A program made the translations under genes and the position numbers. From Nitrososphaerales archaeon (lineage in GTDB: Archaea > Thermoproteota > Nitrososphaeria > Nitrososphaerales > UBA213): a DNA stretch of 64,000 nt. Shown here piece by piece: positions 1-64,000 of this stretch. The stretch lies in assembly GCA_965197925.1 (NCBI GenBank), contig CBDAOC010000020.1:1-64000 (forward strand), in the 5' to 3' direction. Positions within the stretch are counted from its first letter, which is position 1. Each line of letters starts with the position of its first letter. The notes beneath the pieces are model-generated. The model was not told where the DNA came from. It ran no database searches and saw only the letters and a program-made list of their open reading frames with translations.

Positions 1-45
1 AACTTCGTTATCCAGTAATGGATTTCATGGTTATGCAACAGGGCA
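1..45 (-). mobile_element. MITE copy 1 (partial, runs off window start)
   Basis: Matches the end of the ~140-bp repeat (GTAATGGATTTCATGGTTATGCAACAGGGCA); same orientation and same downstream flank as the copy at 40615-40752. Confidence 0.85.
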
Positions 46-61
46 CAGTTATTATGCCTCA

Positions 62-1239
62 TCATTTGTGCAAGGTACTGGTGATCTTGAATCGTTTTTC
101 GATGTATTGTTTGACATCCTCACGTTTTCCTTCGGGACAAAATACGTAGAATTTTCTTAAAGGTGCCGAGGATGCGGAAATCTCTCCTTCATCCTCAAAG
201 AAAGGAGCGGAACCGTCACGTTTCTTCAATAATATAGGTAGTTCATTTTTCTCCGCAAGGTGTTCATAAGGTGTGTATAGTTTGTTTTCCAATTTTTGGA
301 TATGAACAATTATCTGATCTGGATCAATTTTCACTGATTGGACAATATCCTTTTCCAATTCCAATTTTGACTTGGCGCTCATTTTTATTATCTTATCTCT
401 AACAGTTCCGTCCTTGATTTCGTCCTTGACTATTCGTACTCCAAACCCCCTTTTCAGTAATCTCCTATTCATGATGTCGTTAATCATTTTTTGCGAATTT
501 CCTTTTCCATTTCGAGCAATTTCTAGCATGATTGAGGCATCGTCCAATGAATAATAATATTTAAGAAATGCATCAAAATTCTTCTTCTTTGTAGGAATTT
601 TTAATTTAGATTTTGGAATTGTTCCATCGGAGACGGCCAACTGAAATGCCCGTAAAAACATGTCATCAGCAACAAGTCGTGTGTGGTGTTCATATACCTG
701 TGTATACATGGAATAGCGTGCCAGCCTATAACCTTCTACCGCTTCTTTTCCTTTATCCGTAATTGCTATATGATGTCCGTCTTCAGTATTAGCAAGATTT
801 CTAACGATTCTTTCAAGATCGAAAAAACCATAGAATGCGCCAGTATGGTAGGAATCCCTTCTTAGGTAATCAATCTTATCAGCATCAAGATTGCTAGAAA
901 TTATCTCTAGTAGTAGAGAATTGCACTTTTTTCCAAGTGTATTAATCACCAGTTTCTTTAAACCACCTATACCTTTGCTGAGTTCAACGTCGGCATCAAT
1001 GATAAATTGACTTGCGATTTCATGAGAAAAATTATTTCCGTTAATTTCCCTCATTGGAATTTCAAAAAGATGTCAGAAAAAAAGATGGGAAAAAGTCCCA
1101 TGTCAGACATCATGCAGCAAAGTCATCATTCGAACGACCGTCCTGCTCTCATCATCCATATGTAAAACACGGGCAATTCTGTCAGCTACATGAAGAGTTC
1201 CTAGTGAATGTTCAAACCTTGCATGAACTGCACTTGGAT
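62..1239 (-). pseudogene. HD-domain phosphohydrolase (YwfO/SAMHD1-like), disrupted duplicate
   Basis: Near-identical to 40769-42097; HDVGH became HDV*H, a 15-bp insertion adds another stop, and similarity ends at ~1239 so the 5' end is missing. Confidence 0.9.
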
Positions 1240-1359
1240 GGTTCTGTGTAATCTACGGTAGCTGTTTTCTTATGTGTAGTGTCGGTAGCTTGGATTTTTT
1301 GGCATTTTGAATATTTTTAACCTAATAGTCTTTAAATAAAAAATATAATGGGAACATGA

Positions 1360-2043
1360 ATGGATTTTATTGATGGATTAAAGAAATCAAGAAATATTTA
1401 TGCTGAATGCCCTCATTGTAATTTTATTTTTTCTTTGTTTGATGCTAGATTGATGCATGGGAAAAATCCACCTAAAGACTTGTTAGCAAAATCAGAAAAA
1501 CAAACAAAGATAGCACTAGAGAAACTAGAACAATTTAAAGAAAAATATGAGTTTGATTTGGATGAATTAAACCAAAAAATGAATGAATCTACATATAGGT
1601 TAAAAGATAAAATCAATCTAATGAATGAGGAATACAAAAACAACAAGAAAATACTTTCTGAAAAAATAAGACATATGAAATCAGATATTGCATACTCACA
1701 AAAAGAAATAATTAAAGAAGAGACATTGTTAGCTTTACTTCGGTCAAGAAGTGTAATAGAGGGTCACATTGCAGAATTATTTCCATTTTTCAATAAAACA
1801 AACTATAATCCAGCTGATCTATGTTCATTAATGCCAACTCAACCTATTGATTTTATTGTATTTGATGGACTATTCAAAAAAGATGTTTCATCCATAACTT
1901 TTCTTGATGTGAAAAAAGGCAGAGCTCAATTAAGTTCAACTCAAAAACAGATTAAAGACGTAATTAAAAATGGAAATGTTTCCATGAAAAAACTTGGAGT
2001 AAAATTTGATAGTGTTAAAGGAAATGCTAAGGAAGAATCATAA
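1360..2043 (+). CDS. Holliday-junction-resolvase-like PD-(D/E)XK endonuclease with N-terminal CxxC and coiled coil
   Basis: SRSVIEG..E, PIDFIVFDGL and FLDVKKG..QL motifs. Confidence 0.75.
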   Translation: MDFIDGLKKSRNIYAECPHCNFIFSLFDARLMHGKNPPKDLLAKSEKQTKIALEKLEQFKEKYEFDLDELNQKMNESTYRLKDKINLMNEEYKNNKKILSEKIRHMKSDIAYSQKEIIKEETLLALLRSRSVIEGHIAELFPFFNKTNYNPADLCSLMPTQPIDFIVFDGLFKKDVSSITFLDVKKGRAQLSSTQKQIKDVIKNGNVSMKKLGVKFDSVKGNAKEES

Positions 2044-2173
2044 ACTGATCTTCTTAGATTCTGGTGATCTACCAGAGCTAAACCCTCTAACGAAACATTT
2101 TGATTAAGAAGTGTATTTCTACAACCATAGTAAGAGAAAAATATCTACCAAGACAACTTCAAAGCGAAATCAG

Positions 2174-2608
2174 ATGATCAGAACAAAATCAATCTACAAG
2201 CAAGTAGATGAAGAAGATGGACTTAGAGTTTTAATCACACGCTTTTATCCAAGAGGCGTTAAGCGAGAAAAATATGATATTTGGGTAAGGTCACTAGCTC
2301 CTAGTGCTGAACTTCTAAAGAGATACAAAAATAATGAAATTGATTGGAATGATTTTAAAGATACATTATTTTGTGAGTTAAGAGACAACATAGATAGTGT
2401 TAAGGTAATTTACACACTACAGACAAAAAACCTGATGCAAAACATAACTTTGCTGTGTTATGAGAAGGATGGATGTCCATGTCATAGACACATGGTTAGG
2501 GATTTGATTGAAGATCCTAGATTGTTGCAATCAAACTTTGTATCTGAAGATACTAATGATCAAAAATCTACTTCTATGACGGTTCATGTTCCCGACAAGG
2601 AAACATAG
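2174..2608 (+). CDS. DUF488/YeaO family protein
   Basis: DGLRVLITRFYPRGVK, LAPS.ELL, TLLCYE...CHR; probable start at MIRTK. Confidence 0.85.
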   Translation: MIRTKSIYKQVDEEDGLRVLITRFYPRGVKREKYDIWVRSLAPSAELLKRYKNNEIDWNDFKDTLFCELRDNIDSVKVIYTLQTKNLMQNITLLCYEKDGCPCHRHMVRDLIEDPRLLQSNFVSEDTNDQKSTSMTVHVPDKET

Positions 2609-3331
2609 GTCATACCCTGATTCTCCTATGTGGAGATTATCCCACATTTGTTTCATATTTTTATTACCACGAATCCATTCGTAAACTCCCCATTCTAATA
2701 CTCCTTGTACATGATGTCCTTTTTTGGTTCTACAAGTTGGACATTGATATGTAATTGTAGGACGAACCTCATAGTTATTGATTGTAAGAAATGGATCTCC
2801 ATTTTCTAATGTAGTTTGTATTGTTATATCTGTCTCTTTTCTTTTTTCTAACTGTTTGGAAACAATTTTTGGTACGATAATTCCCAAACTTAGTTTTTTG
2901 TCATTAATATCTTCAATACATCCATATCCATAATTTGTTTTCAGTTCTTCAATTAATGCAACCCACTCTTTTCTCTCAAGTTTTCTCTTAACTTTGATCT
3001 TCTTTGATAGTGTATCCCATTCAGCTTTGGAACCTTGAATTTTCCAACTCTCATCCCTGCTATCCTGTTTGTTACGTTCAAGAGGAATTGAAATTATGTT
3101 CCAGCGTTTCATATGAGAACTTGGAGGTACTGGATAAATTCTAATCAAACCATGTTCTTTTGAATGTGCAACAGTACATACAGTTTTTCTATTATCACTA
3201 ATTTCATCAGGTACAGCATTTCCAAGCACTATCAAATCTTCAAAATATTTTCTCTCTACTTCTTCACGACGTTCTATATCATCAAATTGTTTTAAACCAT
3301 CAGACATGAGAAATTCTCCAAATAACACCAT
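2531..3331 (-). CDS. Conserved hypothetical protein of a family recalled next to DUF488 genes
   Basis: TVC...IRIYP, D.R.ES, CxxC...H, EWG, FLVGN...FLIISIF pattern; 266-aa ORF. Confidence 0.55.
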   Translation of the reverse strand: MVLFGEFLMSDGLKQFDDIERREEVERKYFEDLIVLGNAVPDEISDNRKTVCTVAHSKEHGLIRIYPVPPSSHMKRWNIISIPLERNKQDSRDESWKIQGSKAEWDTLSKKIKVKRKLERKEWVALIEELKTNYGYGCIEDINDKKLSLGIIVPKIVSKQLEKRKETDITIQTTLENGDPFLTINNYEVRPTITYQCPTCRTKKGHHVQGVLEWGVYEWIRGNKNMKQMWDNLHIGESGYDLCFLVGNMNRHRSRFLIISIFRYKV

Positions 3332-3707
3332 TTGTGTCTCTAATTCGTTTTAGTCCAATGTCTTTCTCTAATTGTCTAACCCATTTGTTGTTTGGTACCG
3401 TTTGCTCTAATTCTAGTGATTCTTTTAGTTCTGTCCATGTCATACCGTTATCTCTATGTTCTAATGCACTCTTGATTTTATCTCTAAATTCAGAATAAGG
3501 CATCTTTGGTTCTAATGATTTTGATGTCTTATTTTTAAGAGGTTTGGAAATAAAGCTAATTTGGATTCCATTACCTTGTATCATAGCCTTTAATTCACTC
3601 CCAGATTCCCATTTTAACTGATTAATCAAATCTTCTTGTAAAGTTACAATATACTTGAATTGTGACCTGTCACCATAATTATAGGCATGAACTTTTTGTA
3701 ATTTCAT
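3300..3707 (-). CDS. AbrB/SpoVT-like plus winged-helix DNA-binding protein
   Basis: KYIVTL...LKWESGSEL (AbrB-like) and C-terminal GMTWTELK helix-turn-helix. Confidence 0.55.
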   Translation of the reverse strand: MKLQKVHAYNYGDRSQFKYIVTLQEDLINQLKWESGSELKAMIQGNGIQISFISKPLKNKTSKSLEPKMPYSEFRDKIKSALEHRDNGMTWTELKESLELEQTVPNNKWVRQLEKDIGLKRIRDTNGVIWRISHV

Positions 3708-3759
3708 AACATCACTCTTTCTTCCATGTATTTTAAATTATGGTATCACAATGTATATG

Positions 3760-4628
3760 AAGTCATCCCAATACTCTCCAATACATCATAATCGACGAAA
3801 TGATAACAAATGCCAGATAGTTTTGTGTATTCTTCTCATATCTGATCCTGGTTCTGTGAAATCCATTCTTGAGCCATGCAAGGAATCTCTCAACTACAAA
3901 TCTTGTCTTGCTGTAATGTTTGCAATCATTATTTTGCAAGATGAACTTGGAATTTATTTTGTATGGGATGCAACATGCAATATTTCTATCCCACAAATAC
4001 ATTCTGATGTATTTTGCATCATACCTTGTCTGCATAAACTGGTTCTATCTGTTGTATTGAATCATCAAGATAGTCTGAAATTGATCCTGTAACATCCATG
4101 CATTTTGTACTGTCATGTTCATTTGCCGGACTCAGCAGTATGGATATTGGAAATCCGTTACCCTCTACTGCGGCATGTATTTTTGTACCTGTTATTCTCT
4201 TGAATCCATTATATCCAGTTACATTGCCCCTTTTTTATCAGGAATGGATGAAGAGTCAGCTGATTTTTTTAGACTAATTTTGCCAGATTTATGTGCTGAG
4301 TGAATAGTACGTGATAGAATCTTTTTCCAGATTCCTTTTTGTTGCCATTTGTTTAACCTTCTGTTTGCAGTAGAATCATCACCATATCTTTTTGGCATAT
4401 CGTCCCATCGGCATCCAGTAGTTAGAACATGGATTATTCCGTTAATGATTTTTCTATCATCATCCCTAGGCCTGCCAGTTTTTGCATGTGGTGGTATGTG
4501 TGATTCCATCATACTCCACTGTTTGTCTGATAATTCTTGGAATTTCATAAAATAATTTTAGATGTCGCTATTCATGGATCTAAATGGTCGCTAAAAATTG
4601 TCTAAATGGTTAGTTTTGAGATGAGTTG
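3760..4628 (-). mobile_element. IS5-family element (IS427/IS1031-like, two ORFs), frameshifted
   Basis: orfA ELSDKQW..GRP..TGCRW (4219-4548), A6G slippery site at the orfA end, orfB VVERF.AWL; terminal repeat CAACTCATCTCAAAAC. Confidence 0.9.
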
Positions 4629-5009
4629 ATTATAAAATCGGCTAACTCTGAGTGTGATATTTGCTCTAATTTCATGGAGAAAACCTCCTAATTTTGTGAC
4701 GTGGGCCTCAACCCAAGTTTTCGTGGATAATTCTGTTACGAGTATTCCCTCGAGTTTGTCATATCTCCATGGTAATGTGTGTGATTCATCGCAGTGCCTG
4801 TGAACAATATTAAAAAGTTGTCTGAGAGCTTCACTAATGATAACTTTCTTTTCCTTGGTAGGAAGCTCTTGTGTAATGGTAATATCTTCAAAGTCTATTT
4901 CTATTATTTCATCAGTAAAACAGGCTAGAGCTACGTGGTCAAAATACTTCAAACCTTTGGCTTTCAGTTGATATTCGAGCTCTTCAATTTGAGCTTGTGT
5001 AGACTTCAT
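4602..5009 (-). pseudogene. Gene truncated by the IS; possibly the N-terminal domain of an MCM-like helicase
   Basis: The last codons come from the IS end; KY.D.V, IEIDFED and II.EAL loosely resemble an MCM N-terminus. Confidence 0.3.
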
Positions 5010-5161
5010 TTTTGACCCTCCCCTAGGAAATATTCTATAGCCTCACGGACAAACTCCGAACGGTCTTTATTTCCTCTGATGCTGTCGATTCTATCGACTA
5101 AACTAATCGGTAGACCAATACCTATGGGGATTTTTCTATCGAGACTTCTAAATGTTTTCAT
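5006..5161 (-). CDS. Ribbon-helix-helix (CopG-like) protein, 51 aa, not in the ORF track
   Basis: Hand translation MKTFRSLDRKIPIGIGLPISLVDRIDSIRGNKDRSEFVREAIEYFL; ATGA overlap with the next gene. Confidence 0.8.
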   Translation of the reverse strand: MKTFRSLDRKIPIGIGLPISLVDRIDSIRGNKDRSEFVREAIEYFLGEGQK

Positions 5162-5216
5162 TTTCTAATTATTAGACAGGTAAGTAAACTTAAGAGTATT
5201 GCGTCATCTAAATTAG

Positions 5217-5825
5217 GTGACAAAATCCATGCGTAAAGGACTATTATCTGATTGGGAAAAGAAAGCACTAGAAAAGGAAACACTCGATAGAAGGTTAAAG
5301 CATAAGATTGAACAAAGGCTTACAACTAGTCTCGATGCTTTGACTAGAGATATTATGTATATAGTCTACTCTCGACACCTACTAAATTTCAATCGTAAAA
5401 ACTTGTCAAAGTGGCGGGCGTTACGAGTTGTATTAGATAGAGATTACAAATATCTAGTGGATACGGTAGATAGGAAGGATATTAAGATCAAAACCTTGGA
5501 CTTTGTAACGAAGGATGGTAAGGCTCATTATTACATACGAAACAGAGAAACGGTCATGTGTAATGACAAAACCAAGTTGATTGGATTCTCTCACTTAGAA
5601 AGCAATGAGGATGATAGATCATTGTTCGATACTGTTTCCCGCTTTATGGATAAGCTTGATCAGCTAAGAATTAGGCTAAGTCTCAGACGTATCAACCAAC
5701 CATACCCGAAAGGAATCCTGAAGAAGGCATTGAAACACGGTTTCCCATTTCCAGACAAGCCAGAAGAAGCTATCCCTCTTTTAAAAATACGCAGCTGGAT
5801 ACATCAAAAAGAACTTTCTAGATAA
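5217..5825 (+). CDS. Hypothetical protein, basic, mobile-element context
   Basis: 202-aa ORF divergent from the RHH gene. Confidence 0.6.
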   Translation: MTKSMRKGLLSDWEKKALEKETLDRRLKHKIEQRLTTSLDALTRDIMYIVYSRHLLNFNRKNLSKWRALRVVLDRDYKYLVDTVDRKDIKIKTLDFVTKDGKAHYYIRNRETVMCNDKTKLIGFSHLESNEDDRSLFDTVSRFMDKLDQLRIRLSLRRINQPYPKGILKKALKHGFPFPDKPEEAIPLLKIRSWIHQKELSR

Positions 5826-5830
5826 CAGAT

Positions 5831-5919
5831 GTAACGAATGTAACATGTTTTATTTATTTCCCTATAAATATGGTTATTCTTTTCCACAATAAAATAAGAG
5901 AACCTGTTACATGTGTTAC
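5831..5919. repeat. Inverted repeat of GTAAC units around an AT-rich spacer
   Basis: GTAACGAATGTAACATGTT (5831-5849) against AACCTGTTACATGTGTTAC (5901-5919), 16/19 inverted match. Confidence 0.7.
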
Positions 5920-6164
5920 CTACCTAAATGGGAATGAATCAAAGGTTATGTGAATTTTTCTCTTTATCAAAACCCTAGTCTTGTAATAGGATATGTTCTT
6001 AGAAGTTGATCTTGAAGTTGACTCTTGCAGCTAGGATGTATTGGGTATTCCTTAGGTAAGTTTTCCTGGTTTTGTCAACTGTATTCAGTTACGCTCACAT
6101 GAGTAGTTGAACCATATATATTGAAGAGAGCATAGTAGCGGTATACATCGTTACATTTATTAAT

Positions 6165-6722
6165 ATGTATAACAGTATATCTGTTCGTATGCCGAAGAAT
6201 ATGTCTACTGATGCTACAAAAACAAGTTCAAGAAAAGTAAAAAACATAGAAGTATTGGAACCACCGGAGATCATCAGAATAGGTATGACTATGCCTAAAA
6301 GATTACTTGACACGTTAGATCAAGCGGCAAAACTCTATGGAATATCTAGGTCTGAATTAGTCCAAGATGCGTGTCAAGATCTTACGAATAAGCTGTTGGG
6401 TACTGCGTGGTTAGAAGAAATGCTCCAACGAATGGATATTAAATATACTTCGAAGAAAAATCCTACTTATGATGTGGAAAAACTAATAAGTGCTATTTAT
6501 GAAGAATGTCCAACAAATCTACCGGATGTTAATCAGGCAGTTCTAACACCTAAACGCCTAGAATTAATAAAAAATGCCTTACAAGGTAGAAAGTCAACTG
6601 ACGATCCTGCGAATAAATGGCTGGAATTTTGTAATAAATGTGGGTTAGATCCAGAAAACATACCTAAAGACAAACCCGTACGCATTACCTTTGAAACTGA
6701 ATCAGATGATGATTATGGATGA
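6165..6722 (+). CDS. RHH/CopG-domain protein
   Basis: RIGMTMPKRLLDTLDQAAKLYGISRSELVQDA. Confidence 0.75.
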   Translation: MYNSISVRMPKNMSTDATKTSSRKVKNIEVLEPPEIIRIGMTMPKRLLDTLDQAAKLYGISRSELVQDACQDLTNKLLGTAWLEEMLQRMDIKYTSKKNPTYDVEKLISAIYEECPTNLPDVNQAVLTPKRLELIKNALQGRKSTDDPANKWLEFCNKCGLDPENIPKDKPVRITFETESDDDYG

Positions 6723-7729
6723 ATTCGCTTCAACGAAGCCCGGCTTTATTGACAAGGTCAGAAATAGACTATCTCCTTAACAAGAAACATGTAGATCCTA
6801 ATTATGAATATGTCATAAGACACAGGATAAAGGAGAAACTAGATCGATTCATTCAACTAGAAATACCATTATTGGAAAAGGCATCATTCTTACAGAATCT
6901 GATACTTTCTAACTGTAGATGGTATGGCCTGATGGGGACACAATATCCTGAGCTGTTCAGCAACTACCTCGAATTTTGCGGCTATAGAACAGGGTTTATC
7001 AAAACCAGTGTAATTAATTTACGGAAGGCATCTTTTTTCCATCCCACTACTCTTCTACCTGTATTGAATCTGGTGAGTCATCTTAAGAATATTATAGAAC
7101 CAGAAGATAACAATGTTCGGAACTATCTGTTAACTATTCTTGGCAAGGATTTGGAAAGCTCTGATAATAAATCTTACATACCATTGGTAACATTACCAGC
7201 GGAGCCCAATGAATGTGGATCAGTATTACAACGCATGTACCAACTGATTCGAACCGAAGTATTTGGGGGTGAACAAGCTTTGAAATACGTGGTGAGTGAA
7301 CTTGTAGATAATATTTACCAACACTCTTACTTCACCAAAGCTATGGTAATGGCCCAACGGTATGATAGTCGGGGGTTTACCGATCTAGGCCTTTTTGACG
7401 ATGGAATTACTATTGCGGGAAGCTTTGCGAAACATGGCATGACGTATTCTGAACGTCAATCCTTTAGAGCTATATCTGATGCTATTGCAGGTCTTTCTTC
7501 AAAAGGTGGCATTGAAAGAGGTTATGGTCTTAGCTCATCAGTTAGGATTTTCTTAGAGGGGCTTGAAGGTCAGGTTTTAATAGTGTCTGGCGATGGTGCT
7601 GTGTACATGAGCAAGGAGGAGAAATACGCTTACAATCTCACAGAGCCTTATAAACTCAAAGGCACACTCATTAGCTTAAGAGTCCAAAACCAAACTAAGC
7701 AAATTGATATATACAATTATGTCGAATAA
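6719..7729 (+). CDS. GHKL/HATPase_c ATPase or kinase without HisKA; the first ~65 aa may be a separate small protein
   Basis: N box ELVDNIYQHS, DDG, RGYGL, GT. Confidence 0.75.
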   Translation: MNSLQRSPALLTRSEIDYLLNKKHVDPNYEYVIRHRIKEKLDRFIQLEIPLLEKASFLQNLILSNCRWYGLMGTQYPELFSNYLEFCGYRTGFIKTSVINLRKASFFHPTTLLPVLNLVSHLKNIIEPEDNNVRNYLLTILGKDLESSDNKSYIPLVTLPAEPNECGSVLQRMYQLIRTEVFGGEQALKYVVSELVDNIYQHSYFTKAMVMAQRYDSRGFTDLGLFDDGITIAGSFAKHGMTYSERQSFRAISDAIAGLSSKGGIERGYGLSSSVRIFLEGLEGQVLIVSGDGAVYMSKEEKYAYNLTEPYKLKGTLISLRVQNQTKQIDIYNYVE

Positions 7730-7735
7730 TTAGGT

Positions 7736-8047
7736 ATGAGGCAAGAAGCGATCACAGTCAGGATAGCAGAAAAGATCTCAGCCGATCTAGCATTGAGAAA
7801 TGTGGCAGATGATTTTTTCGACTTGGAAAGTTTACCAAGCAACAATTTGACTGTTGATTTTGCTGGGGTACGTTCTATAAGCAGATCATTTGCTCATCAA
7901 TATACTACACGAAAAAATACCAGTAGTAAATTAATTAATGAAATAAATATGCCAGATAATGTAGTAAAGATGTTAGAAATTGTAAGGAACTCATCTTATA
8001 AATCCAAATATCTAAATCTAGATTCTATTAGGCCTATGACTGTGTAA
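7736..8047 (+). CDS. STAS-like (DUF4325-type) protein
   Basis: VDFAGVRSISRSFAHQY. Confidence 0.75.
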   Translation: MRQEAITVRIAEKISADLALRNVADDFFDLESLPSNNLTVDFAGVRSISRSFAHQYTTRKNTSSKLINEINMPDNVVKMLEIVRNSSYKSKYLNLDSIRPMTV

Positions 8048-8189
8048 ATTATTGTCTGTAATATAAGACAACGGCTCTGTTGATTCGGCTATTTCACCTA
8101 TTTTTATCCATTTAGACTCAAAATGCATTATTTTTTGCCATTTTTGAGGGGGGTATACTTGCATGAAATTAGGTTCAATTTTGGCCCAT

Positions 8190-8493
8190 CTAGTCTACCG
8201 AAACTCCAAAATTCTTGTACAAGGTTTCTTTCTGAACGGGGTCGTCAGGATCCAGGGTGCCTTTACGCCAATTTCTTAGAAACTGATTGGAGAACTTCAA
8301 ATGATCTATGCATTCCGTCTTGCTTCCAACTTTTTGTATTAGCTCTTGTGCTCGCTTGTCTAAGTCCAGGTTGAACCTTTTACATTTCGTATTGAAGTAT
8401 CCAACGGCTGTCCATTTACCCCTGATTTTGATGTATGCACGATACTTGTTACAGCCCAGCAAACGACATGCGGAATGGTTCTTCCTGTATACT
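8190..8493 (-). pseudogene. Hypothetical mobile-element gene, 3' part, cut by IS5
   Basis: Reading frame runs up to the IS end at 8494; shares 69 bp with 12416-12484. Confidence 0.55.
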
Positions 8494-9370
8494 TAATTTA
8501 TCCCAAAACTCTCCAATACATCATGATTGATGCGATGTTAACCAACCCAAAATAATTCTCCGCTCTTCTTTCATACCTGATTGCCATTCTATGGAATCCA
8601 CACTTGAGCCACGCAAAGAATCTCTCAACAACGTAACGTGTCTTGCTGTAATCGTTTTGGTTTGTTGTCTTGTTGTTCTTTGTCTTGAAATTTCTGTGTG
8701 AAATACAATCTAGAATATTTCTGCTTTTCAAATATTCTCTAATTGCTTTAGAATCATAACCCTTGTCTGCATAAACTGATGTAATTTGTTTTATTGAATC
8801 ATCATCTAGATAGTCAGAAATGTTTTCCATCACATCAATTAATCTAGTAGAGTCATGTTCATTTGCAGAACCAATAATTATTGATACTGGCAGGGAATTA
8901 CAATCAACTGCAACATGTATCTTTGTGCCTGTAATCCTCTTGAATCCATCATGTCCAATCACATTGCCTCTTTTTTGGCAGGAACAGTTGAGGAATCAAC
9001 TGATATCCTCTGCAGTTGTAGATTGCCAGATTTGTATGCAGATTTTATTGCACCTGACAGAATCTTTTTCCATACTTTCCTTTGCTGCCAGTTCTGTAAC
9101 CTGCGATGTGCAGTTGATTTTGAGCCATACTTTTCTGGCATCTCACGCCACCTGCATCCAGTAACTAGAACAAACATGATTCCATTTATCGTGACACGGT
9201 CATTACTCCTTGGTCTGCCTGTTCTTGCAGGTTTTGGAATGTATTTTTGCATCATCCTCCATTGCTTGTCTGTTAATTCTTGAAATTGCATGAGATGGTT
9301 CAATGACTAATTGCAAATAGATCTAATGATCGTCATTAATTCACTAAATGATCAGTTTTGGGACAAGTTG
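8494..9370 (-). mobile_element. IS5-family element (IS427/IS1031-like), apparently intact orfA/orfB
   Basis: orfA 8959-9303, orfB 8498-8962 with ADKGYD and VVERFFAWL; ends TAATTTATCCCAAAAC and GTTTTGGGACAAGTTG. Confidence 0.92.
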
Positions 9371-10962
9371 CCTGTAAATTTCCACAATTCAATCTACTAA
9401 CTACTGATAATTTTATCAGGTATCTACGCTACCGTGAAATAGGAGTATGCAGAGAGGAATTGGAATATTTTGAGAAAATGGGTATAATGTTGCCTGTAAT
9501 GCGACTTCATAGACCCAAAACAAATGACAGGCATATGAAATACGCCGGCATGATCACTGATGCCTACTCTCTGCAGAGGGATTTTGCCGATGGAATAGTT
9601 TCCCTTCCTACCGTTGATACTTTCAAACCATGGAAAGAGTATAAAGATGGTTATGAAGAAACCGCATTCACTTTTTACCATCCGTATCAAATTGTCCCTC
9701 TACATTATTCGCTAGGTTGGATGCAATTAAGACTTTCAGCAAATTCTATCCTGAATGAGAAGGAGCCAGCCAAGGCGTATAAAACAATGAAAGATTACAT
9801 GGAAACATCGATTTCTGGAATACAGAAGGCAATGCCGATGCGGAATAAGAGAGTGGGCTTGCTAATGTTGCTGCAAGAGGCCTACAGAACACTAGTTGAC
9901 GGAAAATTTCGGAGTAACTTTATGGATATAGATGGCTACGAAAACTACGAAAAATGGGTCAAATGGAGAAAGTATGAGTTTTTTCCTCCGGATATTTTAA
10001 AGAAAGCAATTATGAGCAAGGATGAAGTAAGGAATCTATACGAACATATAGCTGCTAATGCACAGATAGCTGACCCTATTTCCAAGTGGTATGTTTTCAC
10101 AAGACTTATCAGCAGAGATAAGAAGAGATACTTGAAAGACAGAGCATTACTTGCCCAGGATTATTATGATATGGCCTGTATGCTAGCATATTTTCTGAAA
10201 GACCTGGGAGAGAAGGTGACCGAACCAGATGATTTGATGGGTGGAATTAGAGGGTCATGGAAAACCTCTAGATATGGCGATCCCTTTGATTATTCCAAAC
10301 CTGAAGTCAGGAAGGCTATTCTTGATGAGTACCTACAGGAACCTAGTCCACGTCTTATAATTTTGTGTGAAGGTGAGACTGAAGAGACAGTTATCAATCA
10401 GATATTAGAAGCGTTGGACTGGGATACACGCAGACAGGGATTGATGCTCATAAACTATAGAAAAATGGGAGAACTTGATTCAGCGAGCGTAATCAACTGC
10501 TTAAGCGTTACCGAGAAGCAGTCCGTACCTGTGTTTGTGATTAGTGATAATGATAGCCATATTAAAGATAGGATTAGACATTTGGTTTCAATTGGCAAAC
10601 TCAAATGCGGTATGCATGAAATATGGAATGGCGATTTCGAACAGGATAACTTTGGTCTTTCCAAAGTTCTAGCTATAGTAAATAACAAGTTGCAAGAACA
10701 AGGTATGGTGACCTTAACTGCTGATGAGGTAGGGATTGAAACGAGAAAAGGAAAGGTGTTGATGAGAGCAATCGGTTCAGTTTGTAACTCAAAATTTTTC
10801 AGAAAATTGGATGATATCATTTCCAAAAAAGAAATAGCTAGGATATTAATGGCTCAGCGCATAGAAGAAATAAGAAAAGAGGTTGGAGAAGGTGGATGGA
10901 AACCCACATTGCCGATAGAAAAGGCATTACATAGGGCGATTGGGGATTTAGAGCGTAAATAA
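9371..10962 (+). CDS. Large protein with C-terminal OLD-type TOPRIM domain; N-terminus clipped by the IS
   Basis: IILCEGETE and VFVISDND TOPRIM motifs; the predicted start at 9358 lies inside the IS end. Confidence 0.65.
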
Positions 10963-11025
10963 TCTATTAAATTACTAATTGCATGCCAATTTTCAAGCGT
11001 GTCGACGAATTAGGCAAAAGCGAGA

Positions 11026-11229
11026 ATGAGCAGGGCGAGAAACGTATACATGGTAAAATTACATATATGTGTAGCTGGTATGTCCGTAGAAAAACTGCCG
11101 AAGGTAATAAAATTGTTGAGTGTGAGGCAGAACATATCGCCCAGTCGAATAACGCGAGAAATTAACTCGGATAGAAGGACCGTAGAAAAGGTGCTGAAAG
11201 CTGGGATGGATAGCGGCATTATAGTGTGA
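11026..11229 (+). CDS. Small winged-HTH protein
   Basis: ISPSRITREINSDRRTVEKVL. Confidence 0.55.
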   Translation: MSRARNVYMVKLHICVAGMSVEKLPKVIKLLSVRQNISPSRITREINSDRRTVEKVLKAGMDSGIIV

Positions 11230-11299
11230 TAGGGTCAAGATTGGGAAGAAGATCTATTCTGCTTGCGGTCTTGATCCCAGTTTCGAAAAGTTGTATAGG

Positions 11300-11918
11300 A
11301 AGAAGGGTGGCAAGGGATAAACATCTCTGAAATGCAGAATGTAGTAGACGGAATATTTCCTGTTCTTGGAGCAAAGCAAGCGTTGGTCATTGTGCAACCA
11401 ACGAAGTCCACTATTGCTGGCGCCGTAGGTCTTTGTGCAGACCTCAATTTGGATTGCTGGGTTTACAGGGCACCTATGCTGCAGGAATAATTCTCGTTAA
11501 TACCGGCTATTTGAAAAACTTTACCGATAACGAAATCAAGTTCATTTTGGCTCATGAGTGTGCCCATATTTTCAACAGCCATTCTATAGATACGTGGTTC
11601 TGGAAGACTGTGGAACAAGGCTTGAAGGGAGAGAAGAACGAAAATTACATAGTCGAATTAATCAAATTGCTTCTCGCCTTGTCCTCGCCGCATAGACTTC
11701 CTCCAAATGCACAAACATTGCGGGATCAAGAATTCGAGGCTGATGCTATTGCAGTTCGACTCGGTGATTTGGAATCTGCTGTGTCATGCCTGTCAAAATT
11801 GGTGAACTATGATATGAATAGTCCATCTCAAATATGGGAATTGTTTAACATGCCCGTTCCAGCAATGACCATGGGAGAACGAATTCAAGAATTGCGTAAT
11901 AGAGCGTGTGGTGTATGA
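11300..11918 (+). pseudogene. M48/HtpX-like zinc peptidase, probably frameshifted at the 5' end
   Basis: ILAHECAH, EFEAD, P..GERI. Confidence 0.7.
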
Positions 11919-12245
11919 CCTCAGGTTCAGGGTCTTTTGTTTCTGCGGGAACATTTTGTGGATTATGTCCCAGTTCAGGTTTATTCCGTTCATTATGCAA
12001 AAATGCCTTATTCCTTGAAACTTTGACGGTATCGAGTTTGGGTTTACGTCATGCTTTAGCTTGATAAGATAATCCTCAAGCAGTTTTTGCAGGCGCTCTT
12101 GCGGGATGGAGAGCAGTTCCATGCGATCCAATCCAGAAAATCTTTCAAACTCCCTGAGATTACTGAGATAGTTTATTTTTGTATACTTTGACTTTATGCT
12201 CTCCTCGAAGAGCAGCGTACTTCTATGAATAGAGGAACTAATCAA
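11915..12245 (-). pseudogene. N-terminal fragment of a thaumarchaeal-type tyrosine integrase
   Basis: LFEESIKS..TK..Y, VNPNSI, LNW.IIHKMFP; no catalytic domain follows. Confidence 0.7.
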
Positions 12246-13120
12246 GCGTGTTTGTCTTGCATGGTTCCTATTTTTGCACCGGCGTTTCAGAATGTGGTTT
12301 TAATTGTCTTATTTTTTTGGTTTCCGTGTTTTGTCTATGGTGTTTTGCATGGTTTACGGATGGTATTGGCTTGTTAGGAGGACAATTCACTATGAAGCTC
12401 GTTCAGGATTCCCTTATTTTGATGTATGCACGATACTTGTTACAGCCCAGCAAACGACATGCGGAATGACCCTTCCTGTATACTATACCATACCATCCCC
12501 TTTGGAAGTGCCTTGCATCATGACGTAATAGAATCTTCGCATTCATTTTCCCCTTCCCTGGCCAGGTCTGTCTTGAAGCCTGCCCAGTCATCCCTATCCG
12601 ACCCTTCTGCAGACGGTTCATCATGCCGGGCCCTGACGTAACGGCCTGATATTATGCAAGGTGCTGCCATCACATTTGCTAGCTTTACCGTATCCGTATC
12701 GCTTGCGTCCGTATCATCAAGCAGCCTACAAGGCATCAGGATTCTTTTCTTTGAGGGGTATCCTATGGCATGTCTATCATGCCATTTTACCTTGGCCGTC
12801 TTTCTTTGTCACGCCTGATGCTTTTGTATATTGAACCCGATAACCAATTAATACATCGATTGCGGGCTTGTTTGGTGCGTCTTGCCTTTCCGTACGGGTT
12901 CAGGCCTTCCCGTCAGGCCGCTGCCTGGCGTAGTGATGACAGGCACCTACAAAGTCATTAATTTGAATCTGGAACATTGCCCCAAGGGAAGCGTCAGGTC
13001 CCATTATCCTGAATCAGGGGCCGTTTGTTATCATTGCAGCTAAAAGCGGTAAATCCCCGGATACCATAAGGCAAGGAACAAGGCGGAAAGGCCTGATTGG
13101 AGGGAACCCTGGGTAATATC

Positions 13121-13260
13121 TGCCTTGTTGCATAACTATGAAATCCATTACTGAATAACGAAAATATTCTGTTATTGCGGTGCGAATCTCTGGACTGCAT
13201 TTTCAATTATCTAGCCATAAGGCAAAAAATTGCAGGATTTCTGGGTTGTGCAACAAAGCA
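13121..13260 (+). mobile_element. MITE copy 2 (140 bp)
   Basis: TIRs TGCCTTGTTGCATAAC and GTTGTGCAACAAAGCA; non-coding interior shared with five other copies. Confidence 0.9.
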
Positions 13261-13501
13261 CATATATTGAAATAATTCTTTTCAACAATGTTGGTGTTTT
13301 ACTTGCCTCTCTCCCTTCAAGGCATAAATCCCTATATACAGATTTGAAGAACTTTTCCAATGTTTTGGATGGCGGGTTGGTCTATTGGTGCAAGTGATAA
13401 CCACTTTAATTGGATTCATAGCGAATTCAAGCCCCCTGAGCTTCCATCGACTACATATAGCACCTTTTAAGCAATACTTTGATAAGCTCCGGGTAGTTTC
13501 T

Positions 13502-14875
13502 TCAGGGATAGCTATAACCGTAATGACCCAAAACAGTGGGCAAGTCAGCATGATACAGGTCTAATGGCACTAACGGTAATTTGCAGGGTTCACTAGGATT
13601 TTCCTTTGCCTTCTCAAACCATTGCCAATATTCCGAGAATCGTTTCCTCTGTTCTTCCGTCAGATTCTCGAAGAATGTATCTAGGAAGTTTTGCTCTGCG
13701 ACAGTGTGCAAATCTAGGCCCTTCTTGACTGCCTCACCATGAGTCATGTCTTCTGGAATTACCCTGCCTTCTATTGCCCTTAGATCTGACCGTGTTCTGT
13801 TATTGGAGTCAAGAACCCGTTTTTCCAGGAACAGAATTCTTTCTTGTAATGACTGTATTGCATTTTGCTCTTCCTTCTTTGCTTCTTCTATTGCTTCAGG
13901 AGCAAGAGCTAAGCTGCATCGCCTACAGTATTTTGCATCTGCAGGATTGATGGAATTGCATCGATAACATTCTATAGGTTGCATGGCATCTGACGAACCA
14001 TCCTTCTGAATTGTAATGCCGTTACCCACAAGCCAGTCATCAGAAAATTCATCTCCTAAATCATGCACGTAGCGAGACAACATCCTACTGTCAGGAGTCC
14101 AGCCGAACTTTTGTTTAATCTGAAACTCGCTATTCAGACGCTTGTTTCTTATCGTATCTGTTATGCGTGAGTGCCGGCCCCAACAGTACGAATTAAACGG
14201 TTTTCTTATCCGATGAATTAGCCTTCTTTTCAATTTGGTGCAGAGATTCACTAGGGCGTGGTGACCTATAGCTTCTGGAAAATCCCCTCTCTGTCTAATC
14301 CATAGAGGTCCTTTTCGATTATTCTTGAAAGGATGACTTTCTAACCACATAGTAAGATAAGGCAAACTGAATGTCAGTCTATCCGGCCTTTCCTTGTGTT
14401 TTGTCTTAGCAGGGATCCGGAGCTCAACATATTCTTGCTTGATAGAAATATCCTCTATCTTCAATGCCAGAATTTCATGTGGGGCCGCACCTGTGTCGTG
14501 TAATACCGCTACTAGTGCCTTATCCCTGGGATGGTCCAATACGCCGATTGCTTCCTTGATTTCTTCCTGAGTCCACATATCGCCGGGTTTATATCTGCTC
14601 TCCCTGTCCTTCCTCTTCGGGTGTCTTACCTCTTTGATAAATCTAGGATATTCTGCATTCTCGCCAAGGTACCACATGAAGAATTTTGCTACATTAGTAT
14701 AGTAGGTTTGCTGGGTATCGTAAGAGTAATTCCCGTCTTTACGATAAACGAAATCCTTGAAGCCTTCCTTGGTGGTCTGGTTGAAAGGTTTGTTTCTAAT
14801 GGATCTGGAAAATCTGCTAAGGATATCAAGGTATTTCATTCTACTACGATAATCAGCCCCTTCCCCATCTTCCAA
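13502..14875 (-). CDS. Tyrosine recombinase/integrase with C-terminal Zn ribbon; first catalytic Arg absent, possible 5' frameshift
   Basis: DTGAAPHEIL, YCWGRHSRIT, FGW, SRYVH, CxxC..CxxC; an upstream frame continues to ~15030. Confidence 0.85.
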   Translation of the reverse strand: MEDGEGADYRSRMKYLDILSRFSRSIRNKPFNQTTKEGFKDFVYRKDGNYSYDTQQTYYTNVAKFFMWYLGENAEYPRFIKEVRHPKRKDRESRYKPGDMWTQEEIKEAIGVLDHPRDKALVAVLHDTGAAPHEILALKIEDISIKQEYVELRIPAKTKHKERPDRLTFSLPYLTMWLESHPFKNNRKGPLWIRQRGDFPEAIGHHALVNLCTKLKRRLIHRIRKPFNSYCWGRHSRITDTIRNKRLNSEFQIKQKFGWTPDSRMLSRYVHDLGDEFSDDWLVGNGITIQKDGSSDAMQPIECYRCNSINPADAKYCRRCSLALAPEAIEEAKKEEQNAIQSLQERILFLEKRVLDSNNRTRSDLRAIEGRVIPEDMTHGEAVKKGLDLHTVAEQNFLDTFFENLTEEQRKRFSEYWQWFEKAKENPSEPCKLPLVPLDLYHADLPTVLGHYGYSYP

Positions 14876-15396
14876 ATAACTGAGGAACCTCAGAATAACC
14901 TGTACATTCTCCTTTGAAACCGGAAGAAAATTCTTTTGTTCTCTCTTCTTCCTTGAAATGCACCTGTGCCTTCTTTCAAGGCATGAACCTTCCTTTCAAA
15001 AGAGGCCTTATCCGACTCCAATTGGGTTCATGCTGGTATGAACGTACTGGTATAAGAGTTTGTGCAAGGACAAACTCCGTACTCAAGATCGTCTTCATCA
15101 AATCAGTAGGGCTAGAGTCTTCATAGTTTGTCCGAGTAGTATCTAGAATATAGAAGTAAAAATTGCTTTTCTAAACTGAATTCCCTAATTTCTTGGATAT
15201 ATTAAAACACATTTCACATTAGCTTCGGAGTGCTGTTGTCGAATAATCAACCAGAAGTTCGTGAATATTTGATAGAATGATGTTTTACCCCCCGGTTCAT
15301 AAAATGAACAAAAGTAACTGTTCATCGTACTTTATTGTGCAATTTTATTGGTATAGGGCCGGTGGTTTAGCTTTACCCGTAGTACATTCTTTGTTA

Positions 15397-16041
15397 TCAG
15401 CTAAAATCCAGTTCCTCCCAATCAGCATCCATAGTTGGAAATTCTTCGAACAGTTCTACATAGTCTCCGATTGTCTCGATCTTAATTCTGGGAAATACGT
15501 CATGCACTGGTAGGAATTCCTTGTTTAAATTGAACACTAACACTTCATCCTTGGAGGAAGAACTAAATTCTTCAAACTTATTAACATATTGAGCATAAAA
15601 GCACTTGGCAACAGGAATGACCACAACTATTACAGAATCATTCCAATATTTTTGATACCATGCTAACAATTCCGCTTTCATTTCAACTTCATGTGGATTA
15701 TCTACTCTTCTGAATTTTACTTCCGTATACCAAGTTTGAGCAGTATATTCATCATAAACAAGCAAATCGGGAGTGGATCTTAATCGTTTTATGGAATCAG
15801 TTTGAGGAGGGCGTTTCTTTTGTATGTCATACTTAATTTGTGATAATAGACTCTCGTAACCGTATGCATATGCCTTATAACCTGAATCCTCTAATAAGCC
15901 CCGGACCATTTCTTTGGCAATATGGCCTTTCATAACATTGGAACGGAAGTTACCCATCCCGTAATAACAGATTAGTAGCTTATTGAAATTTTCTATACAT
16001 GGATTCTCATCTACGCTCAAATATCCAATGTTGTCAGACAT
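15397..16041 (-). CDS. PD-(D/E)XK nuclease
   Basis: TPDLLV...TEVKFR. Confidence 0.7.
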   Translation of the reverse strand: MSDNIGYLSVDENPCIENFNKLLICYYGMGNFRSNVMKGHIAKEMVRGLLEDSGYKAYAYGYESLLSQIKYDIQKKRPPQTDSIKRLRSTPDLLVYDEYTAQTWYTEVKFRRVDNPHEVEMKAELLAWYQKYWNDSVIVVVIPVAKCFYAQYVNKFEEFSSSSKDEVLVFNLNKEFLPVHDVFPRIKIETIGDYVELFEEFPTMDADWEELDFS

Positions 16042-17206
16042 AGACCACGCTAGAAATGACCAGGTTTAAATTGGTATTCTAAGCATAATTTTTGGTATAT
16101 TCCTTATTAGCAAATCACAATATTTTTAGGCAATTTTTATGAAAGCGTCTATGAAGTTAATCATCATTGATAAGTCAAATAAATATCATTATACTTGCTC
16201 TGATGGTGGTAACATTTGCGGTTGTTATTAATTTGTGTAATTCCTTTGCAAAGACAGTTATCGTAGATCAATATCCGGTTCATCTAATTTAGATAAAGAT
16301 GTACCTTTGTTCCACTTGAGGTAACGATCAATGTGGAAGACAAGGTGATTTGGACAAATTCTGATTCTACTACCAATACAACAAGAAGTGGTAATATTGA
16401 CGGACCTAGTACTTGGAGTAAGCTCTTCTACTCTGGACTAGTCAGATTGTTTGACGTTTGAACACATATTCAAAACCAAAGGTGAATTCCTCCATCATTG
16501 CCAATTACATCCGTAGAATTCGGTGAAGCGAACGTTACATATCTACCAACAATAGTAAAATCAACAGACAATGATTGTATTAATATTGAAATGACTTCAG
16601 ACAAAGAAACAGTAGATGATAGAACTTTTACCATTGACCCACCTAGCCAGTCAGGTTTGATATAATAATCCTTAATTCATCAGCTAACCAATCCCTACAA
16701 CATATGAACTACATGATCACTGAAGAAGAGGGAAACAATATGGTAAATGCAGTGGATATGCATGCTCATACAGGTCTAGATGTACAATCCGTTATGTTTT
16801 CAAATGAATGTTGGTTCACTATGGCGATTGACGTGGTAGGACTAGGTATTAACAACCATATGATACAAAGCAAAGCGGTACGTCATGCACCACTCTCATG
16901 ATGATTCCTAAATTTCTAAAGTATTCTTGCAGTAATGTGAGTAATAAGTATCGGATTGGTAGCTACTAGGTTCAAGAAACCATTATTTTTATTGAGGCTT
17001 TCTTTTGATAGTAGACGAATCACGTGGACATAGCCTAGATGAAATTTAGGAAATTGAGTGGAACATGCGGCAAAGAGTCTGTAGCTAAAGGAATTGAGAA
17101 TAAAACCTAACTGCCTAATATCGGATCAAAGATGGTTACTATAGTAGAATGACTATGGAATGATATACACCAAAAATTATTTTATATTATCAAATTAGGA
17201 ATTATC

Positions 17207-18058
17207 TTATTTCTTCGGAACAATTAAGGTTCCCTCAAAATTGTTATCGTCCCCAATAATAGCATGGAATAGAGCCATGGGTTTATTCGCATCAACTATG
17301 TATCCTGGAATTCCTCGTTTGGCTGCCTTTTGTAACGCAATAACTTTACCAAGAATACCTCCAGTTGCATCATTACTGTAACTTTTAATTAACTCAGACA
17401 AGTCTTCGTCTACCGATATTTTCCTAATCAAATTTGAGTTACTATATTGAGGATTTGTATCATACACCCCTTTAGCACTTATCCCCATGATGATTCTTTC
17501 CGTGTCAACGACCTCCGATAGCTCTGATATAATTTTATCTGCAGAAAGAGGTCTCAATCCTTTTTGATATGATGCCATATCCCCAGTAATAATGGGATAA
17601 GGCTTATCATCATCTTCGAATTCTTTAAGTTTATCAACAAAATTCATTAATGATTGTCTATCTATCTTGTCTCCATCATACTTCAATATCCTCCTTGGAG
17701 ACAAATCTTCAACATAATCGAATGGATTTTTTGATTTGCCACCTATAGCCTCATTGAGGTGGTGTTCCAAGAGATTGGCATAAGTTACCCCACAATCATG
17801 CACAATTTCACCATCAACTCCACTTATGACTAGACTATGACCAAATATTCCAGCTCCAAAGAAAAAAGCTGGAATACTACCTTTCTCATCAAGCCAGGCA
17901 GAGGCTCGCCATAATTCTTCTCTGGCAATTCTCTTAATAGAAGAAAAATTAATGTAATTTCCTGCGACCCTCTTAATCTGCTCAATTTCCAATGGAAAAC
18001 CTGTTGCGGTCTTCTTGGTCGTTACAGATCCTCCAATTTTCACAAGTATTTTTTTCAT
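17207..18058 (-). CDS. Amino-acid-kinase fold protein, isopentenyl phosphate kinase-like
   Basis: KIGGS, GAGIFGH, GD, SAD, DATGG..GK. Confidence 0.75.
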   Translation of the reverse strand: MKKILVKIGGSVTTKKTATGFPLEIEQIKRVAGNYINFSSIKRIAREELWRASAWLDEKGSIPAFFFGAGIFGHSLVISGVDGEIVHDCGVTYANLLEHHLNEAIGGKSKNPFDYVEDLSPRRILKYDGDKIDRQSLMNFVDKLKEFEDDDKPYPIITGDMASYQKGLRPLSADKIISELSEVVDTERIIMGISAKGVYDTNPQYSNSNLIRKISVDEDLSELIKSYSNDATGGILGKVIALQKAAKRGIPGYIVDANKPMALFHAIIGDDNNFEGTLIVPKK

Positions 18059-18184
18059 TAATCAAGTAACACTTGATAACTTTTTAACAATTATCTTGCC
18101 CATTATGCTACTTATAAGACAACCTTTTACTAGAGAATCCATTCTGTTTTTTATGGTATGACCCAATCACAATAGACCTCTTCA

Positions 18185-18211
18185 AAGTAGAGAGAAATTT
18201 TCTCTCTACTT
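18185..18211. promoter_or_regulatory. Perfect 13-1-13 palindrome
   Basis: AAGTAGAGAGAAA-T-TTTCTCTCTACTT; function unknown. Confidence 0.5.
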
Positions 18212-18599
18212 ATCAGATGTGGGGTTGGGTGTTATAATAAACACCACTAAACTTACTTTTACTCAGAAAGATCTAAACCTTTCCCTTGAACGGTTCAATT
18301 AACCTTTCAACACTTTTAGATCAATGGATTTCTAATTGGAATGCTTGCTTTACTGATCAATGCATTGACAAAGCAGATAACTGGAACTGAATGCGATATT
18401 TTAGTTTAGTGCTAAGTTTCAAATCGTTAAGAATGTACTGGGGATCCTAGTTCATCTTTTATGGGGCAATTGAGCTGGAATTTTTTTCAATATAATCATA
18501 GGTGTGATAATCAGATATACATACCTAAAGAAATCCTGTCGCACATTTGATATCCAGAAATTGTGACACCCACTTCATTGTATTTACAATCACATTATC

Positions 18600-19052
18600 T
18601 TAGTAGGGAAGCCCCCCTCTCGATGATTTTCTGTACGGACCGCGTGTACGTTTTCTTGCCTTTGCATCCCTTTCATCTTCGTCGAGCAATTCATCCTCCA
18701 CATGCAGTTCATCTACAGATGGAACTCTACCATCGATTTTTTTATATAAGTTATCAATCGCTTTAGCAAGTTTAAAGTCCCTATCCGTTAAACGTCCAAC
18801 GTCGAATGAGAGGGACGATACTTTTACATTCTTAAATTTTATAGTTATTACGGGATGGTGATTTTGTGCTTCCGCAATTGCAGCTACATCATTTACAAAT
18901 TCTATACTCTCTATGAACGACTCGAAGAGAAAATTCTTTACTAACTTCCCTTCCTTTAATTCCCAATCATCAAGTGCTTCCACACGTTTCTCGATATCGT
19001 TTGGCGATTCTATCAATAGCCTAGGGATACGCGAAAATGTAATTTGAATCAT
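18600..19052 (-). CDS. Pterin-4a-carbinolamine dehydratase family protein with charged tail
   Basis: AE.QNHHP, LT.RDF.LA..ID. Confidence 0.85.
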   Translation of the reverse strand: MIQITFSRIPRLLIESPNDIEKRVEALDDWELKEGKLVKNFLFESFIESIEFVNDVAAIAEAQNHHPVITIKFKNVKVSSLSFDVGRLTDRDFKLAKAIDNLYKKIDGRVPSVDELHVEDELLDEDERDAKARKRTRGPYRKSSRGGLPY

Positions 19053-19171
19053 GCGATAATCAACCTAATTCTCTAGAGATAGATTTATCACATTTTAATG
19101 GAATAATGTTTGCCGAATTGACTTCATGCAACAATGAATCATAACACTCAAAACCGGATCCACTATGGCCA

Positions 19172-19474
19172 ATGTATATAAAACGGGTTTGGAAAAACCA
19201 TAGTGAAAGAAGTTTGAGTAAAAAAAGTTGTGAACATGGTACAAATTTCAATGAAAATATTTCACCAAAAACCCAAAGCTGTGAAGAATGCCAGAAAGAG
19301 GGACTTGATTGGGTTGCTATACGTCTTTGTTCGATATGCGGCCATGTTGGATGTTGTGATTCATCTGAGGGCAGGCATGCAACAAAACATTTTTCGGACA
19401 CTGGGCATCCAACGATGATTGCATTGCCTACTAGAAGCTGGAAGTGGTGTTATGTTCATGAGACCTTTATTTAG
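19172..19474 (+). CDS. UBP-type zinc finger protein
   Basis: CEEC..W..RLC..CGHVGCCDSS...HATKH...WCY. Confidence 0.9.
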   Translation: MYIKRVWKNHSERSLSKKSCEHGTNFNENISPKTQSCEECQKEGLDWVAIRLCSICGHVGCCDSSEGRHATKHFSDTGHPTMIALPTRSWKWCYVHETFI

Positions 19475-20028
19475 GTAGGATAGCTCACTGTTTACAAAAA
19501 ATTCTATTAACTTCCTTACTGGAAAGAAAGGTATCACATTTGATGCAAACCCATCCAAATATTTGACCAAATTTTGTAGAGAATCCCTGGTAAATCACAC
19601 TCTTCCCACATTCTGGACATCGAAACGGCATTATCCAATCCCGTTTCATTCGACTATCTTAGTATATATTAATCAAGTTTACAATGTATAACAAGATACT
19701 ACTTGATGTATGAAGTGTTATTGTTGTAATACATTTTGAAGAATTCTAATTATCCAACATTTAGTAACTTCATTCACCTGTCTTGTTTCATTTTTTTGGA
19801 GAAAGTCTAATTTTTTATCTATAACCATTTATCATAACGGACTAACTTCCTGTTAGCTCTAACATCTTAACTCTCTTCATCATAAATGTGCATACAATAA
19901 AGCCAGTTGCCATCCCAATCATCATGAACATTCCACTTTCCTAATACAATCCATAATATTGATAACGAAAGTATTGTATTTGGCTTTTGCAGAAATCAAT
20001 TGAACGATTCTTATAAGATCTAATTATA

Positions 20029-21123
20029 TGAGGCTTGGGCGTAATTTAGTTCGAAACGATAAGATCAGGTTCCATTTTTCATTGGTAATGTGTTTAGCTC
20101 AGACTCGATACTTCTTCGCATATTATTTTTGATTGACGTGATTCCTCGGACAAAACCAATAGGAAAAGGGGTAGACCATTCTACTATTCTCCTACAGTTA
20201 TGGTAGATGCTTCATCGTTAGAGTATGGGTAAGAATACCAAGCAACAATGCTTTGCATGAATACTATTCGATAGACATACCATACAACAGGAAGGTAATG
20301 AAGGCATGTGGTCTTGATAGGTTGCCAGACAGAAGAACATTCGACAGAAGGTCAAGGCCGTATCAATTGACATAAGATCAAGGATAGATGTTATGGGTAT
20401 GCTCTTCATAAAAGATGGGTTGGTAGACCCAGCCATAGTATCCGTTGACAGTTCATTGTTGAAAGCAAAGGGACATGTATGGCATAGATCAAACATGAAG
20501 AAGAATGAAGTGCCACGCTCAGGTATAGATACAGATGCTCGATGGGGATTCAGCAGAACCAAGGGATGGGTATTCGGATACAAGATGCATCTAGCATCTA
20601 GCACAGGTTCGTTGATAGTTCCATTTTCAGCTGATTTCACAACAGCTAACATTACTGATAACAAGATGTATGAAAGTATGACATCTTCATTGCCTACAGG
20701 AATGGTAAGGTATGTTGTAGGAGATGAAGGATATGATGATCACAAGTTATGTGATTTCAGCAGGTATAGAGGGTATCCAGTATTCCCATTGGAAAGGTAC
20801 AAGCATACTATAGATAATAATAGACTGGCATTGCTGCAGTTCTATCAATCTGAATATGGGCAGCATGTATATTCTCGGAGGAGCATAAGCGTTGAGCCAT
20901 TGATAGAGCAGATAAAGGATGTATTTACCATAGATCCATTGCCAGTTAGAGGGTTCGATAAAGCTAGGAGCATCGTTCTGATTTCTATATTGCTATACCA
21001 GCTGATGGTGTACTACAACTACTTGACAGGAAGACCATTAAGGGCATTGAAGCACATGTTGGGAAGTTAATCAATCAGAGGCATCAAGTTATTTTTGTTA
21101 TATGGAATAATGCCCATGCCTCA
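20029..21123 (+). mobile_element. DDE insertion sequence (IS982/IS5-like), frameshifted
   Basis: VDSS, GWVFGYKMH, GDEGYD, R..VE; TIR TGAGGCTTGGGC. Confidence 0.85.
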
Positions 21124-21124
21124 G

Positions 21125-21301
21125 TTATATGTTGAATTCGTTCTTCTCCTGATAATCAATAATTATACAGGTAACACGTTCCTCCATCTTCTTCATGTAT
21201 TCATTGAAGGGATCCTCATAACCACAAAACCCACATTTTACCTCAGACATTTCTTCATTTACTTGTGCCTTCTCGTCACAATTAGGACATCTGGCATCCA
21301 T
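21125..21301 (-). CDS. Small zinc-ribbon protein, 58 aa, not in the ORF track
   Basis: Hand translation MDARCPNCDEKAQVNEEMSEVKCGFCGY... Confidence 0.75.
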   Translation of the reverse strand: MDARCPNCDEKAQVNEEMSEVKCGFCGYEDPFNEYMKKMEERVTCIIIDYQEKNEFNI

Positions 21302-21332
21302 TTTAATTAAGCCTGTAATGGAACTATATAAG

Positions 21333-22265
21333 TTATCTCTCTAAAATGTAATTTTCTTGACGAATAATGTTCTTCTCTCTCGCCTTTTTTAGTACTTTAT
21401 CCACCATCCTGATAAACCACGAAAGTTCAAAATCTAGTTTTGTAGGTATTGACATCTCAACATTCTTTACGCCGTTCATATTCTTTACGATTTTGAACAT
21501 CTCATCCATCGAATTGACATTGTCAGTGTATAGAATTACAACAATCATACTTTTCTGATAAATTGGAGGTGGGGGTAGCAGAAAATGATCTCCTAGTTGC
21601 TTATAGATCCTACTGACTATATCCTTGTATCTCTTTTCATCAATTTCAAGCAATAAAAAAAATTGTATAAACCCATGCATTGCTGCAGGATTGTAGAGTA
21701 TTGAAAACTGTATTATATCCAACCGTGTTATAAAATCTAGTCGTCTTTTTACAGTTCTCGTAGATATATTGATCGCCTTTGCTATGTCAAGGGCAGACGC
21801 TCTTGGAAATTTAATCAAATGTCTAATTAGCATAAGATCAGTACGAGTCAGTTTATTTACCGACATCGCTCTTACTGAAAATAAATTTAATACAATTGCA
21901 GGGTCGAAGAGCTTTCTTACAAGTTCCATCTTTTGTTCCAACTCCCCCCTTACAGCAATGCCTAGAACAGAGATATCACCAATGCAATTTATCACCATAA
22001 AGATATTCCCTAGCAGCTTCACCTTATCCAGTAAGTATTGTTGTTGCTCGCTTCCATGACTGACAATAGCATAAATCAAGTCATAACCGAACGCCTGCAC
22101 CTTTATCTGAGAAATAAATCGACTTATAGTGCCGTTATCAACCATCCTCATAACGCGATTTTTTACTGTGTTGTTACTCAGATGTAGCTGAATACCAATG
22201 TTCTGATAAGAGGCTCTGCAGTTTACGAGTAACATGCGCATTATATCAAGATCAGTTTTGTCCAA
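21333..22265 (-). CDS. Lrp/AsnC-family regulator with duplicated HTH
   Basis: Two DxxD..I...L...RAS...I......TV..R units; divergent from the ABC operon. Confidence 0.85.
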   Translation of the reverse strand: MDKTDLDIMRMLLVNCRASYQNIGIQLHLSNNTVKNRVMRMVDNGTISRFISQIKVQAFGYDLIYAIVSHGSEQQQYLLDKVKLLGNIFMVINCIGDISVLGIAVRGELEQKMELVRKLFDPAIVLNLFSVRAMSVNKLTRTDLMLIRHLIKFPRASALDIAKAINISTRTVKRRLDFITRLDIIQFSILYNPAAMHGFIQFFLLLEIDEKRYKDIVSRIYKQLGDHFLLPPPPIYQKSMIVVILYTDNVNSMDEMFKIVKNMNGVKNVEMSIPTKLDFELSWFIRMVDKVLKKAREKNIIRQENYILER

Positions 22266-22382
22266 TTATGACCTTTCTCCAATATTCTAATTCAATAAAT
22301 GGACAAGCTAATAATTGTTGTGTCAAGAACTCGCAAATATAGTTGCACCAGAGATATAAGTAAAGAAGGCTAACGATTACAT

Positions 22383-23111
22383 GTGCCTCTAGTCCAATAT
22401 TCAACCGAGAACAAAACTACTGAAAATGTGGTATTGCAGACTTTGAATCTGACAAAGGTTTTCGAATCCAATGTTGTCAAAGTTGTTGCATTAAAAAGTG
22501 TTAATATCACTATAAGGAAAGGGGAATTTGTTGCAATAGTTGGTCCTTCAGGTAGTGGAAAATCTACACTTCTTAACTTACTCGGTGCCCTAGAGAGACC
22601 AACAAAAGGGCAGGTATTAATTGACGGAATAGATATATTTTCGTTGAATGATTCTGAAGTTGCAAGGCTCAGAAACACAAAGATAGGTTTTGTGTTTCAA
22701 TCATACAATTTAATCAATAGAACTACCGTAATCAGAAACATAGAAATACCCTCGATCATTTCTGGCATGCCAAAGCAGAAGAGAATCAATAGGGCGAAGA
22801 AAATACTTAAACTATTGGGGATAGAGGATAAAGCTGAATTTAAACCCACCTCATTAAGCGGTGGACAACAGCAGAGAGTCGCGGTTGCACGATCACTTAT
22901 GAATAACCCTTCTATAATACTTGCAGATGAGCCTACTGGCAATCTTGATACCAAGACAGGAAAAGAGGTTTTTGATCTATTGAAAGATCTTTCACACAAA
23001 CACAATAGAACGATCATTATGGTAACACACAATAGAGAACTTGCCGATGCCACTGACAGATCCATCCACATCAGGGATGGAATGCTGGAGAAGGAGGTAA
23101 TAGGTAAATGA
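22383..23111 (+). CDS. ABC transporter ATP-binding protein (LolD/MacB type)
   Basis: GPSGSGKS, LSGGQQQR, ILADEPTGNLD, VTH. Confidence 0.95.
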   Translation: MPLVQYSTENKTTENVVLQTLNLTKVFESNVVKVVALKSVNITIRKGEFVAIVGPSGSGKSTLLNLLGALERPTKGQVLIDGIDIFSLNDSEVARLRNTKIGFVFQSYNLINRTTVIRNIEIPSIISGMPKQKRINRAKKILKLLGIEDKAEFKPTSLSGGQQQRVAVARSLMNNPSIILADEPTGNLDTKTGKEVFDLLKDLSHKHNRTIIMVTHNRELADATDRSIHIRDGMLEKEVIGK

Positions 23112-24967
23112 AATTTGCATTTATAATCCCTGCAATAATGTTATTTGTAGTTTTTATAGCTTCTAGTTTAGCATACGCACATTACCCTCATATCTCAAAT
23201 GAATGTGCTAGCACAGAAGCGCTTGGCAGCCAAGAAGAATGTCTCTTGGAACATAGAAATTCGGCCAAGGAGATAAAGCTCGTTGATATGTTCTTTAGCG
23301 AGGGAGTTCATATTGGGGGTAACAATGCTGATCCCAATGAAATACCCCTCAAGATGGAAGTTGAACCGGGCGATGGCAGAACGTTACTTGTTGCAGTATT
23401 AGCCAACTCTGGCCCGTTCGAAATTACAGGAATGAGGGGATGGCTGAGCTTACCTTTAGGCTTTGAGGCTGCGGGTAAATCTGTTGGTGAACCAGCCTTC
23501 GATACTTATGATCTTGGTATTTTGCCTGGTGCTACATTCGTGTTTGAATTTCCAGTTGAGGTAACCGAGGATACGCGTGTCGGATGGTATGATGCTATTC
23601 TACATGTAGAATACTTCGAGGCTAGAAATCTTGGTCTGAATTACAGGGATTTCCAGGTGGAATTTCAGTTACCAGGGAAAAATGTCCTTGATGCAATTGC
23701 GGTCGACTCTGTTTTGGAACCCAGTACCAGAAATACTGCGTTGATAGAAATAACTAATGATGGAAGTGCACCCGCATCAGGTGTAATAATAAATCTACAT
23801 CCTCAGGCTGGAGTAGGAAGAGTTGAAACAGAAACAATTGCTGAGCAGGTCAATCAAATAGTTATTTTGGGAAAGAAGGTTTTCAATATTGGTATAATCC
23901 CACCCCAAAGCAAGGCTGTAATCGATCCAGTTTTATATGTTAATCCGGAACTAGCCGACTCGAGGCAGAACCTGCAATTTACAATTACTTATTTTGATTC
24001 CTACGGACAAAGAACACGTGTTACAACGCTGATAAACTTCCTGGTTGCAGGGAGTACCACACAAAGCATTGATTTTACCGTAACTACAAACCGACCTGTG
24101 ATTCAAACCATAACTGAGACTCCATTCATAGTTACTCTCCTAAACACAGGAGAAGAAACAGCGAAATCGGTTGAGGTTACCGTCAACACACCATCGACAG
24201 CAACCGTGGCGCTAAATCAAGAAGTACCAGATGCTTCTCGTTCACCTTTAAGCATAATCGGAAGTGATGGTTACAGCAGGGCAAGTGAGATTCCAGCCGG
24301 TGAGAGTATCGATGTACAGGTAATATTGTTCGCATCTGAAGAAGCCGTTAATACCGCATTCCAGCTTCCAGTCACCATATCATATCTTGACCCGGAGGGG
24401 GGGATCAAAAGAATACAAAGACAGGTCAGTGTGTATATTCAAGGAACTATCAACTTGCGTCTTTATGATCTAGGCATTACCTACATTGCAAATGAACCCA
24501 ACCTCTCTGGCTTCCTGCTTAATGAAGGAACCAATATGGCTCTTTTTACCACGGTAGAGTTGGTTGAGAATGAAAATGGGATTAGACAAGTAGGTAATCC
24601 ACAGTATCTTGGGGATCTGACTGCTAATTCTCCTCTACCATTCAACGTACCTGTGAAGTTTGAAGGAAATGAAACGGACAGCTATCCTGTGAAAGTAAGG
24701 ATAACGTACAAGGATGACCTTAGGATCGCGTTTGAAGAAGAAATTGAAGGTACGGTATTGTCCAAGCCTCCGATCATCGAAGAAGAGAATCAGGACGGAT
24801 TTATCATGACATCCCCTGTGGGATTATTGGCTGGTGTGGGAGTCGCAGGAGTTGTCGGCTATTTCTTTGTAAACAAGAAGAGGAAGAACAAAATCCGTAG
24901 TAAAGAAAAGGGCGCGTACAATAACGATGAAGATGATAATGAATTCCTCGGTGATAGTAAAGAGTAG
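23108..24967 (+). CDS. S-layer-domain (COG1361-like) membrane-anchored protein
   Basis: Signal peptide, repeated Ig-like N.G...A units, C-terminal TM helix followed by KKRK. Confidence 0.8.
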   Translation: MKFAFIIPAIMLFVVFIASSLAYAHYPHISNECASTEALGSQEECLLEHRNSAKEIKLVDMFFSEGVHIGGNNADPNEIPLKMEVEPGDGRTLLVAVLANSGPFEITGMRGWLSLPLGFEAAGKSVGEPAFDTYDLGILPGATFVFEFPVEVTEDTRVGWYDAILHVEYFEARNLGLNYRDFQVEFQLPGKNVLDAIAVDSVLEPSTRNTALIEITNDGSAPASGVIINLHPQAGVGRVETETIAEQVNQIVILGKKVFNIGIIPPQSKAVIDPVLYVNPELADSRQNLQFTITYFDSYGQRTRVTTLINFLVAGSTTQSIDFTVTTNRPVIQTITETPFIVTLLNTGEETAKSVEVTVNTPSTATVALNQEVPDASRSPLSIIGSDGYSRASEIPAGESIDVQVILFASEEAVNTAFQLPVTISYLDPEGGIKRIQRQVSVYIQGTINLRLYDLGITYIANEPNLSGFLLNEGTNMALFTTVELVENENGIRQVGNPQYLGDLTANSPLPFNVPVKFEGNETDSYPVKVRITYKDDLRIAFEEEIEGTVLSKPPIIEEENQDGFIMTSPVGLLAGVGVAGVVGYFFVNKKRKNKIRSKEKGAYNNDEDDNEFLGDSKE

Positions 24968-24976
24968 GCGCTTGTC

Positions 24977-26233
24977 ATGCTGTTTGGAGAGGTATCTGAA
25001 CTTGCGTTCGGTGCACTGAAGGATCGCAAGGCCAGATCTATATTAACTATAGTGATGGTTGTTGTTGGTAGTAGTTTGATGGTATCGCTTAGTGGGTTAA
25101 GTGGTGGCTTTACACAATTTACGGAGGAGCAGTTCAGTAGCCTGGCCCCAAACGTCTTGTTCGTCTCTAGTGCCCCAAATCTTGAACGAAGTGGTGGTTC
25201 CTTTGGAATCGGGGGTGGTGGTCCTCCATCATCTCCTAAGGTTGTACTTACCTCAGTTGTTGCCAGCAAGATCAACAACCTACCAAGCATTGAAGAAGCA
25301 ATACCGAACTATCAGGGCCAGATCACACTTGAAGGGAAGGGTAAAACCACTACTATGAGGATCTTTGCAATGGACTTGCCAAAGATCTTTACTATAGTAC
25401 CGAATACTGAATTTGATGAGGGGTCTGTAATACCAACCAATGATCCTTCTGCTATATTGTTAGCTGAAAATGTTGCCCGGCCCCCCGGCGAATCGTTCGA
25501 TTTTGCCGTTCTGGGTCAGGCAGTACAGGCAAAATACAGCTTCGTTGATGATAGTGGTACGCAGAAGGAAAATTCTAGGAGTTTCGTAGTTCGAGGGATA
25601 ATGAAGGTGACGGGAAATCCCACTGTAGATAGTGCTGCCATACTCCCACCCCCTGCCGCAAATTCTTTGATGAACAAGGGGAACAGATATGATGGGATAG
25701 TTGTGCTTGCAAGAAATACAGATTTGGTAGAGGAAGCAGAGTCTGAGATTAGACAGTTGTACGGTAATGATATAGGTATCACATCTGCTCAGTTCATACT
25801 GAAAACTATCAGGGAATTTACTAGTGGAATAACCAGCTTCATGCTCAGCATAGCTGTCGTCGCTCTTTTGGTAGGTGCAGTTGGTATCATTACAACACTC
25901 TACACCTCTGTTATGGAAAGAACAAGGGAAATTGGAACATTCAAGGCAATAGGAGCACAGAGTAGAGATATACTTTCTCTTTTCCTCATTGAAGCAATAA
26001 TGATAGGTATCATAGGAGCAACTGTGGGAATTCTAGCAGGAATAGCAGGAGGTTTTGTCTTGACAAGTGCTATGGGTTCTGGTGCTGAAGGTCCTAGTAT
26101 TTCTCCAGTTTACTTCCCTCGCGATTTAGCTATGATATGGTTGCTCTCTGTTGGATTGAGTGCTCTCGCAGGTCTATATCCTGCTCTAAAAGCATCCAGA
26201 CTTCCTCCGATAGTTGCACTCAGACGTGAGTAA
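24977..26233 (+). CDS. ABC permease (MacB/FtsX type)
   Basis: RSILT, ERTREIG..KAIGA, GLYPA.KASRL.P..ALR.E. Confidence 0.93.
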   Translation: MLFGEVSELAFGALKDRKARSILTIVMVVVGSSLMVSLSGLSGGFTQFTEEQFSSLAPNVLFVSSAPNLERSGGSFGIGGGGPPSSPKVVLTSVVASKINNLPSIEEAIPNYQGQITLEGKGKTTTMRIFAMDLPKIFTIVPNTEFDEGSVIPTNDPSAILLAENVARPPGESFDFAVLGQAVQAKYSFVDDSGTQKENSRSFVVRGIMKVTGNPTVDSAAILPPPAANSLMNKGNRYDGIVVLARNTDLVEEAESEIRQLYGNDIGITSAQFILKTIREFTSGITSFMLSIAVVALLVGAVGIITTLYTSVMERTREIGTFKAIGAQSRDILSLFLIEAIMIGIIGATVGILAGIAGGFVLTSAMGSGAEGPSISPVYFPRDLAMIWLLSVGLSALAGLYPALKASRLPPIVALRRE

Positions 26234-26267
26234 AGAAATTTGTATAGGTCATTGAAGAAGTAGGAAT

Positions 26268-27134
26268 ATGATTGTAAAGAAACCTGTAGCTTTTGCAATT
26301 GCTGTTTTGTTACTTTTTTCATCTAGTGTACCAGTATATGCTTCAAACGTAAAAAAGTTAGAGCTTACTACGGATGAGGAAAGGCTATTTGAAAAGATAT
26401 TTGCTAGGCTCGAATCTCATTCAAGCATGATGCCTGTGCCAGTAGATGATGTGAAGAAAAGTCTTTCTGAATCCAGGAAGTTTTTTTTTGCTTGCACACC
26501 ATTCAACAACAGAGTAGTGGAATCAGTTTCTATTAATGTGAGAACAAAATTTGTACCATTTGATCGTACTCTGGCAGAGAAGCACAAACCAGATATTTAC
26601 GTTGCGGATTATACATGGGATTGTGAGACCTTTAAGGACAACTATACTATTACCATTGAATGTGTCAATAGATTGATGTTGAATCCTGACTTTATGATCA
26701 AGGAGGAGACCGAGACTGATGGAAGAAGAAGTATTGCAATGGCGGAAAATGAGATGTATCTATACCATGAGTTGTTGCATGGACAGCTTATGATGGATGC
26801 AATGAATTACATAAGTAGTGATTCGGACGAAGAAAAATTCCTGCAGTTTCTTCGCAAACAATAAGAATGAACCTGAGTACTCGCCTTCTGATGTTGGTCA
26901 TAGGATAATACCAAATCTTGAACTTGATTTTCTTGCCAAGATTGTAAAGCTTTATGATGAAATGTTAATCATTAAAACAATTGACAAAGGGAATGTAGTT
27001 AATAGTGAGTTTTCAGAAGTGGTTGCTACTTTTGCCGAAATGGGAGCACTTGCGGAGAAGGAATTCTTTCCCTTTTCGAGAACAATCAATATTGAACAAT
27101 TTGAGATTCTAGTATCGGAAGAAAATGAAACTAT
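26268..27134 (+). pseudogene. Secreted HExxH-containing protein, frameshifted near 26830 and cut by the IS
   Basis: Signal peptide, YHELLHG; continues in ORF 26818, whose stop lies in the IS end. Confidence 0.6.
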
Positions 27135-28118
27135 CAACTCATCTCAAAACTAACCATTTAGACAATTTTTAGCGACCATTTAGATCCATGAATAGCGACA
27201 TCTAAAATTATTTTATGAAATTCCAAGAATTATCAGACAAACAGTGGAGTATGATGGAATCACACATACCACCACATGCAAAAACTGGCAGGCCTAGGGA
27301 TGATGATAGAAAAATCATTAACGGAATAATCCATGTTCTAACTACTGGATGCCGATGGGACGATATGCCAAAAAGATATGGTGATGATTCTACTGCAAAC
27401 AGAGGGTTAAACAAATGGCAACAAAAAGGAATCTGGAAAAAGATTCTATCACGTACTATTCACTCAGCACATAAATATTAGTCTAAAAAAAAATATCAGT
27501 TGACTCTTCATCCATTCCATGTTGCATCCCATACAAATAATTTATCCCAAAACTCTCCAATAAATCTGGCAAAATTAGTCTAAAAAAAAATATCAGTTGA
27601 CTCTTCATCCATTCCTAATAAAAAAGGGGCAATGTAACCGGATATGATGGATTCAAGAGAATAACAGGTACAAAAATACATGCCGCAGTAGAGAGTAACG
27701 GATTTCCAATATCCATACTGCTGAGTCCAGCAAATGAACATGACAGTACAAAATGCATGGATGTTACAGGATCAATTTCAGACTATCTTGATGATTCAAT
27801 ACAACAGATAGAACCAGTTTATGCAGACAAGGTATGATGCAAAATACATCAGAATGTATTTGTGGTTGTGGGATAGAAATATTGCATGTTGCATCCCATA
27901 CAAAATAAATTCCAAGTTCATCTTGCAAAATAATGATTACAAACATTACAACAAGACAAGATTTGTAGTTGAGAGATTCTTTGCATGGCTCAAGAATGGA
28001 TTTCACAGAACAAGAATCAGATGTGAAAGAACGGCAGAAAACTATCTGGCATTTGTTAATCTTGCATAGGATATTTTTGCATCATTTTTGATGTATTGTA
28101 GGGTTTTGAGATGAGTTG
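27135..28118 (+). mobile_element. IS5-family element, close paralogue of 3760-4628, disrupted
   Basis: Near-identical orfA; inverted termini CAACTCATCTCAAAAC and GTTTTGAGATGAGTTG; internal patchwork insertion. Confidence 0.9.
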
Positions 28119-28512
28119 GATATGATGATCACAAGTCATGTGATTTCAGCAGGTATAGGATATTTCCTGCTTATATTTCCATTGCAAAGGTATGAGCATA
28201 CTATAGACAATAATAGGCTGGCATTATCACAGTTCTATCAATCGGAATTTGGACAGCATGTATATTCGCAAAGAAGCATTAGCGTTGAACCTTTGATAGA
28301 GCATATGAAGGATATGTTTGCAATAGATCCATTACCAGTTAGAGGATTCTATAAGGCAAGGAGTATAGTGTTGTTATCAGTATTGTTGTATCAGGCAATG
28401 GTTTACTACAACTACTTGGCAGGAAGGCCTCTTAGGGCATTGAAGCATATGTTGGGAAGCTAATAGTAATAATTTCAAAATAATATTATAATTGAATTAT
28501 GCCCAAGCCTCA
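28119..28512 (+). mobile_element. 3' remnant of the IS982/IS5-like element
   Basis: Homologous to ~20729-21123 and to the 3' end of 53200-54292; ends GCCCAAGCCTCA. Confidence 0.85.
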
Positions 28513-28797
28513 ACTAGCTGCATTGCTGAAGTAAACATGGTAGTAATATTGAGTAATATTGAACAAATTGCGAAGAATACGAGGATCCTAATTGTAAGCG
28601 TATTAGATTCAAACCAAAACTTGATTTATCTATAGATATGTATGTAGAAGATAAACAAGTTAGAATTTTTGATAAGCAATCCAACAATATCTAAGCTCTA
28701 CCATTAGGTAAATTAAGGCTCTGATTCAATCACTTGATCAGATTAAATTGCTAAAGTTCATCATTACCTGACCTCGCCTTGCGTGATTCATTCATTA

Positions 28798-28926
28798 TTT
28801 TTTACTCACTATATAATGGTCGCCAGATTTGTCAAAATTTTAAAATGGCTAGTTTACGTTTTCGTATATTCTAGATCTGTTTCGGTATAAACAATCAGGC
28901 CGTGATGTTAATTTTCGGATAAGCTC
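28798..28926. repeat. ~130-bp dispersed repeat (probable orphan IS end), copy 1
   Basis: Near-identical to 51831-51958; ends TTTTCGGATAAGCTC. Confidence 0.8.
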
Positions 28927-28980
28927 TAAGTGCAAGCTAGACACTTACTCATTCTCTTTGATATTTGATCCAAATATTTT

Positions 28981-29406
28981 CTAACTCTTCTTCTCCAGTT
29001 TGAGGGAAGCAGAATTGATGCAATATCGCTTGTTGGAAGGTGCAGGACCATCATCAAAAACATGACCAAGATGGGCATTGCATCTATTGCACACTACCTC
29101 CACTCGTATCATACCATAATCATAGTCTGACTTGTCTTTGACATTTTCTTTAGTGATCGGTGCCCAGAAACTAGGCCAGCCAGTACCTGAATCGAACTTT
29201 GTCTCTGAATTAAATAACTCGTTGCCACAACACACGCATTGGTAAATTCCTTTTTCTTTACAATCGTTGTATTCTCCCGTGAACGGTCTTTCCGTTTCTC
29301 TCCTTCTACACACCTGATATTGTTCAGGCGTAAGTTGCTGCCTCCACTCTTCATCCGATTTGTCTACGGATTCTCCTGTTGACATGATTGACAATTGATG
29401 GAACAA
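28981..29406 (-). CDS. msrB: Peptide-methionine (R)-S-oxide reductase
   Basis: TERPFTG, SGTGWPSF, HLGHVFDDGP, RYCINS. Confidence 0.97.
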   Translation of the reverse strand: MFHQLSIMSTGESVDKSDEEWRQQLTPEQYQVCRRRETERPFTGEYNDCKEKGIYQCVCCGNELFNSETKFDSGTGWPSFWAPITKENVKDKSDYDYGMIRVEVVCNRCNAHLGHVFDDGPAPSNKRYCINSASLKLEKKS

Positions 29407-29692
29407 ATATCATATATGTATATTTTCTTTCCAATTGTATAGGGATTAATATTGCTTATTGGATTTATTTACCATAACTTTGACTGATGTGAAGGAAGCA
29501 AGACCCAAACCACCTTCAATGATCTAGGTAGATTCTATCAGGTAACTTCTAAACTCATAACTATTTTGTGTACTAGGTGTATTTCCATAATTATTGTAAC
29601 CTTCCCAAGATGCGCTGTTTCATAAATAGTTTAAGAGAGACCCGATGAAATTTAAACTTGAAATTATCATAATAAAAATTAATTATAACATG

Positions 29693-30622
29693 CTATTTCA
29701 GAACGGTGAAGTATTCTTCAAAATTCCAATTCAAGCGTATGGTCTTCAACAATTTATGGTAGTCTAATGGTATGACCACTTGATCATTAAGGAAATCAGT
29801 GACAACGGCTGGATCTGAGTTGGGATTCAAAAGAATGTCCCTCGGAAGATCAATGAACGGCTCTGGGAGCTCGAACGGCATAAGATCGCATACCAGCAAT
29901 GGACACCATTCGTAACCAGCCTTTGCCAGACCATATACTCTATGAATTCCATTTGCCAAGATCAAACGGCTTGTACCTAGATCAACCTCCATTCTATAAA
30001 CTGCCCCAAAAGGGTTTCCTCCTCCAATGGGATGACAAACACTTTCCATGGAAGGACTTTGCGGATCCATCTCATTCAATGGAATAGTACGATATTGTGG
30101 AGGAAAGTGGAGTCTGACATCTTCATCGTAACTACTAAAGAGAAGATTTCCGCCTTCAGAACCCATTCCCATTACCTGACGGGTAATGGACGCCGGTTGA
30201 CCAGCAGATTTGAATGCCAAGTCGAAAAGTTCTGACGTACTCATCCCCTTCTTAATCGTCGCACGTTTTTCAGCACGGGGCAAGTTAAGTGAAATTTGAG
30301 GTGACACCAATTTGGATATTCTAACATTATAGATTTTTGTTGTATGAACATCATAAGGAGAATAGGTTTTTACACGCTTCATCAAATTCTCTACTTTGGA
30401 TTGGTCAACACCGTCAAATTCTCGTAAGTCATTGGATGTTAAGAAAGAACGCTTAGGAGAGCCAGAACTATAGTATAACTTGTTTGCTTTCTCCCATAGG
30501 TCCTGGAGTACTTTTCTGTCTGTTGGATGGGCTATAAAGCCAGAGTCCAAATGAGAAAGTAGAGCTTGTAGTGGTAATGCAGAGAACATTGTACGCTTTT
30601 TCACGGTGGATGGAGATGCCAT
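29693..30622 (-). CDS. Hypothetical protein with C-terminal ParB/sulfiredoxin-like motif
   Basis: LILANGIHRVYGL..AG....P.LV. Confidence 0.55.
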   Translation of the reverse strand: MASPSTVKKRTMFSALPLQALLSHLDSGFIAHPTDRKVLQDLWEKANKLYYSSGSPKRSFLTSNDLREFDGVDQSKVENLMKRVKTYSPYDVHTTKIYNVRISKLVSPQISLNLPRAEKRATIKKGMSTSELFDLAFKSAGQPASITRQVMGMGSEGGNLLFSSYDEDVRLHFPPQYRTIPLNEMDPQSPSMESVCHPIGGGNPFGAVYRMEVDLGTSRLILANGIHRVYGLAKAGYEWCPLLVCDLMPFELPEPFIDLPRDILLNPNSDPAVVTDFLNDQVVIPLDYHKLLKTIRLNWNFEEYFTVLK

Positions 30623-30771
30623 TATGAAGTAACAAATGAATTAAGTATTTTAATTTTAAAGAGATAAATGCCATATAGAATTTATGGAGTGAAGTTTCGG
30701 CCGATCCCTATGGGTTTTATTAAGATATAATTAAATACCACACGAATTCGAGACAGGTCAATTTCAAGTAA

Positions 30772-31748
30772 GAGCCTATCCTAAAATTCTAGCTGATAGT
30801 TAATGATTGGTAGAAATGATAACATTTAGAATGCAAGAATATTAGTTCAAACTGTCAGGTTTAGTTTTCTTACTATTGATTTTATTAGTATTGTAGATAA
30901 TAGATACTAGAAACAGTTGCATTAACGTGTTTATGACACTACCAATATATCGCTCTATACACTATTAGGCAGTTAGCAAATTCTACTAGCGCCTGATAAT
31001 TTTCCTCTCTCTTCTCGAACCTTACCAATAACTTTCTGAACCTGTTATGCCAAGATGCGGTTCTTTCTACAACCCATCTCTTTGCTTTGTACAAATTCTT
31101 TTTCAACACTTCACCCTTATGACGAATGTGATCCACATATCCCCTTCCTAACTCCATATTTCATACTCCATACTCTATCTCAGGGAAATCATATCCTATT
31201 CATGCATATGTTCTGTTTAACTTTGGGCCTATCAACAACAATGCTATCTATTGTAGGAAAGGCTGATTTCATATCGTGCTTGTTTGCTTCAGTAATTACA
31301 GATGAGAGAGGTACTCCTCTTCTATCAACCAGCATGTGACGTTTGGTACCTAGCTTGCCTCTATCCGTTGGGTTTGCTCCGGTCGTTTTCCCCCTAATGG
31401 GGCCTTCGGTACGCTATCCATGGATTGCCAGTCCCATCCTATACCCTTCAATTCATCATATATTTCCAGCAGCCTCTTCCATACCTTCTTGAATACTCCT
31501 ATCCCAATCCATTCCTGAAATCTTGCATGGCAAGTTGAGCCAGAACCAAATTCTTTCGGCACCTTCTTCCACTGGCATCCAGTTCTTAATACGTACAGTA
31601 CTCCATTCAACACTTTTCTAAATGGCACAGCTGGCCTTCCAACTGTTCTTGCTGGTTTCCTTGGCGGCAGCACTAGTTCGAACTCTTCCCATAGATCGTC
31701 TGGTATATGCCATATGGTCGGCATGCTCTTTTTCTTTGATTTTCTCAC
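30772..31748 (-). mobile_element. IS5-family element, frameshifted
   Basis: PDDLW..GRP..LRTGCQW, GTKRH, RWVVERT.SW; end GAGCCTATCCTAAAA. Confidence 0.88.
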
Positions 31749-31852
31749 AAATTTAGCTAGAGAGAACAGATCTAGAAGACATTATATCGGGAATAACGTG
31801 CCTGTAACTTGACGTTTGGCATAAAGTAGGGGGTAAAGTTAGCAAGTTTTTC

Positions 31853-31942
31853 AATTTAGGTAGCGCACCTAGGTAGCGCACCTTTATCAAAAAAGTGCGC
31901 ACTAGGTAGCACACCTTTACGTAAAGTTGTGCTACCTAAATT
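31853..31942. repeat. Cluster of AGGTAGCRCACCT direct and inverted repeats
   Basis: Copies at 31858, 31871 and 31904, plus an inverted partial copy at 31928-31942. Confidence 0.8.
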
Positions 31943-32345
31943 ATGGTCTGAAAACAGTTCCAGAACAGTAAAGATAAACTAAGAAAGTTAAGTAACACTA
32001 ACATTTTTCGGGGGGTCGGTAGTCGATACGAAGGACCGAGGTCCCTATAATACATATAGTATATTTTATTGCTTTTAACATCATTAACCACCTTCCCCCT
32101 ACTACCACTGGCGTAACATAGGCCTACTACAGATACTTACAACGGCACCAACAGTACAGGCAGGGCATAGTATTCACCATCCAGCAGGACAAGGTGTATG
32201 ATATAATGTTATACATCAACGCAATGAACAGCGTCCTGCCAAAACCAGCACGGTGCGAACTACCCAAGCCACCAAGCAGGGATAGCGAGGAGGACAAGGC
32301 TTCCAAAATTCAACATCATAACCACATGCTGTATAACACCAACCA

Positions 32346-32705
32346 TTGTCCAGCGACAGGTTGATGGAACTCATACAGGAGAGCAACAGCAACAGGCAGG
32401 GCGATAGTTACTACCCAGATCCCATGAGGCAACTCTACTCTTCAATGATAAGCACGGATGCCCTCCCCTTGGCAGTTTTTGAGATAGAGCACATACCGTT
32501 ATTGGTTAATGCATTACCACCGAAACTAAAGCACCTTGCAAGAGATTATTATAATCTGTTTATCAGGTCACTAACGGCGACAAGGTCAATCAATGGTGCC
32601 TTGATAAAGGAGTTGACACAGACCAAGGTGCGCTATGAGTACGATGACGTAAATGGCAAGAAGGGCATCAACAAGATGTTTGCCCCCAAGGGTGAGAAGG
32701 AATAA
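32346..32705 (+). CDS. Hypothetical protein in a virus/plasmid-like block
   Basis: 119-aa ORF; start uncertain. Confidence 0.5.
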   Translation: MSSDRLMELIQESNSNRQGDSYYPDPMRQLYSSMISTDALPLAVFEIEHIPLLVNALPPKLKHLARDYYNLFIRSLTATRSINGALIKELTQTKVRYEYDDVNGKKGINKMFAPKGEKE

Positions 32706-32764
32706 GCATCCAGGCCAAGTGCAGAAAACTCAAATCAAGCGTTAAAGATAACCGAAGGCATATA

Positions 32765-33088
32765 GTGTTCTGTGAGAATTGCGGGCATCATGCCAGCGTA
32801 ACCGAACACAAATGCATGTGCTGTTTCGGCAGGGTCAGACTATACAAAAGAAATAACAGGTGGCTGATAACCATCCTGAACCTCGCTGCAAGACAGTACA
32901 AGCGGCAGGCGGAAAGGTTCCTTCTGTTCCCGGAGGACAACATTTCTGTCACGATAGAACGCAAGGGAATCATTTACAAAATTCCAATCAAGATTATCGC
33001 ACTCTGGATGCAGAACCTTCCCCGGCATGAAACCTTGGCTTATGCCTATGACAACATATCAACACAACATATCAACGCTATAATTTAA
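32765..33088 (+). CDS. Zn-ribbon hypothetical protein
   Basis: CxxC...CxCC at the N-terminus. Confidence 0.55.
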   Translation: MFCENCGHHASVTEHKCMCCFGRVRLYKRNNRWLITILNLAARQYKRQAERFLLFPEDNISVTIERKGIIYKIPIKIIALWMQNLPRHETLAYAYDNISTQHINAII

Positions 33089-33154
33089 TAATATTAGTGT
33101 ACACTTAGTATATATATACTAAATGTATGTCTAATGATCATGGGCAAATAGAAA

Positions 33155-33337
33155 ATGACCGAAGATCCACATACCATAACATTTAGTGATGAGGGAGTTT
33201 TTACAACTACGGAGCAAGACCTAACAGAAGAAGAAAAAGAGCAAATTAGGGAAAGCAGAGAAAATATTGCTAGTGGTAAAGCACGACTGTTCAAAAATGT
33301 CGACGAATACTTAAAATCCCTAGATGAAGATGAATAG
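33155..33337 (+). CDS. Putative type II antitoxin
   Basis: Acidic 60 aa with LTEEE...I.ES...I..GK...F..VDE pattern, upstream of the toxin. Confidence 0.7.
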   Translation: MTEDPHTITFSDEGVFTTTEQDLTEEEKEQIRESRENIASGKARLFKNVDEYLKSLDEDE

Positions 33338-33346
33338 TAGAATTGT

Positions 33347-33634
33347 TTGTCAGATGAATTAGATTGGCAAATTAAAGAGCCGCCAAACATGCGAAAAATA
33401 TTCAAAAGATTAGGAAATCCTGAAAAAAATCAATATCGTACAGCAATTCTCACGCTTACTCAATCTGAGAATCCAAAAAATCTTGGGAATTATAAGAACA
33501 GTCTAGGTTGTTTCACTTATGATATTACAAAATCTTTTAGAATTACATTTAGTATAGATTATGAAAATCGAATTATAAATATCCTAAGCATAGGAGATCA
33601 CAAACAAACCTATGGTAAGGACAAACATCACTAA
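33347..33634 (+). CDS. RelE/ParE-superfamily toxin
   Basis: Basic 95 aa, FRITFSID...I.I..IGDHKQTY. Confidence 0.75.
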   Translation: MSDELDWQIKEPPNMRKIFKRLGNPEKNQYRTAILTLTQSENPKNLGNYKNSLGCFTYDITKSFRITFSIDYENRIINILSIGDHKQTYGKDKHH

Positions 33635-33976
33635 TGGTCAGGGAAAGAACGCTTCTTTCAAGAATTACTATACCTTCGCCTATTCTTGGTTGTAATTAGT
33701 CTCTTGTAGCGAATTTATTTTGACTAGTTTTACCGCTTGATAAATTGCCGAGTTGTGAGATAGCTTCTGAAATTAAATTCAGGAACCCAGAGCGAATGTA
33801 CCATGTACCTAAAATCAAACTACCCGCCAATGGGAGAGTTAGACCCTGACGGAGGAGGCCTCCATCTATGTTTTTCCAGAATCTTCCGCACGTCCGCAAT
33901 CTACCAAGCGTATTTTGTAGCGATGCAGGTGAAAATCTTTGGCAGGATACTGACCAATTTACAAAACACGACATTA

Positions 33977-34291
33977 TTAAAATCGAAAATTAAATACATT
34001 GCCTACACCAAAAGGATCACTCTCACGTGACTGTTGACGCTTTTGTGCTCTGGCATGACTCTGTTTACTGGTTCTTACAGCATGACAATTTGCACATAAT
34101 GCACGCAAATTGCTTGGTTTGTTGTTACTACGATTACCATCAATGTGATCTATGCTGGGTCGTCTTTGTGCATTAAACTCTTCATGACATTCCTTACATT
34201 TGAACTTCTGTCTAACTAAAATATCATATTTCAAACCAGCACTTACACCACGCCTTTTTTTCTGACCAGAAAACCAGGTCAACACAATCAC
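33977..34291 (-). CDS. HNH endonuclease
   Basis: CKEC...DHIDGN.SNN..SNL.ALCANCH. Confidence 0.9.
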   Translation of the reverse strand: MIVLTWFSGQKKRRGVSAGLKYDILVRQKFKCKECHEEFNAQRRPSIDHIDGNRSNNKPSNLRALCANCHAVRTSKQSHARAQKRQQSRESDPFGVGNVFNFRF

Positions 34292-34350
34292 TCATTGAGC
34301 AAATTTCTCTAACACAAACCGTTTAATTTTACCCATATCAATGAATTAAC

Positions 34351-34770
34351 TTAACCTTTGTGCCGCTCTTTCTTGTCTGACACTTTTGCTAATGCTTGGA
34401 GAGGTTTAAACCCAATTTCCACCAATTTTTTATACACTTCAGGAATAGCATAACAAAAACCAATATGCACACATTCTTTCGCCTCATGATACAGGCAATA
34501 TAGATTAGAATTCTTAATTTGGACTTCTATCAAACGATCAAGATTATAATCACGTAGTAAGAGACTATCACCTTCTGGACCAATCCAGCTAATAAACGGT
34601 CCATATCGTGAAAGATAATCACTGTCTTCCAATTTTATCAGTAGATATTCATTTAACCATGTTCCAAATTTTCTATTATCTCTCTTTCTAGTTTTTAATT
34701 CCTCTAACCGTCTTACTACATCCATTCTTAAGCCTACAGGTTTAGCCCCACCCTTGAATGGCATATTCAC
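34351..34770 (-). CDS. Putative regulator with C-terminal Cys/His (SWIM-like) motif
   Basis: LYC..H...CVH; divergent from a small RHH-like gene. Confidence 0.5.
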   Translation of the reverse strand: MNMPFKGGAKPVGLRMDVVRRLEELKTRKRDNRKFGTWLNEYLLIKLEDSDYLSRYGPFISWIGPEGDSLLLRDYNLDRLIEVQIKNSNLYCLYHEAKECVHIGFCYAIPEVYKKLVEIGFKPLQALAKVSDKKERHKG

Positions 34771-34846
34771 CTAATGTTACCTAATCTATATATATATAAT
34801 TAATCAAAGCCTTAAAATACCTAAGGTAAATATAGGTAACCTAGTT

Positions 34847-34993
34847 ATGGAAAGTGATGAATTTACGAGTGTTTGTATAAGGCGTAAATACATAAACATT
34901 CTTCGGAGAGTAGCTGACGATAACAAACGTAGTCTCGCCAACCAGTTGGAGATAATTCTTGACGAGGCGTTAGAATTGAAGGTGGAAGCGTGA
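34847..34993 (+). CDS. Small RHH/Arc-like protein, 48 aa, not in the ORF track
   Basis: Hand translation MESDEFTSVCIRRKYINILRRVADDNKRSLANQLEIILDEAL. Confidence 0.7.
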   Translation: MESDEFTSVCIRRKYINILRRVADDNKRSLANQLEIILDEALELKVEA

Positions 34994-35133
34994 CTACCAA
35001 CACATCAATACATGAGCATAAGATAAGATGCGCTGGATGTAACTTTCACAGTACAATAGAGAAGTGCGACTGCTCGAATTCAACCGATCGTGATTTTTTG
35101 TGCATGGAATGCTGTCAAGGTGAGGGAGTATAA
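34990..35133 (+). CDS. Small Cys-rich protein, 47 aa, not in the ORF track
   Basis: GTGA overlap with the previous gene; CAGC, CDC, CMECC. Confidence 0.55.
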   Translation: MTTNTSIHEHKIRCAGCNFHSTIEKCDCSNSTDRDFLCMECCQGEGV

Positions 35134-35240
35134 GGACTAGATTCGTCTGGGACAAGCAACGTGTAAAGAAACCACAGGATAAACAACAACTACTGCAGCA
35201 AGTCTATGAGCATACGGTCGGCAATCGATCGAAGGGTATC

Positions 35241-36530
35241 ATGCCAAAGAACAGGCAGGAGATTGCAAAGTTGATCAACCGTTCGGAACAGTGGGTATGG
35301 GAACTATGGCAAATGTTGGTCAGGGAAGGCAAGCTACAAAAAGATCCTACAACTGGTCGTCTACTCAGGTCAGAACAGGACAGGAAGCAGATACAATATG
35401 CAGAAATGGCAAGGTCTGAATTTTTACAAATTCCATCAGTCCAGAAATGGTTCAACGACTTGATGACCGCTGGAAAGAACGGCCAGCCAGCGGTATCGGT
35501 TAATCATATGATACAAGGCCTGAACGTCGTATGCAACACGCTGAACATTCACCCTGACGCACTTCTCCAGGATATTGACACAAGCGTTGCCCTGCTAAAG
35601 GAGTTTGAAAGAAGGTTCAAGGCAGGCGAGGCAAGGTACGCACGTCAACTCAATAACATCGATTTCAGTTCCAGGGAGATAACACGTTACACATCATCAA
35701 CCCGTAATTTCATGATTAGGAATGGCATTGCCATTCCACGTGGCATCACGGGCATCATGTCAGGCAAGAAGAAGCGTTTTGGTGCATATGCCAACGTGAA
35801 GCTTACGGACAGGGAGTTTGAACGGGGGCTCAAGTTCATGCGTGGTTATGGCTTTGAGGAATTATTTGGAGTGATGCACGAGGTCTTTCCCAGGACCAAG
35901 ACGGGAATCACGATGGTGAACAAATTCGAGATCAGACCAATCGATGCCAAGGGCGTTCATGGTGAGTACGCAATCATGTCGTTATACGAGTCCAAGACAG
36001 ATCGTGCCTTTGACAAGATGGCAATACATCCCAAGGTGATTGAAATAATCAAGCGTGTGAAGCACGGTGCAACGTTCTGTACTAACGACGTTGGCAGTAA
36101 TGCCCGTGTCATTGCACTGGAGAGCGAGCTTGCATCTGCACTGAGTGATTATTACATATCCCTGGGCAAAATTGACAGGGCGCATTACGACGAGCACAAT
36201 GGCATGCACCAAAAGTGGAATTATCCCAAAGGAACGGATGAATGGTACTGGGCAAACAAGCCCGTATACGTGTTAAGGCACAGCGGGGCGCATGCAGCGA
36301 TGCGGAGGACCGCAAGTAATGCAACCCTTGTAGCATCAATGGGATGGGATGATGTCAACACGCTGTTGAAGGTGTACGCACGCACAACTGCAGAGGCCAT
36401 ACTCATGCAGGACGTTTGTTACTATCACAATCCACCAGAAATTAAGGACGAGAACTACGATTACTTTTGCAGCATGCGGTGCGCTATAGGATATTACCAC
36501 AATGGTTCCGCACCTCATTTGAGGGAGTAG
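35241..36530 (+). CDS. Divergent tyrosine recombinase with N-terminal HTH and C-terminal Cys/His cluster
   Basis: FPR, ESKT, YVLRHSG, MGW and KVY in the canonical R-K-HxxR-W-Y order. Confidence 0.7.
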   Translation: MPKNRQEIAKLINRSEQWVWELWQMLVREGKLQKDPTTGRLLRSEQDRKQIQYAEMARSEFLQIPSVQKWFNDLMTAGKNGQPAVSVNHMIQGLNVVCNTLNIHPDALLQDIDTSVALLKEFERRFKAGEARYARQLNNIDFSSREITRYTSSTRNFMIRNGIAIPRGITGIMSGKKKRFGAYANVKLTDREFERGLKFMRGYGFEELFGVMHEVFPRTKTGITMVNKFEIRPIDAKGVHGEYAIMSLYESKTDRAFDKMAIHPKVIEIIKRVKHGATFCTNDVGSNARVIALESELASALSDYYISLGKIDRAHYDEHNGMHQKWNYPKGTDEWYWANKPVYVLRHSGAHAAMRRTASNATLVASMGWDDVNTLLKVYARTTAEAILMQDVCYYHNPPEIKDENYDYFCSMRCAIGYYHNGSAPHLRE

Positions 36531-36544
36531 ATGCAAGGAAATAT

Positions 36545-37394
36545 CAGCTCTGTAGAAACCATACTATATAGACGGTCAGTCATTCTGTGCATATTGTAAG
36601 CAATTACCCTAAATGTTAATTCCCTGTTCTGCATCTTCACCATTCTTGATGCTATATGGTCACCAAACATCCTCTTTACCACAGACAGTCTCATTCTTGT
36701 TTCTTTGATAGTATAGATGTGTATAGAACTTCCTCTTCATTTGCTTCCTATATCTTCCATGCGTTCTCCATATTGGAACATCTTCATATCTAGCTGGTAT
36801 TATACTGACAGCATCAAGTTCTCGTACAAATTCATGATTTGCTTCGCTATCATAACCCTTGTCTGCTACAACTTTAGAGTGGCATTATGTTTGATGCTCT
36901 TTCCATAATGTGTTTAAATTTATGGTATCGTGTTTAGGTGCTTTTTATCTTCAATACAGCTATTGCTCTCTTAATTCAGCACCTATCGATAGCTTGATGT
37001 ACTTCTTCCTTATCCCTGTTCTATCCGTATAGTATGATGATGCATTGCTGGATCTGAATCCGGAAGCGTCTATTCCTACCAACAATTTTCTAATCTTGGT
37101 GAGAAGTATGAATGAGGATGCCATTCTGTACAGCAGGGTGCCATTGATTCCTGAGGCAAACTTCTGGAGCGTTGTATAATGTGGCACCCTGCCTAGCTGC
37201 ATAAACATTCCGGGATGACATGCTTCATGCAACCATTCCACAAACCTTCTGCAGCTCTTCCCTTCATGCTGCCTGAATGCCAGCAGGATGGTATGCTGCC
37301 AGACCGTATGGATGTGGTTGCCCTTCCTGTGCATGTATGGAGGAATTCTGGCCTTCATTACCACATTCAACATAGTTTTGGCAAGTTTGACATA
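36545..37394 (-). mobile_element. Archaeal IS5-type element, frameshifted, 5' end detached
   Basis: PHYTTLQKF, IDASG, DKGYDSE.NH, YQRNKNET, IAYN; end CAGCTCTGTAGAAACC. Confidence 0.85.
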
Positions 37395-37597
37395 TCTAGA
37401 AGAAAATCGGAGGAGGAGAGGTTTGACAATAAATTATCAACGGTTTGACTATATGGACCATAATAATGAGGTATATAACCTAACTTAATTCCAGTCATTT
37501 CACAACAGAAATACATCAATTTTTGTGCAACCGTCTTGCCGTAGATTCTGCCTTGGGAATGTTGAGCAATGCAGAGCAGCATGTCAGAGGCGTCCAT
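37395..37597 (-). pseudogene. ywgA-like (Panacea/SocA-related) gene, 5' half
   Basis: GKT..QKLMYF, Y.PHYYGPYS; joins in frame to the half ending at 42419. Confidence 0.8.
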
Positions 37598-37628
37598 TAC
37601 TTTCAGAGATACGTCGTATGTATATATC

Positions 37629-37768
37629 TTCCTTGTTGCATAACTATGAAATCTATTACTGAATAATGGAATCATTCTATAATTGTGGTGCGAATTTCTG
37701 AATTTAGTTTTTAATTATTTAATCATAAGACGAAAAATTACAGAATTTTTGAGTTGTGCAACAAAGCA
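37629..37768 (+). mobile_element. MITE copy 3
   Basis: Same TIRs and interior, AT-drifted. Confidence 0.88.
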
Positions 37769-37980
37769 CTAAAAGAAGCAACGCGTGGTTTTTGCTGCCA
37801 ATCTTCTTGGGAATTGTCGGCGGCATCATTGCATTCTTTGTCTTGCGACAAGATGATCCTGTAAAGGCAAAAAACTGCCTGTACCTAGGAATTGTGTTGA
37901 TGATAGTGGGCATAGTCTTAAATGTCATCGTTGCTGCATCTTTTCCCGAGTTTGGTGCAGACTTTGATGTGAACATCTAA
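37769..37980 (+). CDS. Small two-TM membrane protein, N-terminus abutting the MITE
   Basis: RSNAWFLLPIF.G..GGIIA.F.LR.DDP.KAKNCL. Confidence 0.7.
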
Positions 37981-38114
37981 AAAAAATGCGTGTCACTTCA
38001 GACAGCATCTTTAGATCTGCAAATTACTGCAATATGGGCTGATCTCAACGCGCGACTGCAGCTAAGATCTCATGTCTCCAAACACAAATAAAAGACAGAA
38101 GAGAGTTTCCACAG

Positions 38115-38579
38115 ATGGCAAAAAAGACGCTTTATCTTGCAAACCCGTACGGATTCTCTGAACAGCAAAAAGCCGGACCGCTGCAAGATCTTGTAAGGAC
38201 GCTAAATGACCTTGGGGCCAAAGTGTGGGAGCCGTTTGAGCGAAACAACCAGGACAGTGTGTCATCAGCTGACAATCCCTACAAAATCGGCCGTGCTGAC
38301 ATGCAGGATGTCAGGGACGCTGACGGCATCTTTGCAGTTGCCAACGGGACGCCGCCAGATGAGGGCGTAATGGTTGAGCTTGGCATGGCAATTGCATGGG
38401 GCAAGGAGGTCTTTTTGTTCCGTGACGACTTTCGAAGATGCGCTGACAGCAGCATGTATCCGCTCAACCTGATGCTGTTTACAGGCCTGCCAGAAAACGG
38501 CTGGCAAGACTGGTACTATACCAACATAGCCGAGCTTGCAGATCCAGAGAAGGCCTTAGTAAAGTGGCTTAACAAATAA
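38115..38579 (+). CDS. Nucleoside 2-deoxyribosyltransferase family protein
   Basis: YLANPYGF, DEGVMVELG.AIA, NLML. Confidence 0.88.
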   Translation: MAKKTLYLANPYGFSEQQKAGPLQDLVRTLNDLGAKVWEPFERNNQDSVSSADNPYKIGRADMQDVRDADGIFAVANGTPPDEGVMVELGMAIAWGKEVFLFRDDFRRCADSSMYPLNLMLFTGLPENGWQDWYYTNIAELADPEKALVKWLNK

Positions 38580-38913
38580 CCTGCTGCTGTAAAGAAGGCA
38601 GTCACACGGGTTTTGGTAAATTTTGTTTGATCATATTATTAGAATCTGTCAGAACCTGATGATTGCTCAATCCAGAAAAAACCATTTTAGACTTTCTATC
38701 TTTTTAGCATATGACAATATGGCTGTAAAAAGAATCGTTATTGATGTGTCATAGTGGGCCGAAGGTATTTCTAAAAATAAAATAAGAAAATATTCTTCAA
38801 ACTATCCAAGAACAGTCGCAAAAGTTGCTTTGGATGTTGTTGCCAGATCAACTAACAAGCCAACTGCAAAGATGCGGCCATCCTTTAACAGCCTGCCAGA
38901 CAAAATGTCACAA

Positions 38914-39177
38914 CTAGATCATGTTATCCAGGTTATTTTTATCAATTCCCACCACCTCTTTTTTTATCCATGCAGGATTGTTTACGGTAAACACAAGAAC
39001 CGAATCCTCGCCATCCCTTATCAGGCCAGATATTCTGGATTTTAGCTCTGCCAAGTTTGACACAGATATGTCTCCTTCAAAGACCGAATTTTGAATCCAG
39101 TTGAGGTATTGCTTGATTGTTATGCGTACTGCGTCAATACGCTCTGTGCCAATGTCATATGTTACTATGCAATACAT
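38914..39177 (-). CDS. cas2: CRISPR-associated endoribonuclease Cas2
   Basis: MYCIVTYDI, WIQNSVFEG, DSV. Confidence 0.92.
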   Translation of the reverse strand: MYCIVTYDIGTERIDAVRITIKQYLNWIQNSVFEGDISVSNLAELKSRISGLIRDGEDSVLVFTVNNPAWIKKEVVGIDKNNLDNMI

Positions 39178-40176
39178 TATCTCTGTCTGAATCCGACATA
39201 GTGTGCATCCTCCACAATGTGCTTGACTATCTTGTGGCATTCCATCCTCAACAGTCGCCTGTAACTCACATTTTTTTTCAGCGGAGACGTAGACGGTACT
39301 GTCGTAGACGGTACTGTCCAGTCTTTCATCATACTCTTTGACAAACGTCTTTCTCCCAGATTCTCCAAGATAGCAACCATTCATAGAGTCATCAAAATCT
39401 CCAGAGTCAAGCAACCTGCTGTTTACGATCTTAAATATTGCCTTATCCACGATTACAGGTTTGAACACCTCAGCTATGTCCAAAGATAATGAAAATCTTC
39501 TGTATCCAGGCTCGTGCAGATAGCTTACGGTAGGATCCAACTGTGAGTGATATATCTCAGTTACGGCGCTTCCATACATCATGCTGTTTCCAAACGATAT
39601 CAGCGAGTTAAGCATGTTTTGTGGTGGCATCCTGGTTCTTTTTTCCATCTTAAAGTCATCCCGCAGAAAACTGTCAAATAAATCATAGTATATGTTCCTG
39701 CAGTTTCCCTCTATTCCCATCAGCTCATCAACCTTACTACATGATGGTATCTGCCGTTGCAGCTGCTGTATTTTTTCAATGTGGACAGAGACATCCTTTT
39801 TCTTTGATTTGTAATAGCGCAGGTTTGCAAGCATGTTGTGCGTAGCTGCACGTATGAATTCAGATGCAAGATACATTCTTTTTTGTTGATTCAGATAATG
39901 CTGTACCTGCCGTACTGTCACCAGACCAGACAGGAGCTTCTCACGTGGGTAGTAGCTTCCAGCATAATTTCCATAATAGTTGTAAAAATGTATCACAATC
40001 CCCTTTGTGTTTAAAAAAATTATCAGCGCCGAATTAAAATCGCATTGTCCAAATACGTGAAGTGCCCTGACATTCATTACCGGTATTGATTTTTTCTCAT
40101 CGTCAGCAGATATTATCTGTATGGTGTTTTGAGTACGCTTGACTCTTCCTCCCTTGAATATGTAGTAATCGTTCAT
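39177..40176 (-). pseudogene. cas1: Cas1 (type I-B-like) with a 3' frameshift
   Basis: NT, YYG.Y.GS.YP, IEG, PP.N..N..ISFGN, YLHE, LDIAE.FKP; the natural tail VSYRRLLRMECHK is in another frame. Confidence 0.92.
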
Positions 40177-40614
40177 GACCAGCAGTACTCCGCATAGGCG
40201 CATTTGTCGCATATTGTCTTATATTCTGCAGCTTGAGGCTTTTTCTCAGAGATTATCTTGGCAGCGTCACGAATTACATTATCCAAAAAGACCTGTTTCT
40301 GTTTTGTCAGGACTACCTTTACCGTTTTTTTCAGTTTTGGATAGTTGAGTATGCCAGTTGTCTTTATTCCTAGTTTTTTGAGATGGTAGATGTAGTAGAG
40401 CAGCTGATATGCATGGGCATCATGAATCTTGTCGGACTTTTTGACCTCATGTATTACTCCCTTGTCAATATGGTCTATTGATATGTCTCCTATCCGGATG
40501 TTTTTTTTCTTTCTCTTAAAAGAGTCTTTGTCTATAAGACTGCCAATTTTTACCAGATCAGAGCTTGACTCAAAGGCAATGTTATGCGAGGACAGCCAGA
40601 GTTTTCTCTTGCAC
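40173..40614 (-). pseudogene. cas4: Cas4, 5'-truncated by the MITE
   Basis: CKRKLWL, ID..EVKKS, QL.YY, C..CAY...C; sequence upstream of the first Cys is MITE. Confidence 0.9.
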
Positions 40615-40752
40615 TGCTTTGTTGCACAACTAAAATGCTGCAATTTTTTGTCTTACGGCTAGATAATTGAAGATGCAGTCCGGGGATTCGCACCGCAATG
40701 ACAGAATAATTTCGTTATTCAGTAATGGATTTCATGGTTATGCAACAGGGCA
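40615..40752 (-). mobile_element. MITE copy 4, inverted relative to copy 3
   Basis: TGCTTTGTTGCACAAC...GTTATGCAACAGGGCA. Confidence 0.9.
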
Positions 40753-40768
40753 CAGTTATTATGCCTCA

Positions 40769-42097
40769 TCATTTGTGCAAGGTACTGGTGATCTTGAATC
40801 GTTTTTCGATGTATTGTTTGACACCCTCACGTTTTCCTTCGGGACAAAATACGTAGAATTTTCTTAAAGGTGCCGAGGATGCGGAAATCTCTCCTTCATC
40901 CTCAAAGAAAGAAGCGGAACCGTCACGTTTCTTCAATAATATAGGCAGTTCATTTTTCTCCGCAAGGTGTTCATAGGGTGTGTATAGTTTGTTTTCCAAT
41001 TTTTGGATATGAACAATTATATGATCTGGATCAATTTTCACTGATCGGGCAATATCCTTTTCCAATTCCAATTTTGACTCGGCGCTCATTTTTATTATCT
41101 TATCTCTAACAGTTCCGTCCTTGATTTCGTCCTTGAATATTCGTACTCCAAACCCCCTTTTCAGTAATCTCCTATTCATGATGTCGTTAATCATTTTTTG
41201 TGAATTTCCTTTTCCATTTCGAGCAATTTCTAGCATGATTGAGGCATCGTCCAATGAATAATAATATTTAAGAAATGCATCAAAGTTCTTCTTCTTTGTA
41301 GGAATTTTTAATTTAGATTTTGGAATTGTTCCATCGGAGACGGCCAACTGAAATGCTCGTAAAAACATGTCATCAGCAACAAGTCGTGTGTGGTGTTCAT
41401 ATACCTGTGTATACATGGAATAGCGTGCCAGCCTATAACCTTCTACCGCTTCTTTTCCTTTATCCGTAATTGCTATATGATGTCCGTCTTCAGTATTAGC
41501 AAGATTTCTAACGATTCTTTCAAGATCGAAAAAACCATAGAATGCGCCAGTATGGTAGGAATCCCTTCTTAGGTAATCAATCTTATCAGCATCAAGATTG
41601 CTAGAAATTATCTCTAGTAGTAGAGAATTGCACTTTTTTCCAAGTGCATTAATCACCAGTTTCTTTAAACCACCTATACCTTTGCTGAATTCAACGTCGG
41701 CATCAATGATAAATTGACTTAAGATTTCATGAGAAAAATTATTTCCGTTAATTTTCCTCATTGGAATTTCAAAAAGATGGGAAAAAGGCCCATGTCCGAC
41801 ATCATGCAGCAAAGCCATCATTCGAACGACCGTCCTGCTCTCATCATCCAAATGTAAAACACGGGCAATTCTGTCAGCTACATGAAGAGTTCCTAGTGAA
41901 TGTTCAAACCTTGCATGAACTGCACTTGGATAGACAACATAAGTATGGGACAGTTGCTTAATCCTAGATAATCTCTGAAATGCCTTTGTTTGAATAACAT
42001 TAACTTCTTGCCTGGTTAATCCAACGAATCCATATAAAGGATCGCGAACAAGCAGGAATTCCCATTTGTCATCATCCTGAACGTGTTTTCTTGTCAA
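40769..42097 (-). CDS. HD-domain phosphohydrolase (YwfO/SAMHD1-like dNTPase family)
   Basis: RDP, FQRL..IKQL, RFEHSLG, LLHDVGHGPFSH, DADKIDY..RD, QVY.H. Confidence 0.92.
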   Translation of the reverse strand: MTRKHVQDDDKWEFLLVRDPLYGFVGLTRQEVNVIQTKAFQRLSRIKQLSHTYVVYPSAVHARFEHSLGTLHVADRIARVLHLDDESRTVVRMMALLHDVGHGPFSHLFEIPMRKINGNNFSHEILSQFIIDADVEFSKGIGGLKKLVINALGKKCNSLLLEIISSNLDADKIDYLRRDSYHTGAFYGFFDLERIVRNLANTEDGHHIAITDKGKEAVEGYRLARYSMYTQVYEHHTRLVADDMFLRAFQLAVSDGTIPKSKLKIPTKKKNFDAFLKYYYSLDDASIMLEIARNGKGNSQKMINDIMNRRLLKRGFGVRIFKDEIKDGTVRDKIIKMSAESKLELEKDIARSVKIDPDHIIVHIQKLENKLYTPYEHLAEKNELPILLKKRDGSASFFEDEGEISASSAPLRKFYVFCPEGKREGVKQYIEKRFKITSTLHK

Positions 42098-42419
42098 GAC
42101 CTAGTGCCTCAAGAAGTTTGGAAGCAGTACGTAATGAATTTCTGGATCATTTCCATCCGAGATTCTTCGCAGATCTACTGATGTCTCTATAACTGGATGA
42201 CTTTTCTCTTTTTACAATATAGTTAACTTTGGCAGCGGTGGAAAGTATTTCAGGATCGAGATCTGCGATACGTTTGCATTCATCTACTACTTGGGAAATT
42301 TTCTCATGGAGGTTCGGATAGTTATGCGCCGCACGATTCGCAATAGCTTTACCGTCCTCTGTCAGGGTATACTTGTACATCATTCTCTCCCTATTGGTCA
42401 ACAATCTTTCTTCTAGAAG
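42075..42419 (-). pseudogene. ywgA-like gene, 3' half
   Basis: LEE...YKYTLTEDG, L..AAK, LGW; directly upstream of the HD gene. Confidence 0.75.
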
Positions 42420-42505
42420 GCGATACAGCAGATTAAAACTATTTTTGAAGACATTCTGCTAATGTAACCAAAACAGTGTGATTTTTAGCAAAACTAAATC
42501 TGTAT

Positions 42506-43204
42506 ATGTTTGTAATTCAGCATACTCTAAAAGTCAAAGACAACTTTAATTATATGGCACAACGACAAATATTTATGGCTTCTAACAAATTTGTGTTTCA
42601 ATGTCCACATTGTAAGGCAAAGTCAACATTTACTTTGATACATAGTATAAGACGAGGACGACGTAGCTATGCTATTCAAAATTGTGATAGTTGTGATAGT
42701 GTTATATTTTTTACCTATGAAACCGATAAAGAACTACCCACTATAATGTTAGAGATTTCGCCAGAATTTTTACATAATAATTATAAAATAATCGATTATT
42801 ACCCTAAACGCTCATACGAAGCACATGAAGCAATACCGTTAAATGTTGCAGAAGACTACATTGAAGCATTACGGTGCTTCGATAATAATGCGTTTAAAGC
42901 CACGGTCGTAATGGCTAGAAGGGCCTTACAAACTACTTGTAATCTTAAAGGTGCTACAAAATCTACACTAGAACAACAGGTAGACGAAATAATACCTGAA
43001 GATATGAAAGAACTAGCGCATGAAATTCGCCAGTGGGGTAACTTAGGAGCACACCCAGACCAAATTATAAAAGACATTATAGACGAAGACGCTGAAAAGA
43101 TTATAGACTTTGCTGAAATGCTGTTTAAACATTTCTTCATCTTACCTTATGAAGTGCAACAAATAAAGAATAAAAGAAATATGAAGAAAGATTCTAAATC
43201 TTGA
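42506..43204 (+). CDS. DUF4145 (HEPN-related) protein with N-terminal Zn ribbon
   Basis: CPHC/CDSC, DY.EA, M.RRALQ, IR.WGN.GAH. Confidence 0.85.
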   Translation: MFVIQHTLKVKDNFNYMAQRQIFMASNKFVFQCPHCKAKSTFTLIHSIRRGRRSYAIQNCDSCDSVIFFTYETDKELPTIMLEISPEFLHNNYKIIDYYPKRSYEAHEAIPLNVAEDYIEALRCFDNNAFKATVVMARRALQTTCNLKGATKSTLEQQVDEIIPEDMKELAHEIRQWGNLGAHPDQIIKDIIDEDAEKIIDFAEMLFKHFFILPYEVQQIKNKRNMKKDSKS

Positions 43205-43214
43205 ACAACTTGCG

Positions 43215-43800
43215 AAGTCATCTTAACTCTCCAATGCATTATGGATGCCGCTGGATGCAGAAATCCCATAACGTTTCCGGTAATCCTTCATAGCGTATTG
43301 CCAATCTAACCCCCTCTCCCTTTAGCCATGCGAAGAGCCTCCCAACATATGTTCTGCTCCTTTTGGACGTATTTTCGTCCGACTAACCGTTTCCAAATTT
43401 CTTCTTTGTTAGCAGTCCAGCTATCTTGGCTTTTATCTTATGCAATGAAAGATATGTTTCTACAAAGAATGAATCTCATGCTTTGTCATCTTCAGGTTTA
43501 GTTATCAGTTTATGGAAAGCAGGTATGTTCTTGCAAAGAACGGATCGCATGCTTTATAGGCATAAGCCTCAGGTCTACTTGGTCTTGCACCCGTCCTGAT
43601 TCTTGCGTCCTTCATGACTGGAATGAGCTTTCCGGTATCATGCTCATTCGCCGGACCCAGCAAGATAGATAAGGGAAGGGAATCGCCGTTGACGGCGGCA
43701 CCTTGCTTCCTGATACTTCTTGTTTCCATCATATCCTGCCATCTCTCCTTTCTGGCAGCAACATCACTGCTATCAATAACGGCTACCCTCATCTTCAATT
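43215..43800 (-). mobile_element. Degraded IS5-family remnant
   Basis: LPLS..LGPANEHD, LFAWL, IRYE fragments; end resembles that at 3760. Confidence 0.7.
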
Positions 43801-43898
43801 TACCGGTAATGGATCATAGCTTACTACCGCATCCAATCTCTTCCATATCCCCAATTTTTTCAGCCTTCTGCTAGCTGCAGAATCATCACCGTACTTCT

Positions 43899-44351
43899 TT
43901 GGCAAATAATCCATCCATCGACATCCCGTTGTCAATATATGCCGTTGATTGTCATCCCATCCCGTCATTTGCTCTACGCCTACCCGTCCTTGACTTGGAG
44001 GTTATCGTAACCAAGATAAAGAAGAGTCTAAATTCCAACACACGATATCTTGTGATTCCTACAGCTATGACGCAAGATTCCCAGTATCCGTTTCACGAAG
44101 AGGAGGAAGTCATAACAGTCGACTCTGAAAAGAAGCAGTTAATAATTCGGTCTGCAAAGGTAAAAACTGCGATAGAGCTTCAAAACGAAGACGTCAAAGG
44201 AAGAAGTAGGATGGAAAGACTTCCAAATTTCTTCAACATGGTTACTAACATTGGAAGGACGGAGGTCACCCTCAGTTTGATGGAGAAACAAGATATTACC
44301 ATAGAACTGATCAACAAGGGAGGGGAGAAGGGCACGATTAGACAAAAATGA
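43899..44351 (+). CDS. Hypothetical protein, possibly AbrB-like; true start probably near 44000
   Basis: YLVIP......PF...E.......K.LII pattern. Confidence 0.35.
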   Translation: MANNPSIDIPLSIYAVDCHPIPSFALRLPVLDLEVIVTKIKKSLNSNTRYLVIPTAMTQDSQYPFHEEEEVITVDSEKKQLIIRSAKVKTAIELQNEDVKGRSRMERLPNFFNMVTNIGRTEVTLSLMEKQDITIELINKGGEKGTIRQK

Positions 44352-44564
44352 AATAATCGTTACCTGCCTTTTCCAGTGTTTCATCGATTTTCACAAGCAA
44401 TGATGCGAACGGCAGAGTATCATATGAAGAATAACAAAACGTTAAGGAAGGCCGTACGTAACAGTCCCGATATAAACTTAAGAATCTGGCGGTATGCGGC
44501 TGATGGATTTCTGTTCAATAGAAGGTTGCTTTTAACCAGTGTTAAAAATCTGTTGCCCAGTAGA

Positions 44565-46484
44565 CTAAATCTCTTGTTCAGAAAGGGCTTTGATTACAGG
44601 ATTTTCTTGCGGTCCACGTTTAAGTACATGATCAAAGTACTCCTTGTATAGATCTTTGGCTCTTCTTAAGACGAAATTCCAATCCCAAACGTAGATCCTA
44701 CTCTGCTTCAATGTTTTTTTGAACTCAGACTGCTTATTATCAACAGCGGAAACAATAATCACTCCCTCTACATTCATTTTGTGTCGGGGATCATTAGTTG
44801 TATTAGCATATTCTCTCAGAAAATGCACGTAGTCGGAAATCTGAGTGAGCTCCCTTTTACCAGCTTTGTCTCCCGGTCTTTTTATTTCTACAACCCGTGC
44901 TTCGTTAGGCGACTGCAAGCAAAAGAAATCTGGTTCAAGACCACCTTCCTTCTGTCCGCTAGGTTTAATATGATATTCCTCCGTCAATAGTTTATCAAGT
45001 TGAGGTTCATGCCTGAATTGATCCCACCCTGGTTCAATAAGCCAAGGATGACTCGAGCAATTCGTGCATGTCTGGTTTCTCCTTTGCCTCTTCATTCAGT
45101 AGTTTTTCAAATTTTTCAATTATCTTAACCCGTCCCTTAATCACTATGGAAAGGCAAATTGCATCCACTATGCTCCAATCGGAAACTATTTGGAAGATTT
45201 TTTTCATATCTTCTGGCGACACCAAATTGATTTGACGAATCAAATCTAGCAAATGCTTGTTTTGAGTAACATCTACCATGAAGGTAGCAAAGTCTACAAC
45301 CTCGTCCTCAGTAAGAGTGGGAATGCGTGAAAACCTGTCAACGGCTTCTTTCACATGTTCCTGAATACCTTCGGGTAGCGTTAAAATTGACTTTTGGATC
45401 CGATCATCTTTATTTACTTTGTTCAAGTTGAGTTCGTGACGGATATCTGACCATCTTGCAAGATACTTTTTTACCTTGTTAACCCCTCATTCTTTCAGCG
45501 GCTCCCCCAACTCATGAGACCATGTTACGCTGGCTCTGTCAGTTACTATGAGATCATGTTCGTCGTCCAGAAAGTCAGCCATAATCTCTCCTATCATATA
45601 CCGCATACCCAGCTGTCCAGTTGCACCGCCCACTAGATCGAAAAACCACGGCGTTTGAGCGATCTTCCCCCTGACCAAAACGCTGATCCCTATAGCATCT
45701 TCGTCTGGAATCGGTTTTTCCGTAAAACCTATCCACCATCTAACTTCTTTGCCACCGATTCTTTCGATTCCCCATCCGTCTTGAATTTTTATCCTTTCTT
45801 TTTCATCCTGTTCGTCGGGAAATAGAACTTGAAGCGGCATATCCATTTTTCTGAGTTCCTTATCATTGATCATGACTTTGAAACTATCCGACATTAATGA
45901 GAACCGTCTCTGCATGCTCTTCATGAATTGTTCTTCGTTCACTGTGCGACTGAGTTTGATGTCTTCAAGAATTATGGAAGTATTGTTTTTTTCAGACGTC
46001 TTTTCATCCTCTAGAATCTCGGGATAATATTCTCCGCCAAACTGCTTTTCCTGTATATCGTTGAAACTCATTTTGAAGGCAGTAACTTTACCGTTCTTCA
46101 CTGTTCGTACTGTTACGTCGTTAGCAATTCCAAATCCAGCTAGTTTGCCTATTCCTTTATGAGCTAGACGTAGGCGACCAATCGCAGTTGTGTTTCCGTC
46201 CTCCGCGCGACCGTTTCTGCCCAAGACTAGGTATTTGCTGTCACAATCGTCAAAAGTCATTCCAACCCATTATCATTTACGATGATCTTGGTGCTGGAAT
46301 TGAACTTTTGTTCAAATGGAAAAGATACCTCAACTCTGGTCGCATCAGCATCCCATGCGTTAGCAATGAGTTCTGCGATGGCGGGCACAGCCCCTGAATA
46401 CATTTGCAATCCCAGATGTTTGACCAGTCCTCCCGCAAATTTCATTGTAAGAACTCTGGCAATTTGGTTCTCCAAAGTACACAT
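44565..46484 (-). pseudogene. GHKL (MORC/Hsp90-like) ATPase fused to a PD-(D/E)XK restriction-type nuclease, in four frames
   Basis: ELIANAWDA, DNG, KGIGK, then W.I.P.W, PDF..VVEIKRP..Q..DY. Confidence 0.85.
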
Positions 46485-46508
46485 GATCGGGGATAGTTCT
46501 ATATAATA

Positions 46509-46958
46509 TTGCCCTTAATGTTAGTAGAGCCTTTCTTGATCGACGTATTTTCAAAAGGAAAACGCAGTGAGATAATGAGCAAGATCCGAAGCAAAGGAAC
46601 GAAGCTCGATATTACGATGATGAATATGCTTTCGGAAGCAAACTTGCCTTACGAACTTTATCCGCAGCTCTGTGGAAGCCCAGACTTTCTGGTAGGTCAT
46701 ATAGTAATTTTTTGCGACAGCTCTTTTTGGCACGGTAAGAACTGGAACAAATTAAAAAAGAAACTAGCTAAGGGAAACAACCCTAGCTATTGGGTCTCGC
46801 ACATAGCTAAGAACAGAAGAAGAGACAGGGTCGTATCAGGACTATTGAAGACCGAGGGTTATGGCGTACTACGATTCTGGGACGACGAAATCTACAAACA
46901 CCAAGAGCGATGTGTTGCAGCGATCAAAAAAGAACTCAAATCGTCATGCTCGCAATAA
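46509..46958 (+). CDS. vsr: Very-short-patch repair endonuclease
   Basis: RSEIMSKIRS, PD, FWHG, YW...I..N..RD, LRFW. Confidence 0.9.
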   Translation: MPLMLVEPFLIDVFSKGKRSEIMSKIRSKGTKLDITMMNMLSEANLPYELYPQLCGSPDFLVGHIVIFCDSSFWHGKNWNKLKKKLAKGNNPSYWVSHIAKNRRRDRVVSGLLKTEGYGVLRFWDDEIYKHQERCVAAIKKELKSSCSQ

Positions 46959-48061
46959 TTGGGTAACTTTCAACGCGATCCTCTCAGCCAGAATTACTGG
47001 AACGCCGTCTCCTATCATGGCTCCTATCTCTTCTCTGGTGCCGCTTAACTGATAGTCGTCGGGAATTGTCTGCAATCTAGCAGCTTCACGAGTTGTTATG
47101 GCACGGTCTTGTTCTGGGTGCAAGAACCTGCCGCAGCTCGGCGTTAAGCATCTACTGGTTATCGTTGGAGAAGGCTTGTCCCACCACATCCGTCCGTAGA
47201 CAGATTCGGCGCCCCCGACCCGTAGCGCTTTGTGACAGGGCAGCCAAAGCTTGGGCGGAAGTTCCCTTCTACTGCCTCCGTTCTTGGGAATGTTTCTTAT
47301 TATTTTCATCACTTTCTCTCCGTGTTTGCGTGCCACGTGAAAAGGATCTGTAGGATCGGACTCGCCAGCTTTCAATTTTGGAAGATCGCCGATGACATCT
47401 CTTACAGTTTTTGGAAAGGTTTTTTTCTTATTATTTTGAGCATCCGAGTCTTTTTCAGGAACAGACGGAATCGCGTTAACTTTTTTCTTGCAGGAGAAGG
47501 CAAGTAATCTTCGCCTATTTTGGGGAACGCCATAGTCGGCGGCATTGACAACGCCGTAAACCGTTTCGTAACCGCAACGCCGCATCTTTCTGAGATATCG
47601 TTCAAAAAACATTCTGCCCGGTCCTTCAAACATCCAGAACACGTTTTCAAACACGACTACTTGAGGACGCATCTCTTCCACGCGTCTAGCGAAATCCATC
47701 ACATATTTGCTCCTTGAATCAGTAGACGGTCTTATTCCACGCGTCTCAGAAAGTTTGCTAAATGACTGGCAAGGCGGGCATCCTATTAAGCAAAAGTTCT
47801 CCTTCCTTTTCAATCCAGCTACGGAAAGAATTTCTTCCCCACTAATTTTTGACACGTCTTCTTCGATCGGTCGCACTCCTAGTTTTTAGCGTAGTTTTCG
47901 CACCTGCAATGGTTTATCTCCACCGCAGCTGCGATTTTGAATCCAGCCCGCTTAAAACCCAGCGATGCACATCCGATCCCTGCAAAAAGATCAATCACGG
48001 GAAACCTCTCTATCATCGCATCAACTCTTAATTTACCATATGGTTGAAGGAGAGCATTCAA
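46944..48061 (-). pseudogene. C5-cytosine DNA methyltransferase, frameshift near 47879
   Basis: DLFAG, PPCQ, ENV, PQ.RRR, REAARLQ. Confidence 0.9.
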
Positions 48062-48236
48062 GACTATTTGATGTCAGTACAACTTCCGCGTTTAAAACCT
48101 TTCCTTGTCGTTTAATTGTGAAAACCTAACTCATTTTGAACGTCTTTTTTTTTATCATCGCAACAGCTTCGTTATAGATCTTTTGCTAACTCTCCAAATT
48201 GTTTTTATTTTCTTACATACTCCGTTAGGATATTTG

Positions 48237-48374
48237 TGCCTTGTTGCATAGCCATGAAATCCATTATCGGATAACGAAATTATTCTGTCATTGCGGTGCG
48301 AATCCCCGGACTGCATTTTCAATTATCCAGCCATGAGGCAAAAAATTGCAGGATTTTAGTTGTGCAGCAAGGCA
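48237..48374 (+). mobile_element. MITE copy 5
   Basis: TGCCTTGTTGCATAGC...GTTGTGCAGCAAGGCA. Confidence 0.9.
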
Positions 48375-48433
48375 TGTACGTACTAATTCCTAAAGATAAA
48401 TCCAGGAATATTGCGGTTGAAAATATAGATTAT

Positions 48434-49927
48434 TCATCGAGTTGTCAAGGCCTTGAAGCGCTCATCATTCCTGATACTTTCAAAGCGTGAATCCTTTTTA
48501 GCCAGTTTTATGTATGCCTTGTCAATATCGAATGCTTTCCCTAGATCAGCTAGACATTGTTCGATATTACCATTCTTACTCATAAAGCATGCTTTAATGT
48601 ACCATGCATCGGCACGATTAGGATCAATGGCGATAGCTCCATCGTAGCAACCCAAGGCCTCTCCTTCCCTGCCTAGCTTTTGAAGAGCGTTACCTTTGTT
48701 GTACCATGCATCGGCACGATTAGGATCAATGGCGATAGCTCCATCGTAGCAACCCAAGGCCTCTCCTTCCCTGCCTAGCTTTTGAAGAGCGTTACCTTTG
48801 TTGTACCATGCATCGGCACGATTAGGATCAATGGCGATAGCTCCATCGTAGCAACCCAAGGCCTCTCCTTCCCTGCCTAGCTTTTGAAGAGCGTTACCTT
48901 TGTTGTACCATGCATCGGCACGATTAGGATCAATGGCGATAGCTCCATCGTAGCAACCCAAGGCCTCTCCTTCCCTGCCTAGCTTTTGAAGAGCGTTACC
49001 TTTGTTGTACCATGCATCGGCACGATTAGGATCAATGGCGATAATTTTATCATAGCAGACTAAAGCTTCTTCATCCCTGCCTAGCTTTTGAAGAATGATA
49101 CCTTTGTTGTACCATGCAGAAGTATGATTAGGATCTTGTTCAAGAATGCGATCGTAATGTTCAATGGCTTTTTCATGATTATTTGAATGATAGTAGAAGT
49201 TTCCTAGTCTTAGAAGATAATCACTATCACGCGATACTTTTTCACGCAGGCTTTCTAGTTCTAATCTTAATTTTTCAATCTGTTTATCGCGTTTACTAAT
49301 CTCAAGTTGCGTTTCTTCTGGTATTTCTATTTTATCTTCTTCTTTCAGCTCACTCTTAATTCCCAACGCATTGAAATCTTGATTTTGGACTTGTGTAACC
49401 TCTGTTAGTTTTTGCAAGATTACATTTGTTTTCTGCTTAATTTCTTCCACATTTTGATGAGTTTCCTCAGTTGTTTTCTTCATTTGGTCAACCGCACCCT
49501 TTATTTGGATAACTTCATCCTTCAGTTCATATAATTTCTTATTAGTATCGTTACCAGTACTAATTAGGATATCTCGAATTGTTTTGACCGTGGTTTCTTT
49601 AGCTGCAATCTTCTTGACATCATCAATTTCCACTAGAATGCTGTCCAATTGTATGGTGATTTGATTATAGTGCTGCTCACCTTGTCCCTCAAGATTATTG
49701 AAATAATCTAATACCTCCTTGGTCTTATCCTCTCCAGAACCCTCACAACTGTTATAAATATAGTCTGCTATAATGTTAAAAGGAGGAGGGAGCAAGGGAA
49801 TCGCTATTCTCTTTATGGCATTGTCTAACTTAGCATGATCATTTTTAAATTCTTTAATCTTAGTTCCCGCGTCTTGTTTGAAATCATTCAGTGCCTTTGT
49901 AAATGCATTAAATGATGGAAATCTCAT
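48434..49927 (-). CDS. Tetratricopeptide repeat protein with coiled-coil N-terminal half
   Basis: Seven 34-aa AWYNKG..L..LG...EAL..YD.A..IDP-type units. Confidence 0.92.
   Translation of the reverse strand: MRFPSFNAFTKALNDFKQDAGTKIKEFKNDHAKLDNAIKRIAIPLLPPPFNIIADYIYNSCEGSGEDKTKEVLDYFNNLEGQGEQHYNQITIQLDSILVEIDDVKKIAAKETTVKTIRDILISTGNDTNKKLYELKDEVIQIKGAVDQMKKTTEETHQNVEEIKQKTNVILQKLTEVTQVQNQDFNALGIKSELKEEDKIEIPEETQLEISKRDKQIEKLRLELESLREKVSRDSDYLLRLGNFYYHSNNHEKAIEHYDRILEQDPNHTSAWYNKGIILQKLGRDEEALVCYDKIIAIDPNRADAWYNKGNALQKLGREGEALGCYDGAIAIDPNRADAWYNKGNALQKLGREGEALGCYDGAIAIDPNRADAWYNKGNALQKLGREGEALGCYDGAIAIDPNRADAWYNKGNALQKLGREGEALGCYDGAIAIDPNRADAWYIKACFMSKNGNIEQCLADLGKAFDIDKAYIKLAKKDSRFESIRNDERFKALTTR
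48598..49043. repeat. Perfect 102-bp tandem repeat, about 4.4 copies, coding
   Basis: Identical units start at 48599, 48701, 48803, 48905 and (partial) 49007. Confidence 0.95.
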
Positions 49928-50539
49928 CTACATTTCATTAAATTATATCTGAACAGATAAAGCTTATGGGATTACCTTCCCCAGCCCCCAAAGAACCCAA
50001 TACGGCCTGACCATTTCCGAAGGGGTCGACAAGAAAATTAATGGTGGCATTGGAACACGGGGTTTCGTCCCAGGATGCCATTAAAACAATGAATAACTTG
50101 ATTTCTAGCACTTTGAAAAAGGAACCAAGAAGATTGGATGAAGTAATGGGAGATGATGTTTTACTTGGACTTCCCCGCTAGGAGACCGATAGGTTCCCTA
50201 ATAGGCGGGCAATCAGAATTGTACAGAAGATTGGGTTACGAATTAGACAAACTAAAAATGGGTTTGCCTTGTGAATAATCCCAATCAACAAAAATATAAT
50301 AAAAAACCAGATATGGTCATGTAGCAGAAAACGGCCCATGATGTTGACGTTATTTGATATTTCTGCCGGGGCCTTTTTAAATTAGTCATAGTATGTAGCA
50401 TGATGTGAAGAGGCAAGAAAGGTGTTCATGACAGAATTCTGGATTCAATTAACAATCATAAATCGACACAAACCCTGATGAATTCCGGTGGTAGATAATC
50501 AGTCAGCCAAACTCTTTCATTCCCAACATAGAACTTTAT

Positions 50540-50925
50540 CTATGATCAAGTGCTTCTTGTCGGCAACATGGATCTTCATAGGAGCAGGTTTATGATCATT
50601 GGTATTTTCAGGTACAAACCTTGGTTATAACAATCCCGGGTCTTCTATCAAATCTCTAACCATGTGTCTGTGACAAGGACGGCTATCTTTTTCATAACAA
50701 AGCAAGGTTATGTTTTGCAGTGTGCTTTTTGTATGTAGTGCATAAATTGCCTCCACCGTCCATGTTCTCTCTCAATTCAGACAGTAATGCGGTCTTAAAA
50801 TCATCCCAATTAATTTCAGTATTCTTGTATCTTTTTAGGAGCTCGGCACCTGGAGCTAGTGGCCTTACCCAGACATCATATTTTTCTAGCTTGACACCTC
50901 TTGGGTAAAATCGTGTAATCAACAC
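50540..50925 (-). pseudogene. DUF488 paralogue, 5'-truncated and frameshifted
   Basis: LITRFYPRGVK..KYD.WVR.LAP; aligns with 2174-2608. Confidence 0.85.
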
Positions 50926-51000
50926 CTGGCTCTGGCAACAACTGGTTTTTTTACGTGCTTTTGAAATACCCCCGAGGACACATATTTTTTGCCTTTACAA

Positions 51001-51140
51001 TGCTTTGTTGCATAACTATGAAATCTATTACTGAATAATGAAATCATTCTGTTATTGTGGTGCGAATCTCTAGATTACATTTTCAATTACTTAACCATAA
51101 GACGAAAAATTACAGAGTTTTTGAGTTGTGCAACAAAGCA
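51001..51140 (+). mobile_element. MITE copy 6
   Basis: TGCTTTGTTGCATAAC...GTTGTGCAACAAAGCA. Confidence 0.9.
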
Positions 51141-51660
51141 GAAGAAATCCCTTGGCTGAGTGGGAGTTATCTTCACATCAGTTTGTTTGATTCTATTCCT
51201 AACACGCTTAGAGTCAATTGGGAATACTCTTTCTTTGATTCTGGATATTTCATTAACTAAAGAACCAACATCTACATGCAAGGGATTAGGTCATACCATT
51301 TGGTCGTAACATATTCAACCTTTCTCAATACAAAGCCATTATTGAAATCAATATCATCTCAGGTAAGTGACAGCAATCTTCTTACACGTATTCCGGTAGT
51401 TGAGCATAAGGCAAGATATGCTTTAACCAGAGGATCTTGTACGCTCTCAATGAGTTCTCCCACCATATCATATTTAGGTGCAATAATCAAGCTCTCGGTA
51501 TTTGGTTTTCGGAAAGATATGCTGATATCGATATTATACATTCTGGATGGACGCTTTAGGGCTTTAGCAGAATTGTCGTAGGTGTTGTCATTATCAATAT
51601 GCGTTAGGTAGGCTTTGACGGTATCTTCATTCAATGTTTGATAATGCTGTAGATAGTTCT
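51141..51660 (-). pseudogene. Tyrosine integrase fragment ending at the MITE
   Basis: KAYLALCSTTGIRV..LLSLT followed by a stop. Confidence 0.6.
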
Positions 51661-51830
51661 AGTAACAGATGTACGGAGTACAAAAGCCGGTGTTTTTTAA
51701 ATTTGAACGCAAGGTGTCTAAAACCACTCATCTTGTTTAAGATAATCATCCTTGGTATTATCAAATTAACAGTACCAAATATCGTTGTGGCCTGACCTTG
51801 TCATTACCAACTCATTCAACTATGATCAAT

Positions 51831-51958
51831 TTTTTACTCACTATATAATGGCTGTCAGATTTGTCAAAATTTTAAAATGGCTAGTTTACGTTTTCGTATA
51901 TTCTAGATCTGTTTCGGTATAAACAATTAGGCTATGATGTTAATTTTCGGATAAGCTC
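51831..51958. repeat. ~130-bp dispersed repeat, copy 2
   Basis: Near-identical to 28798-28926. Confidence 0.8.
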
Positions 51959-51986
51959 AAATATTACTGTAAGAACTACCTAATCA

Positions 51987-53111
51987 ATGAATAAACTAGT
52001 AATACCAAGTATATTAGCAGCAACAGTATTGATAGCAGGAATATTTGCATTCATGCCAGTAGATAGAGCAGCAACTGTGCATACAACAATAGGAAATAAA
52101 TTAATTATAAGAGATGTATTTGTGAATACAGTATACGCAAATTTAAACTCTGACCCAATAAAGGTTGACATACTAGTTACTAGGCATGACGGAACCACAG
52201 TTACGGGTTTAACAGCCGCTAACTTTGCAGCAGATATAATATACGGAATACCAAATACAATTACCGTAACCGTTGATGATACACCAGTCAATGGTATCTA
52301 CAGACTAGATCTAAACCCTACAAGAAACTGGGGTGGAGATAGAACAAACATAGGAATCACAGTCACATCAGGTAGCAATTCCGCAACAGCATTGGTAGTT
52401 ATTAAAAGTGCATGTGAATCAGGTAGTATAATCGGATATCCTCTTGATCTAACCAATGACGAGAGGATCTGGCTCACAGACAACCCAACAATAAGAGTAG
52501 CGTATGATCCAGCATGGTTCCCATATGAGTACGTTAATGAGGCAGGCCAGATTGATGGGGTTACGGCAGAATACATATGCGAGTTTGAAAGAGCTACTGG
52601 AGCCGATTTTGTCCAGATTCCAGTCACCAGCTGGGCTGATTCTCTAGACGCACTAGAGAACAGAAGGGCCGATGTCCTGTTCATGGTAACCGAAACACAA
52701 GAGAGACTCGCCTATATGGGCTTTACAACACCACACAACAGAATAACCACAGACATTGTAACGAAAGATAATACGCCCATGGAAATTACGGATCTCCAAA
52801 CAGTAGCTACAATAAGTGGCTATGAAATAAATGATTGGCTTGCTGAAAACCATCCAAGCATAACTATTACACAGGTAGGAAACTATGAAGAAGGGATCAG
52901 GATGTTGGATAACGATAACGTGGAAGCATTTTTGGAAGTGTTTGGGGTAGTCTCGTACCATGCGGAAACAATCGGAATTGAAGGTTTGTACAATGCAGGC
53001 CCTACAGGACACTACTATGATCTAAGCATAGGCTACAGAAATGACCTACCTGTTCTTGGTAGTATTCTACAAAAAACTCTAGATTATATACCTGACATAA
53101 AATTAGAGTAA
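51987..53111 (+). CDS. Secreted protein with C-terminal type-2 solute-binding (PBPb/BvgS-like) domain
   Basis: Leader ILAATVLIAGIFAFMPV...TVHTTI; LT.DE..WL..NP.IRV.YDP.W.PYEY, L.SILQK.LD.I. Confidence 0.8.
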   Translation: MNKLVIPSILAATVLIAGIFAFMPVDRAATVHTTIGNKLIIRDVFVNTVYANLNSDPIKVDILVTRHDGTTVTGLTAANFAADIIYGIPNTITVTVDDTPVNGIYRLDLNPTRNWGGDRTNIGITVTSGSNSATALVVIKSACESGSIIGYPLDLTNDERIWLTDNPTIRVAYDPAWFPYEYVNEAGQIDGVTAEYICEFERATGADFVQIPVTSWADSLDALENRRADVLFMVTETQERLAYMGFTTPHNRITTDIVTKDNTPMEITDLQTVATISGYEINDWLAENHPSITITQVGNYEEGIRMLDNDNVEAFLEVFGVVSYHAETIGIEGLYNAGPTGHYYDLSIGYRNDLPVLGSILQKTLDYIPDIKLE

Positions 53112-53199
53112 GCACTAGTAGAATATCGCAATTTTTTTTTCTAACTTATTACTGTATATTTTCTTAATGGATAACGAAATCATATGAAGCATAATTATC

Positions 53200-54292
53200 T
53201 GAGGCTTGGGCATAATTTAGTTCGAAACGATAAGATCAGGTTTCAATTTTCATTGGTAATGTGTTTAGCCCAGACTCGATACTTCTTCGTATATTATTTT
53301 TGATTGACGTGATTCCTTGGTCAAAACCTAATAGGAAAAGGGGTAGACCATTCTACTATTCTCCTATAGTAATGATGAGATGCTTCATCGTTAGAGTATG
53401 GGTAAGAATACCAAGCAACAATGTGTTACATCAGTATTTTTCGATAGACATGCCATACAACAGGAAGGTAATGAAGGCATGTGGTCTTGATAGGTTTCCA
53501 GATAAAAGAACATTCGACAGAAGGTCAAGGCCATATCAATTGACATAAGATCAAGGATAGATGTCATGGGTATGCTCTTCATAAAAGATGGGTGGTAGAC
53601 TCATTCATAGTATCCGTTGACAGTTCATTGTTGAAAGCAAAGGGACATGTATGGCTAAGATTAAACACGAAGAATGAAGTGCCACGCTCGGGTATAGATA
53701 CAGATGCTCGATGGGGCTACAGCAGAACCAAGGGATGGATATTCGGATACAAGATGCATCTAGCATGTAGTACAGGTTCATTGATAGTTCCATTATCAGC
53801 TGATTTCACAACAGCTAACATTACTGACAACAGGATGTATGAAAGCATGACATCTTCATTGCCTTCAGGAACGGTAATGTATGCTGTAGGAGATGAAGGA
53901 TATGATGATCACAAGTTATGTGATTTCAGCAGGTATAGAGGACATCTACTGGTATTCCCATTGGAAAGGTACAGGCATACTACAGATAATAATAGACTGG
54001 CATTGCTGCAGTTCTATCAATCGGAATTTGGACAGCATGTATATTCTCGGAGGAGCATAAGCGTTGAGCCATTGATAGAGCATATGAAGGATGTATTTAC
54101 CATAGATCCATTGCCAGTTAGAGTGTTCGATAAGGTAAGGAGTATGGTGTTGTTATCAGTATTGTTGTATCAGGTAATGGTTTACTACAACTACTTGACA
54201 GGAAGGCCTCTTTAGGGCATTGAAGTATATGTTGGGAAGCTAATAGTAATAATTTCAAAATAATATTATAATTGAATTATGCCCAAGTCTCA
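53200..54292 (+). mobile_element. DDE insertion sequence (IS982/IS5-like), frameshifted, paralogue of 20029-21123
   Basis: Same TIRs and transposase fragments. Confidence 0.88.
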
Positions 54293-54545
54293 GCTACCTA
54301 TACACCCAAACATCCAACTATAGAAAAATTGTACCCCGCCCCAAACTAAAAAAATAAGAACCTAAATTTTAAACCTAACATATGGATCCATACGCATACA
54401 ACGAAATGTGTTGTTCCACAACAAGATTGCTAGTGGATTAGACAAAGATAAATGAGATTTTGGATTGTCACAGGTAATACAGGCCCCAAGATTCACATAA
54501 CATAAGAAGAGTTTTATATCAAGTATAGGAAGCGTATAGAAGGAT

Positions 54546-56096
<1,551 letters not shown>

Positions 56097-56470
56097 GTAA
56101 TGCTTTGTATTTAACAGACATGATTATATGGAAATACCTAACGATATATCAAGTAATCCACTTTAATCCAATTACCGAAATGACGAAACGGAACGGGGAA
56201 TAATGTTTTCTTCTCTAATATTTTCAGCCTGAATAAACTAAAAATAAACTAAAAAAATGATTAGAAACTCTTGATAATTTATAGCTAGTATATGCAATAA
56301 CCCTCTATTTTGGCCCATGTTTATAGATAGTATTAAATGATCAACAATCTAACTTCAGGGTTCTATTAAAGCGTCAGTAATTCAATATGATGCAGTCAAA
56401 AAACTTACATCATACTTGCCGAAACGCTAAAAGGAAGAGGATTATTTATTACAAGTTTGCAAACTCATTC

Positions 56471-56506
56471 ATTTACCTAATGTCCTGAATTTACCTAATG
56501 TCCTGA
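56471..56506. repeat. 18-bp tandem duplication
   Basis: ATTTACCTAATGTCCTGA twice. Confidence 0.8.
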
Positions 56507-56507
56507 A

Positions 56508-57236
56508 CTATCTGCTTACCATGATTCTTGCGCAAACACTTAAAAATTTAAAAATTTCTTTAAGGTCCAGTTTTGATCTACCATCTTTTCTATCCATAAA
56601 TATTATAGGTACCTCACAAATGTCAAATCCAGCTCGTTGAAGTTTGTACAGCATTTCTATTTGAAAAGCATATCCATCTGATTTGACCTTATCTATGAGT
56701 ATTTGCCGCAAGCAAAGTGATTTGAATGCCCTATATCCACTAGTGACATCTTTTATTCCAAGTCCGCACATATACCTAGCAACTTTGTTAGCTGAAGAGC
56801 TTAATGATTTTCTGTAGTAACCCCATCCAACTATGGTACCCCCATATATCCGTCTGCTTCCGACCGCAACATCTTTACCTTCGCTTAACATTCTCAACAA
56901 ATCGCGTATATATCCAGGATTATGTGAGTTGTCGGCATCCATTTGTACGATAATATCTGCATTGAATTTATCAAGCGCATATACAAAACCGTTCTTATAC
57001 GCAGAGCCTATACCCAACTTCCCGTTTCTGTGCAGCACAACTATATTACCATATTCTTTTGCAAGCTCTTCGGCAATGTCACCAGTGCCATCCGGGGAAA
57101 TATCATCTACTATTATTACTAACGAATCCATATCAATTTCTTTCAAAGTATTTTCGAGGGATTCAATCAACACTGGTAGATTCTCAGTCTCGTTATAGGT
57201 AGGGATCACTACAGCCATTCGATACAATTTTAACAC
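56508..57236 (-). CDS. Polyprenol/dolichol-phosphate mannosyltransferase (GT2)
   Basis: IPTYNE, VDD.SPDGT, QMDAD, D.TSGYR, GY.FQIE, G.SK. Confidence 0.9.
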   Translation of the reverse strand: MLKLYRMAVVIPTYNETENLPVLIESLENTLKEIDMDSLVIIVDDISPDGTGDIAEELAKEYGNIVVLHRNGKLGIGSAYKNGFVYALDKFNADIIVQMDADNSHNPGYIRDLLRMLSEGKDVAVGSRRIYGGTIVGWGYYRKSLSSSANKVARYMCGLGIKDVTSGYRAFKSLCLRQILIDKVKSDGYAFQIEMLYKLQRAGFDICEVPIIFMDRKDGRSKLDLKEIFKFLSVCARIMVSR

Positions 57237-57320
57237 AATAATATCTTCAACACAAAAAAACCTTTGGACACTTTACAGTAGATTGTTTGTAAAATAATAA
57301 AAAATGATAATGGTAAATGT

Positions 57321-58145
57321 CTATCGAGGTAGTACATTTAGTACCTGTATCTTTCTGCCTGCGACCACAATAGCACTCAAAGCTAATGCCAGTACAATCA
57401 CTGCAATGACACCAAACTCTGGAATCACTTGTGTACCAATAATCTCAATCTCTTCTGTTCCCGCTGGCACTGGAATTACCAATGTTCTCGAAGTAGATGT
57501 TATATCTTTTTCAGTAACATCCCCTTCATCTCCATCGACTAACACTATGTATTCATCATCTTGACCATTTATTTTTGAATCAATAAGCTGTCTAGGTAGT
57601 ACTATCTCCAGCATTCCATCCTCGCTAGAGCTTGTGCTCACGAAAATTATCACGCTCGTAAAGTCTGGATCTACATCTACACTCCTTATACTCCCATTGG
57701 AAATTTCAGCTTTGACATCGAAAACATTACCTTCAAACTCAAATCTTATAGTATCTTCCATTGGCGCTTCTCCCCCAGTGAACTCAAACGTTGTCTGCAC
57801 ACTTTTTCCAGAATATGTTGCCTTTACTGTATATATCCCATTTATTCCTAGTTTACCTCCAACCTTGAAGTCGAACGAAAATGTTCCATCAGAGATTGGT
57901 GTTGGCTGTCCTATTGTATACATTGTATTTCTAGGATTAAATACCTGAATAGCGACAGGCACACCCTCTAAAACTGCTGGTACGGTGCCTACTACTTTTA
58001 TTGTTTCACCCATACCAAAGCTTGCCTTGTCTACCCTTACAGTCAAAGTCCCCGCTTGTGAATATGCAAAGTTTGGGGCGACAGACATTAAAGTTGCGAA
58101 AATCACAGCTATTATAGCATATTTTGCGTAACGCATATCAGTCAT
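57321..58145 (-). CDS. PEFG-CTERM surface protein
   Basis: IEIIGTQVIPEFG followed by a TM helix and basic tail; IPR-type and VLVDG motifs. Confidence 0.9.
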   Translation of the reverse strand: MTDMRYAKYAIIAVIFATLMSVAPNFAYSQAGTLTVRVDKASFGMGETIKVVGTVPAVLEGVPVAIQVFNPRNTMYTIGQPTPISDGTFSFDFKVGGKLGINGIYTVKATYSGKSVQTTFEFTGGEAPMEDTIRFEFEGNVFDVKAEISNGSIRSVDVDPDFTSVIIFVSTSSSEDGMLEIVLPRQLIDSKINGQDDEYIVLVDGDEGDVTEKDITSTSRTLVIPVPAGTEEIEIIGTQVIPEFGVIAVIVLALALSAIVVAGRKIQVLNVLPR

Positions 58146-58341
58146 TCTCCAACGACCTATGTTTCTCTTGGTATATATCCTTTTATTAGATATATGAATG
58201 AAAAATTCAAGTTCAATATTTTATATAATATGCTACAAAATTCAATTCACAAGATTTATATATCTTTTTTCAAGAAATTACTATTTCGTGTTTAATTCTT
58301 TAGAAGTTTATAAGGAGGTTTATAATTGGAGGTCACTGTAA

Positions 58342-58596
58342 TTGTCGGATAAAACAAAAAATGATTTCGATGTGGTGAAGCATATTTATGTACCAAAGCA
58401 TGAGATAATGCCGAAGAGGGAGGCGGATGAAATTTTGTCTATTTATAATGTAAGACAGGAACAGTTGCCTATCATATTTTTAAGCGATCCTGTTATGAAA
58501 GAGCTTGATCCAAAGCGAGGAGATATGATAAAGATCACAAGGAAAAGTTCTACAGCGGGCGAGAGTGTATATTATAGATACGTGGTAGAGGGATAA
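58342..58596 (+). CDS. rpo5: RNA polymerase subunit H (Rpo5)
   Basis: H.YVPKHE, LP.I..SDP, R.S.TAG...YYR.V. Confidence 0.97.
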   Translation: MSDKTKNDFDVVKHIYVPKHEIMPKREADEILSIYNVRQEQLPIIFLSDPVMKELDPKRGDMIKITRKSSTAGESVYYRYVVEG

Positions 58597-58599
58597 GAT

Positions 58600-61500
58600 T
58601 TGACCATGAACAGAATGGACATGTGGACAATAGTAAATGATATTTTGCTCCGAGAGGGAGTTGCAAGGCAACACCTTAATTCATACAACGAGTTTATGGA
58701 GCATGGTTTACAGAGTATTATAGACGAAGTTAATGCGGTGATAATAGAAACATCAGAGTATCCTTACAAGATCCAGCTTGGTAAGTTAAAATTGCAACAA
58801 GCGAGGATAATGGAGCTAGATGGTTCTATTACTCATCTTACTCCTGTAGAGGCTAGACTTCGCAATCTAACATATGGTGCCCCAATAATGCTGGAATGCA
58901 GTGTCGTTGAAGATGGAAAGATCCTCGAGTCCAAATTCATACATGTAGGTGATATGCCAGTAATGGTAAAATCCAATGCCTGCATTTTGCATAATTTACC
59001 GGAAAGCAGACTTGTAGAATATGGGGAAGACCACAAAGATCCTGGCGGGTATTTTATTATTAACGGTTCTGAACGTGTAATAGTAGGACTTGAAGATCTA
59101 TCATACAACAAAATAATAGTAGATGAAGAGGAGACGACCACAGCCCTAGTTTATAAAGCAAAAGTCTACTCTTCGATAGTTGGATATAGAGCAAAGCTGG
59201 AGTTAGTAATGAAGCAGGATGGCTCAATAGGAGCAAAGATTCCTGGATCACCAGTAGACATACCATTGGTAATAATTATTCGTGCTTTGGGTTTAGAAAT
59301 GGACAAAGATATTGCTGAGGCAGTATCACTCAAACCTATATTTCAGGACGAACTTGAACCATCATTCGAGAAGGCCGGAGAAGTTTCGACAGGAAAGGAA
59401 GCTGTGACGTACATAAGCAAGAGGATTGCACCAGGTATGTTGGAAGAGTTTCAAATAAAGAGGGCGGAGACGTTGCTCGATTGGGGGCTTCTTCCACATT
59501 TAGGCAAGAACCGAGATAATAGAGAAGAAAAGGCACGATTCCTAGGAGAAGCTTCTTGTAAGTTAATAGAATTGAAGCATGGTTGGGTAGATACTGATGA
59601 CAAAGATCATTATGGCAATAAAGTGATAAAGTTTGCAGGACAGATGCTAGCAGATTTATTCCGAACTGCATTTAGGAACCTGGTTAGGGATATGAAATAT
59701 CAACTGGAACGCTCTGGCCAAAAACGAGGTATTAACGCGGTAGCAGCTGCCATAAGACCGGGTATTATCAGTGATAAGCTTAACAATGCTATTGCTACTG
59801 GAAATTGGGGACGGGGAAGAGTAGGGGTGACCCAATTGCTTGACAGAACTAATTACCTTTCAACAATTAGTCACTTACGAAGAGTTCAATCCCCCTTAAG
59901 TAGAAGTCAACCCAACTTCGAAGCAAGAGATCTTCATCCAACACATTTTGGAAGGATTTGTCCCAATGAGACGCCAGAAGGGTCCAACTGTGGTCTTGTG
60001 AAAAATCTAGCACTCTCAGCATTAATTTCTGTAAGTGTACCTTCTGCAGAGGTTGTAGAAAAACTGTATGAATTGGGAGTAATGCATGTTGCTGATGCAA
60101 ATGATCCCTTGAAAGAGAATGGGAGTCGTGTATTTGTCGATGGAAGGTTCATCGGTTATGCAGAAAATGGTGATAAACTTGCAGAAACACTTAGGTTGTT
60201 AAGACGCTCGGGCAGCCTACATTCTCATATAGGCATATTTTCTTATACACCAACAATTGAAGATGCTACACCAAGAATATACATAAGTTGTAATGCGGGT
60301 AGAGTGCTGAGACCCTTAATAATTGTGAAAGATGGATTATCGCAGGTTACAGATGAAATACTTGAAAAGGTGGCAAAGAAGTTCTTGTCATGGCAAGATC
60401 TTCTTTCAATGGGCATAATTGATCTCATTGACGCTAATGAAGAAGAGAACAGTTATGTTGCTTTGGATACAGGATCCGTAACAAAGGAGAATACGCATGT
60501 AGAGATCTTCTCCCCGGCTATTCTGGGAGTAGCGGCCTCGATTATACCATACCCAGAACATAACCAATCACCCAGAAACACGTACGAGTCTGCAATGGCC
60601 AAGCAGTCACTAGGATTCTCAACGCCCTTGATGAACTACAGCACCTATGTAAGGCAGCACTTTATGCTTTACCCACAGATGCCTATTGTTAATACTCGAG
60701 CAGTATCATTGCTTGGACTTGGGGAGAGGCCTACAGGACAGAATTGTGTAGTAGCTGTTTTACCTTTCGAGGGCTATAATATTGAGGATGCTATAGTGAT
60801 CAACAAATCTTCAGTTGATAGAGGTTTAGCAAGGACCTTCTTCTATAGGGTTTATGAAGCTGAAGCTAAACAATACCCAGGAGGTATGCGGGACAATTTT
60901 GAAATTCCAGCGAGTGACACAAACATTAGGGGATACAGAGGGGAAAAGGCATACAGGTTGCTTGAGGCAGACGGTGCTGTAATGCATGAGTCTGTTGTAA
61001 TTGGTGGAGATATATTGATCGGGAGGACAAGTCCGCCTAGGTTTATGGAGGAATACAAGGAGTTCGAGGTTAGAGGACCATATAGAAGGGATACAAGTGT
61101 TGGTGTAAGATCATCGGAAAATGGTGTAGTAGATACTATTGTGGTGACGCAATCCTCGGAAGGAGGTAAGGTGTACAAGGTAAGGATTAGGGATATGCGA
61201 ATACCAGAGATCGGTGATAAATTTGCATCAAGACATGGACAGAAGGGAGTTATAGGTATGCTGGTAAATCATGAGGACATGCCTTATACAGTAGAAGGTA
61301 TAGTACCAGATGTTATTATAAATCCACATGCGTTTCCATCTAGAATGACCGTTGGTCAGTTTATGGAATCTGTAACAGGAAAAGGAGGTGCTCTAAGAGG
61401 ACATTTGGTAGATGGCACCGCATTCGTAGGTGAAAAATCTGATGACGTAAAAAGTGTACTTGAAAAATATGGGTTTAATTATAGTGGTAAGGAAGTGATG

Positions 61501-61950
61501 TATGATGGAAGGACTGGAAAGAAGTTTCCTGCTGATGTATTTATTGGTGTTGTCTACTTCCAGAAACTTCACCATATGGTAGCAGATAAGATACATTCCA
61601 GGGCAAGGGGACAAGTACAGATGCTTACTAAACAACCTACGGAAGGAAGAGCCCGCGGTGGGGGTCTAAGGTTTGGGGAGATGGAGCGAGATTGTTTGAT
61701 AGCATATGGTGCATCAATGTTGTTAAAGGACAGACTGCTTGAAGAGTCTGATAAAGCGGAAGTATATGTCTGTGAAAGATGTGGTTTACTCTCTTATTAT
61801 GATATAAAGCAGAGGAGATATGTATGCAGGGTGTGTGGCGATAAAGGAAGGGTATCATCTATCGTGATTGCATACGCATTCAAATTGTTGCTTCAGGAAG
61901 TGACTAGTCTCAATGTTGCTCCTAGGTTGCTAGTGAAGGATAAGGTCTAG
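58600..61950 (+). CDS. rpo2: RNA polymerase subunit B (Rpo2), unsplit
   Basis: ETPEG, GYNIED, GDKFASRHGQKG, GGLRFGEMERD. Confidence 0.99.
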   Translation: MTMNRMDMWTIVNDILLREGVARQHLNSYNEFMEHGLQSIIDEVNAVIIETSEYPYKIQLGKLKLQQARIMELDGSITHLTPVEARLRNLTYGAPIMLECSVVEDGKILESKFIHVGDMPVMVKSNACILHNLPESRLVEYGEDHKDPGGYFIINGSERVIVGLEDLSYNKIIVDEEETTTALVYKAKVYSSIVGYRAKLELVMKQDGSIGAKIPGSPVDIPLVIIIRALGLEMDKDIAEAVSLKPIFQDELEPSFEKAGEVSTGKEAVTYISKRIAPGMLEEFQIKRAETLLDWGLLPHLGKNRDNREEKARFLGEASCKLIELKHGWVDTDDKDHYGNKVIKFAGQMLADLFRTAFRNLVRDMKYQLERSGQKRGINAVAAAIRPGIISDKLNNAIATGNWGRGRVGVTQLLDRTNYLSTISHLRRVQSPLSRSQPNFEARDLHPTHFGRICPNETPEGSNCGLVKNLALSALISVSVPSAEVVEKLYELGVMHVADANDPLKENGSRVFVDGRFIGYAENGDKLAETLRLLRRSGSLHSHIGIFSYTPTIEDATPRIYISCNAGRVLRPLIIVKDGLSQVTDEILEKVAKKFLSWQDLLSMGIIDLIDANEEENSYVALDTGSVTKENTHVEIFSPAILGVAASIIPYPEHNQSPRNTYESAMAKQSLGFSTPLMNYSTYVRQHFMLYPQMPIVNTRAVSLLGLGERPTGQNCVVAVLPFEGYNIEDAIVINKSSVDRGLARTFFYRVYEAEAKQYPGGMRDNFEIPASDTNIRGYRGEKAYRLLEADGAVMHESVVIGGDILIGRTSPPRFMEEYKEFEVRGPYRRDTSVGVRSSENGVVDTIVVTQSSEGGKVYKVRIRDMRIPEIGDKFASRHGQKGVIGMLVNHEDMPYTVEGIVPDVIINPHAFPSRMTVGQFMESVTGKGGALRGHLVDGTAFVGEKSDDVKSVLEKYGFNYSGKEVMYDGRTGKKFPADVFIGVVYFQKLHHMVADKIHSRARGQVQMLTKQPTEGRARGGGLRFGEMERDCLIAYGASMLLKDRLLEESDKAEVYVCERCGLLSYYDIKQRRYVCRVCGDKGRVSSIVIAYAFKLLLQEVTSLNVAPRLLVKDKV

Positions 61951-61953
61951 TGT

Positions 61954-64000
61954 ATGGAAGATTCAATCAAGATAATAGGAGGAATAAAGTTCTCTGTATG
62001 GTCTCCTAGCGAGGTTAGGAAATATTCTGTGGCTGAAATTACTGCTCCGGAGACTTATGACGAGGATGGCATGTCGGTTCAAGGTGGGTTAATGGATAAT
62101 CGACTTGGTACTTTGGAACCTGGGCAGAAATGCGCCACTTGTGGAAGCACATCAGCAAGATGCCCAGGACACTTTGGTCATATAGAACTTGCAGAACCAG
62201 TTTTGCATATAGCCTTTGTCGATCAGTTGTACAAGCTTCTACTAGTTACATGCAGATCTTGCAACAGAATAAAGTTGCCTCAGGAAGAACTAGATGAATA
62301 CAAATCGAAATTAGTTGATAGACAGGCATATGCAGTATTTACCATTGAAAATATTCGAAAGGATATAATAGAAAAATGTAAGAAGATCAAAAGTTGCTCA
62401 CAATGTGGCAAAAATCAATACGATATCGTTTTTACAAAACCAACAATGTTCGTTGAAAAGACGGATATCGGCGAGAATAGATTACTTCCGATAACGATAA
62501 GAGAGAGGCTTACACATGTACCTGACGATGATCTTATACTGCTAGGGTTCGATCCCAAGACTGCCAGACCAGAATGGTTTATTCTTCAGGCATTACCCGT
62601 ACCTCCTGTTACTGTGAGACCATCTATAATTCTTGAAACTGGTATAAGATCAGAGGATGATATTACTCATAAGCTAGTTGATATTATAAGAGTAAATCAA
62701 AGACTAAAGGAAAGCAAGGAGGCGGGAACACCCCCACTTATTGTACAGGATTTGGTAGATCTGTTACAGTATCATGTTACGACTTACTTTGATAATGAGG
62801 TTTCAGGGATACCCCAGGCTCACCACAGATCAGGAAGACCATTAAAGACATTGACGCAGAGACTGAAAGGCAAGGAAGGGAGGTTCAGAGGAAGCTTGTC
62901 GGGAAAGAGAGTTGATTTTTCTAGTAGAACTGTGATCGCACCAGATCCAAACTTGGATATATCTGAAGTTGGGGTACCGGAAGACATCGTAAAAAAACTG
63001 ACAATTCCTGAAACTGTTTCTGAATGGAATATGGAAAGGTTAAAAGCTCTCATAATGAATGGTCCTAACAAATATCCTGGTGCAAATTACATAATAAGAT
63101 CTGATGGAGTGAAGATCAGACTTGACTTCGTTGTTGATAAGCAAGCCATAGCAGATTCCCTTGCTATAGGATACATTGTTGAGAGACATCTGTCGGATGG
63201 AGATATCGTCATGTTCAACAGACAGCCTTCATTGCATAGAATGTCAATTATGGCTCATTTTGTAAAAGTCTTGCCCTACAGAACATTCAGACTCCATCCT
63301 GCAGTATGCCCTCCATATAATGCTGACTTTGACGGTGACGAGATGAATCTTCACGTGCCCCAAAGCTATGAGGCTAGAGCGGAAGCGATGTTGTTAATGC
63401 AGGTTCATGACCAGCTGATATCACCACGGTATGGAGGTCCGATAATAGGAGCTATTAGGGACTTTATCACTGGGGCATATCTTCTGACCAAAGATGATAC
63501 TCATCTGACGAGGGAGGAGTTTTTTAATCTTGCACTACTTGGGGGTTATAGAGGCCGAAGCCCTAAACCGGAGAAAACAAAAGAAGGGGTAAAGTATTAT
63601 TCAGGAAAACAACTATTTTCACTATTCCTTCCCAAGGACTTTAATTACAATATCACATCGAAATGGTTAAAGAGCGCAAAGACTGGCAAGACTAAAGATG
63701 TAATAATAAAAAATGGTATGATGTTAGGTGGTGTAATAGATAAAGCATCTATCGGCGCGGAGGAACCTGATAGCGTTCTACATAGGATTGCAAAGGACTA
63801 TGGAACAGAAACTGCAAGGAAATTCTTGAACTCAATACTCATTATCTTGAAGGAATTTATAACACAGTATGGATTTACTTATGGTTACGGAGATTTACTA
63901 CTTTCAGCAGAAGCAAGGATGGAGATTAAGGAATTATTGAGGACGGCATATGATAAGGTAGACTTGCTGATCAAGCAATATAAAGAAGGAACACTTCAGC
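61954..64000 (+). CDS. rpo1: RNA polymerase largest subunit A (Rpo1), runs off the window
   Basis: Starts MEDSIK; CPGHFGH, GKRVDFS, FNRQPSLH and NADFDGDEM read in the sequence. Confidence 0.97.
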   Translation, partial: MEDSIKIIGGIKFSVWSPSEVRKYSVAEITAPETYDEDGMSVQGGLMDNRLGTLEPGQKCATCGSTSARCPGHFGHIELAEPVLHIAFVDQLYKLLLVTCRSCNRIKLPQEELDEYKSKLVDRQAYAVFTIENIRKDIIEKCKKIKSCSQCGKNQYDIVFTKPTMFVEKTDIGENRLLPITIRERLTHVPDDDLILLGFDPKTARPEWFILQALPVPPVTVRPSIILETGIRSEDDITHKLVDIIRVNQRLKESKEAGTPPLIVQDLVDLLQYHVTTYFDNEVSGIPQAHHRSGRPLKTLTQRLKGKEGRFRGSLSGKRVDFSSRTVIAPDPNLDISEVGVPEDIVKKLTIPETVSEWNMERLKALIMNGPNKYPGANYIIRSDGVKIRLDFVVDKQAIADSLAIGYIVERHLSDGDIVMFNRQPSLHRMSIMAHFVKVLPYRTFRLHPAVCPPYNADFDGDEMNLHVPQSYEARAEAMLLMQVHDQLISPRYGGPIIGAIRDFITGAYLLTKDDTHLTREEFFNLALLGGYRGRSPKPEKTKEGVKYYSGKQLFSLFLPKDFNYNITSKWLKSAKTGKTKDVIIKNGMMLGGVIDKASIGAEEPDSVLHRIAKDYGTETARKFLNSILIILKEFITQYGFTYGYGDLLLSAEARMEIKELLRTAYDKVDLLIKQYKEGTLQ

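Follow-up and report, generated by a model that had tools for sequence, protein, structure and literature searches.

Thaumarchaeal integrated mobile elements have att sites of 8–26 bp (Krupovic 2019, PMC6563490), and the element that encloses the locus described here resembles them in its tyrosine integrase, short att sites, nesting, and defence cargo. The targets named in the main text of that account are tRNA genes, intergenic regions, and the 3′ ends of protein genes, whereas here a palindrome within a multicopy IS5 serves as the main attB; the core here is also only 6 bp, palindromic, and seen in both orientations, and the term 'MITE' does not occur in that main text. The GIsul2 integrase excises and integrates the integrase-less CR2-sul2 unit, and a reduced core is usable without proper sites (PMC9376610). 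We propose that here, too, a unit without its own integrase was moved by an island's integrase, but CR2-sul2, as described there, is bounded by true att sites, and the present unit would be MITE-built, with the captured palindrome inside a coding gene that was destroyed. Site-specific capture of genes into a resident element is likewise known from CIME accretion and from the secondary att sites of ICEs and IMEs, where, as here, secondary-site integration is a dead end that fixes genes; unlike the CIMEs of those sources, the block is not a decayed element with attL and attR, and no conjugation genes were seen (PMC5704250, PMC8371274). Transposition in cis has been described as yielding such a circle, free of duplications (PMC4471558), and IS903 often produces adjacent deletions (PMC11708052). 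The circles of IS26 and IS903 described in these papers consist of the element plus adjacent DNA, lack target duplications, and are lost unless rescued, features that the proposed circle would share, although it would have formed from non-autonomous MITE ends and owed its rescue to an unrelated recombinase, not to an IS (PMC4471558, PMC11708052).

The window, a stretch of 64,000 nucleotides from a Nitrososphaerales contig, contains a block that is stored as a rotated unit, with a ywgA-like gene cut between its two ends (Table 1). We recovered the 8-mer repeat, TCTAGAAG, at the two positions given by an earlier note on this DNA and with the same unit length of 5,017 bp. As that note had predicted, joining the block ends gives one ywgA-like gene 5′ of the HD gene, and the intact relative P0124 reads through the break; both halves align without gaps to P0124, P0121, and P0126 (about 94% mutual identity), covering one protein end to end, and among 24 other loci examined, 23 have a ywgA-like gene immediately upstream of the HD gene. 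Near-identical intact ywgA-HD DNA was not found in 41 genomes or among genome contigs, nor among metagenome contigs (best match 36%). The host is an ammonia-oxidiser-type archaeon whose genome is rich in insertion sequences.

Table 1. Coordinates of the features in and around the block (positions of the window).
Feature	Position	Strand	Description
IS5-family element, left part	30772..31770	-	~1,045 bp, DUF4096 transposase; holds attachment palindrome; split by integrative element
attL core TCTAGA	31771..31776	.	IS5 arm E2 + element end F2
Integrative element enclosing block	31777..51901	.	20,125 bp, F2 end to F1 end
Predicted tyrosine recombinase	35241..36530	+	N-terminal HTH, R218-K252-Y343-R346-W369-Y379; 5 genome copies
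IS5-family (NF033579-like) IS	36546..37400	-	~950 bp; first ~94 bp missing
Left junction J1	37395..37402	.	IS fused to ywgA N-half; shared core 6 bp, TCTAGA
ywgA-like gene, 5′ half	37403..37597	-	65 codons, runs on into IS
MITE1	37629..37768	.	140 bp, 16-bp TIRs, no target duplication
Cargo 1	37769..38592	+	small membrane protein gene (5′ end lost) + nucleoside deoxyribosyltransferase (NDT, 38115-38579)
Cargo 2	38768..40614	-	type I-B cas2, cas1 (frameshifted into cas2), cas4 5′-cut by MITE2
MITE2	40615..40752	.	138 bp, inverted relative to MITE1, no target duplication
HD-domain phosphohydrolase	40769..42097	-	PF01966 + PF19276; open
ywgA-like gene, 3′ half	42075..42419	-	premature stop 42147-42149
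Right junction J2	42412..42419	.	ywgA C-half fused to non-IS single-copy DNA at TCTAGA + 2 bases
Right flank	42420..43204	+	unique DNA + DUF4145 gene (42506-43204); non-IS
attR core TCTAGA	51902..51907	.	element end F1 + IS5 arm E1
Split IS5 remainder	51908..51958	-	51 bp, with terminal repeat

That the arrangement is an assembly artefact is scarcely credible. Such an artefact would fit a 15-bp duplication at 39288 that is missing from all six host-containing runs, an 8.5-kb overlap of the start of C20 with C15, and a contamination estimate of 5.4%. However, long short-read contigs span J2 in each of these six runs (X2–X7; run X1 contains only 0.28 of the words), and block depth is 0.73–1.32 of flank depth. 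J1 is present in contigs of X2, X3, X4, X5, and X7 with an IS side of only 24–30 letters, below our 31-letter rule, and it has independent support from a ywgA::IS read-through protein (P0140, P0141) on 2 + 2 contigs of other assemblies, in two alleles. Among the contigs of the seven runs, neither a circle joint nor an intact ywgA nor an empty site was found.

In the earlier note, the block was explained by a circle that entered an intact IS in a single crossover at 8 bp of microhomology, and the outer flanks were read as giving a plausible transposase N-terminus, with a weak TIR-like sequence near 42480–42497. The 8-bp direct repeat and the IS on the left flank are what such an event would leave, and the IS is identical throughout 36546–37400 to a complete copy (C20:1017119–1016265). 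Yet in each of the 32 other IS copies extending to the breakpoint, ~94 bp of IS follow up to its own TIR, and none runs into 42420 and beyond, so that an IS running into 42420–42497 is ruled out by the very alignment with intact copies that the note had named as able to refute it; 42420–42520 scored no better against the missing IS end than 98.7% of 2,000 shuffles. The outer flanks thus do not rebuild a target IS, as they would in a Campbell integration, and the IS and ywgA share six bases (TCTAGA), not eight. With the IS start missing and the right flank not IS, we consider the single-crossover account extremely unlikely. No orphan IS start fused to the ywgA C-half or to other DNA at TCTAGA was found among 34 genome matches; a pattern scan of metagenome contigs for the surroundings in which the right flank natively lies gave 0 matches, and the DUF4145 gene of this flank occurs in 2 of 301 genomes (the other at 32%). 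We also rejected the idea that the local IS or a MITE, both of which make 8-bp duplications, had generated the 8-mer in this way: no TIR adjoins either copy, TCTAGA stands beside 0 of 136 ends, and the block ends have no swapped partner.

The six shared bases gain significance from the integrative element around the block. The earlier note's statement that the circle has no integrase holds for the block alone, since the same element contains a predicted tyrosine recombinase gene, the end of which lies 865 bp left of the block. The encoded protein had no Pfam, PHROG-integrase, or NCBIfam match, and PF00589 matched 6 of 80 homologues. It carries the R-K-H-R-H/W-Y catalytic residues of tyrosine recombinases: among the 80 aligned homologues, R218 is conserved in 79, K252 in 80, R346 in 80, W369 in 76, and Y379 in 79, and position 343 is H in 45 or Y in 31, Y being the residue in this copy. 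ESM Atlas placed it at 0.96 to phage-integrase clusters, and the fold matches listed for its structure model (pLDDT 94) were all tyrosine recombinases or protelomerases, with XerA, Cre, XerH, and lambda Int at a probability of about 1 and E-values of 1.2e-3 or weaker (none reached 0.001); a single-sequence fold (pLDDT 37) and a PDB sequence search were uninformative.

The element splits an IS5 copy whose two parts, on either side of the common core in attL and attR, total 1,056 bp; their 3-bp duplication agrees at 2/3, and 28 of the 34 full-length IS5 copies that could be paired have a 3-bp TWA target duplication. Sister elements lie at C19:428847–418977 (9,871 bp) and C20:1021395–1009237 (12,159 bp). 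TCTAGA terminates 21 of 22 element ends (F2 8/8, counted on the stricter set of ends only because a looser F2 pattern gave false positives; F1 13/14), and the F2 end lies ~3–3.5 kb upstream of the integrase in all five copies. At fifteen of the ends the partner is an arm of the IS5 palindrome, each of the four possible combinations being represented (E1-F1 5, E1-F2 3, E2-F1 4, E2-F2 3), six ends are joined to secondary sites, and 50 of 61 E1 arms are still paired with E2. Judged by these ends, TCTAGA is the predicted recombination core of a resident, integrase-carrying element family, and the association of the ends with the predicted recombinase makes this enzyme the candidate for recombination at TCTAGA; a second tyrosine integrase (13502–14875) could also be the agent. 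The assembly contains no F1-F2 junction (attP of an excised circle), and TCTAGA ends were absent from distant homologues (three other genomes, copy-against-copy comparison). There is no tRNA gene in the window and no Rfam match in 28000–54000.

Because the hexamer shared at J1 is also this core, site-specific recombination explains the block better than chance microhomology does, and a testable enzyme-site pair takes the place of the latter. Both block junctions lie on TCTAGA, and TCTAGA pairs make up 2 of the 2,883 six-base matches between unit and IS (0.07%; 8 of 52,409 for the element interior). The argument against is that neither junction has a canonical arm (E1, E2, F1, or F2), whereas every other secondary junction that we detected retains one. 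Non-canonical partners are used, since at four more junctions an IS5 arm meets unrelated DNA at TCTAGA, and in one case (C17:117471) this DNA is element-interior. All nine non-IS types of half-site on IS5 arms begin with A; the block's three unique half-sites begin with AG, as do 125 of 1,900 TCTAGA half-sites, and the retained IS half-site begins with T, as IS5 arms do. In a genome-wide control for swapped arms, TCTAGA ranked fifth of 64 palindromic hexamers (23 types, median 3) and was one of four with a cycle, a position that is high but not unique.

Two other routes to a junction at this hexamer were weighed. A circle broken at the ywgA palindrome as a hairpin and patched by microhomology into a chromosomal break, with deletion of the IS start, would need no integrase. 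A palindrome of 16 bp is indeed centred on the ywgA TCTAGA; no other in the unit exceeds 10 bp, and of about 906 non-IS5 TCTAGA sites just 2 have at least five extra palindromic pairs. The exact microhomology at J1 is 6 bp. We still find such repair improbable, as it leaves unexplained both why the hexamer is the element core and why the block sits beside that integrase. Restriction of incoming DNA and chromosome by an XbaI-like nuclease, with religation at TCTAGA, would agree with the presence of TCTAGA within the block at its two ends only (chance about 0.19); this is very improbable, given that the genome shows no avoidance of TCTAGA (951 sites against 1,000 expected), that no such enzyme was identified, and that element ends already account for the site.

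How the unit came to be assembled is suggested by its MITEs, which are non-coding and belong to a family with target duplications (7–8 bp in 8 of 17 complete copies) and an autonomous 984-bp partner encoding DDE_Tnp_1 (C20:947387–948370). The cargo boundaries fall exactly on these two host MITEs: the outer end of MITE1 interrupts the membrane gene near codon 3, and the HD-side junction of MITE2 is common to a second HD copy. Target duplications, as tested for a composite transposon, are absent at both pairs of MITE ends, and none matching any of the four ends was found among 136 element ends; the MITE was not found in the five donor-side genomes searched. In MITE1 the inner third resembles its young subfamily less closely (87% versus 100%), but no donor pair was found, and a clear two-copy chimera was rejected.

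The explanation that we favour, with moderate confidence, is that MITE transposition produced an origin-less circle whose ywgA site was joined by the integrase to the IS site, a second TCTAGA event deleting the IS start. The lineage would first have received the membrane gene, NDT, and cas4-cas1-cas2 on DNA from another archaeal family. The pair of host MITEs enclosing ywgA-HD would then have transposed in cis as a composite, or else two direct MITE copies would have recombined with each other; either way, composite and cargo would have closed into a circle of 5,017 bp without target duplications. The integrase may then have recombined the circle's sole TCTAGA with that of the IS beside its own gene. 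Two events are needed because the IS start is missing; the other, before or after, would have joined the right flank with loss of the IS start and intervening DNA. The outcome is now fixed, single-copy, and decaying. Of the circle postulated in the earlier note (MITE, ywgA-HD, MITE, cas cargo), the permutation, split ywgA, and MITE-bounded cargo are borne out, and a circle is the likeliest intermediate; its proposed mode of insertion is what had to be given up.

The same integrase might also have acted with no free circle, if two direct copies of MITE-ywgA-HD-MITE had flanked the cargo, as in a cointegrate, and the ends had been trimmed by two recombinations, one at each ywgA TCTAGA. With TCTAGA as a preferred site, a circle is no longer required to explain why ywgA is cut at the identical place, and the HD-MITE unit is multicopy here (C20:1–1239, C15:74813–73487), with intact ywgA-HD alleles in other assemblies (reached as proteins only). 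On the other hand, a duplicated intermediate has left no trace in the genome, which holds one ywgA N-half and one C-half, and the MITE-cargo joints lack the target duplication expected from a true cointegrate. We regard this linear route as rather unlikely.

The membrane gene, NDT, and cas2-cas1-cas4 are by sequence comparison closest to DNA of another archaeal family (89–99%): cargo 1 is 89% identical in nucleotides to L046 and about 99% to contigs of run X1, and cargo 2 shares 93% nucleotide identity with G534, where the locus is intact. The block also documents that DNA has recently passed between two Nitrososphaerales families. The captured genes (cas, membrane, ywgA) are mostly broken, so that this one fossil event shows no evident gain of function; truncated cas4 and frameshifted cas1 do not form a functional CRISPR-Cas adaptation module. 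There is no CRISPR family in 28000–54000, and three arrays were returned by a genome-wide scan for exact repeats. More tentatively, the recombinase may represent an unclassified archaeal type with a six-base palindromic core that finds a self-spreading set of attachment sites in multicopy IS5 and can, through its relaxed specificity, rescue MITE-made circles that lack an origin, splitting any gene in which the core lies; MITEs, IS-borne attB sites, and integrase would then form a relay for gene capture between archaeal families. With about 60 target copies and 21 recombined ends, the integrase may rank among the main sources of rearrangement in this IS-rich archaeon, and recombinases whose palindromic core is so short are of possible value as tools.

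The rotated block at 37395-42419 is a real feature of the genome and not an assembly error. Its right junction lies, without differences, within 1.6-1.7-kb contigs in all six sequencing runs that hold the host (X2-X7, from two studies, one of them perhaps the source of the assembly), and in X2, X3, X4, X5, and X7 its left junction lies on contigs that begin at 37371, too near the joint for the bridging rule. A protein that runs on from ywgA into IS sequence is known from two contigs, the longest of 2.63 Mb, and a variant differing by one residue from two further contigs, the longest of 655 kb; block depth is 0.73-1.32 of flank depth. Neither a circle joint, an intact ywgA, nor an empty site is listed in the seven runs, which as assembled contigs cannot show absence. 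The 15-bp duplication within cas1 (39288-39302) is absent from the contigs of all six host runs and is probably an assembly error. At the start of the window, 1-8493 is 99.3% identical to C15:66234-74719 of the host genome, either a redundant assembly or a recent duplication, and carries a 5'-truncated HD copy.

The unit is 5,017 bp long, has TCTAGAAG at both junctions, and lacks TCTAGA elsewhere. Read along the minus strand, its features and neighbors are the unique flank, the ywgA 3' half, the HD gene, MITE2, cas4, cas1, cas2, then NDT with a membrane gene (both on the opposite strand), MITE1, the ywgA 5' half, and the IS. The earlier note proposed that a circle broken within ywgA had entered an IS through 8 bp of microhomology; its geometry is right and its mechanism wrong in the key step. 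A search for longer proteins related to the ywgA 5' half gave three among ten candidates; P0121 and its cluster members P0124 and P0126 align unbroken to both halves, and P0124 runs over the break just as the earlier note predicted. In other genomes, 23 of 24 loci have a ywgA-like gene upstream of the HD gene, as does a paralogous pair on contig C17. The gene is called ywgA after one source label (P0123) and the earlier note; P0124 fell in no family in a Pfam search and has a weak SocA/Panacea lead in the Atlas (0.89, 13% of members). Once restored, the ywgA site forms a 16-bp palindrome, longer than any other in the unit. Decay is evident in the split of ywgA and a stop in its 3' half, in the missing starts of cas4 and the membrane gene, and in the running of cas1 into cas2, which are separate genes in genome G534; HD and NDT are still open.

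Coordinates of the block, its parts and the integrative elements
Feature	Coordinates	Length	Remarks
Rotated block	37395-42419	5,017 bp	
Left junction	37395-37402		
Right junction	42412-42419		
IS at left junction	36546-37400		
MITE1	37629-37768		
MITE2	40615-40752		
Integrase gene	35241-36530		tyrosine recombinase
Second integrase gene	13502-14875		
Complete element, F2 to F1	31777-51901	20,125 bp	between complementary IS5 arms
Complete element	C19:428847-418977		bracketed by F2 and F1
Complete element	C20:1021395-1009237		bracketed by F2 and F1

The cargo at 38768-40614 is 93% identical to the intact type I-B locus of G534, a genome of family f12 (the host is of f1), and the membrane gene with NDT is 89% identical to a locus whose record is titled Nitrosopumilus sp. 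(L046); no match was found in any of the eight f1 genomes searched. Kinship labels put host and G534 in one order, and on these labels the host is described as belonging to Nitrososphaerales. Overlapping contigs of X1, from another study, contain 37767-40100 at ~99% identity with the membrane-gene start intact, and are without any IS, MITE, or HD sequence. On either side, cargo similarity runs up to the terminus of the MITE and no farther. The MITEs belong to the host, which has 17 complete copies (eight with a 7-8-bp duplication) and a 984-bp DDE element as partner, and they were not found in the five donor-side genomes searched; no matching duplication is present at the block's four MITE ends. 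Because the HD-MITE2 joint recurs at a second HD copy (97% identical) whose MITE has a different outer flank, ywgA-HD probably travelled with the MITEs. PMC4471558 describes how cis transposition can close an element and its neighboring DNA into a circle, leaving no duplications, and how such a circle is lost unless it has an origin. Next to that second HD copy, the gene at 1360-2043 has cluster members on other genomes' contigs, possibly another recent transfer.

The earlier note also had the IS continue to the right of the block. All 32 other IS copies that reach the left-junction position run ~94 bp further, up to a terminal repeat of their own, and a complete sister copy at C20:1017119-1016170 matches the retained part exactly. 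The stretch 42420-42520 is single copy, and its match to the missing IS piece is no better than those of 98.7% of shuffles; the IS and the ywgA site have only TCTAGA in common, not 8 bp. The start of the IS has thus been lost, and two events are required. Elsewhere, two IS copies (C19:241003-241963 and C19:474771-475731) have swapped 8-bp target duplications, indicating a rearrangement between them.

The repeated flanks of the 8-mer lead to an abundant ~1,045-bp IS5 that carries, ~55 bp inside one end, a 16-bp palindrome centered on TCTAGA, with arms E1 and E2. Fifty of its 61 E1 arms are joined to E2, five to F1 and three to F2 (the two ends of an integrative-element family), and three to other DNA; E2 arms are joined to F1 four times and to F2 three times. 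Genome-wide, 8/8 F2 ends and 13/14 F1 ends stop exactly at TCTAGA, six at secondary sites, and an E1 arm at C17:117471 continues from TCTAGA into DNA with 99.6% identity to the element interior. For swapped arms TCTAGA stands fifth among the 64 palindromic hexamers, and it is one of the four that have a cycle, so the swapped-arm statistic alone is not decisive, and the evidence is the arm-by-arm listing. The family uses the IS5 palindrome as an attachment site genome-wide, with window sites at 28870 (an F1-E1 junction with no partner end nearby), 31771, and 51902. IS5 arms also meet unrelated DNA at the core at C20:548452 (seemingly a gene start cut at TCTAGA), C17:37067, C19:362391, and C3:8309 (core TCTTGA, partner an IS fragment), and C17:33275-34439 is a 1.2-kb unit with inward-facing F1 ends on both sides. 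Within the 20,125-bp element, a TPR gene is flanked by a further MITE pair that also lacks target duplications (48237-51140), and at 44565-48061 there are putative genes named from ORF reading: a fragmented ATPase-nuclease gene and Vsr-like and cytosine-methyltransferase-like genes.

Both block junctions fall on this core, within the same element and 865 bp from its integrase gene, and TCTAGA pairs make up 2 of the 2,883 six-base matches between unit and IS. The retained IS half starts with T, as do the IS5 arms; the ywgA site halves and the right flank start with AG, as several halves on the element side do, which explains the two extra bases of the 8-mer. Against a link to the integrase, a canonical arm is used at neither junction and a second integrase gene is present. 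On balance we consider an integrase-mediated origin likely, lean towards a circle as its route, and regard a linear intermediate as less likely. In literature searched at the level of listings and abstracts, we found no account of an integrase capturing a circle built by MITEs, or of an archaeal element with its target site inside an IS; Table S2 of PMC6563490 may bear on how novel that target is.

The integrase gene is present in five copies, each with an F2 end ~3-3.5 kb upstream. Its product has no match of its own in the libraries scanned, scores 0.96 against phage-integrase clusters, and has catalytic residues that are retained across an alignment of 80 homologues, chosen among the 150 matches listed; its model (pLDDT 94) matches XerA, Cre, XerH, and the integrases of lambda and Tn1549, with no E-value below 0.001. 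In the class, 46 of 401 genomes have a homologue, and the TCTAGA core was not seen for distant ones in G187, G229, and G278. The window copy (35000-37400) is a mosaic, its 5' part like C19:457k and 35875-37400 identical to C20:1017k, IS insertion included. Four distant homologues in G278 (L212-L215) have only ~1.3-1.6 kb of similar DNA in common, as integrase-only, transposon-like units.
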